From positions 5,321,946 to 5,385,945 of the forward strand of contig BFEA01000010.1 in NCBI GenBank assembly GCA_003427395.1: DNA of 64,000 nucleotides, given 5' to 3'. This document shows, piece after piece, positions 1-64,000 of the stretch (the stretch's first letter is position 1; each line of letters starts with the position of its first letter). The notes under the pieces were generated by a model. The model was given only the letters and a program-made list of their open reading frames with translations. It searched no databases and was not told the DNA's origin. This stretch comes from Chara braunii. Lineage: Eukaryota; Plantae; Charophyceae. The position numbers were made by a program, and so were the translations under genes.

Positions 1-65
<65 letters not shown>

Positions 66-80
66 CCTCCCTCTCTCTCT
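1..80. repeat. (CT)n microsatellite
   Basis: Directly visible. Similar (GA)n/(CA)n tracts occur at about 1026-1100, 1230-1308, 33899-33958, 34947-35566 and 53993-54232. Confidence 0.95.
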
Positions 81-316
81 CCGTACCGTGTAAGGCGCAA
101 AACAAACAGCGGTATGAATCGGGATCACGATGCAACGCAAACAGCATAGAAGGCCCCAACAATGATCACCCCACCACACACTGACGATATTCATATCTAT
201 CTATTTATCTATCTATATATATATGTATGTACAGAGAGAGAGAGAGAGAGAGAGAGGCCCGACGTAAACGTGTTGCATGAAAAAAGAAAGGCAACGATAA
301 AAGAACGAAAACAGAT

Positions 317-775
317 GACATTGACAAGTGACGTTTCGATGAACAGCCACGTTCGCAGAAGTGAGAAGTCGAAGGGGGTAAGAAAAACAAAAAGTCGGAA
401 AAAAAAACACGACAACGAAAAAAGTACGAAAACAGAAGACATTGACAGGTGTCGTTTCAACGAACAGCCACGTCCGCAGAAGTGAGAAGTCGGAGGGGGT
501 AAGAAAAAGAAAAACTGGAAAAAAACACACAACAACGAAAAAAAGTACAAAAAACACAAGACATTGACCGATGTTGTATCCACTAATGACCACGTCTGCA
601 GAACTGAGAAGCGGGAGGGGTTAGGAAAAAGAAAAAACTGGGAGAAAAAACACGACAACAGAAAAAAGTACGAAAAACACAAGACATTGACATGTGTCGT
701 TTCTACGAACGTCCATGTCCGCAGAACTAAGAAGCCGCAGGGGGTAAGTAAAATAAAAACTGGGAAAAAAAACAC
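317..775. repeat. Degenerate minisatellite, ~122-bp unit, about 4 copies
   Basis: The unit GACATTGAC...CACGT(T/C)CGCAGAA(G/C)TGAGAAG...GGGGTAAG...AAAAAACAC restarts at about 317, 438, 560 and 683. Confidence 0.9.
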
Positions 776-1022
776 GTCAACAACTATGGATAGGGACCGA
801 GGTATTCTAACAACCGCCAGCGTGTCATTTCAAGAGAGAGAGAGAGAGAGAAGGAGAGAGAGAGAGAGAGAAGACTAATCGTCTGTCGCGGCGATGAATG
901 TCGCAATCAACGTCAAACCTGTTGTTTCGATGTTGAAGATGGCATCCATGGCAGCCACAAGACACTTTTATACACGCGCATGATGCATATGAGAACGTCC
1001 ATCTACGCGACGGGCGCGTGCG

Positions 1023-1091
<69 letters not shown>

Positions 1092-1233
1092 GAGAGAGAT
1101 AGAGAAGAAAGATCAATGCACGATCAACCACAACCAATCGCTATGAGGGAAAAAATCCTATATTCCTGATGATTGGTTGTACTGTGTGCATGCCAGTCGA
1201 CCCTCTCGCTCTTCTTTCTCTCTCTCTCTCTCA

Positions 1234-1304
<71 letters not shown>

Positions 1305-4037
1305 ACACAAGCCGAGGTCGGGACGCGCTGTGGACGATGGCAACCATCGTCGTCCGTCCGTTAACCCACATGCGGACAACCACCGACATCCATTCCACAC
1401 TACCGGTAGCTGGCGAGCCGACACAAACGACCTCTGAGGGGAGGGAAAAAAAAAAAAAAAAAAAAAAAAAAAAGGTCAAAAACCGCAATTCTGTATCCGT
1501 TTGTCGGTCCTTGCCGAAGGCCAAAAAACCACAAATGGAAAAGTTACCGGTTCAAAAACAAAAAAAAAGAAAACTCAACGTCGAAAGGTACCACGGGACA
1601 CAGGCTCGGCAAATTCGGTGCGCACTATAATTCAGGGTCGGCAAAAACAGGCTTGGAGGTACTAGTGGTTAAAAAAAAAAAAAAAAAAAAAAGATGTCGA
1701 AAGTTGCTCGGCAAATGGATATTGAAAACTTGACAACATCCCAGCATCCACTAAAACTGCACCGCACCACATGCCCAAGAAAAAATGAGTTCTTGGCCCC
1801 CAAATTGACTTTATGGGGGGATGGCAAGGGTAGCGCATCAATGGAGGACGATGGATGTGAGCGGTGAAGAACGAGGAAAACCGTGACACAAGGTTGGGGA
1901 AAGTGACACTCAATGAACTGTTCGAATACAGACCGAAGTTCGAATCCAGATGCATTAAGATGAACATAATAGAACAATTTTGAACTACCTGGGGCCAGTC
2001 AGTTCAATGATGACATCCCAAGATCGGGCAAATTGACACCCAGAAAGATATCGACAACAAGAAGAGGACTATGACGAGACAGTGGAGGAAGAGGGACGTG
2101 ATCCAAGGAGTTCGGCCCCACTGGAGGGGGAGGAAACCTTGAGCATGAGGACTACCCTCTTCACCCGAATAGAACGCCCGGTCACTATCGCCGCATCTGG
2201 ACAGAAAGTCAGCCCAAATACAACTATAATGACCGGTAAGAGGACTACAACAACAAGGACTGCAGGAGGAAGCTAAGCAATGGAGAGCATGTATCTTTGT
2301 AAGACGATATGACAGAGACACAACAAGCAAAATATGTATGTGACCAAAAAAGAAGGAAAAAAAAAAGACGTTGTGTGTGACAACGATATAACCATCGGGA
2401 TCTTCGTGAAACAGTATCTTCGTGAGACATTGATGGGTAATGACTGTGACGATAAATCTGATGAGACGATGCTCGACATAAGCATGGTGAGCCGCAGGGA
2501 GGGAACGCAACGGCAGAAAGAAGAGGAGAAGAACTGGGGATGATGAAGAGGAGGAGGAGCAGGGCATCAAGTGGAAATGAAAGCTTTATGCTTTCGACCA
2601 GAAAAAATCAAAGCGACGATGAGGAGGAAGAAGGGGAAAAATGGGGAAAAGGAGGGGGAGAGGTTGAGGAAGGAGCATGATGAGGAATAGGAGTAAAGTA
2701 AAAGGAGGGCAAAATTTCTTACAAGTCTCCTGCTGTCCATACTGCCCGAAAACGGTGGTGCAGCGCTACTGGGAGCGCTGCGCCCGCCCGGGCCGGAACG
2801 ACGGGTGCACCAACGAGCGTTGAGACGCGAAGCTGCGATGGCGCTTTCACGAGAGCACGACGGGTCAATATTTTGCGTGGCGATGACGCTTCTTAGAGAC
2901 TTCCGTGGATGTGGAGACAGGAGGGCCGTGTGGTTTGAGTAGCCGTGTGGTGGGGGGGGGGGCACGTGGCATAGGGTTATAACGCCACTCCTTCTGTCCT
3001 CTGTGTTTTATCTATGTCTCTCGCTTCTCCGGTTCTTTGCTGTTATAGGTCGTTTTTTCATCGTCGTTGGATCTGGACTGAATTCTCTGTGAAGCTGTGT
3101 TGACGAGCTTGACATGGTCATTCACAACGCAACTGCGTTCGGGGAGTAAATGAGAGGCGGGGGCGTCCCAATAATCTCTTCTGGTTGGTGCACTTTGCCG
3201 TAAGGCTATACTAGCACCAACTGTGGGGAGGAGTGGCACCTTCTATAGGAAGAGGCAGGGTTTGAGTTTGGTCTGGGCAGCGGTCGGGCAGATGGATAAG
3301 GGAACTGCGGGAGCGGAGCGGTGCGTAATGGTCTGCAGTGATTGGTGATTTCAGGTAAAGTTCAAGGCGGCATCACATAGCGACGAAAGCTCTAAGTGCA
3401 ACATTTTTCAGAATTTAACCCTAAAGTACTATTCCATTAGATGATTTGATGGTTAGGGATGCCTCACTGTTGTTTTGATATTTCCTTATATTTTCCGATC
3501 TCGACATCCAATGGATGATCTGTAAATCTGATTTTTGTCTGATTTTCAATTCGTAATTTCCTTTTTTTCATAAATTTGCAAGGAAGATGAGCAATAACGA
3601 ACTTCAGAAATCAAACATCGTATAAACATGACACCAGATAATCGTGACCTCGAACCAGTAGCAGAATTGCATCATGAGTTTCAACAAATAAGGGCACACC
3701 AAGAACTCATAATTGACAATGCTGGAATAGTCTCATCATCATCAACGAAGAACCAATGTTGATATCCTATCTGGCGCTCGGCGCCCAGACTACAGATGGC
3801 CTATGAAACACCCTCGACGGCGGCCATCCGCGGACAAGTCCGCGGCCTCGGCCTAGGCCGCGACCCCGCGGACGTGTCCGCACGGCCGCGCGACTTTACG
3901 GCCGCATGGCGGCTAGCGGGGAGGGGGGTTCGGGATTTGGGAAGCGCGATGGGGCGGCACAACCCCAGCCCCACACCCTAAAAAAATAATAATAATAATA
4001 ATATTTTTTTGGGTGGACGGGTTTGGGTGAGTGAAGG

Positions 4038-4078
<41 letters not shown>

Positions 4079-4146
4079 GTGTTTTTTTCCTTTTTTTCTT
4101 TTTCCGTTGATTGATTGATTGATTGATTGATTGTCCCCAACAACGC

Positions 4147-4809
4147 GGTTTTGTTTTCCGTTAAGGAGAAAGCTAAGGTTTAAAGGGTTCCCTGGGGTTT
4201 TGTTTTTCAAAGCAGCTGAGGAGTTTTCTGGAAAAAACAAAGACTGCTGGAAGGGATGAGATATAATTATATCTGAGGGTCTGTTAGGAGGACAAAGATG
4301 CAATTTTAACATAAGACAAGCGCAACATGGTCTGTTAGGAGGACAGGGATGCAATGTTGACAAAAGGTTAGCGAGGCGTGGTCTAACACGCAGCACCAAA
4401 GGACAAGACTTTACGAACGACAGAGGCCCTACGAACAGAATGATGTCACAAGATATAACACTGGCACAGAAAATCCCATATCATGAATGCCGATAAAGAT
4501 CCTGCATGCGTCGTCTTCGGTCCGGCTTGGGTACCAGCACGTGCGCTGCTCCAACGTTTTCACCATACACGGGTTCTGTAGGATACATGTGGCATCTACC
4601 TCATACCCCCACTCCCAATCTCCCTCCTCGACCATGGCTTCTACTTTGAGCTATCTCTTCACGCCATTATTTTCCGCCTACACCTTTTCCTTCAGTTTGT
4701 TTGCCTACCTTCTCCCCTGTTGCTACCTCGGGTCTCTTCCCGCCCGAACTATGGCAACACTACACGACTACCATTCTGACCTCTCCATTCCCGCTGATGA
4801 TCTTTGTTC

Positions 4810-4854
<45 letters not shown>

Positions 4855-5258
4855 GCCCACTCTGTCTCTCTCGTACAGACACAAGCGAACCCCCCCCTTT
4901 TTCCGCTATGAGACTTTGGTTGGATACTCATATGAGTCATATCTATATATGACGGGCGTATGAGGACTAGGTAGCGCAATTCCCCTGATGATGGCTGCGA
5001 CGGCGACGCAGCCGAAACACGTTGGGAACTCTCACTGTGTTGCTCCTGTTTTTTACGATTTATGTTAACGGAGCAAAAAACAATTTGCGCTACCCAAGTG
5101 TCGTTTCTTCTTCCCTATCTTCAACTATCAATTCTCCTCTCCTTCTCTCCGTCACTACATTCTCCCTTGCTCATCGTGTGTCTCTGTGCTATGGCGATTC
5201 TCTTCCTCATAATGACTTTGGAGCCTTGAGTTGTAGCTTTAAGACTCACATTTCGCTC
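4147..5258 (+). repeat. PLE-A 5' pseudo-LTR (partial tandem copy that includes the 3' end of ORF2)
   Basis: Aligns by eye with 9821-10954, from CGTTAAGGAGA.A.CTAAGGTTTAAAGGGTTCCCT to AAGACTCACATTTCGCTC. Confidence 0.93.
4980..5028 (+). ncRNA. Minimal type I hammerhead ribozyme, core intact
   Basis: TTCCC-CTGATGA-T-GGCTGCG(ACGGCGA)CGCAGCC-GAAAC-AC-GTT-GGGAA: stem I TTCCC/GGGAA, 7-bp stem II, CUGAUGA and GAAA cores, very short stem III, cleavage triplet GUU. Confidence 0.88.
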
Positions 5259-5557
5259 TTCGAGTAGCGTCTTAACCACCGTGCAATTTACAGTGTGGTG
5301 GAAACGCCATCGTAGTTATATCAAAGCCTATTTGGAGTGATCGGTTTCTCCCCGCCAGGACACGTGTCACTATTTCTCCTGCTTTTGGGTGTTTTCGTCT
5401 TTTTCTTTTCTATCTATCGATTCTTTCTCTTTCTATGTCAGCACCTCATCCTCTTCCCGCTCCCCCTTCCCAACAGACGACCGTGCAAGGATCGCAACCG
5501 CCAATACTGCAAGCTCCAGCGGCGACGTCATCAAACACAATTGCTCCTACGACATCA

Positions 5558-7019
5558 ATGGCGATTGTCCCTTACCAGCCCCCGTGCACTGCTTTTGGCG
5601 GGTTGAATAGCCGAGGATGGAATAGAGGAAGGGAAGTAGGAATCTGTAGGATCGAAAGGAGAAGCTATAATGATCATGAGAGACATATGGAATGATCGGC
5701 GGGAGGAAAGGGAACGACGACGGGAAGAAGAGGATCGGAGGAACCGGGAGGAACAAGCGAGGTTGGCTCGTGAGGAAGAACAGCGACGTGCTGAGGCTGA
5801 AGAAAAGAAGGAGGCTAATCGAGAAGCAAGAATTGCACGACTCGTCATGGAACAGATTGAAGAGATGGAGGCACAAAAGAAGAGTGTCTCAAGGGAATCT
5901 AACAAGAAAGGTTAGAGAGGATTGAGAAAACAGAAAAGCCTCCCAAAGAAGGGGAGGGCTGCAAGAATGGCGAGAGTATGGCTAATCGTAAGAGAGATCA
6001 GGTTACAATGGCGGGTGATAATCTTGCTCCCCCGCATCAGGCGGCAGGAAGACAGCGGGTTGAAGGCAAGGCTTCCCCGTTGGACACTGGTCTGCTTCGG
6101 ATGGACCTCGACAGTGTGAGAAAGGCGCAAGCCGCGCACTCTCTCCTTTTCCAAGAGATGTTGAACTGCCTAAAGACAATCAAGGAACAGGGCGCTGCTC
6201 TACTTACGCTTCCATCTATCCCACCTACTATCCCTCATTTTCCATCGCACCCTGCTTACCCTGTTCCCAATCCTCACACTGCTCCCCCTCCNNNNNNNNN
6301 NNNNNNNNNNNNNNNNNNNNNNNNNNNNNNNNNNNNNNNNNNNNNNNNNNNNNNNNNNNNNNNNNNNNNNNNNNNNCCCCACGCCCCCCTCCCCCTCCCT
6401 TTGCTCCTGGAAACTAGCCATCCATCCATATACCTCAACCCCCAGCCCCCCGGCCTGGCGTCAAAACAGCTTCACCTCCGGAGGTAGATCCATCTCCTCG
6501 GCCTCCGGTGTCGGTTTCTCCATCGACTCCTCCCCCTCCTCCTCCTCCACAGCCCCGGTGTCTAGAAGAGCTTGCGCAACAACCGAACCTGGACCTTCAA
6601 GAACCAGGAGTGAGCATCCTGTGACCCCACTTGGTAATGGCTTCTCAGCACGTCTAGTTGGGATGTTTGCATCCGTTGCCGGGAACAGATCAAGAAGAAG
6701 ATCTGCAGGAATTACTATCAATGAAGGGGTGTCACAGTCACAGAACCTGGGTTTTTACTGTATTAATCGCGGTAAGAAGGCAGCAGTCGCTGGTCCTGGC
6801 AAGGAGGGACGTAAGAAGTACATCCAGGACTTGATTGAAGAGCTTATGGCAAAAACTAAACATGAGCTGGAGGATCTGTGCAAGAAGGACCGTATTAAGT
6901 ATATGAACAAGAAGATCACTACGACCGCACTGGCTAAGCTACGAGTCATTGACGCATACGGTGAAGATAATGATGACGAACAATTTAAGGAGGAGTCTCA
7001 AGAGGAGAATCCCTCTTGA
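5558..7019 (+). pseudogene. PLE-A ORF1: coiled-coil (E/R-rich) and Pro/Ser-rich protein with a C-terminal SAP/HeH-like helical motif; frameshifted and contains a gap
   Basis: ORF pieces 5670-5915 (RREERERRREEEDRR...), 5978-6487 and 6558-7019 (KHELEDLCKKDRIKYMNK). The start is uncertain. Confidence 0.6.
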
Positions 7020-7022
7020 TGA

Positions 7023-10002
7023 TTTGGTGACTTACCTGCCACCTGGATCTCTCTTGAACGGTTAAGAGAAAGAAGGAGAAATGAAGGGTGGCAAGGGAAA
7101 AGTGTTGTTGAGTTGGATATTTTTATGCGGTTTCTCTTTCTGACATTGGTATGCAGTGGGCAGCTGCAATGGGCCAATAAATTTGTCAACCTTTGGGATG
7201 AGTCTCTAAGAAGTATTGATGTGTGTGGGTGGAATAGGCAGTGTGTGTATGTGTTACTGTCTCCCTGGTTTAAGGCAACTTATATCGGTTCTACTACTAG
7301 GCCGCTAAAGGTCAGATGGGATGAGCATGTTAGGAGATCCATGCAATCAGTAGACGGTAGGAACCACAAACTTAGGAGATGGTTCCAAAGAAAGAATTGG
7401 TCTAGCTACGTTGCTATCCCGATTGCCTTCCCGCCTGCAGACGAGATACGGGAAGTTGAGGAGGCACTGATCTCCAGGTGGTCACCAGTCCTTAATTGCG
7501 TTAGAAAGAAGAAGAAAACTCCCGACCGGCGTAAGAGACGGAGGGAAAGGAGGACTTTCTTAAGGACTATTGGTCGGAGGGAGGAAGCGATGAGCACGAA
7601 CAGGACGTTCGTATGCTGGGACACGTCTCATATATCTCTCACAATCCATGAACCATGGAACCCTTCCTCCCCTTCTTTTTCAATTATCAAGACTCTGAAC
7701 AAATTAGCAGACGATGAGATCCTGCATGTCAATTTGATGAGCACTGGAGGTTGTTCTTTTTTTGACTCTTGGGGAAGGATCCACAGATTATTTGGATGGT
7801 CTATTGTGAAATTTTTGAATAAGAAATGTCTTTTGAAAAATTTGAAGCACGAATTTCTGCAAGGCGGAATTTTTCACATTTTGAGACTGAGACGGAGAAC
7901 GAGCACGACTGTTTTGCGTCGTGATATATTAGCCTCTCTTCTCCAGGTCCCTAGCACTAGGCGAAGTCTCTACAAATCTAACTTACATCACCTAGTAAAG
8001 CTTTATAGTTCAATAGAGACTTTCCACAAGGATAAGTCCCCCATCATTTTGAAGGGAGTGGTAGGAAGGGCACTTACGTCCGTATGCGGTTTCCGTTGTT
8101 TGGCTCTAACGGTTGTAAAAATTACCTTTGACGATTAGATTCGAAAGTCACGGATCAATGATTTGACCAAGTTGGTGATTAGGAGACACTGCAATGATAA
8201 ATGGCTCGCCGACTTTCTGATTTCTAGGCTCAGAATAATATGGACCAAGAATAGGTTTGTTGCCGACATATTACATAACCATAGACTTATGGCTAAGCAG
8301 CCCACGACCATCTGTTCGTGTGCTAAGAAGGACCTCGACTTCCCTAGAAATATTGAAGGACATGTGGCCTTTAGATTCTCTGAACTTCCGGATCTTCCCA
8401 AGTGCTTAAGCAATTCGAAAAATGTTCTACCCCCTTCTAGATCTCAATCTGTTGGGAGGATTAAACGAGCGTTGTCCGAGGGCTTGTCACATATTCCAAG
8501 CACGGATGGGTGGGTTGGTACTTCTATGATGATCCTTTCATGTTTTGGTAACAAAATGGGAAGCATTACAGTAAAAAAGGAAGCGGTCTTTCACAGGAGG
8601 GAAAAACTGGAGGGCCTGGTAGTGTCACCCATCGACCACAATATTGGTGACTCGTATGTTTGTTGCCCCGTCATATATCATGATGCCCTTGGTAAGTTGT
8701 TTTGGGGCAATGAGGGTTTTGAGGTGGAAAGTAGAGGGGAACACGAAGTTTAGACTGAGTGTGCGGAAGGATACCTTCGGATTCGGGCACAGAAGCTGGC
8801 CCCATGGAATAAAAGAGGGTTTTTGAGATCAGTCTACGGGATTCCCAAACACAAAGATATGACAAGGCGGAGGCCTATTGCACCTTCCTTCTCAGATCCT
8901 AGCATTCGCGCATGCAGGCTAGTGTCCAAAGCTATCAACGGTCTCATTTGGCGTGTTCCGGAGTCCTCCCATTTCAATCCGAAAAGCACCGATCTCTTGA
9001 AGAAGTGTATTGTTCGTCTAAACCAAAGATTAAGTACACTAAAGGATGGTATGATATTGTCTGCGAGTTTCGACATCAAGGAGATGTTTGCGAAACTCCC
9101 GCATGATGCCATTTTGAGCGTTGTGGAGTGATGCGATTTTTTAATGCAGAAAGGACACAACTCAATCAGAGTAAATAGAACTGGTAAAGGGACTGTGCTG
9201 GGAAAAACATTTGGTGAGCAAGGATTGTGTCGGGTAAAATTCTCTGAGATTATTGAATTTACTAATTATGACCTTAATAATACCTTCTCTAAAGTCCTTA
9301 ATTTAATCATTAGACAGAAAATTGGCATTCCCATGGGGAAGACTTCTAGTCCGGCCCTTGCCTTTCTCCTCTGTGCCCACTATGAGTTTACCTTCCTCAA
9401 CTCTTTGGGTAACGACCGCTGATTGATCCAGGGTCTCAGACTGGTTGACGACGTAGCTCTCTTTATTATTTTACCAGATAAAACCGAGTATTCTCTTGAG
9501 AAAGCTAGGAGTTTATACCACCTTTTTCTTTCCATCTACGATAAGAACCTGAACGTGGTACGAACTGACGATAGGGATGAACGATGGAAATTTTTGGGAT
9601 GTAGAGTAGAATGTCAGACCTCCCCTCCCGCTGTGAGATGTGAGGCAACCATTAAGAATCAAGAGTACATCTGGAGCGAGAGAGGAATGATTTTTCTGTC
9701 ATCACAGGACTTTTGGTCCTTCGGACCAAAGAGCCAAAAAGTGGGATTGATCAAATGCCACATGAACAGGGTTTTAACCCACTCCTCTGGTAACCCACTC
9801 CTCAGACTCCAGACGAGTGGGTTTGTTTTTGCTTTCGTTAAGGAGAGACCTAAGGTTTAAAGGGTTCCCTAAGGTTTTGTTTTTCAAAGCATCTGAGGAG
9901 TTTCCTGGGAAAAACAAAAACTGCTGGAAAGGCTGGGTTAGAATTATATCCGAGGGTCTGTTAGGAGGACAAAGATGCAATTTTAACATAAGACAAGCGT
10001 AG
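7023..10002 (+). pseudogene. PLE-A ORF2: GIY-YIG endonuclease + reverse transcriptase; four in-frame stops and a terminal frameshift
   Basis: GIY-YIG: CVYVLLSPWFKATYIGSTTRPLKVRWDEH...EEALI...LN. Then CSC..GHV, PIDHN, YGIPKHK, RPIAP, FDIKEMF, GIPMGKTSSP, LRLVDD, FLG. ORFs starting at 7113, 8163, 8823, 9144 and 9423 share one frame. Confidence 0.92.
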
Positions 10003-10500
10003 CATGGTCTGTTAGGAGGTTAGGGATACAATTTTGACAAAAGGCTAGCGCGACGTGGTCTAACACGCAGCACCAGAGGACAAGACTTTACGAACGACAG
10101 GGGACTTACGAACAAAATGATGCCACAGGATATCACACTGGCATATAAAATCCCGTATCATGAATGCCAATAAAGATCCTGCATGCGCCGTCTTCGGTCC
10201 GACTTGGGTACCAGCACGTGCGCTGCTCCACCATTTTCACCATACACGAGTTCTGTAGGATACCTGTGGCATCTACCTCATACCCCCACTCGCAATCTCC
10301 CTCCTCGACCATGGCATCTGCTCTGAGTTCTCTCTTTCCGCCATTATTTTCCGCCTTACCTTTTCCTTCAGTCTGTCTGCCTACCTTCTCCCCTGTTGCT
10401 ACCTCGGGTGTCTTCCCGCCCGAACTATGGCAACTACACGACTACCATTCTGACCTTCCCATTCTCGCTGATGATCTATGTTCCGCTTTCTCTCTCTCTT

Positions 10501-10556
<56 letters not shown>

Positions 10557-10954
10557 GCCCACTCTCTCTCTGACGTACAGACACACACGAAACCCCCCAT
10601 TTTTTTTCCGTTATGAGATGTTGGTTGGATACTCAGATCTATATATGACGGGGGTAAGAGGACTAGGTAGCGCAATTCCCCTTATGATGGCTGCGACGGC
10701 GATGCAACCGGAACATGTCGGGAACTCTCGCTGTGTTGCTCTTGGTTTTTACGATTTATGTTAACGGAGCAAACTTTTTCTTGCGCTACCCAGGTGTCAT
10801 TTCTTCTTCCTTATCTTCAACTATCCATTCGCCTCCCCTTCTCTCCATCACTACATTCGCCCTTGCTCATCGTGTGTCTCTGTGCTATGGCGATTCTCTT
10901 CCTCATAATGGCTTTGGAGCTTTGAGTCGTAGCTTTAAGACTCACATTTCGCTC
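9821..10954 (+). repeat. PLE-A 3' pseudo-LTR
   Basis: Diverged direct repeat of 4147-5258. Confidence 0.93.
10676..10724 (+). ncRNA. Hammerhead ribozyme, degenerate copy
   Basis: TTCCC-CTTATGA-TGGCTGCGACGGCGATGCAACC-GGAAC-ATGTC-GGGAA: core substitutions (CTT for CTG, GGAA for GAAA), palindromic stem III ACATGT, GUC triplet. Confidence 0.75.
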
Positions 10955-11197
10955 CACTGGCGCACACACACACACACACAGGTAAGATTGTATATTTCCA
11001 TGTTCTAGTGGAAGATTCATTCGATTTTGCTTTTTTTTTCGTTCATTGATTGCTTGCTTGCTTGCTTGATTGATTGGTGGGGGCGGGGTCGCCCCCCCAC
11101 CCCCCACAGGCGCACATACACACACACACACGCAGTATTGTATATTTCCATGTTCTAGTGGAAGATTCATTCGATTTTTTTTTAATTTTTTTTTCCG

Positions 11198-11274
<77 letters not shown>

Positions 11275-11374
11275 GTGGTGGGAGGAGGGGTCGCCCCACC
11301 CCCCCGCCACCCAGCACGCGCCGGCACACACACACACACACACACACTTAGCTGTTCTTTTTTTTTTTTTTCCT
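10955..11374. repeat. Compound tandem repeat of ~150-210 bp made of (CA)n, a unique core, T-runs, (GATT)n and a G/C box
   Basis: ATTGTATATTTCCATGTTCTAGTGGAAGATTCATTCGATTTT occurs at about 10987 and 11137. TTTTCCGTT(GATT)n also occurs at about 4099-4132, on the other side of PLE-A. Confidence 0.8.
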
Positions 11375-12821
11375 NNNNNNNNNNNNNNNNNNNNNNNNNN
11401 NNNNNNNNNNNNNNNNNNNNNNNNNNNNNNNNNNNNNNNNNNNNNNNNNNNNNNNNNNNNNNNNNNNNNNNNNNNNNNNNNNNNNNNNNNNNNNNNNNNN
11501 NNNNNNNNNNNNNNNNNNNNNNNNNNNNNNNNNNNNNNNNNNNNNNNNNNNNNNNNNNNNNNNNNNNNNNNNNNNNNNNNNNNNNNNNNNNNNNNNNNNN
11601 NNNNNNNNNNNNNNNNNNNNNNNNNNNNNNNNNNNNNNNNNNNNNNNNNNNNNNNNNNNNNNNNNNNNNNNNNNNNNNNNNNNNNNNNNNNNNNNNNNNN
11701 NNNNNNNNNNNNNNNNNNNNNNNNNNNNNNNNNNNNNNNNNNNNNNNNNNNNNNNNNNNNNNNNNNNNNNNNNNNNNNNNNNNNNNNNNNNNNNNNNNNN
11801 NNNNNNNNNNNNNNNNNNNNNNNNNNNNNNNNNNCAAAATAAAAAAATAAATATGCTCTCACAAAAAACAAAACCGAAATGACACCACCAAAACATGGCG
11901 CCACTGCACCATACACCAAAACAAAGCTAAAACAGCCCAAAAACAAAACAAAAAAAAAAAAAAAAAAAAAAAAAAAAGCACTAACAACTACCCTGTACAC
12001 ATACAGAAACGAGCACCAGAAACCTTTTCGAAAACGTGCCTCACGCTGCACGGGCGTAATGCTAAAAGACAAAGCATTCGCACCTGCTGCACAACCTCAG
12101 CAATGCCGCCGAAACTCTCCGCACCACCATACCTACACTCGATGACAAATCACTGAGCACTACAAAACATGCAAGCCACCTACATGCCCGCATGCTGACA
12201 GACACAACATACACCACTGCGCACTACCAAACGAGCAACACAAGCCTCACACCCAGGTGTTGCCACATACGACGTCTCTCCCACACAACACACCAAATGC
12301 CCTTTACTCCCACACCATAGCCGCGTACTGCAATACCCGTCTATCCCACAAAAAATTAACCACCCATACAAACATCCCCCCTACACATGAGTCCACGTTC
12401 ATCATTCCTATCCCCCCATAACCCCATGCCTAACCACTCACCCCTCGCTGTCCCATGGGGATCCTTGGAGCTGGTTACATGCCAGCTTGATCCCACGCAT
12501 GGAGTCATGCAGAAACTACCACCTCTGCCCCAGCATCCACATCCATATATCACATCAACCGACACATACCCTCCCTCTTGCTACTCTCTACAATCCCTCC
12601 TGTCTCTGAAGCAGTGCATTTGCGTGGTTCACTATCCACCTTAGACTGCTGATCGGTGTTGACAATTGCGCTGCACATAGGATCGCCATAGCTGGTGCTC
12701 CCTGCACCACCTACGGTGAACGGTGTGCCTGTAGTCGATAGCAAGAATTCACCCGGTGGTGCATTGTCTCTACGGAAATTCTACCCTGCGACTACCAGCG
12801 GCAATTCCAAAGTCTTGTACG

Positions 12822-13178
12822 ATGGCGCAGATCAGGGAGAACCTCCCCGACGCTGACATCATGGAACACATGGTAAGTTTTTTGCTCCTGAGCTAAAACT
12901 TTAGCCCGTTCCCGCATGACCTCTTCCCTCACCACCCTTTTGGGAGCCAGAGGATATTCACCCTCTTATGAGCCGTGACTGGCGCAAGCGGCGAAAAGCG
13001 CTTTAGGGGATGCGCCCCCCTCCTCCACCAGCATTTATGCTGGCGTTGATGGCATTGACCATCTTGCTCCCTTCCTCCTTCTTTCCTACCCCCCCTTCTA
13101 CCCCATTGCGCAATAAGGTGCTTATTGTTGTTGCCACAGGTGCGTACATGGATTACTGACCCCGACTTCTGCGACAAG
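12822..13178 (+). CDS. Putative first two coding exons of PLE-B ORF1 (12822-12872 MAQIRENLPDADIMEHM; 13140-13178 VRTWITDPDFCDK)
   Basis: ATG...ATG|GTAAGT donor, TTGTTGCCACAG| acceptor and AAG|GTATGT donor. Both exons are phase 0 and preserved in the 3' repeat. Confidence 0.55.
12961..13009 (+). ncRNA. Hammerhead ribozyme in PLE-B 5' repeat (core G-to-T)
   Basis: CCCT-CTTATGA-GCCG(13 nt)CGGC-GAAAAGCGCTTT-A-GGGG, with palindromic stem III AAAGCGCTTT. Confidence 0.75.
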
Positions 13179-15729
13179 GTATGTGCTCCGATTGCTCACA
13201 GACTCTATGGTTTATCTATGGCTGTTGGAGATTCCCATATATGGGTTGCTATGGTTGCATTTTGCACTTCGACACACGCATACTATCGGACACTGTCCTG
13301 TCGCAATGCAGGGGTTAAGCCCACCTGCTGATCTCCACCCACTTGCCTAAGATACATACCTTCTCTCTGTGACGTGATCGGAGACATACAGTTCGTTAAT
13401 GGTGGTCTCCTCTTCCTGTAAGCCATACTGGCTCATGATTGCATATGCGTACAATATCACCTGCCCTCCCACCAACCCCCTCCACCTCCATACATACTCA
13501 ATCCACGCATATGCCCGCCCGCCTGCCCCCTCCATCCACCTAACTATATGAGCCACTTATGCAGCCCACTCCCATGTAAGTAACCAATCCCGCATAATCC
13601 CACCTCCCAACCAAACCTACCTATCATTCCAAATAACCTTAAATACGCCCATCCACCTCATCCTCGCGCCCTACCCCTCTAATGTAAAGCCACTCCACAA
13701 CTGACTATGCTCGAAAACGCCATGCCACAATATCTACACGACCAATACGAACAAATCCCGAATCATCACAACCATGACCACGATAGTTATGGATAAACCG
13801 ATGGAACCCTTTCGTATAAACTCATAGAATATCTGCACACACATGAAAAACCAAATGATAAACTCGCAACCCCCGAAACACTAAACCCAAACTCCACCGT
13901 AGTTTTGGCTGACATAAACATTCAAAGATAAATTTAATTAGGCACTTTACTTTTTATCTTTCTTCCTTACGAACTCGCTAATACATGCTGCCCTTATTAT
14001 ATCTCTGTTATTTAAGCACATCACCTCAGCTTCCCACAGTAAGTCGACTGCGCTCTTTGATCAAGGCATGCTTGATATAATCTATTATTCCTTTTTGCCG
14101 ATACACTGCACGCAACAAATCGATCATGCCGCAACTAGCCTAAATCCTTACCCTATCATCGCACGTCTATCTCAAATCCTGTTGTCACCATCCCTTCATC
14201 TGCTCTATCCTGGAACGTAGTTATAGCAACGCTGTATGTAGGAGTGATCATCATTTTATCGCCCATTGCAAATCGATGCCTGCTTACATCATGGTTGGGA
14301 ACGACCCTTCACTGGCCCATCCGGATCCTGATCCTGTCATCACTTTGAATGGGTAGCCTGGTATATTCTATCACTTTGATTATGCCGGTAAGTGCCGGTC
14401 AGTATGACTCGTACTATCTGATACTCTCACTCTGATCCGCATATGAAGGAATGTATTCTTCCTTGACCTTCTTCGCAATCAAGAGTACTCTGACTTAAAA
14501 TCCCTGTTCCTTTATTCAGCACGTTCTACCCACACCCCCTCTCTCCTTCCTTCCACCCCTTCCCCCACCAATATCCTGCTCAAACTTAAACCCCCCTGAA
14601 GTGCGTGATGCCTAGACGCTATAATCCCTCTTCCTACATCCAAATCTTCACGCCCCACGGGATGGGTGTCAGGCTCCCAGTTGCTAGAATTTATATACAT
14701 GTCCATATCCGGTATCCTGAAACTCCCATATATATCTCCCTACTTCGTATGCCCATAAATTCCCCTGTGCACCCACCAAAATACCAACCTCGATCCAATT
14801 ACCACTATATGAGATCGGGCAACCTACGAATTTAACATACACATAACTTCATCTTCTTAAATGCTTCCAAAACAACCCCCATGCTTATGATTAGACTTTT
14901 TTTCCGAGCACATGCAATCCCCTGGTATTGAATACCCCCATTCTGTAATTACTATGCCTCTGACCTCACAACCGCGTCACATACTATACCCATTATACAA
15001 AGATTTAACCAGCCATGCTGACTATCTGACCTTGTTTCCTCTCTGTATAGATATATACATATATACAAATGTACATACTACTATATGCACATATATATAT
15101 ATACGATCTTTTAGGTTCCCGCCTGACCACCTCCTGTGCAGACAAAAAACCATTGACCTTTAGCCATGAACTCCTTTCCCGCTTCCCCAACCCGACCTAT
15201 ATTGAAGTACTATACTAAACAGAAATATATATATACATATATTTACATATATATATAGACATAGGTTCTCTCTTTATATATATATAAGGGCATGGAACCT
15301 ACATATCGGACTCACCATCTTAATAAACGCTCTCCCCGGCTCTTCGTTTCCTATCTTCAGCTTTGCAAAAACAAGAACGCTAATTCAGACATCTTGCTAA
15401 CGACACTTTATTCTCGACTATGTCCCGGTCAATCTGCTTGCACTGAACGCTCTGTTTTTCATGTCATTTGCAACACTCTTACTTTACTCATCTCTCCAAT
15501 TTTCATTTCTTCGAAGCAAGGGGCTTCGGTTCTGTGGTGGTATCATAGAAAATTTCAGCCTACAATTTGGTCTGTAGCCACTCCAGACGCCAACCTATGA
15601 GAACTATTACTGTCTCCCACCCTGCACCCACATACATAACCCTATAGGTAAGCAGTTCGAAACAAAGGGATGCTCTTTGTTAAAAGAAAAACTCACTCTC
15701 TCCTTCATACCTTTCCACTCTCCAATATT

Positions 15730-15799
<70 letters not shown>

Positions 15800-15800
15800 C

Positions 15801-15843
<43 letters not shown>

Positions 15844-16529
15844 GATATTGTTACAACCCCTCGTTTGTTGTCCTCTTCCCTTTCTCTGCCTACGGTTTAC
15901 CGGACAGTTCTGTTGTGACGATATATATCTATAAAGTTGCATATCATCCTTTAGAAGTCCAATGCAACATTTCTCTCGCTAATCATGTTTTGTGATAACA
16001 GAAGTTGCTGCTAACATATGCACAGGGTATATTGCGAATCCTGGGTTAAAAAAATATATTCGACACTGTGCAATTTCTTCAATTTTTTACCAAGCTATTG
16101 CGCACATACACACGCACTAAGATCGAATTTGTGAAAATCCTAGGAAAGGTTAGCCCCCCTTCTCATGAATTTTTTCTGCACTAGCTCTCTCCTCATCTCT
16201 CTCTCGCGCTCTCTCTCTTTCTCTCGCCGCACTTTCGCGCTCCAACGCTCCTTGTCACCATACTCCCCTATCCCTACCAATCCCTCACCCCCTCCCCCNC
16301 CCCCCCTCTCTCATTCTTTAGAATTTTCCCCCTTCCCCTTCGGTCTTACTACCCCATCTCTTTTACCTCGATTGTCCCCCCTCGTCCCGCTCACACCAAG
16401 ATCAAATATGAGCATATTCATGGCCAAGACAGCCTCCTTGTTATAAGATTGCTCCGTATCATGAAAATACTCTATCTATGACAGTCTTACTCTTCTTCTC
16501 TCCTTTTTTAGCACTGCGTCCCCACACAC

Positions 16530-16567
16530 CTGTCTCTTATACACATCTAGATGTGTATAAGAGACTG
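16530..16567. other. Nextera mate-pair junction adapter (two Tn5 mosaic ends); assembly artifact
   Basis: CTGTCTCTTATACACATCT+AGATGTGTATAAGAGAC(T)G, one mismatch to the known junction adapter, ~30 bp from an N-gap. Confidence 0.97.
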
Positions 16568-17190
16568 GTCCACCTCTGCGATTGCAACTGATTAGCTTNN
16601 NNNNNNNNNNNNNNNNNNNNNNNNNNNNNNNNNNNNNNNNNNNNNNNNNNNNNNNNNNNNNNNNNNNNNNCTCTCTCTCTCCCTCCCTCTCTCTCTCCCC
16701 CTCTTCCTCGCCCCCCTGCTTAAAACCTGCCCCCTGTCTACCCTGACTCCTTCCCCCTACTCAAACAACTGCACCATGCCACATTTAATGATCCTAGGAT
16801 TACCAATCACCAAAACAACACCCCATGCTAACAAACTACAAAAAAAACATCGCCCATACCACTATCGCGAAACAATACGGACTCCTTTGAGATGGATTGA
16901 CCACCGAATATGAACAAACTACTCAAAGCGTTCAATATTGTATGGTTTACAAACAGAAAAAACCACAACCGCAGATACGCATGATCCATAATATAAACCC
17001 CTCATACACCACCTTCACACACCAAACGTCACTATACATGGTAAGATATGCCCTCTCTGCTCTCGATCAACGAAACATGTATTGCTAAAGACTAGTCCCC
17101 TCATGTACTGCAGAAATATTTTGCGCAAAGCACTTGGTACCACGATCCACTGATTACCTTGCATGAAAGCATAAACAGAGATCGCTACCG

Positions 17191-17724
17191 CTAATAACCC
17201 TCGTACTCCTTAATTTCGCCCCATAAACCCGGACGTGCGAGGGGATCTCCGACCGAGACGCCCCATCCGGCCGTCGGCACAATATTTCTCCCATGCTCTA
17301 CCGCCAGTGCAGTCACCAAAGCTCTCAAAATATGGAGCAATACATCCCGCCCATCTTCAGGAGGATCAATAGGAATCTCCGCGCCAATTCGACGCAGGAA
17401 GAAACGCAGAGAAACTAAAGCTCCACGTAGGTAAGCGACGTAGGTCCCCACACGAAGTACCATCTGACCGTTCAGGTTAATATCATAAGAACGCGTCATC
17501 GACCGACGTTCTGGAGATGCCTCCCAGGGCTCCACACCAATCGGAGAATCACGAAGATGCACGCGCTCCAAAATCAGGATCGTATTCTCCGACACGACGC
17601 CATGGTAAACCACGGTAAACTCCATCCTCCTGCTCCTCCTGGTGGAAGTCACCCACACCCGTCCAATCATCATAAGACCAACACCAATATGACTGCCTCC
17701 CGCTTCCACCCACTCCACAACCAA
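17191..17724 (-). CDS. Antisense ORF of unknown function inside PLE-B (up to 177 aa; ATG-initiated forms are shorter)
   Basis: Uninterrupted ORF with globular-looking composition in a GC-richer island; no family recognised. Confidence 0.5.
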   Translation of the reverse strand: MVVEWVEAGGSHIGVGLMMIGRVWVTSTRRSRRMEFTVVYHGVVSENTILILERVHLRDSPIGVEPWEASPERRSMTRSYDINLNGQMVLRVGTYVAYLRGALVSLRFFLRRIGAEIPIDPPEDGRDVLLHILRALVTALAVEHGRNIVPTAGWGVSVGDPLARPGLWGEIKEYEGY

Positions 17725-18539
17725 TAATAGAAGAAATCAACCCCCCAGCGTAACCTCCTACCGAGAGAATCTAGAACCTCATGCGCACAACAACAAGCTC
17801 TGGTACACACTATCAGAGTATCCAACACAAAAACATACTACGCAAATCTTGCAACATCCTGCACAGCAGCCCAAAGAAAATCCCTACTCTTTTTATATTG
17901 TTACTGTAACCGCGCATGCCAGAAAACAGTTCCTGAAGTCTAACACCAACCGCAATTTTTTCTAGTTGAACTCCGAACCAAACTAGGAAATGTATGAATA
18001 ACTAAAACAAAGCAAACCATAAAAACCTAACCTATAAACTACCACAAAATGCACGCGCATGCGACGCAACCATCCACGCATATACGGGTTCCTCCCCCAC
18101 CCCTTCCACACCCTTTAACCCAAAATGGCCACCACGAATGTCTAATGATTCTAATCCCGAACGATGAAACACAAAAAATAATTCCTTTCAAATATTTGCG
18201 CTATTTCATAATTTAAATTTAAGACACAAAATTAAAACAAAAATAAATAAATAAATAAATAATAAAAAATAAAAAATATAAAATTAAAAATTAAAAATTA
18301 AAACCAAAAATAAAAAAATAAAAAAATAAAAAATAAAAAATAATATTAAAATATAGATATATAAAAATATATATATCAAATATAAAATAAAAATATAAAA
18401 TATAAAATATAAAATATAAAATATAAAATGTAGATATAAATCATCCTTTTTAAAAAAAAAATAAAATAAAAATAAAAAATAAAAAATATATGTATAAAAA
18501 AAATAAAATAAAAAATTACCCTATGGTTATGATGCCGCT

Positions 18540-19640
18540 ACGATACGCAGATAGCGAGCGACTGCACAGGAATAACTGTCATTCATCTATCCCTTACCTG
18601 AGCTCGCCATGGGGAATGACGTAGACAATGGGAGAATGGAGCGTGGGCGCGATGAGATGGCGGCCGCTCCGAAGGGGCACAACAATACACCTGCCATAGC
18701 CTGTTCTTGACCAACGACAACTTAGTAAATTCCTTGAGAGGAACGGGAGAGATATGGGGACGACCAATAGGCAAAACTGCGCACCGTACATATCAGAATT
18801 GTCACCCGATTAGGGGTTTTGCTCATTGATTATAGATACATAACACTGTTGTGTTACGACAACGGACGTAACCCTATCTGAGTGAAGAAATGGAGACGAA
18901 CGAGGTGAGTACATCCATAAGCATCGACTCCCGGGAAAATAGATGATAGACTTCTCGCTGCATTTTAGCATTACCAGAGCTGTCGAAAAAATACCGACAC
19001 AAGGCTTCAACCTTGACCTGGGCCTACCCACTCTAGCCAAGACCCATACGTCGGACGTAGTGTTGCTCGCGCCTTCCTACCCTTTAGACCTTTGATGCAG
19101 TATATTATAACACTATTAAGAGAAGAATGGGCGAATTGAAACTTTGTTATGCCGTTTGCGATTCGCTGCTTTCCGGCGAGAACGTTAAATAGGTGGGTCA
19201 CGGTTTTTCGTGGAACTGGGTTCTCATCTTGATGATGGTCGTCGATGCATTGCCACAATTTGGTACCTGGTGATAATGATTTGTGTGGTTGGATTTAAAA
19301 TACAAGTACACTAGATTTCGTTATTTTGGTGTTACGCCTACTCATCAGTGCCCGAACAGAGGTGGATAGGGTTTGAAAAGTAGATAGGTTTCTGAGAAGC
19401 TTACGTGTTTAATCATGTATATTTTCTGATTAGCCCTGGCCTAGTTAGAGGAATCAACGGCTGAATCATTTTTTTAATTGGCTGGACGCTCGTCTTTCGA
19501 TTGGTTGAGTATTCCATCGAAACTAGGATGGTGATTGAAATAGAGCTTAGCGCACTGATCCGCTGCGACTGGATAGCTCTGGCTGGGTGTGCCTCACCCA
19601 ACCTCGTCTGGCCGCGGATTTTGATGAAAGCGACGCACAA
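18540..19640 (-). pseudogene. Decayed antisense coding-like island inside PLE-B
   Basis: Balanced-composition island flanked by extreme A-rich spacers. One minus-strand frame reads as protein-like with scattered stops (…CAKLYFNHHPSFDGIL…WQCIDDHHQDENPVPRKTVTHLFNVL…). Confidence 0.35.
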
Positions 19641-20620
19641 CCCTGTTTTCGGTCATAAAAAATATAAATTTAAAAATAATCTTAAAATAATCTCGGCTCA
19701 ACTAAGAATGAATCCCCTCTCAGCCCCTCTCCCCCCAAAATAGCAGAATTAGATACTCTTCCTTCATACGGATCCTGCTATACTACATACTCCCTTTAGA
19801 CAACCCAATAATGCAAGGATCTTCTTAATTTGAAAGTTGGATAAAGCAATAATAATAATAAAAATAACAATAAAAAATATTTAAAATATAAACTCACAAT
19901 TCTCATATCCTTTTTAATTTATACTTATACAAAAACCAATTTACTTCACAAAGAAATAATACGTACGATAAAAAATGCCTGCCAATTTTATAATTACCCC
20001 GAACATCACGACACTAACAAGTAGAACCAAAAAATACATGAACAGCCACGATTCAATAGGCCAATATAATCCCTAAGTATCCTAGTTACTAACAATAGGG
20101 ATCGCAGACCCAACAAACATTTTTCTGTCAATACAACAACACACACATAACTAAGCCCAAGCTGCACATAACACTGCATCAACCTGAACCTGCTCCTTAG
20201 TCAGACCTAGCACTATAGATTCCTCCCAACTGCTAACCTTTACTATAGCAAATCTCCCTCCAAGAATGTCCTCACAATAAGATCCCATAACACGGAAACT
20301 TAAGAAACACAAGACCTATGAGCTATCCAACCCCCTGAAAAAACCATCCCTACCAACACCGATTAACGATTACCCCCACATACAAAATAAAACAACAATA
20401 ACAACACAACAGACTACACATGAATAAGTAATTTTTTAATACGCCATATTAACATTAAACCAGTAACTCGCCTTTTAATTAAAATCTCTCCAAAACCCCT
20501 GACCAATCAAAAACCACCCCCTTCTACACAAACATCACATCCTAACCCACACGTTTGTCCATACCCCCTTTTTTTTTAAGAAAAAACACCATGTACTAAC
20601 AATGCGCTCTAATCCGTCAC

Positions 20621-23450
20621 ATGCAAGATGAATCAGAAGCCAACAAGGGATGGCATCACGAGCTGGCTGAGAAAGCCCAGTTGTTCATCCACCTCACACC
20701 CCTAAGCGTGCATTCGCAGACTGCCATGCTAGCCCTCCCGGAGCAAGTACTTAATCAAGTACATGAAACCAGCAACGCGCAAGCCCCCTTCCTCATTGAG
20801 AACCTGCACTTCTCAGATTGGGCGATCATTGTTGCCAAGTGGCAAACACTCAGAGGAGAGGAGGGACCCATCATTCAAACTTATGTCAAGGACATTGTCG
20901 CCATTCTCAAGCAAGCAGCACTGCAGAACCGGGAAATGGACAAGATCGTCGCAAAAACGGAGAAGGTCATCCTTGACTTGTATGGCTTCAGCTCTGTGCA
21001 TCTGAATGCCACAGGTGATGTCAACACCACTGACAACACTGACGAGCACAGACTACAAGTCATCGCACACCTCAACCCTTCACAAGCCGAAAAAGATTGG
21101 TATTTGAAGAGGCGGGCGGAGCGACAGCAACAAGCAGCCCAGCCTGCTGTCGCCACGCCCACCCCACGCAAAACCAACTTCTTCAGAATGGCGTCAGATG
21201 CACCATTCATACCAGTCCAAACACCCAGGTGGATTGAAAGCATCAGCAACAGATATGACAACAGGCTCTGGATGGTTGACTCCTTCAATCACACTGCCCC
21301 CATCACCATCCAAGCATATGCATCATTGGCTAACCTGTCGGAAGCGGATCTTGCCGAATGCAGAGAAGAGGCCCAAAAAGCCATCATCCGCAGAACAGCA
21401 ATCGACTCCAACTTCCCGATCCTCGGACCTCTTGACAGCTCCAAATGTCCCAACTGCCACCCACTGCTCCACCAGAAGGCGGTGCAGAAGCCTACTGCCG
21501 AGCTCCATGAGTTCAAGAAACTATGGAACTCCGGTAGACCTTATCTGAAGTGCAATTGCCCCATGCATGGAGGTGTGATCACATGGTTTGATCACATGCT
21601 ATGGTTCTACATAGCAAACCTCGATATCTTTGAGGCTGATGTTCCCCCTGATATGATGAGGATGATGGAACTTACTGACAAACTGCAGAATGAATGGAAA
21701 AAACCTGTTAAGCTGCAAGTCACCTTCCTCTACATGCGCATGCACATGATGAACCTGACGCATCTGCTGGTTGCTAACCCTCAATCCACCACTAACCAAC
21801 TTGCGGATAGAGAACCATACAGGGAAATGCCGCTGGCCAAGAAATTCTTGGCTACTCTGCTGCCTGCTGCACACCAAACCCAAGACCCTCCACCTTCACT
21901 CACCAAGCGCAAGAACCACCCAACACCTGACATCATCCAATGCAGTCGCAACAGGCAACCCACCAACACGCTCACCACCCCAACCCATGTCCCTTCACAC
22001 ACACCCATACAACCAATAGCCCACATTGAACCCACCCATGCACCTGCAAACTCCGCCCTCCCTAACAACACGCACACTCACCATGCTGCACAACCGCCAC
22101 CACTGACTGCACAACCACAACATACTACCCCTACCATTGCACGCACACCCTCCCACCCAATGCCCAGCATAGCACTGCACAATACATGAAGAGCAAAAAG
22201 AAACAACACTGCCCAAACCACAAAAAGATTGCAAAAGGGCAGATGGCAGAAACGCAAGGAAAAGCTCATGGCAGCAAGAAGGGCGCAGCTGCAACAGCAG
22301 CCAAACAACGCACAGCAAGCCCCGCATCAGCCACCTCTCCAAACCACCAACCTGCGCAGCACAAATGCACAGCAACCAAATCAACACGAACACCTGCAAG
22401 CATCGCACCCACAACCCCGCAACTCCCAACAGCCCACTGCACTGACAACACGCGATCCTCAGCAACCCATCAGCTCACAGCCTCAAACATCACAGCATAA
22501 TCTGCAGGCCCAATAGTTCCTGCAAACTGTTCTTGCAACAGCACAGCAACTCCCCGCACCTGCACCCGCCAACACCCGATCTTCACCGGCACCCGCACTG
22601 TCACAGAACGTACCACGGTCCACAAGCTGGCTTCCCCCCATCCACCAATTCCTCGCACACCACGCCCAACAACAGGCAAATCGATCAACATCCCCCCCTC
22701 CGCAAGGTTCCCGGCGTCACAACCCCATTGTCCTTGGTTCCCCATCCCCTGACAAACCCCCCAGAGCGCACAACGACATCAGTTTACTTCTCCAGCAGTA
22801 TGATGTCGAGTGCTCGCTAATTGATGCAAACCTTGACGACAGCTACTCGACTAACGTAGTCTAGGAAACCCCTGCGCCACAAACCACTAACAAAAACACC
22901 AGGAGGAACCTTGTCAGCGACTACAGCTGCAACCCACTGTCACTCACTGATCTCTGAATCTACGCAGATACCCATCGCTCATGACATGGCTTTGCGGCTC
23001 TGAGAGACTATATAAGACGTCATGGCCAATACCCAGGAGGACAACCCTCTTCCACGATTGCATGGGATGCGAGTGTGCCGACAATACAGACCTGGCGACT
23101 ACAGGAGCAGCAGCAACAAGAAAAAGAGACCTCCAACCAGCAAGCACTCCCAAGACCCACAGAAGATCCTACTGAATGACCAAGGGGCCTGCTACCACTG
23201 CAATGCCTTTTAAAGATTCAGTAACCTCCAGACTTCAGGCGATGATTCAGTCTAGCAACATAGCTCAACAAGCACAGCCTCGTTGCAAGCTAAGCTAGCC
23301 CCCACTCCAAGTACGAACATGTTTAGCAAGTTCCAGGATAAGAATAGCTCACATGCCAGCTATGGTCTGACTCGACTGTTCCTCTCGGTCATCCCTGAGC
23401 AAGCAGAAGTCTCCCTCTTAGACCAGAAAGTGCATGACGGTATTCGGTAG
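20621..23450 (+). pseudogene. PLE-B ORF1 body: 522-aa open segment with CPNC/CNCPMH motifs, followed by a Pro/Thr/Gln-rich linker and a stop-disrupted continuation
   Basis: ORF 20621-22189; 22229-22516 is in the same frame. A TACTAAC branch point lies at 20594, and a further acceptor TACGCAG| at ~22967. Confidence 0.65.
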
Positions 23451-25098
23451 GATAAACTTCAACCCCTGAACTCTTACACCTCCCCAATTTCTTATTTATT
23501 ATCATCATTATTTTTAATAATTATTCAGCTGGTTCCATGTAATAATCGCCTCCGTGTAAAATTCTACCACTTGATTGGCCAAATCTCAACTGGTTCTTCA
23601 GAAATCGGCAGACTGAATCCCAAATCTGACTTCACCCTGAAGAAGCTTCTGGCCCCAAAATAAAACGTGGAAACTCCGCCCCGAATGTTGCTTGAGTTTT
23701 AAATAAATATACAAGGACCATGGTTCGACAGATGGCCCAGGCGCCCGAACAGAAGGATATTCATCTCTGATCTGTGTCATATTGAATGATATCCGTATGT
23801 TTATTTTTACTTTTTATTTTATTAATTTTTCGTGTACTCGCATGCTAACCTCCCTGCCCTTTGCCTGAATGTGCTCATTAGCAGAGAACACCCTTCATAT
23901 AACCCCCCACTCTACACAGTGAAGTCCTCATACCCCGGCCTCCATGCTCCTTCCAGCAATAGACGTCTCCCAGACCTTCCTGACTCTAATGCTCTCCCGA
24001 ACGCCCTCTGTCACCCTTCCACCACACCTCTTCCTCAACCATCCCTGCATACACTCTGTAGAAGTATCCCCAACCACACACTCGCACACACATCTTCCTA
24101 TGCCATAAATCCGTCCATCGGCCTCAGCCGGGAACCTGAAAATTACGTGCCTACATTCTTACATATCCATCCATTGCCCCCCTCACCAACTGCAAACTAA
24201 ACATAGCTATCACTACATAACAGCAATATCCCTAGGCTACCATTAGATAATAAAATAAGTAGATCATTACAATAATGCTGATACCTAGGAACAACCACAC
24301 CACTACACCATCTACCTACTATTCGAGGTCTGAGCAAGGAAAGTCAGTCCCTGATAATAGACTACGGAGTGAGGAATGGAATAGAATAGAGGGTGTGACC
24401 TTGAATGTACTTATCCATTTGATAACTGTTTATGTTAAGACATCTGCTTTCCTGACAATTGCCAATAGTAGCTCCTGAATCCCTTTCTTAAGACTAAAGC
24501 TGATTGTTTCAGAAGACCTTATGGCCAACTAGGATAGCCACCGACATGTACGAAGTAGACCTTTTTCACTCACCTTTTTCCTCTCTCCTGCTCCTCCCCT
24601 CTTGCCAAAAACAACACATGACCCCAAATGCCCCACCTACATTCCATATCCTTCTTACCTCCTCCCACCCAACCAACCGTTTATTCACGACTGTACAACC
24701 CCACCCTTGTTCCTCCTTCTAAACCCCCCCCATGCATAAAGCTGGCGCAAACCATCTCTACGGCACCTCTCCTTCCCAGCAATCCCCCCACCCCGCAAGC
24801 CTTTAACTTGCCAAACTTTTTCTACCAAGAAATCTCTCTGCACATTCTTACTGCCTCAACCCCTTGCTCTACGCACACCCTTCGACCTTTCCTCTTGCCT
24901 ACTCAATGGACCCTGCCCTCTATCTAATGTTTGTTCCTGCGCACACACTCCCTCTGAAAAAAAAAAACCAGAAGAACCCCCCTCCCCCACAATCAGTAAT
25001 TGAATTCCTGTACAGCACCAATAAAAACAACCATATACACAGGCATTAATGGGTTACATAAAAAACCTAGCAACTAACCCCGAAACTTTTGCATGCAG

Positions 25099-27246
25099 GT
25101 ACCCCACTGAAGACTCCAACGTCTACCACATGGACGACTTGGCTGACGCAATCACAAGGAACAAACCAAACACATAATACATCTGCACTACCATAACAGG
25201 CTCTTTGAAGGAATCAAACCAAGAACACTATTCCAAACACTCATCAAAAAACACATTCCTCAAACACTTAACTCTCTCGATCATTTCACGTTTGGATGGA
25301 CATATGACAATCACATGGCACGAGCACTATACAAACCAGCAACAGTTTTTCATAACTTTGAACTAAATAAATGGTATGAAGAACAAAAGGACAAGTGTTA
25401 CTGCCAACAGCACCGGTTTGAACAATTTACCAAGACCGCAGCCGAAGGACTCATGCCAGATCATATGCCCCCACATGTCATCACCATGAACATGGGTATC
25501 TTCACAAACCCCCAACTCAGGACGATGATTGAAGCAGGAATGAACCACATACCCCCAACACAAAACAACCCTCAATCAATCCACCATGAACGCCACCGAG
25601 CATGGGACGAAGTAATAAAAAAACTCAGATCAGAACATGCAATCCAGCAACAACAAGTAGACGCGGCCACACGAGAATTACATGAGATTTTAACAAACAA
25701 TCTAAAACGATTCCCAAAGAACAACGCTACTAGTATACACAACCATGCCATACACAAACAAATAGAATATATGACCCACAACTTCTACATAACCGGAGTT
25801 GATAAAGCACCCAACACACCCACTGTCTGCTGCATAAATCTACTCAGATTCCTGGCGCTTCAACGCCTCTCAGGACCAGACTTCACACCCACTCAACAAA
25901 GAAAAGGTGAACTCATATACTTCCTCACTCAAAAACTCACTACACGTTTTTCAATGATTCCCATTGGCAAACCAGATATGCCCTACCTCTTCGCCACATA
26001 CAAGAACCACAAAAACAACTTCCGATGGCTTACAAATGCTGCTGACGTACTCCTCTCACCACTTGCAGATGCATGCTCTAAAATCCTAAAAAAACTTCAA
26101 GAACCCATCCAAGAACACTGTGGATAGCTCACTGAACTCACATTGCAAAAAACAGGACACACAGTACCATTCTGGTGGATAATTGATTCCATAGCAGACT
26201 ACATATATAATATCCCCAACAAGGTACACAACCTATTTACAGCCGACATAATCCGCTGTTATGAAATCATCACCATAGACCAATCACCAGATGGACTACC
26301 CAATGTCATACGCTTCTTCGTCAAACTGACATCTACTGCTGCCAAAAAAACATACGGCACCAATGCTACACTACACTATGCATACAGAACAAATCAAGAG
26401 CCACACACAATAGAATGCTCATGGTCTGCACACCCTGACCAAACCAAAACTAAATTTTCAGCCAAAGACATAATACAAATGAACACATGGCTTGTCAACA
26501 ACGCTCACACATCGCTTGGGGATCACACATGGAGACAAACCCTTGGCATACCCATGGGTGTTAGCTGCTCCCCCATATGGTGCAACCTGTACTTCTTCAT
26601 GTTCGAATATAAATTTATGAAGAAACTCACACACAACAGAAACCAGCACCTCCTACCACTCTTTGCCCACACTTTTAGATACTTTGATGACCTACATACA
26701 ATCAATAACAACCAAATCACAAAATTCCCGAACCCAAACATCACAAGCCCCAGAAGCACATACTATATATACCCACTAAAATATGTAACAATAAACGACC
26801 AAACAACATACACCCCCACCATAGGTCACGAACCCATTGGAACAGAATGCAACTTCCTAAATGTAACCATCAAAGTCACCAATGCGCAAGAAGTACTATA
26901 CTCCACCCACAAATTCGATAAAAAAAACCTTCTCAACTTCAATATCACCAGACTCCTCAAATACAACTCAAACAAACCAATAATGCAATCAATAAAAATA
27001 TTAATCCCACAAATAGTCACTATAATGACTATTGAAAATAACAGCATGAATGCAGCCACACAAATTCTCAAACTAATAGACATAATGACTCAAAATGACT
27101 TTCCATCAAGCAGATGCCTGTGCCTAACAATTGACATCCTAAAACATCATGATCAATACCAACCATTCAGATGCTCAACTCAACAAACACTTGATCTCTT
27201 AAATGAACAAATTAGTCAACAACGTGTGTGTGGCCAGTCAAACTGA
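25099..27246 (+). pseudogene. PLE-B reverse transcriptase (Naiad/Chlamys-type); one internal TAG at 26125; no GIY-YIG seen
   Basis: CYC...HVIT...NPQLR...G.NH.P, VDKAPN, PYLFATYKNHK, FRWLT, ADIIRCY, QTLGIPMGVSCSP, RYFDD, FLN. ORFs starting at 25315 and 26143 share a frame. Acceptor TTTTGCATGCAG| at 25098. Confidence 0.92.
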
Positions 27247-27659
27247 CTGGCTGGTACGGATGGAGTACCTTAACCCATGAGAGGGACAAGTTCACCATCC
27301 GCACTTGATCCCCCTCATGACCCCCATCACGTGGGAACGAGGGAGGGACACACACACACACACACACACATACACAAATATACACACACACACACACACT
27401 CATACTTTTTTTATCCCCTCTTCTTCTCATCACCATACAAACCACCCTCCCAAAAAAATAATAATAATCATACACCTTCACACACACACACATAAGCACT
27501 GTCCTACAGATAAACGTATAAAAAAATAAACACACCTTCATGCATGTACATAACTGACCCTGCACATATATATAACCCCCCAAAAAAAAAGAAGCGTGTC
27601 ACGTACCCTCGGCGCATAGCCGACTATTGTACCCCACATATGCGAATTGCAACAGCCTA

Positions 27660-29105
27660 CAAAATAAAAAAAATTAATATGCTCTCACAAAAAACAAAAC
27701 CAAAACGACACCACCAAAACATGGCGCCACTGCACCATACACCAAAACAAAGCTACCATGATTCAAAAACAAAAACAAAAATAATAAAAAAAAGAAGAGA
27801 GAAACACTAACAACAACCCTGTACACATACCGAAAAGAGCACCCAAAACCTTTTCGAAAACGTGCCTCACGCTGCACGGGCATAATGCTAAAAGACAAAG
27901 CATTCGCACCTGCTGCACAACCTCGGCAATGCCGCCGAAACTCTCCGCACCACCATACCTATACTCGATGATAAATCACTGAGCACTACAAAATATGCAA
28001 GCCACCTACATGCCCGCACGCTGGCAGACACAACATACACCACTACGCACTACCAAACGAGCAACACAAGCCTCACACCCGGGTGCTGCCGCGTACGACG
28101 TCTCTTCCACACAACACACCAAATGCCCTTTACCCCCACACCATAGCCGCCTACTGCAATACCCGTCTATCCCACAAAAACTTAACCAGCCATACAAACA
28201 TCCCCCCCACACATTAGTCCATGTTCATCATTCCTATCCCCCCATAACCCCATGCCTAACCACTCACCCCTCGCTGTCCCATGGGGATCCTTGGAGCTGG
28301 TTACATGCCAGCTTGATTCCACGCATGGAGTCATGCAGAAACTACCACCCCTGCCCCAGCATCCACATCCATATATCACATCAACCCACACATACCCTCC
28401 CTCTTGCTACTCTTTACAATCCCTCCTGTCTCTGAAGCAGTGCATTTGCGTGGTTCACTATCCACCTTAGCCTGCTGATCAGTGTTGACAATTGCGTTGC
28501 ACATAGGATCGCCATAGCTGGTGCTCCCTGCACCACCTACGGTGAACGGTGTGCCTCTAGTCGGCAACAACAATTCACCCGGCGGTGCATTGTCTCTGCA
28601 AAAATTCTACCCTGCGACTACCAGCGGCAATTCCAAGGTCTTGTACGATGGCGCAGATCAGGGAGAACCTCCTCGACGCTGACATCATGGAACACATGGT
28701 AAGTTTTTTGCTCCTGAGCAAAAACTTTAGCCCGTTCCCACATGACCTCTTCCCTCACCACCCTTTTGGGAGCCAGAGGATATTCACCCTCTGATGAGCC
28801 GTGACTGGCGCAAGCGGCGAAAAACGCTTTAGGGGATGCGCCCCCCTCCTCCACCAACATTTATGCTGGCGTTGATGGCATTGACCATCTTGCTCCCTTC
28901 CTCCTTCGTTCCTACCCCCTCTTCTACCCCATTGCGCAATAAGGTGCTTGTTGTTGTTGCCACAGGTGCGTACATGGATTACTGACCCCGACTTCTCCGA
29001 CAAGGTATGTGCTCCGATTGCTCACAGACTCTATGGTTTATCTATGGCTGTTGGAGATTCCCATATATGGTTTGCTATGGTTGCATTTTGCACTTCGACA
29101 CACAC
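27660..29105 (+). repeat. PLE-B 3' pseudo-LTR ending in (CA)n
   Basis: Direct repeat of 11835-13275; probably extends further left, where the matching 5' sequence is hidden by the gap. Confidence 0.95.
28787..28835 (+). ncRNA. Minimal type I hammerhead ribozyme, core intact
   Basis: CCCT-CTGATGA-GCCG(TGACTGGCGCAAG)CGGC-GAAAAACGCTTT-A-GGGG. Confidence 0.85.
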
Positions 29106-29106
29106 A

Positions 29107-29142
<36 letters not shown>

Positions 29143-29579
29143 CAAAAACAAATATCAAAAGGCCCCGGAAAAAATATATATATATTTTTTCCATTCGTTG
29201 ATTGTTTCCTTAGGACAAAAAAAAAACAACAAAAAAAAACGTAAAAATGCAGAATACAAAGAACTGCCAACCAACCCCCCCCCCCACAAAAAAACTTTTT
29301 TTGTAATTTCTTTTTNNNNNNNNNNNNNNNNNNNTATTTTTTATAATTCAAAAAAATTATATGTTTCCAAAAAAAAAAAAAAAGGCGATGTTGAGATTAA
29401 AAATCCCTACAACCCCATATATATATATATATATTTTTACCCATTATTTAATTCAGGAAAAATGTGGTAAATTCATGTGACGAGGTCGGTCGCGAAGTCG
29501 CAGACGCGGCCGTATATACGGCCGCCCTCCGAGCTCGACCCTGCAGACGCTTCCGCGGGTGTTTCATAACATTTGGCAG

Positions 29580-29675
29580 ATCCTTTCAAGCCTATTCTAC
29601 GACGCCGCTGATGACGTCAACAACTCCCCGAAGTACCAGCCGATCTCGGACAATGCCGTACGCTTCAAGCACCAG
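29580..29675 (+). CDS. Possible isolated 96-nt phase-0 exon (ILSSLFYDAADDVNNSPKYQPISDNAVRFKHQ)
   Basis: TTTGGCAG| acceptor, CAG|GTGTGT donor, open frame, C-ending codons. Protein not recognised. Confidence 0.3.
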
Positions 29676-30799
29676 GTGTGTCTCTCGTATCACTCACAAC
29701 CTCGTTCCCCAACTCACAGATGCCACATGCACCCAAGGACCACCATGCGCCCCATCCAGCGTACAGCAACGCAGCTCGGCTATGGTTGCCTGCTCCTTCC
29801 AGCTCGCCCGTGAGCGCTTGAGCCTGACCAGCGTTAGCGCAGCATGCAGCCAGTGCCCGAATGTGCAATGCGTAGGCAAACCCTTCTCTATATCGAAGTG
29901 GCCTGCTGTTGCATGCGGTATGGTACTGGGCCTTGACCCAGAAGCTTCTGGTAGGGCCCACGAGGCTGACCCTCTGTCCGAAGAAAACAGGCCCAGGGCC
30001 TGTGGTGGTTACCAGCACCCAACCGCCCTCAGCCTTTGTTCGGTCCACTTTGTATATCAGGCCCAGGACCTGCCTCAGTTACATGCAATGAAAGGCAGTC
30101 TGAGCCTGGGCACTTCCAACCAACTGGCGCTGCGCAACTGCCTGAATTTCCCCAGTTGCGTGGTGACCCCAAAATGACCTGTAGGCCTCGGTCGTGCCTG
30201 CCTTCACTTAGGGCAACCAACTGTGTGGAAAATAGGCCATGTAGGGCATATCGAGGCCCTGTGCCTCACAAATTGGTGGTCGAAGTTTACAATTGACGAT
30301 TTTGTTCTGTACTCATATAACCATCTAAATTAGTCTTCAGATTACATCTGGTAAATTTTCTGACCTACTTTCTGTCTCAAATTCCCAAAGAACAATTCTA
30401 GTTGGGCATTTTGATTCGTAAAGTTTTTATACTTGCTTGCAGGAAATTCATAAGTATACTCTGATGTTGATTTTCAAAAAACCCATCGAAAGTCCTATTT
30501 GGATATCCTATTCGTAAATGCTAATAATAATTCATATACATTTTCTAAATTTCACCGTAGATCAATTTTCTAAATTGTCATGATTCTATTTTCTAATTTG
30601 TCATGATTCGATTTTCTAATTTGTCAATGATTCGTGATGAATTCTGCCTAGTCTAATGATCTTGGTTACTTTGATGATTTTGTTTTAAAAACTTTCAAAC
30701 TTTGACGTGATTTTCCATGTTCCAATTAGTGTTTTCCGATAAGGCTTCTCTCATTGGAGACTGATAGCAAATCTTCTTAGGTGTGCATGTTGCTGTTAT

Positions 30800-32460
30800 A
30801 ATTATGGATCTGCGGTTTTTCAATGCCAAAACGACGCTGGTAGATGTTGGGGTGTTGCCCTGTAACCTGCGAAGCAGGAGCATGAGGCCTGGTAGAGAGA
30901 TCTAGGGATGCTTAGGGGCGGGCATCTCACGAAATAATCAAGGATTGATGCTTGGAGGATGTCGGTCGGAGCTGGGGTGAGTTGTGTTGCCCTGTAACCT
31001 AGCGGTGGCGGTGTGAGGCTGGGCAGACTCAGGCAGAGAGTATGACTGCGTTGGCGAGCCTGAGTAGGGTTGTTATAGTCTTCTTGACTTTTTTGCAAAT
31101 TGTCAACTAGGTATTTTTTAGCCAAAAAACATACGATTAAGGGAAGCAGATTATTCGCACGGACGGGTGGGAAGTTCGTAGGGGTGTAACATGGGAAGGG
31201 CCTTAGTCTTCGTCAATAGGTCAGAAGGACGTGGTTGGAACGACGCAGGCCGGTGCTGGAGCGTTGCTCTGTAGCCTGGGGGAGCGTGAGGCTTGGGGAG
31301 CTCTGTCGAGGGAGGAAGGCAGAACCACCACGTTCGACGCAGCCGTTGTTGGGGTTTTATTCCTATCACCTCCGGGCGTGCGGCTAATGGGAGTTGTCGA
31401 GGGAGGAAGGCACTCCTTGCCGTCTACACCAGGCTGGTCGGTAATGGGGCATGGTGATACCCTGTAACCCTAGCATAGGGGGTTATGAGACCAACCGCGT
31501 TTAGGTTCGAGGACTGATCACGGGGACTTCGTTTTTCTCCAATTCTTGCGTGGGAAGTTTGCTAGTCGGTGGTTTCGGTTCGGATTTTTTGCTTTCAATT
31601 AGTTGTATGTCACTCATGTCCTATCTCGTAAAAAAAAAAAAAAAAACAACGGGCGATGTGTTCGGATATGGCTATCCTCTAGAGGTTGTGATTGTTCTCG
31701 GTGGTTGTGGTAGAACGCTTTTAGGCTCTTGGGACTCCTTGCAATTTCCTTGAGGCGATTTTTAATGTTGTTTTATTCATGGACCTGCGGTTGTTCGATG
31801 CCAGAACGACGCTGGCTGGTGCTGGGGGGTTGACGCTGTAACTTGTTGACAGCAGGAGCTTGAGGGCTGGTAGAGAGATCAGGGAATGCCTAAGGGGGGC
31901 ATTTCACGGGACAATCAAGGTCTCCTATCGAAGAAGATGCTGGCCGGAGCCGGGGTGAGTTGCCCCGCCCTGTAACCTATAGCGGGGGTGAGAGGCTTGG
32001 TAGAGCTTGGTAGGGAATAAGACAGTGTCTGAGGACTTCGAGGGTGTTAGGACCCTGTGGCGCTTTAGAGTGTTTGAAGACAATTTCTGGGATTTTCGCT
32101 GGTGGATAGTCTCCCAAATTTACCTCAAATAGCATTGATTTTTGTTAAAAAAAAAGAGAGAATGTTTTAGGATACTGGGGACTTCTAGCAACTTGCTTTA
32201 GGCTATTTGATACTGATACGTTCATGGATCTGCGGTTCTTTGATGCCAGAACGACGCTGGCCGGTGCTGGGGTGTTGCCCTGTAACCTGCTGATTGCAAG
32301 AGCGTGAGGCCTGGTAGAGAGATTTGGGGATGCTTTCATTCCAAGGGACAACCAAGGGTAGCTGTTGGGACGACGCTGGCCGGACCTGGGGCGAGTCGTG
32401 TTGCTCTGTAACCTAGCCAGGTGGGGTTGTGAGGCCTGGGAGAGCTCGACAGGGAATACG
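30800..32460. repeat. Higher-order array of a ~70-nt motif, 8 degenerate copies
   Basis: ACGACGCTGGCCGG(T/A)GCTGGGG…TTGCCCTGTAACCT…GTGAGGCCTGG.AGAG at about 30831, 30958, 31240, 31426, 31806, 31936, 32251 and 32370. Confidence 0.85.
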
Positions 32461-32628
32461 ACAGTGTTGGACAGTTTTAGAGAGTTTTGTTTGGGAGTCT
32501 AGGGGTTCTGAGCATTGGAAAAGAGGTGGGTCGTCATTCATAGTTTTTTAACCTCTCCTTTAATTCTCTTGAATTTCTTCAATAGTTCTCAGATTGATTC
32601 TCAGCCGAAGCCAGGTAATGGCCCCGGN

Positions 32629-32721
32629 TTCTTCTTCTTCTTCTTCTTCTTCTTCTTCTTCTTCTTCTTCTTCTTCTTCTTCTTCTTCTTCTTCTTCTTC
32701 TTCTCCTTCTTCTTCTTCTTC
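32629..32721. repeat. (TTC)n microsatellite
   Basis: Directly visible. Confidence 0.95.
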
Positions 32722-32959
32722 TTTGTCTTATCAACACCGTCGACTGAGATCAACCCTTCCCTTATCTTCGTTATCTATATTAGGACGGCGGCAGGCTCGT
32801 TCATTCTCCCCACCTCCTGGTCCCCCTTCCTCTCGGCGTCGTATTGATCCTAAACTGCCTTGTTCATTGTCTGACCGACAACCTGCTTTGGTACGTCGAC
32901 GACGTTCTTCAATTAAATGCCGACCACGCGAAATTAGACCAGGCCTTCCAGTGGTGACT

Positions 32960-33817
32960 GATTCGGATTTGCGAGCAGATCTACCAAACATTTGTGGCCT
33001 GACAGCCACGAATGTTTGTCTGCAACCTTATCAGCGTCAAGGTTATACTGTATCTCAATTTCTCACAATTGCTTATCAGCGTGACGCTGTTGAAAATGAG
33101 TTGTTGTATGACTGTAATGGTCTACCTCCTGAGGATAGTAATTATACTACCACAGGAGGCTTTACTATAAATGTCTTACAGTCAGCATTTCACGGTCGCC
33201 ACCTTCTCATGCCTTATGGGACGCCAGGCGAGGACCTTAATGCCCGTCCTCATATTTCTGCATGCATTTTGCACAAACCCGGGCACTATATGGCAGTCAT
33301 TCGTGCAGCTGCCCAGTGGGAACTGTGGGATGGTAGGACGGTGATTCATGTTATTGTCAACATAAATGAATTCTTGCGAGGTTTGTCGAATCATACACTG
33401 TTCTGGATTGTTGGGCGTCACTCGTGCGACATTTGTTGAGATAGAAATGTGGTGCCTCTTGGTTGTGGATTGCATTATCTATGTCAGCACCATTATCAAT
33501 CCATCGCGACTGCCGCCGTATGTGTGGAAGGGTGTCTAACATTTCCTCATTGTGCACATCCCTATCATCCAGATGTACGTTGTCATTTCTGTTCCCAAAT
33601 ACGCTATCAGAACTGCATGATGTCGCACTGTGACGAACGTCCTGCTGTTTTCTTGACATGTGGGCAACATGTCCTCTGTCGGGATTGTTTCGATGGGATG
33701 GTTCGTGCTAGCCGTCAGGCTGAATGCTGTACTAGTGCAACTCTCCTTGGGTATCCCTGTGAACATCCCCGTCATCCTCACCGTCGTTGTCCTATCTACC
33801 GAGGGGGTGACAGATAA
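32960..33817 (+). pseudogene. Josephin-like deubiquitinase domain fused to two RING-like zinc fingers; one in-frame TGA at 33437
   Basis: NICGLTATNVCLQ…YTVSQFLTIAYQRDAVE…SNYTTTGGFTINVLQSAF…SACILHKPGHYMAVIRAAAQWELWD…FLRGL parallels ataxin-3 SLCAQHCLNNLLQ…FSPVELSSIAHQLDEEE…GNMDDSGFFSIQVISNAL…SFICNYKEHWFTVRKLGKQWFNLN…FLAQL. It continues with CDIC…CGLHYLCQHH…CHFC and C..HC…CGQHVLCRDC…CPIY. Confidence 0.75.
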
Positions 33818-33896
33818 AAAAAAAACCCGAGTAAAAGGAGGGCAAGCCAAGCATGACGACCAATGAGCAGGGGGAACAGGAGGACAAGCTGGTCCC

Positions 33897-33959
<63 letters not shown>

Positions 33960-34052
33960 TCTCCCACGTGTATAGCACAGCTCGAGGTGCCTATGTGTGC
34001 CACAGTGTGCGTGTATGATAGAATGTGTGTATATGCGGGTGTGGACTTGCAC

Positions 34053-34267
34053 CGACAGTCGAGGGTGCGACGACCCCGCTCCTTGAACACCATTAAGCCC
34101 GCCTTATCTATAACTGAAATGGCACCAAGGCATAACAGCAAGCCCGCGTGAACAGATCCCTCTGCCTGAACCCGTGCAGAACCACCATCGCGCAGCAAAA
34201 AGGAAACAGGTCCCTATAACTTACCTGCTGGGGAAGGATTAACACTAATAAATCCTCTCACTGAGAC
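34053..34267 (-). CDS. Possible pair of small spliced exons (34267-34225 and 34113-34053) giving VSVRGFISVNPSPAVIDKAGLMVFKERGRRTLDC
   Basis: CTGCAG|…CAG|GTAAGT and TTTCAG|…CG|GTGCAAGT with compatible phases. Product unknown. Confidence 0.3.
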
Positions 34268-34944
34268 CTGCAGTCGTTAGACTAGAGCTGGTCCACATGA
34301 TTTTTCTCAAGGTTCGAGCAGTCCACTTGTCAATTGTCTCCTTCCCGTTGCCAACGAGGTGTCCATGGGTGAGCGTTGGCATTTGATGGGCCCCCACTAT
34401 CGACGGGGTGAGGGGCCCTTCCCCCCATCTGCGGACTGAGATGATGTTTGTTTCTGTTTCGTTCTTACCCTCATCCTTCGTTTTCTACCTTATGTTTTCC
34501 TTTTCCTGTTTTCATTCTGTGAGATATGGTTTACCCGAGAGAGTGCTTCGGCACTAGGCAGATCCCAGTCGTCCACTCTATTCCTGAACATGAATGCGAC
34601 TGAGCGCCGCTCTAGAGTGGTGTGGAATGTGCTGACTGAACTTCCGCATTGTGCATTTAGCCCGTTGTGTGAGTAATGCCCTCGAGCCCTTCACCTGTGT
34701 TCCTGTTCAATGGCCTTCGTATGAGAATCGATGTCGCACGTAAAAGATCTGTTTCTTGTTCAGATCTCCAACTCCGTCTCCGCGTGTATGAACAGAGGAT
34801 CATCCTCACCAAAACTGCTCCGGTCCCTTTTCCATTTCTTTCCTTCTGAATTGGCCCTTCTTTGCGTACGTCCATTTTATGAGTAAGGGAGTGGAAGGCG
34901 GACGAAGCTCCTTGCCACGGCACCTATCCTGCAACCTGGAAGGC

Positions 34945-34989
<45 letters not shown>

Positions 34990-34990
34990 T

Positions 34991-35032
<42 letters not shown>

Positions 35033-35511
35033 NNNNNNNNNNNNNNNNNNNNNNNNNNNNNNNNNNNNNNNNNNNNNNNNNNNNNNNNNNNNNNNNNNNN
35101 NNNNNNNNNNNNNNNNNNNNNNNNNNNNNNNNNNNNNNNNNNNNNNNNNNNNNNNNNNNNNNNNNNNNNNNNNNNNNNNNNNNNNNNNNNNNNNNNNNNN
35201 NNNNNNNNNNNNNNNNNNNNNNNNNNNNNNNNNNNNNNNNNNNNNNNNNNNNNNNNNNNNNNNNNNNNNNNNNNNNNNNNNNNNNNNNNNNNNNNNNNNN
35301 NNNNNNNNNNNNNNNNNNNNNNNNNNNNNNNNNNNNNNNNNNNNNNNNNNNNNNNNNNNNNNNNNNNNNNNNNNNNNNNNNNNNNNNNNNNNNNNNNNNN
35401 NNNNNNNNNNNNNNNNNNNNNNNNNNNNNNNNNNNNNNNNNNNNNNNNNNNNNNNNNNNNNNNNNNNNNNNNNNNNNNNNNNNNNNNNNNNNNNNNNNNN
35501 NNNNNNNNNNN

Positions 35512-35567
<56 letters not shown>

Positions 35568-36639
35568 TGCATGACTGTGCAGGCAGAAGGAAGTGCGAAG
35601 GAAGACAGTGTGACGAAACAGTCCGAGGAACACAGTCTCGCTGCCAGACAGGAGTGCGCGAACAGGCAGGAGTATCATACGGTCGGTTGCGAGGCAAGAG
35701 CAACAGTATAGGAACGTATAAGAAGCACAGCCTGGGATGAGTATAACGTGGAATGAGAACATACCTGTCGAGGTTTCTCCGTAGTTGAAAGGAAGCCCTA
35801 GGAATGGCGAGCACAACGACGGTGCAGACAACTCCCAGTGCAATGAACCACAGTTTCAGACAGGAGATACTGACGGCAGATGAGCGACTGGTTTGCCGTC
35901 TTGGTAACGCCATTTCTATCTTCCGAGTCGGTATCCGGATCTACGATACGACCTGCTGTCGAGGCGATCACCGAAAGAGGAAGGAGGAGCTGGGACGGTT
36001 CGAGCGAGAATCGAGTCTCTTGCCCTGGTAATCTCTCCTTTCTCAGAGCATACTCACTCATGACTTTCCTGGATGTACCTGAGCAGGCGATAGGAAGCTC
36101 GCCTATCTCCAAGCATACTCACACGAGGACGCTCTTCCTGAATGTACCTGAGCGCAATCACAGCCAGCGCTACATGTATCGGACAGCAACTAGGTTCATG
36201 ACTAAGTCCAAACAGGTAGTGTGATCACGACCTCTGCTATCAGTAGGTTCCCTTCGCATTGAGAAGGAGGTGGCGACGACAACGGTGTATGATGCAAGTC
36301 CTTTTTACAAGTTATCTGACTCGACCGGAATGTGTTTCGATAGGTGTATCAAGCCAACCAATTGAGATAGTCAGGTCGGTATTAGTAGGGTCTTCAGCAA
36401 ACACGGGTGTGAGTGGGGTGTGAGCGGGTCGCATGAGGTGTGTGGGCGGGTGTTGTCCTTAGATACTGGTGTTACACGATGGGTATGGGGGGAGATGAAA
36501 AGGGAGGCGCAGCTACTGGCAAATCCTCAGTCACCCGCGGCCCCAAGCCTGTCCCCGCCGGCGGCCCCAACCCTGCACCCTAAACCACTGTTATATGGCG
36601 GGGACGCAGCCATTCCGGTCGCATGTTTTATGTTCTAGA

Positions 36640-36955
36640 CAATAAGTCTGGCAAAGGTCTTATGAAGTGGGGGTAAGCAGCCTTCTGGATTTGGTAGGCT
36701 AAGGGCCAGAAGTTGCAAAATGCATTCCTCATACCTAGAAGTGCATTCCTCCTATAGGCTTGCAGTAGCATGTTTAAACCACCACGACTTCCGCAAGTTG
36801 CGCCTTGTATACGACCAGCCAAATGAAAACATTGTGGCATTTCCACTTGACTGAATTCGTACCAGCACCCCAGGCCCGTTCAAGCCGAAAGTCACAGCTG
36901 CATATGAGTAGTGACTTCGGGCAGTACTGGATATTTAAACCACCAGTACCTTTCT

Positions 36956-36987
<32 letters not shown>

Positions 36988-37520
36988 GGAAGAAACAACC
37001 CGAGTGAATGCTAGAGGTGCTGATAAGAGCAGACACCACTAGCATGCTCGGGGAGGCTCCATCTATTGGTGGGGAGCAGCACCTGCTGGAAAACGGGTCC
37101 AGCGTCCCTTGACATGTAAAATGATTGTTATAGGAACATTTCAAACTCATGTAGGCCTGCCACTTGTCGGTCATCTGAACGGTCATCGAAATCGACACGC
37201 AAGCATGGCAGGCAACTGATGAGCAGCATTGATTGCCCTCACCTGAGGGGATTAACTGCCCATCATAATCCAAAGTTATATCCAAAATCATAACCATACT
37301 CTGAGCTCCTCATCGTCTACCATGTAAATCCTTATCGTGCCATGAGGAGGAGAGGCAATCAGCAGTAGGGAGAGTAGAGAACCAATTGATACACCCACCC
37401 TTTGAAACACAAGATCTATGCCTACCCAAAAAAACTTTATGAAGCAAGAGGAGGGGTAGTGAGAGCAGGCAAGAATACATGTGGCCTCTTCATCGAAAAG
37501 GGGGAAAAGAAATCCTAGCA
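36640..37520 (-). pseudogene. Possible highly eroded third PLE-type RT fragment
   Basis: FQRVGVSIGSLLSLLLIA (cf. Q..G..MGSP.SP.LA), IYMVDD and ILDITL (cf. FLD.TI) occur in the expected order but with compressed spacing. Confidence 0.3.
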
Positions 37521-38019
37521 AGACAGCCACGTGGCAGAACCCAATGAGTCGCACAGGCCACCGTATGCCTCTTCCCAATGCGAACTCGTCGCACCTCTGT
37601 GTCATACGTGCCACGCGGCAATCTAATATTACAATCTATTGTTGTAAAAGACCGCAAGGAGCTTCAGACAGCGCAGATCCAACGCGCATGATCCCGCCCC
37701 CCACTCATACGCTGCCAAGCAAACTCTGTGGCCCCATTGTAGTTAACCACCCTTTGTCCTTCCTATCCCACCCGCACTCGCGCAAATTCCACATTCGCAG
37801 AATCACATGACAGGCAAGAAGTTGCAAGGTCACCCCAACAGCACTGGCCCCAACCCTCCCCCCCAACCCCACCCAAATCCCATGGCGAGATTTCTGTGAT
37901 ATTCCACTCGCACTGGAAGCCCCGCAACATGCTAAGCACGCGCAAAACCGTCGCCCTCCCAGCAAACTTACCCTCATCGCTGGCGCCCTGGCTGACCTGG
38001 ATGCATACTCGAGGGCTAG

Positions 38020-38400
38020 CAACTATGCTGTTATTGATATTGATGTCACTGTTGTTATCATCGCAACCGATGTTGTTGTCCCCATCGCCAGAGTCCAAGT
38101 TATCATTATTGTTGTCCTTGTATATAACAGCTCCGGTGAGAGCGACACCGCCACAGTCACTATTATCGTCGTATTTGTCCATGCAAATGTTGTCATCGTC
38201 ATTGTTGTCATTACTTTTGTCTGTGTTGTTGTTGTTGTTGTTTTTGTTGTTGTTTTTGTTGTTGTTGCAGACGGCGATGCACATAAGATCAGCGTCATTT
38301 GTGCTAGCTTCGTTTACGCCCTGCGCCACAAACAACGTAAACTCATCGTCGATATTCCCGTTGAAGTCGCTGTCGTTGTTGTTGTTGTTGTTGTTGTTAT
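38020..38400. repeat. Degenerate (TTG/TCG)n trinucleotide low-complexity tract
   Basis: Visible TTG repeats; they produce Asn/Asp-rich or Leu-rich spurious ORFs. Confidence 0.8.
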
Positions 38401-41400
38401 AATTCTCACACACCCCCCCTTCCCGCTGAAGGCAATCCTCGTCACCCGCAAATGAGCGCTCCTCCAGTTTGCCGCCAGTATCCTGCCCCTCCTCAAGCTT
38501 CCCACGGCGAATTGCAGTCCTCAATAAGGGAAGCGGCCGAAACACAAGCGTCGCCCTCTTCACACGAACGATCCTGCGACGTAGCACGCAGCACCTGCCC
38601 CTCCTCAGGCCCCACAGTTACTGATGCCCAGCCTAAAAATGACCTGCGCACGCTGAGCCTGAAAGTGAACGGTACCGGTACCATCCGATTTTATGAGATG
38701 AATTGGTGAGCATAGCTCTGCCAGGACTTCATCATGGAAGGTGGTGAACCTCCGTTAGGAAGCGGATGCAGATTGGGGCAGTGGTTTATCCTAAATTGCG
38801 ATGAGGTGGGAGGGTTTTGCAGGGCCGTCGGCCCCTGCCGCACAGGTGGTAGGGTATTTCCTCGGGTTTGCAGAAACGCCATCATGGTAAGAGTTGGTGT
38901 TCTTGGTAAAAAGTGGGCGCGCAGGCGCCGCCTTAGCGCTAACGCAGCAACGGGTTCGCTGCGGTCATAGCGCAAAGTTGTCCGCAGTCACCGTGGGGAA
39001 GGAGGAGTGTGAAGGTTACGCCATTGCCGGCGGACGGAGGACAAGGGGCAGGGAAAAAGAGAACTGGGAGGGAAAGAGGAGGGGGACGACGAGCGTAGAG
39101 GGAGGAAATGTGGACGGAAGGCGACATGCGGAGACTCCCAGCTTTCAATAGCACCCCCCTGCGCTGCACTGGGAGGCAGTCCCGGGTTTGAGCAGGGTGC
39201 TGCGAGGGAAGGTGAGGTGCCGCTCTAAACACGACACACAAAGTGGGAGTGGATGAAGACGGACAAAGACAAGGAACATAGGAGATTGGAGAAAGGGACA
39301 TCGGACACGAAAAAGAGGGCGAGAACGAAGAAGAAGGCGAGAACACAGGAGGCACCAGGCGCGAGAACGAAGAAGGGAGGTAGAGTTGGTGATAAGGAAA
39401 ACACGGATGAAGGAGGCAGGAGAGACGAAAAGAAGAAAAAAAGAGAAAGGAAAAACATCACGGCGTGACAGCGGTGAAGGAGCAAGTGGTGTACCGAAGG
39501 CTCACACGTGAGAACAAGAAGGGAGGTAGAGTTGGTGATAAGGAAAACGAGACTGCAGGAATAAGGAGGAAGGAGGCAGGAGAGACGAAGAGGAGAAAAA
39601 GAGAGTAAGAATAACATCACGATGCAACAGCGGGAAAGGAGTAAGTGGTGGAGCGAAGACTCACACGTGACGACTCTCTGGGCCCTCTATCCTTTGGGGT
39701 CCTGGGGGATATCCCCCGGTGAAGGAAGAGGACAACCCAGAGGTAAGACAATTTTTGAACATTTCCTCCCCTCTCTCCCTGACTCTCTCTGCCCCCCCTC
39801 ATGACTCCAACCTCCCGCTACCCCCTCTGACCCCTTTGCCCGTCGACATGAATCCCGATCGACCTCAACTCAGATCTCGACTACCCCTCTTCCCCCTCGC
39901 CCCCTGCGAACCCAACCTCCCGCCCTGGATCACGGCAACCCCCACCTCCTGCTACCCCCTTGGATCCCTTTGCTCGACGACCTGTATTCCTCCCACCCCG
40001 GATCCCGTTTATCCCCTTTCCCCTCAGATCCCGACTACCCCTCTTCCTCCTCGCCCCCCACGAACCCAACACCTCACCCCATCCGATCCCATCCACGAAC
40101 CCACCCTCTTGCCCCAGATCGATCCGGTCCCTGCGACCCAGATCCCGACCACCCCCTGCCCTCTTCCCCTGATCCCTCCCCTTATCCATCTGTCTCAACC
40201 CAGCTTCGCCCTTCCCCACTGTCCCGTTCCTTTCGACCTCTCCCCCATCCGATCCCATTCGGTTCGCCCCGGATCCCGACTACCCTACGCACTCCCCGTG
40301 ATCCCGACCTCCCGCTGCATCCCGAGCGGGTCATACTCCTGATCGGGCCATACCGATCACCTCCCCCCTTCCNNNNNNNNNNNNNNNNNNNNNNNNNNNN
40401 NNNNNNNNNNNNNNNNNNNNNNNNNNNNNNNNNNNNNNNNNNNNNNNNNNNNNNNNNNNNNNNNNNNNNNNNNNNNNNNNNNNNNNNNNNNNNNNNNNNN
40501 NNNNNNNNNNNNNNNNNNNNNNNNNNNNNNNNNNNNNNNNNNNNNNNNNNNNNNNNNNNNNNNNNNNNNNNNNNNNNNNNNNNNNNNNNNNNNNNNNNNN
40601 NNNNNNNNNNNNNNNNNNNNNNNNNNNNNNNNNNNNNNNNNNNNNNNNNNNNNNNNNNNNNNNNNNNNNNNNNNNNNNNNNNNNNNNNNNNNNNNNNNNN
40701 NNNNNNNNNNNNNNNNNNNNNNNNNNNNNNNNNNNNNNNNNNNNNNNNNNNNNNNNNNNNNNNNNNNNNNNNNNNNNNNNNNNNNNNNNNNNNNNNNNNN
40801 NNNNNNNNNNNNNNNNNNNNNNNNNNNNNNNNNNNNNNNNNNNNNNNNNNNNNNNNNNNNNNNNNNNNNNNNNNNNNNNNNNNNNNNNNNNNNNNNNNNN
40901 NNNNNNNNNNNNNNNNNNNNNNNNNNNNNNNNNNNNNNNNNNNNNNNNNNNNNNNNNNNNNNNNNNNNNNNNNNNNNNNNNNNNNNNNNNNNNNNNNNNN
41001 NNNNNNNNNNNNNNNNNNNNNNNNNNNNNNNNNNNNNNNNNNNNNNNNNNNNNNNNNNNNNNNNNNNNNNNNNNNNNNNNNNNNNNNNNNNNNNNNNNNN
41101 NNNNNNNNNNNNNNNNNNNNNNNNNNNNNNNNNNNNNNNNNNNNNNNNNNNNNNNNNNNNNNNNNNNNNNNNNNNNNNNNNNNNNNNNNNNNNNNNNNNN
41201 NNNNNNNNNNNNNNNNNNNNNNNNNNNNNNNNNNNNNNNNNNNNNNNNNNNNNNNNNNNNNNNNNNNNNNNNNNNNNNNNNNNNNNNNNNNNNNNNNNNN
41301 NNNNNNNNNNNNNNNNNNNNNGGCCCCGACCAGGTTTGTGAGCACTCCCCTCCCTCCCGCTCACCCCGATCCTGACCTGCCCCTCCCCCCGATATCCCAT

Positions 41401-41737
41401 GTCCACATTGCGATCCCGATATCTTTCAGACCTGCCCCCTATCCCGATCTTGATCCCTCCCGGCTTCCCTACCCCGCACTACTAGCTAGCTGAGACCCCC
41501 CCTCCGACAAATCCAGTAGGAAACAGTGACGACAGGCAGGACCGGGCCAATGCCTAGGCCAACCTCTTACAGACCTCAGCACAGATTACCCAGATGTTAA
41601 TAATAATAGGCAGCTCCGTGTAACCTCATCATAGCATACACAGTAGGGGATAGTAAAAGACAACCTTTTTGTGCAAACCTGATACACCCAACACAAAGTA
41701 AGCATGGCAAGCCTAAAAAACGAAGCAAGGAAGAGAA

Positions 41738-44643
41738 ATGGTAAGAGTCGTGCACGAACCATTTGGTACCAGGGTGCCATGGGACACCATTCGTCCGACT
41801 GGAGACCCCGCGTGGGATGGAAAGGATGGAGGCAAGGACCATGGAAGAAGCCTCCTCCTCCCACTCTCCCTTCCCGGAGCCACAATCCCGATTGTCTCCT
41901 CCTCAACAGAGCTATTAGAAGAAATGAAGGAAATGAAGGAACCTCTGGGGTCCCCCCATTCATGGGCTGACAAGCTCAAGAAGATGTACTCAGGACAGAC
42001 TTTGTCGGTTAAGAGAGATGGAGAGGGGGAGGTCACCTTGGAAATCCCGTTGGATAACCTAACCACAACTTCAACCTTCTTTGTTGCAAAGTTCCTGACA
42101 AACCCAGAAGACAAGACAATCAGTCAGGGGGGCAAAAAACACAGCGTCAAAACCCTCCAAAACAACAAGATCAAGGAAAGGGACACAATTTATACCCGCT
42201 ATGTGAGTACCTGGGTCTTCTACGATGACGTCGCCTACAAATCGGCCAATGATAAGGTAGGGTGGATTAGGAAGCGCTTCGCCACCCTCAAAGGATCAGA
42301 GGAGGGAGCACGAGACTTCTTTCTAATCCAACTTATCTCATCGACGGTCCTCACAGTGGTCTGTATGTTCGATTTGGATAAGCAAATCATGGACTCCTGG
42401 CGCAGCACACCTTGCAGGCGCTCTTAGGTCAGTATTTTCCCCTGGTCCCCTACGGAACAATTGAAACCAGAGGAGAAGCGGGAACAACTAATGGCCGTGA
42501 CAGACCACTACTGGGTGGAATTCCGCCATGTGCCCATTGAAATTCAAGGGGCCTTCGTATATGAACTTGCCCAAAAATACGAGATCGTCGACTTTATCGA
42601 CCCTCTACCCCCCCACGTGGCCCCAAGGGATGATTATCTCATGGTGGCCCTGGACATCCCCAACGGGAACATCTTCACCATCGACGATGTCATCCTCTTT
42701 CGGGTGGGGGGGAAGGACTTTAGAATACACACAGCGCACAAAACACGACCTTGGTGTTTCAAATGCCAAGCGTAAGGTCACCTTCCCTTAGACTCTGACT
42801 GCCCCCACCATCCGGCCAAAAGAATCAGATCCACGGGCCGACTGTTACGAGACCCATTCAAACACATATGGTGGAGGACTGTGGACGCAGGACACGAAGG
42901 ATGGGTCTACGTGGATGAGCCCTGGGAAGGAGGGATAAGGGGATGGGAATGGGAAAAGGGGGAAGCAGTAAATTGGAATACCAAACCACCAGACTAGTGG
43001 ACCCCCCCTAAATCGGTGGAAGTGCATAATATGGGAAAGACCCCTCTCCCCCCCCCAAAAGAGGATCCTGCACCAATGAACAGACGGGCCATGTTAGCCA
43101 CAGCATCGGGAACAACGGGGAACGAGCAACCCCGGACAGAACCGAGTCCCCAAGATTTCATCACTCCGACAGACATGGGAGAACTGTGGCATACCGCAGC
43201 CACAAAGAAGAAAGCATCCCCCAACAAAAAAAGTAAATTGCCAAACGATTCACAAACCCCCAGAACGGACAACCGCTTCCAGGTCTTGACTACGGAAACA
43301 GGGGATGAACAAGTAGCAACACAGCAGCCTGGGGAACCAGGGCAACACGAGTAGAAGGAGGGAGGAGGGAAGGACAAGGATTACAAAAGACAGGGGAAAA
43401 AAGGGGAAGAGGTTGAGGAGGTAAGATACCCTCCGGAGAAGGAAACGGGGCTCAGAGAAGCAAAAAGGAAGGGGAAGAAGGAGGAGGAATAATGCCAAGG
43501 GCCCAGGAGGAGGGAGCCCAAGGCAACGCACCGCAGGGAAGGGAGCAGCAGGGGATCCTGCTCCACAGCACCCCAATATGCCACCCCCCCATACCAGTAA
43601 AGAAGCTCCCCCCGGAATGGACCCCTTTTTCCAAGCCTGTTGACCTCAACCCATGGAATGCGAGCCACATGCAACCCCCCCGGACGAGGAAATGACGAAC
43701 AACACCCCGGAGGACTGGGGATCGCAAGGGGAAGGAGATGTTGAGACCAGGCTAAGGCACCTGGCGGAATGGCTAATCAGCCAACTCCAGGGCCTCTATA
43801 CTAGCCAATCAGAAGCATACTGGGATGAGACCTATGTACAACTCTTCTCTCTACTGGATGAGAGCCCCAGCCTGAAACAGGCCCTAGATCAAGGCCTATC
43901 TCCGGATGCTGATTGGCAGCAGGTACTGAACCAAATCTGGAATATTGTACAAAAAACAAATCAGCCCCCCACCACTACAAAAACGCCAAAAACAGCTAAA
44001 GAGACAGATAAGCCCCCTCCACACCCCCCCGACCACCCACCCCCGGACGAGGGCACACAACAAGCCATGCATGCTCCTCGCCCCGAACACGGAGAGAGAG
44101 AAACAGCAAAGGCAGAGGAGACCGGTCTTTCCAAGTGGGCCAAACTGCGCCACCTGATCGAAAAAGGCTTGTACCACAAAAGCCTGCCGAAGGGGGACAA
44201 AGTACTAGTCTTACCAATTAGGAAAAAAGACTAGGAAGTGGGAACTGGGCCTGTCACCCGCCGAGTCCGAGGACCCATACACCCCCGCCTACGGAGGAAT
44301 GCGGGTGGCACATGCGGAGGGACGATGCACTAAAGACCCACGAAGTTACAAAATTTATCGCCAACCATTACGAACCAGGGCAATGGCTACCATTAGTGTA
44401 TCAACAGAAGGCCTGAAGATGGCCTACAAAGACCTTTACGTGAGATTCGAAGAGAATAAGGACGCAAGGCTGCAATGGCACACACACAATACGCTCTTGG
44501 ATATCCAACAACTTAAGTTCAAACCAAGCAGTTTCTGGGCGACTGACGATTTACTCACATGCGTCTATACGCTCCTAAGGAAAGACATCCTCAATAAGGG
44601 GGTAGATTGGGAGACACAGGACTGGACACAACTCCTTAACTGA
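41738..44643 (+). pseudogene. LINE ORF1 (long), with zinc knuckle CFKCQA*GHLPLDSDCP
   Basis: Fragments starting at 41738, 42461 and 43016 share a frame; later pieces are frameshifted. SWAD motif and WVEFRHVP RRM-like region are typical of L1 ORF1. Confidence 0.75.
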
Positions 44644-44738
44644 TAGGAAGGGCCAAGGGGTTATCTAACACACGATCGATTGGATAGATGTGGTGTATGG
44701 GAAAGACAACACGTGGAAGCGCACCCTACAACAAGCAG

Positions 44739-47700
44739 ACTTAGACATTAGAACGATCAACGTGAACGGTCTAGCGTCCCGTTGTCAGTGCGAATACCCT
44801 TACAAGGGTACCCGCCCTGGTTTTTGCAAGCAACAGGAAAAATAAGTTGGTTTAAAATCTAAGTACTCCGTGCAAGGCGCGATTGCGTCTGTGAATCACG
44901 CTGACTAGGTGGTTGACTAGAGCAGAGAGTGTGTGGGCGCGCAAGCTTTAAGGCGCGCGTGTGATTTTTTTCCTTTGAATTGTTCGTAGGGCCGGCATAG
45001 CTGGCCGGCCTGGTCTTTATTTGTTGATTAAGGTAAGGACATCAAAGTTTCCGTCTCTCTACCCGGCACGTTCGACCGGCGGTAGGTTTGGCATCCCGAA
45101 TGGTGGCGGCCATGGTGTGGTCAGAACAAACTGGGGCGGACATATAGTGCTCGTGCGCTCGGCTACGGATTGAGGAGTGGCCCGGGCGCTTTCTTGGCCC
45201 TGAGCATTACGTCGCACTGGTTTATATGGAATTCCGCGCATGCTAGCTTCAAGCTTGGGCTTAGCCCTATGGGTTACGACACTGGACTTGCGAAACGAAG
45301 GTGCGGGGATCGAGGTCAGTAGGCAGCAGCATAGGGGCGGTGCGGCATTGAAGGAGCTGAAGGGTTGAGGGTCCCGCGGGATTATCCTCTTTAGTTTTTG
45401 TTGGGGGAGACCGACCACAGGCCCGCATGGCAGGACCAGGGGGATGCTGTTAGGTCCCGCCCCCTTTCCTTTTTTTCATTTTTAGTTTATTTTATTTTTC
45501 TATTTTGTCTTATTTGGGGCTGGTCAAATTCGAGTTGGGGCCCGAAGTGGATGTTGGATGGCAAGTTGTCCGCCGAACGAAGGCACAGACTGACGGAGAG
45601 ATGTCGGGCCGCAAAGAAAAGGTGAGGAGGGCATGAGCTGCCTAGTGGTCGACTCCTCAGGATCTCTGCAGATGTCGGGGTCGTCGGGCGGACCTCTACG
45701 ACGTGGACTAAAGCCAGGAGTAGGGCGGAGAAGGCGATGAGCGCTAAGTCAGAATGACGGGTTTGGCTGGGCTGCGCCAGTTGCAGTGGGGCAGAGCTAA
45801 CTAAGGAGTGGACTGAAGGTTGGACGCAGCGGCGAAAGTGAAGAAAGGCAGGCTGTGGCGGGCATAAGTGGGAGCTAGAGGAACTAGGAGGTGCGAGCAG
45901 TCTGGGGAGCTAGGAAGTTAGAAAGAGAGGGAGGATGAGAGTAGGCTGAACCTGGGTGCGGGCACGCGCCGGGTGCACTCGATGTTGAAGACAGCCAGAA
46001 AGCGATGGCAGGAAAGACAACGGGATTGAACGGAGCGGAGGCGGAGCGGAGTACGGACGCGGTGAGGGGCGAGTGAACCCGGGGCATAATCTTGCACCAT
46101 GTGCATTTGGCGGAGAGGATGGCGGAGCGGAGTGAAGGCGAGTTGTGGCAAGGGTCGAAGAGAGCATACCTCGCCCTTTGTTTGATGAAAATGACCGAGC
46201 AAAGATGGTGAGTATAGGTTTTCTGACCGGGCGAAGCTAGTGGTAGTGTTAGTTTTAGCTTTAGGATAGTAGTGCACCGAGCCATAGCAGAAGGAGGATA
46301 AACGGGAGAGAAATTCTATTAGCTCGGCAACCTCTCGGCCGTTTTTGGCGAACGGAGATCCGAAGTTGGGATTTTAGCCCCGGACGAGTTCGACTAGGAT
46401 ATCAGTTTTAGTAATGGGTTAGTAAGTTAGGGACTAGAAGAGAAAAGTTGTACGCGGGAGTTTTTGTAAATGTGGATATGACGTCACGAAAAGACAGATA
46501 GATTGCCCGTTGCGCAATAAAAACGGGCAAGCCCGGACTCGATTTCGGGGTTCAGGGACCTCGAGAATCGATTTGCGAGGTCAGATCGGTGAAGCAGAGG
46601 GTGGAAGATGCGGCATGAGCCGTAGGGGCTGCGCCTAGAGGTGGAGATCGACAAACTGCTAAAGTACCTGGTCGTGTTCTAGCGGAAGATTCATTTGAGT
46701 TCGCCCAACCTATCGTTGGTGGGGATGTGCAGTTAGTCACTGGGATCGAGCGACCGACGGGGTGAGAGAAAGGGGCATTGAGAAAGAGCTTACCCAGTGG
46801 ATGTATCCAGCCCAGTCCCAGCGGTAGATTCTTTCGGCTCTGCTCGTAGCTTCTATAGAAGCTCGCATGAGGCGACCGGGCGGGGCGTCCCAGCGGCTGA
46901 AGGGCCAAGAGAGAGTGAGAGGGAGAGAGGTTATGAAAGAGAGGGACAAACCTACATGGGATTAAGCAGAAGATTCATCATCGTTTTGCGCAGTTGGAAC
47001 CTCCGTTGCTGCAGTTGAGACAGTCGCTCCACCAAGCCGCTGGCCTGGCCACGTTGAGATCTGGGCCATTTTCCCCACCGATGGGTGATTACTCCGCTGC
47101 TCACCGTCGAGATTATCTACAGTGGCCGGTGTACTTGGCTACATACATGTCCCGCAACCCGGAAAAAAATCAAGGCTTTATGGGACTTGATGAGGGGAGT
47201 GAAGATCGTGGCCGGACGTAATCTGCGTTCAGGAGATGCATCTAATGGACACACCAGAACATCACAGGGCACACAAACAGGCCTGACCCTTCTAAAGCTT
47301 CCAAGCATTTGCCCCTGTCAGGGGAGCTCTGGTTTGCAATCTGGATCCCACTCGACTCACGACTGGAGGTGCTCTGTTGGGAGAAGGACGACGAGGAGGG
47401 ACGGTGAGTCAAAGTATTGGGCATGCTGGAACTAGAGATAGTGTGCACAGTATCCATATACGCCCTAAACACGACCCGTGAAAGAAGAGCCTTTTTTGAA
47501 AAGATAGAAACAATCCTTACCCCAGAAGTCCCTCTAATATTAGCAGGCGACTTCAACGCCGCATGAGACAGGTAGCTGGACCGATGGAAAACCTCCTACA
47601 CCACGTCACATAACGCAGAAGAGGATGAGAGGATGTTGCACGACCTGTGTGTACCTCTCTCCCTTTTCGACACCTTCAGACGCAGTTATCCCACCGAAAT

Positions 47701-50700
47701 AACTTTTACGTGTATCCAAAACAACGACTCTGCCAGACTATCCAAATCTTGAATTGATCTAATTCTGGCATCAGAGGAGTTGGAAAGGGGGCTCTCGATG
47801 ACGACAATACTACCGTCAAACTCATACCCCGGTTTAGATCATAGGATGTGTTGATCATGTGCATGGTGGTATGGAATTTTCGCAAACGACCAGACCAGGG
47901 GGCCAGCTATTATAAACTAAATATCTCCCTACTCAAAACCAATTCCTTCCAGAAGTATCTAAAGCAAGCGTGAGACTTCCGGAGAGATCATCGCCCTCAG
48001 CAAGACTCACAAAATGATACAAATTACCTAGTTCAACAATGGTCTGTTCTTTATGGCCCAAAAAAGCAATGAGTACTCTAAATACTTAGTCGCTCAGAGG
48101 TACCAGCAAAAAGTCACAATCATGCAAAATCTAGTGAATGCGGCATAGGAGCAAAATTCACAAAATTTACAAAATTCGCAAGAGTAAGAGCAAATTGCAG
48201 CGTTACAAACCCGTATACAAGAACTTAAGGACCAACTTTTCAAACACGCATAATATTGATAGCAAGGAGCCCAAACAAGGGCAAGACTATCTAGATTTCT
48301 GACTGAAGGAGCGATGGACTCTCACTTCTTCAGTTTGGCTAAAACGCGTGCACAAAGAACCACGATTGAAATTCTTTATGAACCAACTGCTAGAGATTCA
48401 GACCTGGCTATTACCACAGCTCGTTGCTCCAAGATAATATACGATTTTTACAAAGATTTTTTACTTCGCATATTGACAAATCGGATGCATTACGACATGA
48501 TCGTCAAATCGAAGAATTTCTTGACCCCTTAAACAAATCATTAACACCCGAACAACGCAACACTTTAATAGAAGCCCCGCTCACTAAAAATGACATATGG
48601 ACCGCCCTCCTGCAAATGAAGGAGGAAAAAGTCCCCGGAGTAGATGAATTTCTTAAAGAATTTTGGGAAACCACATGGGATTTCATGAGTCAGGACGTTA
48701 TGGAATTCTATAACGAAGTATGGCTCACGAGGGAGATGGGAGAAAGGGTGGGCCAAAGAATATTAACCCTCTTATATAAAAAAGGGGACAAAATGAATAT
48801 CAGGAATTACAGACCCATAACGCTCCTAACAGTCGTGTACAAAATGTTATCCAAAGCCTTGGCAAACCGGATGATCCCAGTTATGGACGACATCATCCAT
48901 CCCGATCAGACCGGCTTTATGGCAAATAGGAATATACAAGAAAATATTTTGTTGATCCATGAGGTCCTCCAACTTACGAGACACTCCCTACAAAACGCGA
49001 CTCTAATCTTCATTGACTTTGAAAAAGCCTATGACCATGTCACATGTGGACTGGTTGTTTTTGGACAAGTGTTGAACTTTGGGCCGGATTTCAGACGCTG
49101 GATACTTATACTCCATCAAAATGCTACTACCTGCGTTCAGGTCAATGAAAATCCCTCGCCACCCCTACACTTAGAATGATCGGTTCGTCAAGGGGACCCT
49201 ATCGCTCCCTTCCTCTTCCTGGTCATTATGAAGGCCCTAGCCGCCAACCTTCAGGCCAACAAAAATATCACTAAAATTCGCGTCACACACATCACAGAAA
49301 ATGCAATCCCGGTATGTTCACTATTTGTGGATGACCTTACAATCATGGTAGAGGTCACCCGCCGTAACATGGAGGACATCCAACAGATGATGGAAAATTT
49401 TGTCAAGGTTCCTGACATGACGGTTAATTGGGGGTCTAAAACACAAGGATGGTGGATCCACTACCAAGGGGGACGTCCTCCAGAATCACCACGCATTGCA
49501 TGGATGCCACTAGAAACCCCAATAAGAATTCTTGGGATATCCATGACTGCCGAAGGACGCCCACCAATCAACAACAAATGGATCAGCACCTCGGCCCAGC
49601 ACAAACTCGACAATTGGAGAAACAAACACATATCCCTGTTCGGTTGAGCCTTAGTTCTTAACAATGTCATCTTCGCAACACTTTGGTACAAATCCTTACT
49701 GTGACCATTGAGCAAAGCGGCTCTAAGGAGGTTAAGAAAAAAGGCAGCGGCCTTCTTGTAGAAGGGGGATGAAGAGCAAACCAACGTAATAAGCCGCGTG
49801 GCCTAGGACTCAATTATCCAGCTAAAGGCAGGGGGTGGTCTGGGAATACTAGATTCGTCCACACAAGTGCAGAAACTGCTCATTCAATGAATAAAGAAAC
49901 TTATATTTGCCCCCCAAAGCCCGTAGTGTGTCCTCGCTTTGGAACATCTGGTCCGACCGACCCCGACAACTTCCCATACGGTCCATCCGCTAACCTGGTT
50001 GGCGGACCGTTTTTTGACGATTCCACGCGAACTCCCACATGGAAGGGAAGGGTCAAAAGAAGGGGGACGGACGCTGGATAATTTTTGGCCATCCTTGCTG
50101 AAAACCTGACGCAAACTCCCGCTCCCAGACCGGACCCACCCCAACCGGCGGGAGGAAGTCCATCGTCAACCCCTCTTCGGTAACAGATAGGTGACGGACA
50201 CGAGTGGTTGCGCTATGACGAGCTCATCCCCACCCTGGAAGAACTGGGTTAAGCATGGAGTGCTTAGGGTGGGGGACCTCAGGGATAGTGAAAGGCAAGA
50301 ATGGAAAACAGGGGACCAATTGCGAGCATCGTTGCGGTACTACCACCATGCAGAGGGGCGATTAGAAGACCCTATTGAGGCTATCCCACTAGACTGGTAC
50401 CTAATCCTCAAACGAGGCCCTACCTTGAAAGAAGGGGATTGGGTTGCAGACACAGGGACCCCTCTGAGGATCGGCTTGATCCATATGGTTTCACCCCAAA
50501 TAGTTCTGGTCGAATACTATGCTATCACCAGAACCGGCACCCTCCAAGGGGACAGACCACCCTTCGAAGGGAGAGATATAACATCGTTGTGCCGAGTGAG
50601 AGTTCTAGAAGAGAACGGACAAAGGGTGGCATTCCAGCCCGACAAACCAATCTAGGACTTGGCTCTGGACCCAGTAGAATGGATCTGGCAGCCCCCCCAA

Positions 50701-51650
50701 AAGAGGGGTGCCCCCAAAATGAAACACATCCGCCTGCACCAGTTAACGGTCAAAACTACCTACAAAATGCTCAGACCTAAACGGTATCTGCGGAACATGA
50801 TTAATGATAGATGGGCCAGACACCTGAACGTGGACCGCGCCCTCCTCTCCCCAATCCGATGGTTCAAGGAACAAAAGTACAAGCCCACGAAAATCACTTC
50901 CCTGCAGTGGCAGATAGCCCACCGTTGTCTGCCCACAAACGACAGGTTGATTGAGCGCACAAACCTTGAACAAGGAGGCTTGTTGCTCCCATAATAAGAT
51001 TAGAGATTACTCGTCTGACACGGCTGGTGCCAGCGGAAACCATTGAACATGTTTCATGCAATGCCCGATTGCTCAATTTACATGGCGATGGTGGGACCAT
51101 ATATGGCAAAAAATGGAACTGGACATTCCCTGACCCTAGACTTGGCACAATGGCAAGCCATTCTGACAGGACACTGGCCGTTAGCAGGAACAGCCACGAC
51201 CTTCATACAGAATATGTACAGAATGGGAAGGAGAGCGGTAATATGGGCACTATGGTGGCAACGATGTACCCTGGCTATGGAGAAGGTACGGGTGGAGGGG
51301 CCATTGATCACTGAACAGATCCAGCAATAGATACAGCTTGATCTTACAAGCAAATGGTTAGACACAAAAGCACAATTGAACCTTTTTAGACAGATTGGAG
51401 ATGTCAGGAGACAAATTACGGCATTCTGCACAGACTGGGTAGGGGGAGAAAGAGAAGGATGGATCCCAAAAGTAGAATGGAGTGGTGACAGAGGAGGAGG
51501 ACTGCGGGACCAGGAAGAAATGAGAGACTACCGTTTAGTCTTTAAGGACTGGACAAACATAGAGCCCTCGTTCCCATTACACCCTTCCTCGGATTTTCTG
51601 GATCCGTTCCCACCCCATGCCTTGTCCTTGGTAGAAACCCTGTCCTGATT
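44739..51650 (+). pseudogene. LINE ORF2 (APE endonuclease, RT, zf-RVT-like), split by the insertion at 44782-47157
   Basis: TINVNGL | KKIKALW…DVICVQEMH, SIYA, LAGDFN, IDL, LDH; KVPGVD, LLYKKGD, NYRPITL, DQTGF, IDFEKAYD, RQGDPIAPFLF, LFVDD, GGGLG, HRCLPT…ETIEH. Confidence 0.92.
44782..47157. mobile_element. 2376-bp non-coding insertion (probable solo LTR) in the LINE endonuclease
   Basis: Flanked by CCCG/CCCG, with ends TTGTCAG…CCGCAA. Removing it and one CCCG restores NVNGLASRKKIKALW. Confidence 0.8.
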
Positions 51651-51817
51651 GTGAAAATTTGATGACCTGATCCCTTCTGATCCTTCTTAGATCTGTGCCT
51701 ATATGCGGTTCTCCTCTATGGTGCCCCCTGGGGAGGACTCCGCCATCCTTTGTTTCCCCTTTTGAAGGCTCAATTAAGGTAGTCATCGTCGGGAATCCGG
51801 CTAGTCCACACTACCTA

Positions 51818-52827
51818 TGACATCAGGTTTGGTGGGAGTAGCTAGCGAATAGTATCAGCTCTCACAAGTCTATCTCGCGCCCTACTCTGAGGGTGAAGAG
51901 ATACAGACGACAATGCTAGCACTCCAACGGAATGCTGGCAGGCCCCACGTTGTCGGTCCTTTCTCCCCGATTCACCCCCGCTTCTTTCCCCCTCTTCCCG
52001 GACCTCTTACGGATGGCTTGCACTCCGCCCAGGACGCAAGGAGAAAGAGAGAACGGAGAAATCAAGAAAACAGGTCTTATACTCGTAACCTCCCACTCGC
52101 CCCGTGGTGCTCAGACCTGCGAGCAGTGCTCGGCTATGTCACAAGAGGACACGCTCTTCTAGCTCATAGGAGAACCCAACCTTAAACTCGTGCAAGCGGA
52201 GCAATGCAGTTACCGAACTCAAGAATTTTGACGGACGCTGGAGCTTACTCCGACTCAAAACTGAGAGGCCCCACCCATCAAGGGAACTCGTAGCGAGAGA
52301 AAAAGATAAATTTTCGGCGCGTCAGCGTAACAGTCGACCTCTCGCGGAAGTCTATCCCAATGTTTGGTTTGCTGGAACACCCCGAGCCACAGACGGGGAG
52401 TGACCTGGCCCGAGCCAACAGGACTATGCCTTCCCCGGACGCACAAACTCAGACATACTCGAGAACTCACTTTGACTCCCAAAGAAGAGGCTCGGAACAT
52501 CACGAAGAGAGAAAAAAAGACAATTTTGAATGCGTCACCATAGCGGTGATCTTCTCGAAAAAGTATCTTTCCGGACTCATGAAACCAGACTTCAAGGGCT
52601 CACTCCGACTTAGAAACAAAAGACAAATTTAATGCGTCACCATAGCGGTAAACTTTTTTCGAAAAATTGTTTTTTCGGACCCAAAAACTCAAACAGACTC
52701 GGGAGCTCACTCCAACTCGGAAGGAAGAGACACTGAACATCAAAGACGATTTTAAGTGGATCGCCGTAACGATAAACTTCTCGGAGAAAAGTTTGATTCG
52801 TTAGCGAGCTCCGTGGTCACGCTTTCA
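51818..52827 (-). repeat. Candidate 3' LTR (TGA…TCA) with PPT at 52828-52842 and internal ~100-bp subrepeats at 52520-52790
   Basis: The minus strand reads AGGGGAGGAGGGGGG|TGAAAGC…GATGTCA. An alternative start is the G-run followed by TGTGAAAC near 55668. No partner LTR is in the window. Confidence 0.4.
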
Positions 52828-53988
52828 CCCCCCTCCTCCCCTCGATCTCTCTTTCTCGCTCTCTCTCTCTTTCGGTCTTCCCGATCGTTCTCCCTCTCAA
52901 TCTCTCCTTCTCTCACTTTCTCTCTCTCTCTCTCTCTCTATCTCTCCCTCTCCCACTCTCCTTCCTTTTCTCTCTTTCTCTCTCTCTATCTCTCACACAC
53001 CCTTCCTCCTTTCTACGCAGCGAGCCACTTACCCACCGCACCTTCTTCCGTCGGCTGCCCTCGACCGCAACTCCGTTTCAAGTACCCGGCGATGGCGACT
53101 CCCTTCGTTCGGTTCGCAGTCCTCCTTTTCTCCCCCTTCAGCCCCTCCGACCGTCTTTCTTTGCTTGCTTCCTCCCGTCGGGGTGACGATCCCCTTGTCC
53201 AAGTGCCTTCGGCTTACTTAGACACTCTCCCCCTCTGCCCTCGTTTAAACACAGCCGACCCTCAGCACGTTCCGCTCTCGATTCGCCCTCGGCCTGGCCT
53301 CTTTCCCAACTCACGACCTCAGCTAGCGGTTCGTCTTAGCCCCAACCCCCTTCCGTGTATAGCTTTGATGGAGCAAGACCGACACGTCCCTCAGCCGGCT
53401 GTCCGATCTTGGCCGGTGTGGTGTCTGCACGTGGGTGGCCTTCGTGCGTGCGTTGCTTCGTTGTTTCGACTGTTTGTCCCTCCCCTTCAATGGACGTACC
53501 CTGCTCGCAGCTCGCTGCTCACGGGTCGAGCGTGACCGATTTCCCCTTCTCCGCGTGCGCACCGCTCACAATCTGTGTTGTTGTCCCTTTTTCTCCATGC
53601 GGCTCTTGGCTCCCGACTCGTAGTTAGCGGGCCGATCCTCCCCTTCACGGTATAGCTGGCTGTTCCTCTCTTCTACGCACGGCTCCCCTCGCTCCTCACG
53701 TGTGACTGTTCCCTGTAAGTTCTTCACAACCCCGGCCGACCGTGGCTGAAGGTCGTTCCCCTCTAACTGCTCAAAAGTGTTACACGCGCCTTGCTCGCTG
53801 CCGATCACATGCCCCTAGAAAGGTACCTCTAAGATCCCAGCTCCACTCATGCTCGCCGGTTTCCTCTCTCGGAGAGGTAGTTCTCGCCACACGCTCCAGC
53901 GCAGGTTCGGGCGCCAGCTTGCGTAATCGAAGCAGGCCTCCCCCGTCTCATCCGCGAGTCTTGCCCTTCGAGCGCCCTCTCTCCTCTC

Positions 53989-54073
<85 letters not shown>

Positions 54074-54172
54074 CCTCTCCGGGGAGATGAAACAGGACGG
54101 AGGGAAATGGGAAACCAAGGGAAATGGAGAGTGGTCTCCGCGGTCGCTCTCTCTCTCTCTCTCATACACACA

Positions 54173-54232
<60 letters not shown>

Positions 54233-56338
54233 GTCGGACGCCCGCTAAGTGTTGAGCACTTTCCCTGCTCTGCTGAACGACCTGAACGCTCTAGCTCTAG
54301 TGCGCGCGATCCGAACGCACAGTGTGTGTGTACTCTTTGTACCCTCCCTCTTCCTTTTTTTTTCCCACTTTCTCCCCTTCTTTTATATTCGCCAATCCTT
54401 CCATTCTCCGATCTTCCTCCTCGTTCCTTCCAATCACAACTCGCTCTCTCTCCTTGCCATCGGCCCCGCTGGTTTTTCCTACTTCTAATACTCCCGTCGA
54501 TCTTCAAAATTTCCCCAAAAAATAATTATTCCCGCTCGGTTCATCAAGCTCGCAATCCATCCTCCTCCCGCCCTGGCCAGTCCTAGTGTACTCCCCACAC
54601 GGCGCGTCCCGACCTCTGAGCTAGGTGTGATCCGCGCCCTGCTAGTCTTCTTGCATCATCTTTTCCCCCGTCGTACCTGCCCCATCCCCTTGTCTCAGCG
54701 CATGCCATCTCCCTGTGAACCCCGACGCGATTCCCCCAAAACGGTTATCAAGAAAAGCGAGGGTGCAGACTTCTTGCCAACCGTTTTGTCGGGCTCTCCC
54801 TTTCTTGATTCCTTCATTCACTTCCCTCGCTCTCTCCCTTCTTTTCCCATGGCTCGATCCCTCTTCTTCGATGTCCACCAATCATACCTTTCCCTTCTCG
54901 CGCCGGATTGCTCCTGCGGACGCATTGTCGTGCCTTCTCCCCCAATTCACCCCGTCTCAACGCCCGCTTCCCCCTTCTAGGATTGTTGAGGTAGCATTTC
55001 CGTCAGCTTGGGGCCCTGGCTTTCTGCCAGCTTCCTCCGCCTTCCCTTTCACACCTCCGATCCTTAACTTCCCTTTCATATTTGCCAGTCCTTTCCCTTT
55101 GTTACCAACCAGGATCAGTCGCTTCCGGTTCTTGCTGAGTCGGCCCTCACCTTCTCCCCATCAGAGGCTCTCGTTGGAGGGCAGGGGCAACGTCCAGCCT
55201 GACAGACCCTGGGAAACCATGGCAGCATCCCCGAACTCCTCCCCGTGATCATTTGCAATCTGACCACCTCGGTTCGGACGCACCGCGCAGCTCCTCCTTG
55301 CCACTGCCGCAAATGAGGGAATTAGAGACCGACTTTTTTATCGACTTAGCTTGGCCCCACCATCCGCCTTGCCCCCTGATTTGTTCTCCGATTTATCGCC
55401 CCTCCCGACGCTGGTCTAATTTAAAGCTGCTTGCACCAGGCCTCACGCTCCCGTTTCTCTCAACATTGGAGTTCAGCACCTCTTAGCTTAGGCAGGAGAG
55501 GACCTGTCGGCATATCAGGCCATCGCCAGGCGCTCGAAAGCTGATCTCTTTAAGCTGCAAAGCCACTCTCTTCGAGCCGATTATTATGCTAGTCATGATG
55601 AAAAGGGCGCCCTGCTGACCGCAACACCCCATTCGATGGCCGATCCATTCCGGATCGTGGTTTCACACCCCCCCCCCCTGGTATCCATCTTTGGATACAA
55701 GTTTGTTGCTTTCCCCTCCCTTCCTGGTAGACCTTTCGGATTCTCTCGTTCCTCAGTCCGCACCTGTCCCCGCTTGAGCATCTTTCAGATCATCACTCCT
55801 GTTCTTCCAAGGGTTAGTGAGACAACCAAGCAACCCAGGAACACAGCCTGACCACACAATCCCAAACATTCATAACAAAAAAAAGGAATCTTCAAAGAAA
55901 CATCGCCATAAAATTCCTCAGTTTTGTGAAAGCGCCGTGTTCGGCGCGTAGGCAGCCGCCCGACAACCAGCCCACATCCCAAATCTCGCCGTCCCCGGCG
56001 AGTTTCTCCGTAGCCTTCTTTCCAACCCTTCTCTCACACCCAACACCTTTCTAGGGCCTCAGCCCATCCCTTTCCCGTTTAGCATACTTCCCCCCCCCCC
56101 TTTATCGGATTACGTTTAACTTCTCGGTTTCTAAACGGCATCGCCGAATTATGGTACAGTTTTCGCTCCTATGATTCATGTTTCCTCTAGCTATGGTACA
56201 ACTCCTTTCCCCCAAGGATACTACATCCGTCTCTTCCTCCTCATTCTTTTTTCTCGTCTCTCTCTCTCTTGTTTCCTTTCTTCCCTCTTGTGTTTGGCCC
56301 TCAAGGCCTTCCTTGACGCGCTTCTTCTCTCTCTCAAC

Positions 56339-57720
56339 CTAATTGGTCGGTATCACTGTCATCGTCCCTCGGCCTTTTTTTTCTCCTAGGCGTCTTTGGC
56401 AAGGAAGGTTTTCGAACCTTGTATCCCTTCTTAAGTGGTCGTGAAGAGGATCCTTTCCTTTCTCTTTTACGTCGTCTCCAAACGTCCCCCTCCATCGGAA
56501 GAGTTTGAGGCGAGCCCCAGCGATAGGATCCCGTAACCTAGTCCCATCTAATTCGGCAAGAACATAAGCTCCTCCATCCAGTCTCTTTAGGACCCGATAC
56601 GACCCCATCCGCCAGTTGGCTAGCTTCTTGCTCCAAGTCTTTTCTAACGATGAGTCGTACATCAGGATGAGGTCATTAGCTCCTATCGGTTTTTGTCGGA
56701 CCCGCAAATTTTTGTCCCACCTTTCCTTCCCTTTCATCCTCTCCTTCTCGATGTTCTTGCCCGCCTCGGTAAGTCCAGCGTCAAGATTTCGACTATTTGT
56801 TGTATCCTCACCTCCAACAACTCACTCCTTGTCATGTTGGTTTTCCACGAGACATTCATCCAAATGTCGATGTGGAATTCGATGGGCAGGGGGCAGTGTC
56901 TACCGAACCAAAGGGTGTAAGGGGGATAGCCCATGCTTGATTTGATTGTGATATTGTTGGCCGAAACGGCATAACGCAAGTACTTCGGCCATTGCTCCTC
57001 TCGCCCTTTGCACCACTTTGCTAAGGCGTCCACAAGCGTCTGGTGGCCTCTCTCAACCGGAGCATTGCTTTGCGGGTGATAAGCGGTGGTGTAAGCCACC
57101 TTAATCCCCGGCTTCTCAAGTATCGTCTTGACCTTTTGGCTTAGGAACTCGGACCCCCTATCCATGACTATCTTCTCGACACACCCGTACCTCGCGACGT
57201 ACTCTATGAGAAAATCACTCACCTCCTCAGCTGTCTTCTTCTTTATGGCTTTAGCTTCCACGAATCCCGTAAGGTCATCATGGGCATTAATGATGTACCG
57301 AAGCCCGTCGATTCCTTTGGGCATGGTTACCAAGTCAACGTGGACTTTCTCACCAGGAACGGTAGGGAGGGACGGTACAAGGGGCTCCTTATAGCGAACT
57401 GTCGCCCTTTTTTGACAGGCGTCACATGTCGAACAGTACTTTTCGACCTCTCCGTATTATCCATCCCACCAATACAGCCTGCGAACTTTATCAAACGTCC
57501 TTTTTACCCCTCAATGTCCCCCAACGACTCCGTCGTGCAACTCTTCTATGACTGCCTTCCGTTCTTCTCGATCGCAAGGGACTCTCATGGGGATTGCCAA
57601 CTTGGTGGGCCTCTTAAAGAGGTGACCCCCTCGTAGACAATACCTGAGCGCCTCCCTCTTGATTGTCTCGGTGCCTCCTTCCCTACCTGCTAGGTACAAC
57701 CTTATGTCGCGGTACTTCCC
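56339..57720 (-). pseudogene. Gypsy integrase
   Basis: ELHDGVVGGH zinc domain, DDLTGFVEA, VMDRGSEF, AYHPQSNAPVER, GYPPY, WRMGSYRV (GPY/F-like). Contains stops and a frameshift. Confidence 0.92.
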
Positions 57721-57761
57721 GTCATAAAGGTTAGCGAGGAACGTCCTTGGGCCTTCGTCTG

Positions 57762-58265
57762 CCTCTCGGATGGTTACTGCTAATTATGCCTTGTTAGCGG
57801 CGACTTGGATTATTTCATCCTTGGTCATCGATTGTGTCGCTTCCTCTAGTCTCGGANNNNNNNNNNNNNNNNNNNNNNNNNNNNNNNNNNNNNNNNNNNN
57901 NNNNNNNNNNNNNNNNNNNNNNNNNNNNNNNNNNNNNNNNNNNNNNNNNNNNNNNNNNNNNNNNNNNNNNNNNNNNNNNNNNNNNNNNNNNNNNNNNNNN
58001 NNNNNNNNNNNNNNNNNNNNNNNNNNNNNNNNNNNNNNNNNNNNNNNNNNNNNNNNNNNNNNNNNNNNNNNNNNNNNNNNNNNNNNNNNNNNNNNNNNNN
58101 NNNNNNNNNNNNNNNNNNNNNTGACCATCGATTGCTCTAGTCTCGGATAATCCTCCTCTCGGATGGTTACTGCTAATTGTGCCTTGTTAGCGGCGACTTG
58201 GATTATTCCATCCTTGGCCATCGATTGTGTCGCTTCCTCTAGTCTCGGATAATCCTCCTCTCAGA
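57762..58265 (-). repeat. ~105-bp coding tandem repeat in the RH-INT linker, spanning a gap
   Basis: The unit IREEDYPRLEEATQSM(A/T)KD(G/E)IIQVAANKA(Q/*)LAVT appears on both sides of the N-run. Confidence 0.7.
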
Positions 58266-59964
58266 TGGGAAGCCTGGACAAGCCGTCAGCGACCTGGTTT
58301 TTGGCCCCGGAGATCCGTTCGACCCTATAATCGTAGAGCCTAATGTGGATCATCCACCTTGCAATGGTTGGATCGGTAAGAGAGAAGTCCTTTTGGATAA
58401 CAGCCGCTACCGCGGTTGGGTCCACTCTCAGGAGGAACCGCCTCCCGTAGATGTAGTGCCTGAAGATTTTTAGACAATGCACTACCCCTAACACTTCTTT
58501 CTTGAATTGGCTATAGTTCCTGTCAGCGGGGTTCAACGCCCTACTCTCAAATCGCAGGGGTCTTTCTTTTCCATCTTGATCCTTTTGTGAAAGAAGCCCT
58601 CCTACAGAACACGGTTCTGCGTTCGTAGAAACTACAAACGGGCGGTTCTCCTCGTCGTCGAAGTACGGAATGCCCAAGACTTGTCCTCCCTCGCGGAATT
58701 CCTCCTTGAGAATCTCCATGGTTGCGGTCTGATTGTCTCCCCAGACCCAACCTTCAACTGTCCTAAGCAACTTTCTAAGGGGTTCCGCCTTCTCACTGTA
58801 GGCCTTTATAAAAATCCTCCAGTAGCCCACCAGGGCCACCACCCCTAGAAGTTGTCGCACCTCCGTGATCAATTTTAGCGGCGACGACCACGTCATTAAC
58901 TTTCTTAGTTTCTCGGGGTCGGGCCTCCATCCGTCCTTGTCACATATGAACCCTAGTATCTTGATTGAGGATACTGCCCAACGACTTTTTGTCCCACTCA
59001 CGGTGAGGTTCACATCGTCCAGTTTTAAGAGCACGCTCCTCACATCCATCATGTGATCTACTATGAATTTTCTGATCCCCGGAAAGACCTCCGTCTCAAC
59101 TTTTTCAACCGGCCCTTTGATAGGGAAGTCATCCAAGAAGACCTCCACCTTACCCGGAATGAACTCCTTGAAAACGGCTATTATGGCCTTCTGAAAAACG
59201 GCGACGTCGTTGGTCCATCCCAAAGGTACCACCATCATTTGCACCAACCCTAAGGGCGTGTGCATCGCGGTCATATGCCTATCCTTATAATCCAAACGGA
59301 TCTCGTCATATCCCTAGAAGAGGTCACAGATAGAATAGATGGATCGACCTGCCGACCCTTCTGCCAAGAGATCTGCTTCCGGTATTGATCCTACGTCCGT
59401 TATTGTAGTTGCGTTGGTCTTTCGGAGATCCTGAATCCACTGAAGCTTATTACTACCCCCTTTTCTAATGAAAAACCATTTGTTGGAGTAGGCGCTATCG
59501 CACGGCTCGGCCACGAAAGTCCAGATCTTTTCTTTTATAAAGGTCACAATCTCCTCCTTTTCCTTTTGGCCGTTCTTCCATAGGGGTCTATCTTTCCACG
59601 GAACGTGGGGGACAGTGTGGATTCTCGCTGGTTTGGCATACCGAGGGTCTATCCTTCCCCTTTCCGAATCATCGAAGGTTATTGCCTTGTCACAACCCCT
59701 CAAGACTGTGGCTATATACCCTTTTTCCTCGGGGGTGAGGTTCCCGTCCCCGATGTCCACCTTTGCCAACCTATCCGTCGTAATCCGTTGTCCCTCTGTT
59801 GCCTTCCGTCCTCGAATGATCTCTGCTATCTCCTCTTCCGATATCGTGGCTTCCCCTGTCCTGTCCCGGCTGATTGCGGCGGNTTTTNNTTTNACCGCCA
59901 CAGTTTTATGCTTCCTACCTCTGTCGGTTAGAGGGATTCCCCCAAAAAAGACAGCCTCACGCAC
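58261..59964 (-). pseudogene. Gypsy RT + RNase H
   Basis: QDLRKTN, SICDLF, VPLGWTN, VFLDD, ILGF, GYWRIFI, RPLRFESR, YSQFKKE, ADGLSR. In-frame TAG at 59314. Confidence 0.93.
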
Positions 59965-60153
59965 CCACCAAATTCCTCTCCTTCATCCTCCTTTTCGTAT
60001 CCGACTCCATTGATTATTATCCGGTCTCCAATCTCCTCGACTTCTACTCGATCGTTCGGGGGTTCCACCTCGGAAAAGGGCGACTCTTCTAGGCGAACCT
60101 GGCACACCCGTGACTGGACTTCTCTCCTCCTGGGAACACTGGTGCAGTTGCGC

Positions 60154-61383
60154 TCATCCTGGTGCATCCACTGTCCTTATGACCACCCGGATTCCGTCTG
60201 GGCTTTGGATTGAGAGAGTCTGGCTGCCGTTTGGAAGGTCGACCGTGGTAGCGTGGATCGCGCTCAGCCATGTCCGGCCAAGGATTAACTCTGACGAACA
60301 CTCTTTAACCGAAAAAATCGGAACTGTAATCTCTACCCCTGCGACCTCAATCACGGGGTTGTGGCAGACCCCTTCCGCCGGTTGGAGCTTGTTATCTGCC
60401 ACCACCATTAACATGGCGACTCCCCTATCCACTTCCAGACTCAGCTCCCTCACAATGGAATCTCGACACACCGTCGATTCGGATCCATTATCCACTAAGG
60501 CTCTCATCTTCTTCCTGCTCACCACGGTTTGGAGCTGGCCGCTTCCTAGTACATATAATTTCTTAGTCTCTTCGTCCGAGAAGGAATTTGTCGGCACCTC
60601 CTCCATGGTAATTCGAGAGGCTTGCACTTCCTCCTTAGCGGGTTCTTCCCCTGGAACGGTCGGCGCTCCGGCAAGCGAAATCTTCACTTTCTTAGTGATG
60701 CTCAAGAGTTCGTCTCTGGCGCTTTTGCTCGCCGCTAAGTACTCCAGAAGGGTACATTGCATCAGTTGCATTAGAGTCCTTCGCAGAGCCGCAACCGTGT
60801 TTATCTCGTCCAAGGTGCACTTCATTTCGAACTTCTTTGGTCCTCTCTTCCTTGGCGATTTTGGTGATGCAGTCTCCTCCCCCTTTCTTTCGTCCGTGAC
60901 TTTCACGTTAACCATCGGTTGGTCGTCGTCCCCACTCCTTTTCCCCCCATCCACTGTCGTGACTTCCTTGCCTTTGGACGGCCCGGCCCCTACTTGGGTC
61001 CTTACTCTTAGGCGCAATTCCTCTTCTTCTGACTTGCTCTCTATGAACTTGATGCTAGAGACTTGCGGCTCCCTTATGGACACACCACCCGACGATTCCG
61101 TAATTTGGACGTGGGATGAACTGGCAGCCCTGCCGACCTGAGGCTTCTTCCCCAGGCTTGCCTCTCGTAGGGCAATCCTCTTGTCCACGTTTATCTTCAT
61201 CGAGGGGTAGAAGGAGAACGCCTCTCCGTCATCTCCCCACACGACCCACTTATTCTCATTCAACTTTACCACTCCTAACCTTAGGGTTTCCGTGAGGTGA
61301 GGGCACTCCCGCTTGATGTGACCATCTTCATTGCAATAGACACACCCACTCCGAGGCTGCGGATTGTTAGGGCGAGGCCCCAC
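60154..61383 (-). CDS. Gypsy nucleocapsid zinc knuckle + aspartic protease
   Basis: CVYCNEDGHIKRECP, ALVDNGSES, LILGRTWL. Confidence 0.9.
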   Translation of the reverse strand: MGPRPNNPQPRSGCVYCNEDGHIKRECPHLTETLRLGVVKLNENKWVVWGDDGEAFSFYPSMKINVDKRIALREASLGKKPQVGRAASSSHVQITESSGGVSIREPQVSSIKFIESKSEEEELRLRVRTQVGAGPSKGKEVTTVDGGKRSGDDDQPMVNVKVTDERKGEETASPKSPRKRGPKKFEMKCTLDEINTVAALRRTLMQLMQCTLLEYLAASKSARDELLSITKKVKISLAGAPTVPGEEPAKEEVQASRITMEEVPTNSFSDEETKKLYVLGSGQLQTVVSRKKMRALVDNGSESTVCRDSIVRELSLEVDRGVAMLMVVADNKLQPAEGVCHNPVIEVAGVEITVPIFSVKECSSELILGRTWLSAIHATTVDLPNGSQTLSIQSPDGIRVVIRTVDAPG

Positions 61384-61666
61384 GCTGTCCCTACGGTCGT
61401 CGAAGGACCGGGTGGCTGCGAAGCCCTAGCCTGGCTTACCTCCGGCCGAGCCCCTGCGGCCTTGGGTTGGGGAGGGTCTCCCCACCTTCCATCTCTCGTG
61501 TCCTTCCAATGGGAATTCCCCCAATCAGGGTCCCGATTTCCCCCAATCTCCCGGTCATTTCTCCAATTCCCCTGGTTTCCTGTTGGTCCCCCTCCCCAAC
61601 GCGGGCCCGGGGGTCCAGGCGGCGGCCTATCGCTTCCGCGAGGACCGTCGTTCCTTTTAGTGTACT

Positions 61667-62536
61667 TCAGAGAGCCATGTCAAGGCTTTCCTTCATGTAT
61701 TCCCGGAGGTCTACTCCCCCTCCCGTAAAGACCACCTCGACGACCTTCTCAAAATTGGTTGAGTCCCTGGGCGCCTTCTCGAGGACTTCTTTCCTCTTTT
61801 CCTCGGGTAGGTGTAACATGAACATGACACACCTATCTACTTCACATAGCATCCCCCTATCCACCAAGGCTTGGGATAGGCGCTTGAACCTTCTAGTGAA
61901 GGTCACCAAGCTCTCCTGTTCCCCCCTTGATACCCGGCGTAGCCCTTCCATTGTCGGAATCAAGTCATCGCAAACGAAGGTCCGCAGAAGGCTACTCTTG
62001 AAGGTCTTCCACGTCCCATCTATTGGGTATATTGCCCTAATGGCCTGATCCAGTTCGGGATCCGAGTGTTGTATGAAGTGGTCGATCCACTCCTTTTCTG
62101 AGAACTTCTTTCGGAATGCATAACTTTCCCATTTCTCGACGAACCCTGTCACATCTCGCCCATTAAAGTAGAGTGCCTCGAGGCTCAGGTGGACATCGTA
62201 GTAAGGGACTCGCCGATCGTCATATCGACGGAAGTAGGGGCCTTGCGTCGGCCCGTTTAGCACCGGGTCATAGGGCTTGTACCAAGCGGGGTCTAGTTCC
62301 TCCATCCTCGGTCGAGCCCCTGGAGGCCCCCAGGGTTCCTCCTCGCGGCGGCCTCTATCATTCAGCTCTTCACATTCCCAACGTGCTAGTCCTCGGCCCC
62401 TGCACCCCCTCCAGGTGTCTCCGAACCCCCTCACATTTCTCCCTCTTGATTCCTCCGTCATCCATGTAGGGTCTGTTTCTCGCCCGGGCCACCTTCGGGG
62501 TCTTCTGCCAGTCTCTCTTCGTCGCTTATCTCCCAA
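61667..62536 (-). CDS. Gypsy Gag capsid domain
   Basis: FNGRDVTGFVEKWE…WKTFKSSLL…GEQESLVTFTRRF (Gag major-homology-like region). Confidence 0.85.
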   Translation of the reverse strand: MGDKRRRETGRRPRRWPGRETDPTWMTEESRGRNVRGFGDTWRGCRGRGLARWECEELNDRGRREEEPWGPPGARPRMEELDPAWYKPYDPVLNGPTQGPYFRRYDDRRVPYYDVHLSLEALYFNGRDVTGFVEKWESYAFRKKFSEKEWIDHFIQHSDPELDQAIRAIYPIDGTWKTFKSSLLRTFVCDDLIPTMEGLRRVSRGEQESLVTFTRRFKRLSQALVDRGMLCEVDRCVMFMLHLPEEKRKEVLEKAPRDSTNFEKVVEVVFTGGGVDLREYMKESLDMAL

Positions 62537-62990
62537 TTCTCTCCTTCTTAAGCTCCTCTCTTCATCCCTCCTAGGTGCCCAGCATCCCAGCCTTTCACGC
62601 GAGAATTCTTACCCTTCTCCGGCTTTTTCTTTCGTGTCCTCTTGATCTGCCCATCGGGTCTCGACAAGGAAGCCCTTTGAGGCCTCTGTCGTCCTTTCTC
62701 TCACTGGCATTCGCGGCTCCACCTCCCGGTGCAAGCGTTCTTCGGCACTCGCTCGCTGCCCTGCAGTCCTTTCTCTGAGAGATGTCTCCGAGCTCCTTAC
62801 GGCCCTACCCATTGCTTCCATCCCTTCGGTCACCCCCTCGGTTGGCTTGCTAAACCTTGCTCCCAATTCGGTATCTTTCTCGGCTTGCCCCATGCCAGTG
62901 GTCTTAGGTGGTCGGTGGAGCCCGGGCTCCACCTCACTCTCCATGCATCCTATTGATAACTGCTAGTTGCTCTCCTCACTAGTGTCACCG

Positions 62991-63746
62991 TCACGCTCTT
63001 CCGCCACGGCCTCCTTCTGAGCTATCGTCCTCCTCACCTAATTCTTGATCCACGCTGCCACCCGCAGATTCGCCGCTGGTTAGGGTCCACCAAGAGTCCC
63101 GCACCCGCTTCTCTTCGCAAGTTGCTAGCGCGAGATTGGCAACCTCAAGATCGAAAATGCTCCTAATGCCTTCTTGAGAACACCGTTTAATCAACTCTCT
63201 ATCCACCTCTCCGGCCTGTCCTCGAAACAAAGGCTTGATAAATTCTCCGACTAATGCCCACCACTCGAAGTCAGTATCTTTCAGCGATTCCCAGCATCGG
63301 GTGAACAATTTGTGACCCTTCTCCTCTCCTAGGGGGAATTTCTCAATTACCTGCCACCTATTTTGGACCCTCCTTACTGCTACGTCGTTGGGGTAGAGCA
63401 ACCGATAGGCCCAAGTAGGGATCTCCCAGGTCCGGCCGTGAGCCGCGCGCGAAACCTCTAGCCTTCCCCGGTACTCGACCTCATCTAGCACGGGCTCTTC
63501 AGCGCCATCCCCCCTCAACCTTCTAAGGCGACCTAGGGCTCTTCTGGTGATACCCAGTGGGTCCTTTCCTTCCTCTAGTTCAGTTGCAAGAACCTGTCTA
63601 TCGTGGGGAGACCGGAAGATTTTGGCCTTTTGAGTACGAGTACCTTCTTCCCAAACCAACCCAAAACGGACAATTGTCTCTTGCCCGTAGATCTCGAAGA
63701 ACTCCACAACAGTCTCTCCTTCCTCTCCACTTTTGGGGAGGGTCAC
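62991..63746 (-). CDS. Additional ORF upstream of gag, co-oriented, function unknown
   Basis: 251-aa open frame on the element's sense strand; may be a disrupted N-terminal extension of Gag. Confidence 0.5.
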   Translation of the reverse strand: MTLPKSGEEGETVVEFFEIYGQETIVRFGLVWEEGTRTQKAKIFRSPHDRQVLATELEEGKDPLGITRRALGRLRRLRGDGAEEPVLDEVEYRGRLEVSRAAHGRTWEIPTWAYRLLYPNDVAVRRVQNRWQVIEKFPLGEEKGHKLFTRCWESLKDTDFEWWALVGEFIKPLFRGQAGEVDRELIKRCSQEGIRSIFDLEVANLALATCEEKRVRDSWWTLTSGESAGGSVDQELGEEDDSSEGGRGGRA

Positions 63747-64000
63747 GCCATACCTACCCCCTGACTTTCAAGCTCGTTCCAAGGCTCCGACAGAGTTTCC
63801 CCTGTCGTATCTAATCATTGACAACCCTACCTGACCTGTGATAATCTCTCGGCTGCTTCTGCCAACGAATCCTCACACCTCCCTCGAGCGTCCTCGCCTT
63901 GGTCGTGTATTGCTTGTTGCAAGGCTTTTTCGTACTCCCCTGTCCTATCCCAGAACAGGGCCTCAACCAGATACAGCCTAGCTTCGAACGGGGTTCCCAG

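Follow-up and report, generated by a model that had tools for sequence, protein, structure and literature searches.

A very large, endonuclease-less Chlamys-type Penelope-like element of Chara braunii, probably a single old and inactive copy

Within the window, a 64,000-nucleotide stretch of Chara braunii contig BFEA01000010.1, the segment from about 11325 to 29106 (visible from 11835) is likely to represent one old, inactive copy of an endonuclease-less Penelope-like retroelement (PLE) of the Chlamys type. In its sequence features the element agrees with a third Chlamys PLE type (PLE-X-like) already known from C. braunii (Craig et al. 2021): the CxC motif, the lack of GIY-YIG, the upstream ORF1 or N-terminal extension and the pseudo-LTR hammerhead are those of that type. 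The features are as follows.

11325 to 11346, plus strand: (CA)n run left of a 460-N gap, the probable start of the 5' pseudo-LTR from its position in relatives
11835 to 13280, plus strand: visible part of the 5' pseudo-LTR, 94.95% identical to 27660-29106
12822 to 12872, plus strand: putative mini-exon 1 (ATG and 17 codons, donor GTAAGT), with a second copy at 28648-28698
12961 to 13008, plus strand: hammerhead motif, 5' copy, with the core G changed to U (CUuAUGA)
13281 to 13345, plus strand: element sequence beyond the repeat end, from a locus L009 alignment that crosses 13280
16530 to 16598, no strand: assembly artefact, a mate-pair ring adapter (16530-16567, 38 nt) plus 31 nt, followed by an N gap at 16599-16670
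17191 to 17724, minus strand: conserved ORF in antisense, 177 aa with 181 open codons (p about 0.002 in a shuffling test)
20594 to 20627, plus strand: TACTAAC branch-point-like site and ORF1 acceptor position, with CAA in place of CAG and an in-frame ATG
20621 to 22963, plus strand: ORF1, 522 open codons to 22189 and the same frame on to a conserved stop near 22961
22964 to 25098, plus strand: non-conserved spacer or intron ahead of the RT, with the acceptor-like end TTTTGCATGCAG
25099 to 27246, plus strand: RT ORF, with CxC at 25396-25404, DKA at 25801-25809 and YFDD at 26680-26691
27349 to 27398, plus strand: internal (CA)n run right after the RT, the presumed start of the 3' pseudo-LTR from its position in relatives
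27660 to 29106, plus strand: alignable part of the 3' pseudo-LTR, ending in a short ACACAC that merges into a flanking (CA)n run at 29111-29138
28787 to 28834, plus strand: hammerhead motif, 3' copy, with an intact core and the helix III palindrome AAGCGCUU changed to AAaCGCUU

An earlier note on this DNA had proposed an element of the Naiad/Chlamys type in the green lineage. The Chlamys affiliation and the lineage stand, since all of the nearest proteins recovered by a protein similarity search are from C. braunii, but the GIY-YIG endonuclease is absent. Pfam gave no GIY-YIG match in any ORF of the element that was tried, or in full-length relatives among P0002-P0022, and the endonuclease of a neighbouring element (4149-10954) has no tblastn match in the present one; as a positive control, Pfam does detect GIY-YIG at 7113-8138 in that neighbour. 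The RT piece has 2035 relatives (279 at E<=1e-10), the best of which, at 35% identity, are C. braunii proteins with ORF1-like N-terminal and RT C-terminal parts. The Pfam RVT_1 match of the RT is weak (E 0.002), as it is in relatives, and the search of the RT against solved structures returned no match. A PLE RT adjoining the 3' repeat had been reported and is present as described, with CxC, DKA and YFDD; its CxC reads CYC and aligns with the CAC, CPC and CQC of relatives, a YKNHK..RWLTN motif also occurs, and the frame is interrupted by three stops (25108, 25144 and 26125).

The long ORF1 was likewise found. Its open part, 20621-22189, is a shortened form of an ancestral frame, some 780 codons long and reaching about 22963, with in-frame stops at 22187, 22514 and 22862, a CxC motif (CNC) at 21551-21559 and a conserved C-terminal block at 22691-22951. 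ORF1 is homologous to an N-terminal extension in GBG83558 and other proteins (E 7e-39). L004 and P0002 have the third Cys of the CxCX1-8C pattern, which is missing here and in P0011. The closest relative found, L009, shares 55% amino-acid identity in ORF1 and 54% in the RT. It had been suggested that splicing joins ORF1 and RT into one product; such a fusion is unsupported because ORF1 closes at a terminal stop that is conserved in three families, and in an environmental relative free of interruptions the two ORFs are separate and 160 nt apart. DNA contigs represent the intervening 22964-25098 at about one copy, against several over ORF1 and RT. Loose contig ends at 25285/25291 were considered as intron-less copies and rejected, as they belong to diverged paralogues.

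Judged from its sequence, this copy is non-autonomous, carrying six in-frame stops (the three in ORF1 and the three in the RT) and a lesion in each hammerhead, and the claim of an autonomous unit has accordingly been abandoned. Subsamples of three oligo-dT RNA runs placed 0, 2 and 0 reads on 20600-26599, none of them with a splice joint; these near-zero counts are not evidence of silence because the C. braunii content of the runs is unchecked.

The element is bounded by direct repeats, described earlier as about 1.45 kb long and 15.8 kb apart, which align over 1446 nt (11835-13280 against 27660-29106) with 94.95% identity and a period of 15,826 nt. Two thirds of the 73 mismatches (49) are transitions, and the divergence is 5%. 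The left repeat begins exactly at the end of the 460-N gap (11375-11834), so that its true start is hidden. Pseudo-LTRs in direct repeat are likewise seen in L001, L002, L005, L007 and L008, the last of which has 4.7-kb pseudo-LTRs and a repeat period of 13.5 kb. Both pseudo-LTR copies open at a (CA)n run in five related elements. Of the two pseudo-LTRs of the present element, the 3' one is probably the shorter and ends in the (CA)n tract that would have been the target. The (GATT)n/G-rich flank upstream of 11325-11346 is found again in L002 and L008; the (CA)n run itself, being low-complexity sequence, is suggestive of the start.

The 5' repeat is most likely the element's own pseudo-LTR, because homology to L009 crosses 13280 and the same landmark order follows. 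Positions 12808-13345 align with the reverse complement of L009 at 10303-10814 (E 9e-39), 65 nt past the repeat end, and L009, which is free of gaps in this region, runs in the order (CA)n, mini-exon, hammerhead, junction block, 4.9 kb, antisense ORF, ORF1, C-terminal block, RT. The distance from hammerhead to ORF1 is 7.7 kb here and 6.3 kb in L009. The earlier description of a single unit is thus upheld as the most likely one. It could alternatively be supposed that two separate insertions lie side by side, a solo or truncated copy supplying the left repeat and a 5'-truncated copy supplying ORF1, RT and the right repeat, with unrelated DNA or a misjoin between them. PLEs are frequently truncated and nested, one gap immediately precedes the left repeat and another, with its adapter chimera, separates the two repeats, relatives show no detectable homology to 13346-17190, and the 5% divergence of the repeats equals the spread among other genomic copies. 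We nevertheless consider this arrangement unlikely. The homology to L009 extends beyond the repeat end, and the gap-free L009 repeats the order of the landmarks with comparable distances between them. The antisense ORF that follows the gap on its right belongs to the family, being found upstream of ORF1 at five loci, and both repeats share the orientation and (CA)n borders seen in relatives.

The single-element reading requires a join across 16530-16670, which appears plausible. The 31 nt after the adapter have no other occurrence in the window, the same adapter lies beside a gap in L001, and no reading frame crosses 16599-16670; mate-pair adapter chimeras are thus carried at contig ends of this assembly. 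Because the resemblance of 13346-17190 to L009 does not exceed that of a reversed-sequence control, the membership of this stretch is argued solely from the flanking landmarks; a collinear chain of weak tblastx matches to L009 in this stretch was rejected, as the control scored equally. No 3' pseudo-LTR was found in L009, where the element breaks off right behind the RT, and consequently no single relative combines the antisense ORF with both pseudo-LTRs.

The giant size first ascribed to the element also holds, since units in this subclade reach a 13.5-kb period in L008 and at least 13.9 kb in L009, and PLE units of 13-16 kb therefore exist outside rotifers. Relatives show the great length, the putative splice-site layout and one predicted antisense gene to be traits of the family. 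It is quite possible, if short of probable, that the size of this one element was swollen by later nested insertions (e.g. 13346-16188 and 18527-19720) from an ancestral unit of about 13-14 kb like those of L009 and L008. The antisense ORF lies 2.9 kb from ORF1 here and 0.9-2.3 kb in relatives, the ORF1-RT spacer measures 2.1 kb against 1.2 kb in L009 and has about single-copy depth in DNA contigs, and 18500-19500, which follows an A-rich tract, is the sole stretch with positive GC skew. A CT-rich match suggests about 2.8 kb extra relative to L009, but it consists of low-complexity sequence, and no repeat, terminal repeat or transposon coding similarity was found in the stretches concerned. 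Part of 13346-17190, or 18527-19720, may represent such insertions.

Several antisense coding-like islands had been noted, of which only the ORF at 17191-17724 could be verified; the others (14512-14706 and 18594-19640) have no Pfam match. This ORF appears to be a conserved companion gene located just upstream of ORF1. By hhalign it is related to a family dispersed in C. braunii (probability 95.8%, E 8e-9). In L001, L009, L010 and L011 its homologs lie beside a PLE ORF1 and on the strand opposite to it, which together with the window makes five loci; the three loci retrieved by the antisense protein alone each have a PLE ORF1 in opposite orientation at a distance of 0.9-2.3 kb. It is unlikely that the ORF derives from another mobile element or from a host gene family beside which PLEs land: at the five loci, which represent at least four diverged families, it always stands on one side of ORF1, reads against it and is 0.9-2.9 kb away, its divergence roughly follows that of ORF1 in L010, L011, L001 and L009 (paired values 85/90, 55/66 and 35-37/37-38%), and its place in L009 is after the pseudo-LTR with the hammerhead and ahead of ORF1. 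Such an origin would nevertheless fit the annotation of L001, which merges the antisense ORF into a DUF659 gene model, the fragment in L005 that is apart from the mapped element, the failure to detect the ORF in L008, L006, L002 and L007, and the divergence of the window copy, which is only about 23% identical to relatives and far more diverged than the window ORF1 with its 55% identity to L009.

The companion protein has no Pfam match, no Atlas feature match and no homologue within the length range searched. A likeness to Tdp2 was rejected because the rows were weak, and Foldseek against the PDB gave nothing significant. Its structural model has a pLDDT of 66, and the top ESM Atlas rows are nearly all GNAT proteins, though with TM scores of 0.44-0.48; the Z scores of a VIA structure search, at most 5.2, did not rise above background. 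A conserved PGxGVD motif ahead of a long helix was compared with the acetyl-CoA loop of GNAT enzymes (Q/R-x-x-G-x-G/A), which precedes helix 3.

The two pseudo-LTRs each contain a minimal type-I hammerhead motif (CCCU-CUGAUGA-helix II-GAAA-AA GCGC UU-U/AGGG, the slash marking cleavage) at 12961-13008 and 28787-28834. The claim of a hammerhead in each repeat therefore survives in part: the motif is there and conserved in relatives, but each copy has one lesion and neither matches Rfam, whose hammerhead models returned nothing in the window at the gathering score or at E<=10. Cleavage of the 3' copy is predicted after 28830. The motif is kept in all nine other pseudo-LTR copies compared (seven C. 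braunii loci), with covariation in helix II, an invariant helix I of just 4 bp and, in some relatives, C-A or A-A as the basal pair of helix II. Helix III has 2 bp closing a 4-nt palindromic loop, and the intact octamer is self-complementary. Hammerheads with a 2-bp helix III and a palindromic loop are expected to work as dimers.

The splice signals reported earlier are present and conserved across families. L009, L006, L001(i) and L001(iii) all keep an ATGGC start together with a GT donor 90-130 nt 5' of the hammerhead. At the start of ORF1, relatives lack an ATG and show CTAAC and then YAG/G; in L009, L010, L006 and L008 this ATG-less frame opens at CTAAC...YAG/G in phase with the mini-exon. 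The RT frame opens at a conserved polypyrimidine-CAG/GT, and the putative acceptors that open ORF1 and RT are conserved and of phase 0. A second putative pseudo-LTR exon at 13137-13175 was dropped, its coding not being conserved in L009. Transcription would start within the upstream pseudo-LTR, and the 17-codon mini-exon would provide the ATG and be spliced in phase 0 to either the ORF1 or the RT acceptor. The hammerheads of the two pseudo-LTRs would cut unspliced RNA to give a unit-length template and, as no endonuclease is encoded, integration may prefer (CA)n tracts through microhomology. This copy by itself is incapable of such a cycle of splicing, cleavage and integration. We propose tentatively, and regard it as a somewhat doubtful possibility, that a subclade of the endonuclease-less Chlamys PLEs in Chara has a three-gene, retrovirus-like plan in which the mini-exon is alternatively spliced to ORF1 or RT, and a 6-8-kb intron houses the hammerhead and a divergently transcribed, co-evolving and possibly GNAT-like gene. 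Since the hammerhead would then sit in the first intron, splicing and self-cleavage would compete and decide between messenger and template. The conserved mini-exon layout, the putatively intronic hammerhead and the opposite-strand gene provide testable handles on expression and cargo. How endonuclease-less Chlamys elements spread genome-wide is posed as an open question by Craig et al. (2021; PMC8557442).

Among known systems, the Naiad and Chlamys PLEs with an N-terminal endonuclease are set apart by the GIY-YIG domain, absent here and present in the neighbour at 4149-10954. Athena elements and Terminons of bdelloid rotifers share with the present element the lack of an endonuclease, the hammerhead, a very large size and additional ORFs, although only one extra ORF was verified here. 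Their telomeric repeats have no counterpart, as (CCCTAAA)n, (TTTAGGG)n and (ACACCC)n of at least two units do not occur in the window, and in contrast to their terminal location the present element is internal to a scaffold, with other transposon copies as neighbours; its RT appears to side with Chlamys-type Chara proteins rather than with these rotifer elements. In Penelope of Drosophila virilis and Chlamys-3_cRei of Chlamydomonas, as proposed here, transcription is expected to start within the pseudo-LTR, and a 5' leader intron spans the border between pseudo-LTR and body. Their introns, however, are of 75-751 bp and lie in an untranslated leader, whereas the putative first intron here measures about 7.7 kb, follows a coding mini-exon and would contain the hammerhead and the antisense gene, and both of those elements encode the endonuclease that the present one lacks. 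The minimal dimeric hammerheads of PLEs and retrozymes have the same type-I layout, 2-bp helix III and 4-nt palindromic loop, but differ from the motif described here, which is unmatched by Rfam models and has the invariant 4-bp helix I and, in some relatives, the C-A or A-A base of helix II.

The closest counterpart is the third type of Chlamys element from C. braunii and Selaginella (PLE-X1_sTam type). As described in the relevant parts of PMC8557442, that type is of 3.3-8.2 kb without pseudo-LTRs, compared with an interior of 14.4 kb here, and an intron is inferred between the extension and the RT, whereas here the ORF1 stop is conserved and conserved putative acceptors open both ORFs. The third Cys of its CxCX1-8C pattern is absent in this copy, and an antisense ORF, present here, is unmentioned for it in section 9 and the keyword passages of that paper. 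Relative to those parts of Craig et al. (2021), the large unit, the antisense gene, the layout of mini-exon, donor and acceptors and the location of the hammerhead within the putative first intron are apparently new. The CxC before the RT, the lack of GIY-YIG, the upstream ORF1 or N-terminal extension with a CxC-containing cluster, the pseudo-LTR hammerhead and the association with (CA)n are shared with the third type as these passages present it, and the nearest relatives of the present element likewise belong to C. braunii.

Comparison of the window with itself revealed a single long direct repeat, 11835-13280 against 27660-29106, with 94.95% identity over 1446 aligned bases, one gap column and a period of 15,826 nt, in agreement with the ~1.45-kb repeats ~15.8 kb apart described in the earlier note. 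The 73 mismatches between these copies include 49 transitions. The reverse transcriptase (RT) of a Penelope-like element (PLE), which had been recognised near the 3' repeat, was likewise recovered: the frame 25099-27246 encodes RT with the following motifs.

25396-25404, plus strand, CYC
25801-25809, plus strand, DKA
within 25099-27246, plus strand, YKNHK..RWLTN
26680-26691, plus strand, YFDD

The C-terminal piece, used as query in an exhaustive profile-free search, returned 2035 relatives, the best of which are annotated Chara braunii proteins with ~35% identity. Several of these relatives resemble the open frame 20621-22189 (ORF1) in their N-terminal part and the RT in their C-terminal part, and a query with ORF1 only matched solely C. 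braunii proteins (36-40% identity). No GIY-YIG was found in the element or its uninterrupted relatives of 680-780 aa; Pfam detects this domain in a neighbouring element (7113-8138), so the method is able to find it. Our comparison set comprised 11 loci (two environmental contigs, the other nine on C. braunii scaffolds), and the order ORF1, RT, hammerhead is common to all related elements. The closest relative found, L009, shares 55% (ORF1) and 54% (RT) amino-acid identity with the window.

A fusion of ORF1 and RT into one spliced gene is not supported: the window, L009 and L008 share the position of the ORF1 stop, and L004, an environmental contig of 6632 nt, encodes a separate ORF1 (534 aa) and RT (679 aa) with 160 nt between them. 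L004 is an uninterrupted relative with a 55-nt exact repeat (period 6418 nt), in which a pattern search found no hammerhead core. The ORF1 frame of the window runs beyond its stop at 22187, crosses a linker of basic, low-complexity sequence and reaches a conserved block (22691-22951) that is 60% identical to L009 and is also present in L008, L001, L010 and L006.

The splice signals proposed earlier are upheld as a donor and acceptor layout conserved in relatives, but not at the ORF1 acceptor of the window itself. A mini-exon (12822-12872), located ~92 nt upstream of the hammerhead, contains ATG plus 17 codons and ends CACATG|GTAAGT; its counterpart in L009 has equal length, start context and donor, with 8 of 17 residues identical, and in L006 and two L001 elements, (i) and (iii), an ATGGCG start with a GT donor after it occupies the corresponding position. 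ORF1 begins without ATG at TTGCAG|, GTGCAG| or CTACAG| in L009, L010, L006 and L008, with CTAAC 25-40 nt upstream and, in two of the four, stops just upstream; the public annotation of L006 includes a partial CDS that begins exactly after this CAG. In the window TACTAAC is present (20594-20600), but ATGCAAG stands at the position of the relatives' acceptor. Each of the seven RT copies examined (six loci) has its RT frame opening at a polypyrimidine tract and CAG|GT, and a Met eight codons after this acceptor is conserved in most families and absent from the window. All three exons (mini-exon, ORF1, RT) are in phase 0, so one 5' exon is joinable to either ORF; we infer that a single 5' exon could be spliced to ORF1 or to RT.

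Rfam reported no hammerhead, but inspection by eye identified CCCU-CUGAUGA-GCCG...CGGC-GAAA-A-GCGC-UU-U|AGGG in both repeats (12961-13008 and 28787-28834), a sequence with the layout of a type-I hammerhead, in which helix I is 4 bp long and a helix III of 2 bp closes a loop of 4 nt. Self-complementarity, shown by the segment AAGCGCUU, is a hallmark of minimal PLE hammerheads acting as dimers. Each of the nine other copies compared (seven C. braunii loci) has this motif in its pseudo-LTR, and outside coding regions the compared elements otherwise have near-zero nucleotide similarity to the window. Helix II covaries (GCCG/CGGC, GCCAUCC/GGAUGGC, GCCCCA/UGGGGC), one pair being GC (5), CG (3) or AU (1) in RNAalifold, and the invariant helix I provides no evidence for or against. 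The hammerhead claimed for each repeat is conserved as a motif, but each copy carries a lesion: an essential core G is altered in the 5' copy (CUuAUGA) and the palindrome is broken in the 3' copy (AAaCGCUU).

The true start of the left repeat is hidden, since a run of 460 Ns (11375-11834) directly abuts its first base. In five families a (CA)n tract just after RT marks the start of both pseudo-LTR copies. The window has such a tract at 27349-27398 and a second at 11325-11346, close to the left edge of the N run. The same (GATT)n/G-rich sequence stands before this second tract as before the 5' pseudo-LTRs of L002 and L008, so the 5' repeat probably begins at 11325-11346, the gap concealing ~300 nt. 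The 3' repeat is the shorter copy, terminating at a short internal ACACAC that merges into flanking (CA)n. Three independent loci have the (GATT)n/G-rich/C-rich motif ahead of the (CA)n that opens the 5' pseudo-LTR; it may be a favoured target, a tail or a piece of another repeat.

10954-11346, window, (GATT)n twice (10954-11076, 11104-11232)
~5890-5952, L002
~3495-3554, L008

Just past the RT stop, 27290-27399 is 82-90% identical to the equivalent stretch of two L001 elements, a value much higher than the 64-71% that their RT coding matches reach at the nucleotide level; this block overlaps the internal (CA)n, so the match may be partly low-complexity. An unrelated repeat at 29369-29568, beyond the 3' pseudo-LTR and a 19-N gap, appears twice in L006 (7627-7823, within the RT of that element, and 12678-12738).

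Whether the stretch is one giant unit, as the earlier note held, was assessed against L009, which is gap-free from its own (CA)n to past RT. Window positions 12808-13345 are homologous to L009 at the nucleotide level (E 9e-39) across the mini-exon, the hammerhead, the repeat end at 13280 and 65 nt more, indicating that what follows the 5' repeat on its right belongs to the element; homology returns in ORF1, one spacer block (within 22964-25098) and RT. The hammerhead lies 7.7 kb from ORF1 in the window versus 6.3 kb in L009, and L008 has 4.7-kb pseudo-LTRs with a 13.5-kb period, spanning 18.2 kb. Against a single unit, 13346-17190 has no similarity to L009 exceeding a reversed-sequence control, and L009 is truncated right after RT. 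On balance we consider a single unit likely; given a single unit, it is a realistic if not quite even prospect that part of the length is a later nested insertion. C exceeds G on the plus strand strongly and near-continuously over 12000-30000 (skew -0.2 to -0.6), interrupted only at 18500-19500, a bias also seen in related L001 elements and not in the L002 or L001(iii) elements.

A possible misjoin at 16530-16670 had also been raised. The 72 Ns at 16599-16670 are preceded by 16530-16567, consisting of CTGTCTCTTATACACATCT and its own reverse complement with one mismatch, a 38-mer that is the ring adapter for circularising mate-pair fragments (PMC7357533). The following 31 nt (16568-16598) occur nowhere else in the window. 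The left contig hence terminates in a chimeric read, making 16530-16598 foreign to this locus; comparison with relatives makes continuity across the gap plausible. Since no open frame spans 16599-16670, an in-frame relation between its two sides is moot. In L001, a public C. braunii scaffold, the same adapter (52395-52437) adjoins an N gap, and such chimeric contig ends next to N gaps, seen in the window and L001, may be widespread in this assembly.

One of the several antisense coding islands suggested previously is substantiated, while the others lack support. A minus-strand open frame of 181 codons (17191-17736) is unlikely by chance, as this length is attained by 0.2% of Markov shuffles. 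It has no Pfam match, and no homologue was found within the length range permitted by a word-based search. The frame matches an ORF just upstream of a PLE in L001 (pairwise E 1e-11), a member of a dispersed C. braunii family whose profile matches the window ORF over 139 columns (probability 95.8%, E 8e-9). Three loci picked solely via antisense proteins (L009, L010 and L011) all carry PLE ORF1 on the opposite strand, at 0.9, 2.3 and 2.3 kb; L009 and L010 have RT as well, and L011 enters a gap beyond ORF1. Once L001 (1.7 kb) and the window (2.9 kb) are counted too, the antisense ORF accompanies ORF1 at five loci from at least four diverged families. Its divergence parallels that of ORF1 among L010, L011, L001 and L009, and the window copy is much more diverged than expected. 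Two AlphaFold models of the protein (pLDDT 56 and 66) gave no significant structural match; the matches listed by an ESM Atlas search (TM 0.44-0.48) and an all-against-all PDB search (Z up to 5.2) are mostly GNAT acetyltransferases, a predicted resemblance that we regard as a lead, not a finding.

This copy is inactive, contrary to the suggestion of an autonomous unit: both hammerheads are damaged, the repeats are 5% diverged, and 4.5 kb of coding sequence contains no frameshifts and six in-frame stops (22187, 22514, 22862, 25108, 25144 and 26125), all nonsense codons (TGA or TAG). Nonsense-only lesions and the two-thirds share of transitions between the pseudo-LTRs are consistent with a silenced repeat decaying by deamination-type changes. 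In three oligo-dT libraries, subsampling yielded 0, 2 and 0 RNA reads, which is not proof of silence as the presence of Chara in these runs is unverified. DNA contigs from a 2018 run contain several copies at ≥95% identity over ORF1 and RT, and about one copy over 22400-25000.

A second, different PLE and a further ORF are located nearby.

4149-10954, second PLE, with direct repeats 4149-5258 and 9827-10954 (87%), an upstream ORF and a fragmented RT
7113-8138, N-terminal GIY-YIG of the second PLE (Pfam E 5e-4)
4985-5017, minimal hammerhead of the second PLE, ACGT loop
32594-33439, ORF with a Josephin domain (Pfam E 4.5e-5)

Three Chlamys types are reported from C. braunii by Craig et al. 2021 (PMC8557442). 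The second type has an upstream ORF and a 3' hammerhead, which the PLE at 4149-10954 fits. The first has a Josephin-like C-terminal extension, and for this reason ORF 32594-33439 is probably carried by a transposon rather than being a host deubiquitinase; both types are thus probably present in the window besides the element studied here. The third is described with a CxC motif, no GIY-YIG, canonical hammerheads, genome-wide dispersal and an N-terminal extension supposedly set off by an intron. The larger unit, the conserved antisense gene and the conserved splice layout, seen computationally via relatives, appear to be undescribed; the element itself belongs to an already described kind and, on the features they list, is the third Chlamys type.

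What the first reader, a model, noticed from the sequence alone, without database searches (positions are those of the whole stretch)
32960..33817. Josephin deubiquitinase fused to tandem RING-like fingers: a candidate ubiquitin-editing enzyme in TE-rich DNA
Seen: putative triad Cys (32993), His (33284) and Asp (33329), with the His-to-Asp spacing of 15 residues found in ataxin-3 (H119/N134), plus colinear Josephin motifs. The frame continues through one TGA into two internally duplicated RING-like repeats (CG.H.LC…C.HP.HP..RC). No introns are apparent, and an A-run follows the stop. Known: Josephins are normally stand-alone or carry UIMs; DUB+E3 fusions are rare (A20); some DNA transposons and viruses carry DUBs. 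Inferred: mobile-element or viral cargo that manipulates host ubiquitination. Caveats: the oxyanion Gln is absent, the start is unclear, and this copy is probably decayed (TGA; CPIY for CPIC).
Basis: partly seen in the sequence, partly recalled or inferred. Interest (0 to 1): 0.85.

Follow-up and report, generated by a model that had tools for sequence, protein, structure and literature searches.

The report
Decayed Penelope retroelement Josephin-RING tail
This is the broken tail end of one copy of a common algal jumping gene whose protein, as published in 2021, ends in a domain like a ubiquitin-removing enzyme; its previously 'unknown' zinc motifs are likely RING fingers, which would let the element both remove and add ubiquitin tags.

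Summary
One frame (32573-33817, +) carries a Josephin-like domain (C32993, H33284, D33329; Pfam E 2e-5, below cut-off), a TGA, and two homologous Cys/His repeats. It is not viral, Helitron or host-gene cargo. It is the 3' end of a Chlamys-type Penelope-like retroelement. Craig et al. 2021 (PMC8557442) describe Chlamys-1/-4/-6_cBra: endonuclease-RT ORFs ending in 'Josephin' plus an 'unknown C/H motif'. The window frame follows their published consensi motif by motif (compared by eye), at about 40% protein identity to their database relatives. Library hits join such Josephins to Penelope RT. The stretch is a high-copy repeat whose family RNA is likely sense-strand. Other copies read a sense codon at the TGA (37 of 45 RNA reads; all contig depth in 5 runs) and Cys in 'CPIY', so the fusion is real and this copy is decayed. 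New here: the unknown motif looks RING-like (sub-threshold Pfam, 9 of 10 PDB profile hits RING, likely linchpin Arg), though folding was inconclusive. Likely role: protecting the element's own protein from degradation, perhaps with E3 activity; untested. The scan met this family once before on other DNA. Interest is modest.

The parts
32628..32723 (.). Single N (32628) followed by a (TTC)n tract; left limit of the copy. Could be an insertion target, part of the Ser-rich linker, or an assembly join
   Evidence: read laying skipped 32629-32733 as repeat
32740..32974 (+). End of the Ser/Pro/Arg-rich linker between RT and Josephin; short motif PLSS.S.LGRR..RSFSPP also seen in the Chlamys-1 and -6_cBra consensi
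   Evidence: by-eye reading of supplement S6; repeat depth starts here
32975..33412 (+). Josephin-like domain, triad C32993/H33284/D33329; Asn at C-2; no Gln at C-5
33425..33595 (+). RING-like repeat 1 (His at ligand 6; inserted C..C....C.HP.HP segment), interrupted by the TGA
   Evidence: Pfam gives no RING hit for this repeat
33437..33439 (+). In-frame TGA, specific to this copy; other copies carry a sense codon
33614..33802 (+). RING-like repeat 2 (C3HC4-type order with ~30-residue insertion; last Cys is Tyr in this copy only; Arg follows)
33815..33825 (+). Stop codon and 10-A run; right limit of the copy. Other copies run on into an A-rich 3' region
   Evidence: depth falls to ~0 after 33818-33840 and loose ends of 50-97 letters in X3, X8

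Best explanation
The stretch is a decayed 3' fragment of a high-copy Chlamys-type Penelope-like retroelement whose single long protein ends in a Josephin-like domain and two likely RING fingers, and the Josephin domain would likely strip ubiquitin from the element's own protein to protect it from degradation. Shown: the triad, the repeats, high repeat depth, read-through in other copies, RNA from the family, and GIY-YIG-RT-Josephin in one natural protein (P0017). Taken from print: the Chlamys-1/-4/-6_cBra architecture. Inferred: that this family's RT lies upstream in full-length copies (about 0.9); that the Josephin is an active deubiquitinase acting on the retroelement particle (about 0.6); that repeat 2 binds E2~Ub and acts as an E3, tagging host restriction or silencing proteins while the DUB undoes self-ubiquitination (about 0.35-0.4). 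This copy itself is likely dead.
For: [quoted passage not shown] Their consensi, read by eye, show the same linker motif, Josephin motifs and paired repeats in the same order, ending CP.CR near the stop. hmmsearch of 1.84 billion proteins gave 16 hits: 4 of 16 carry RT core motifs (P0005, P0007, P0011, P0016), P0010 carries the post-RT region, and P0003/P0004 are named Chara braunii hypothetical proteins. P0017 (1282 aa) holds GIY-YIG (E 0.018), RT motifs and Josephin (38.6 bits). P0001 is 68% identical and runs through the stop position. At 33437, 37 of 45 raw RNA reads and all contig depth in 5 contig runs read a sense base. Summed contig depth is 393-89,347 across the element versus 10.7 in the right flank in run X2 (not a copy number). 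Catalytic Cys is kept in 10 of 13 rows of A3, and His and Asp/Asn together in 8 of 13. RING reading: five RING-clan Pfam families hit repeat 2 (E 0.007-0.7); 9 of 10 PDB hits of the repeat profile are RING proteins (best E 0.0015); 10 of 10 best Atlas family hits share one clan, RING (scores 0.88 or less). Transposon-borne DUBs are shown active in Helitrons (PMC9741609 passages).
Against: No RT or endonuclease adjoins this copy; the RT at 25147-27243 is only 27% identical to P0017 and belongs to another family. No protein or contig joining RT to this exact family was retrieved (0 of 1532 longer candidates; no loci). The match to the published consensi is by eye, not computed. The window's Josephin score is below Pfam's cut-off, and Gln at the oxyanion position occurs in 1 of the 10 Cys-bearing rows. 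All RING scores are below cut-off, repeat 1 and P0002 get no RING hit, the two-row profile A5 hit only rabphilin, and Atlas scores under 0.9 are leads only. The best PDB hit is arenavirus Z, a RING not known as an E3 (recalled). RT-Josephin relatives P0005, P0007, P0010 and P0017 lack the repeats, so the fingers are dispensable in related elements.
Confidence: 0.75

Rival explanations
1. Same element, but the RING-like repeats are non-catalytic zinc modules that bind protein, RNA or chromatin (as arenavirus Z or the PHD fingers of other Chlamys elements), and only the Josephin is an enzyme.
For: Top PDB hits are arenavirus Z RINGs with the same C-x2-H spacing. A ~30-residue insertion sits between ligands 6 and 7 and repeat 1 lacks the terminal Arg. 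Other Chlamys carry PHD or SAP accessory domains. The fold searches found no significant RING match.
Against: The last repeat ends CP.CR in P0002, P0009 and, by eye, all three published consensi, where RING E3s most often have a linchpin Arg (PMC12326332 section 6; its position right after the last Cys is recalled). RNF168 and cIAP RINGs also hit, weakly.
Confidence: 0.45
2. The Josephin is not a conventional DUB: it would act as a polyprotein-processing or Ubl protease, or relieve ribosome stalling on the long ORF.
For: The oxyanion Gln (ataxin-3 Q9, PMC4428445 passage) is absent and a conserved Asn sits at C-2 in 8 of 10 rows. A 2026 preprint links retrotransposon Josephin/OTU domains to stall rescue as a possibility (passages).
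Against: Best structural relatives by sequence are ataxin-3 and Josephin-2. Tested Helitron-borne papain-fold domains are DUBs.
Confidence: 0.2
3. A stand-alone DUB-E3 gene: a non-autonomous element, a retrocopied host gene or viral cargo.
For: No RT next to this copy, no introns, and an A-run after the stop.
Against: Homology extends into the post-RT linker of Chlamys-1/-6. The A-run lies inside an A-rich region that other copies continue past. No viral loci were found (0 confirmed of 51 pattern matches). RT-fused relatives exist.
Confidence: 0.08

Closest known systems
Chlamys-1_cBra, Chlamys-4_cBra and Chlamys-6_cBra Penelope-like elements (Craig et al. 2021, PMC8557442)
   Same: C-terminal linker, Josephin-like domain and Cys/His repeats in one ORF, same motif order; high copy; microsatellite-rich setting.
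   Different: The window's family is only about 37-42% identical in protein to database relatives of Chlamys-1 and -6 (P0002-P0004), so it is a further family. This copy lacks the endonuclease, RT and 3' UTR and has a stop. Chlamys-4 has four repeats by my by-eye reading. The paper calls the Cys/His motif unknown; here it reads as RING-like.
Dualen/RandI LINEs with a Josephin domain (Kojima and Fujiwara 2005; cited through, original not held)
   Same: Josephin-like protease fused to a retrotransposon RT, proposed to disrupt protein degradation.
   Different: A different RT class with APE/RLE endonucleases; the Josephin is N-terminal in the Haematococcus examples; no RING-like repeats are reported in the passages seen.
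Helitron VTD/OTU deubiquitinases (PMC9741609)
   Same: Transposon-borne cysteine DUBs, proposed to protect transposition proteins from the proteasome; activity shown for VTDs.
   Different: DNA transposons and a different DUB class.
Ataxin-3 / JOSD1-2 (Josephin DUBs) and A20 (DUB plus E3; recalled)
   Same: Cys-His-Asp/Asn triad and spacing; the idea of opposite ubiquitin activities in one chain.
   Different: No UIMs or polyQ, no Gln at the oxyanion position; A20 uses OTU plus A20-type zinc fingers, not Josephin plus RING.

Membership tests
Chlamys PLE, Josephin type (Chlamys-1/-4/-6_cBra) | C-terminal Josephin-like domain | tested here: met
   motifs colinear with the consensi by eye
Chlamys PLE, Josephin type (Chlamys-1/-4/-6_cBra) | Conserved Cys/His motif after the Josephin, in the same ORF | tested here: met
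Chlamys PLE, Josephin type (Chlamys-1/-4/-6_cBra) | N-terminal GIY-YIG, CxC motif and RT in the same ORF | tested here: inconclusive
   Not at this locus, which stops at (TTC)n and an N; present in relative P0017; no genome held
Chlamys PLE, Josephin type (Chlamys-1/-4/-6_cBra) | Dispersed high copy number | tested here: met
   1238 contigs laid in X1, 827 of them under 95% alike; depth far above the single-copy flank; not a true count
Chlamys PLE, Josephin type (Chlamys-1/-4/-6_cBra) | 5' truncation, pseudo-LTRs, (TA)n/(CA)n targets | tested here: inconclusive
   (TTC)n on the left and (CT)n(CA)n about 75 bases beyond the right end; the left junction is hidden by a skipped repeat and an N; no second copy in the window
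Intact autonomous Chlamys copy | Uninterrupted ORF and complete 3' end | tested here: not met
   TGA at 33437, Tyr for the last Cys, copy ends at the A-run; not filed as an intact element
Josephin deubiquitinases (PF02099) | Cys-His-Asn/Asp triad | tested here: met
Josephin deubiquitinases (PF02099) | Pfam gathering score of 26 bits | tested here: inconclusive
   Window 24.9 and P0001 25.2 fall short; relatives P0005, P0007, P0009, P0011, P0013, P0017 pass at 27-42
Josephin deubiquitinases (PF02099) | Oxyanion Gln five residues before the Cys | tested here: not met
   Asp in the window; Gln in 1 of 10 Cys-bearing rows; so filed as Josephin-like
Josephin deubiquitinases (PF02099) | Ubiquitin isopeptidase activity | not testable with these tools
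   needs a biochemical assay
RING-HC E3 ligases | Eight zinc ligands in C3HC4 order | tested here: inconclusive
   Order fits repeat 2 in other copies, with C-x2-H spacing and a ~30-residue insertion; repeat 1 has His at ligand 6
RING-HC E3 ligases | Pfam RING score above cut-off | tested here: not met
   best zf-RING_2 17.1 bits against 27.3, E 0.0068; so filed as RING-like
RING-HC E3 ligases | Cross-brace fold | tested here: inconclusive
   Model pLDDT 58; Foldseek rows RNF168 E 3.9 and RNF213 E 5.6; VIA best Z 3.0
RING-HC E3 ligases | Cationic linchpin residue after the last Cys | tested here: met
   Arg in repeat 2 of the window, P0002, P0009, P0018; absent in repeat 1 of the window, P0001, P0002; role, position recalled
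RING-HC E3 ligases | E2-dependent ubiquitin transfer | not testable with these tools
   needs a biochemical assay

The most novel reading that the evidence does not exclude
Josephin-type Chlamys retroelements carry a two-way ubiquitin-editing module, a Josephin DUB plus tandem insertion-bearing RING E3 fingers, fused to their reverse transcriptase. It would be a retrotransposon counterpart of A20 or of viral DUB/E3 pairs: it shields the element's own protein and destroys host defence factors.
Probability: 0.3. Interest if true: 0.7.

Novelty: new member of a known kind. Interest (0 to 1): 0.36.

Why it matters
The locus itself is a dead fragment of a described element type. What it adds is a candidate identity for the motif that Craig et al. 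left unknown. If it is a working RING E3, a eukaryotic retroelement carries both arms of ubiquitin editing on its RT, which is a direct and easily assayed lead on how transposons counter host protein-level defences. The family is transcribed with an open codon at the stop position, so natural intact domains should be obtainable. The divergent Josephin (no oxyanion Gln, conserved Asn at C-2) would also widen the known chemistry of that DUB class.

Tried and rejected
No whole genome was held, so copies could not be counted or extended. Word-based protein searches found only P0001 (1 of 919 candidates), nothing longer (0 of 1532) and two known hits with a profile (2 of 3882). No related loci were confirmed in metagenome contigs (0 of 137 pattern matches) or viral contigs (0 of 51). 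Single-sequence phmmer against PDB gave 0 hits. The PDB search with A3 (ataxin-3, E 1e-9) includes an ataxin-3-like row (P0014), so without it is the fair test. AlphaFold on the two-row full-length alignment failed (pLDDT 32) and was not searched. The repeat-2 model (pLDDT 58) gave no significant fold match, which is no evidence either way. The Atlas structure search had no TM of 0.5 or more. One 26-nt block shared by the three published 3' UTRs is absent from the window at up to 3 mismatches, a weak test given the divergence. Three DNA and three peptide motifs from the window were not found verbatim in the supplement; protein rows there are cut at 400 characters, so the C-termini could be read only from the DNA consensi. 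Selenocysteine or other recoding of the TGA was rejected because other copies have a sense base there. The RT at 25147-27243 was rejected as this copy's missing front (27% to P0017). No RNA holder was on record in the run index; added raw-read runs were laid instead. Kojima and Fujiwara 2005 was not held. No complex prediction was run.

Full report
Observation. The + strand frame 32573-33817 is open except for a TGA at 33437. Codons at 32993, 33284 and 33329 are Cys, His and Asp, with His-to-Asp spacing 15, as for ataxin-3 H119/N134 (PMC4428445, passages). Pfam finds Josephin at E 2e-5, 24.9 bits against a cut-off of 26. A profile of 8 family rows with no ataxin-3-like member hits ataxin-3-like 3o65 at E 5.9e-5. 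Two Cys/His repeats follow (33425-33595, 33614-33802); they are homologous, with 0 of 2000 shuffles reaching their score.

Surroundings. The window is eukaryotic, gap- and microsatellite-rich and full of retroelement debris: GIY-YIG at 7023-8135, RT at 26128-27243 and 48394-49176, and a gypsy-type gag-pol at 56.7-62.6 kb. No whole genome was held. Two hits are named Chara braunii, so the host is likely that alga or a close relative; this is inference.

It is a repeat, and the stop is private to this copy. I laid 8 of the 24 listed runs. In DNA run X1, 1238 contigs lie on 1.26 kb, 827 of them under 95% alike. In X2, summed depth is 393-89,347 over the element against 10.7 in the right flank, where one contig matches with no differences; the tool warns this is no copy number. 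Homology runs from about 32740 to the A-run at 33816-33825. At 33437, 6 of 9 (X21), 29 of 32 (X22) and 2 of 4 (X23) RNA reads show C, as does all contig depth in X1, X2, X3, X6 and X8 (14 contigs); what the other 8 reads show is not listed. P0001, 68% identical, reads through the position. At 33798, 14 of 14 and 76 of 77 reads and all depth in X1 and X3 give the Cys codon. T>C and A>G differences are the commonest classes (45 and 30 places in X23), as expected from methylation-driven decay of this copy (inference). The window's own T was not seen in any contig laid, so an assembly error cannot be excluded. The family is in oligo-dT RNA libraries, mostly with the first mate on the minus strand (678.7 against 70.3 in one X22 bin), which in most stranded libraries means sense RNA. 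Only 0 of 1104, 1 of 3767 and 2 of 2482 reads are 99% alike or more, so the RNA comes from other copies.

What the element is. Craig et al. 2021 (PMC8557442; section 9 read whole; supplement S1 rows) describe Chlamys Penelope-like elements in C. braunii with ~1,800-aa ORFs and a C-terminal extension with weak Josephin homology plus an unknown motif of conserved C and H: Chlamys-1, -4 and -6_cBra. I read four parts of the consensus file S6. By eye, the 3' parts of Chlamys-1 and -6 show, in order, the linker motif PLSS.S.LGRR..RS.SPP, N.CGL.ATN.CL, NYT..GGF...VL, PGHY.A, WELW[DN], two repeats with C.HP.HP-type segments and CP.CR shortly before the stop. The window shows the same series. Chlamys-4 appears to have four repeats. 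Independently, an HMM search of 1.84 billion proteins gave 16 hits. P0002-P0004 resemble Chlamys-6 and -1 and are 37-42% identical to the window, so the window's family is a further one. P0005, P0007, P0011 and P0016 carry RT core motifs, and P0017 holds GIY-YIG, RT and Josephin in one chain. P0006, P0008, P0015 and P0016 look like chimeric gene models; P0014 is ataxin-3-like. Against: no RT adjoins this copy, the nearby RT is another family, and the left end is hidden by (TTC)n and an N at 32628. On the right the copy stops at the A-run, while contigs in X3 and X8 continue for 50-97 letters, so it lacks its 3' UTR and the A-run need not be a poly(A) tail. An earlier scan note on another genome (e1-9095546) names the same family; I saw it after reaching this reading and did not test it.

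Are the repeats RINGs? Repeat 2 draws five RING-clan Pfam families, all below cut-off (best E 0.0068); repeat 1 and P0002 draw none. A six-row repeat profile gives 10 PDB hits, 9 of them RING proteins: arenavirus Z (E 0.0015, same C-x2-H spacing), RNF168 and cIAP (E 0.06-1.7). A two-row profile hit only rabphilin. The Atlas's ten best family hits for P0002 residues 60-197 share the RING clan, but scores are 0.88 or less and a third of shuffled proteins also give ten of ten. The ligand order is C3HC4 with about 30 extra residues holding further Cys and His between ligands 6 and 7. The last repeat ends in Arg, where RING E3s most often have a cationic linchpin (PMC12326332 section 6; the exact position is recalled). 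Folding was inconclusive. I rate RING fold at about 0.7 and E3 activity at about 0.35-0.4.

Mechanism. The most likely reading is that full-length elements make one GIY-YIG-RT-linker-Josephin-RING-RING protein. The Josephin would remove ubiquitin from that protein so that it survives to integrate, the role proposed for Dualen Josephins and for Helitron DUBs, whose activity was shown (PMC9741609, passages). The triad Cys is kept in 10 of 13 rows and His with Asp/Asn in 8 of 13; the oxyanion Gln is kept in 1 of 10, and an Asn at C-2 in 8 of 10 may stand in for it (inference). The fingers would either recruit E2~Ub against host factors or serve as binding modules. RT-Josephin relatives without them show that they are optional.

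Novelty. The architecture is in print. I found no paper calling the motif RING: the word occurs once in Craig et al., for a different motif; a search for Josephin + RING domain + retroelement + reverse transcriptase gave 0 papers; Chlamys + Penelope-like + Chara braunii gave only that paper; some searches were seen as listings, and the library lacks most subscription journals. Also seen in passages only: PMC6431247, PMC11167929 (not used), the bioRxiv version of Craig et al. and a 2026 preprint on 2A peptides. Kojima and Fujiwara 2005 was not available. Figure 6 of Craig et al. and Repbase entries were not visible and may already annotate the motif. Verdict: a decayed fragment of a new family of a known element type, with one testable new idea. 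Interest 0.36.

Noticed in passing
window 30788-32627: Degenerate repeated blocks (spacings about 120, 445, 566, 975) with no long ORF; the part laid (32300-32627) is itself very high in repeat depth and present in oligo-dT RNA, mostly one strand. Identity unknown.
   Followed up: partly
window 20600-27243: Decayed ORFs that by eye resemble the endonuclease-less PLE-X1_cBra type (N-terminal Cys motif region at 20600-22186; RT at 25147-27243), per supplement S6; RT is 27% identical to P0017.
   Followed up: partly
window 7023-9608: Decayed GIY-YIG plus RT element resembling Chlamys-2/-5_cBra by eye, flanked by a direct repeat of several hundred bases (4148-5258 and 9825-10954) that may be a pseudo-LTR.
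   Followed up: no
supplement S6 of PMC8557442: The 3' UTRs of Chlamys-1, -4 and -6_cBra share a conserved block of about 110 bases with apparent self-complementarity, a possible structured RNA; absent from this window.
   Followed up: no
P0005, P0007, P0010, P0011, P0017, P0020 (unnamed JGI/ENA/Logan sources): Chlamys-type RT-Josephin fusions without the tandem repeats, 24-35% identical to the window; they may extend the Josephin-type clade to other hosts. P0011 ends in a short C2HC-like finger.
   Followed up: partly
P0009, P0018 (Logan): A 310-aa protein with an N-terminal zinc-finger-like motif, a Josephin and a single RING-like repeat, with no RT in the called ORF; a possible stand-alone or internally started form.
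   Followed up: no
window 56737-62608 (minus strand): Gypsy-type gag, protease, RT, RNase H and integrase, broken by stops and gaps.
   Followed up: no
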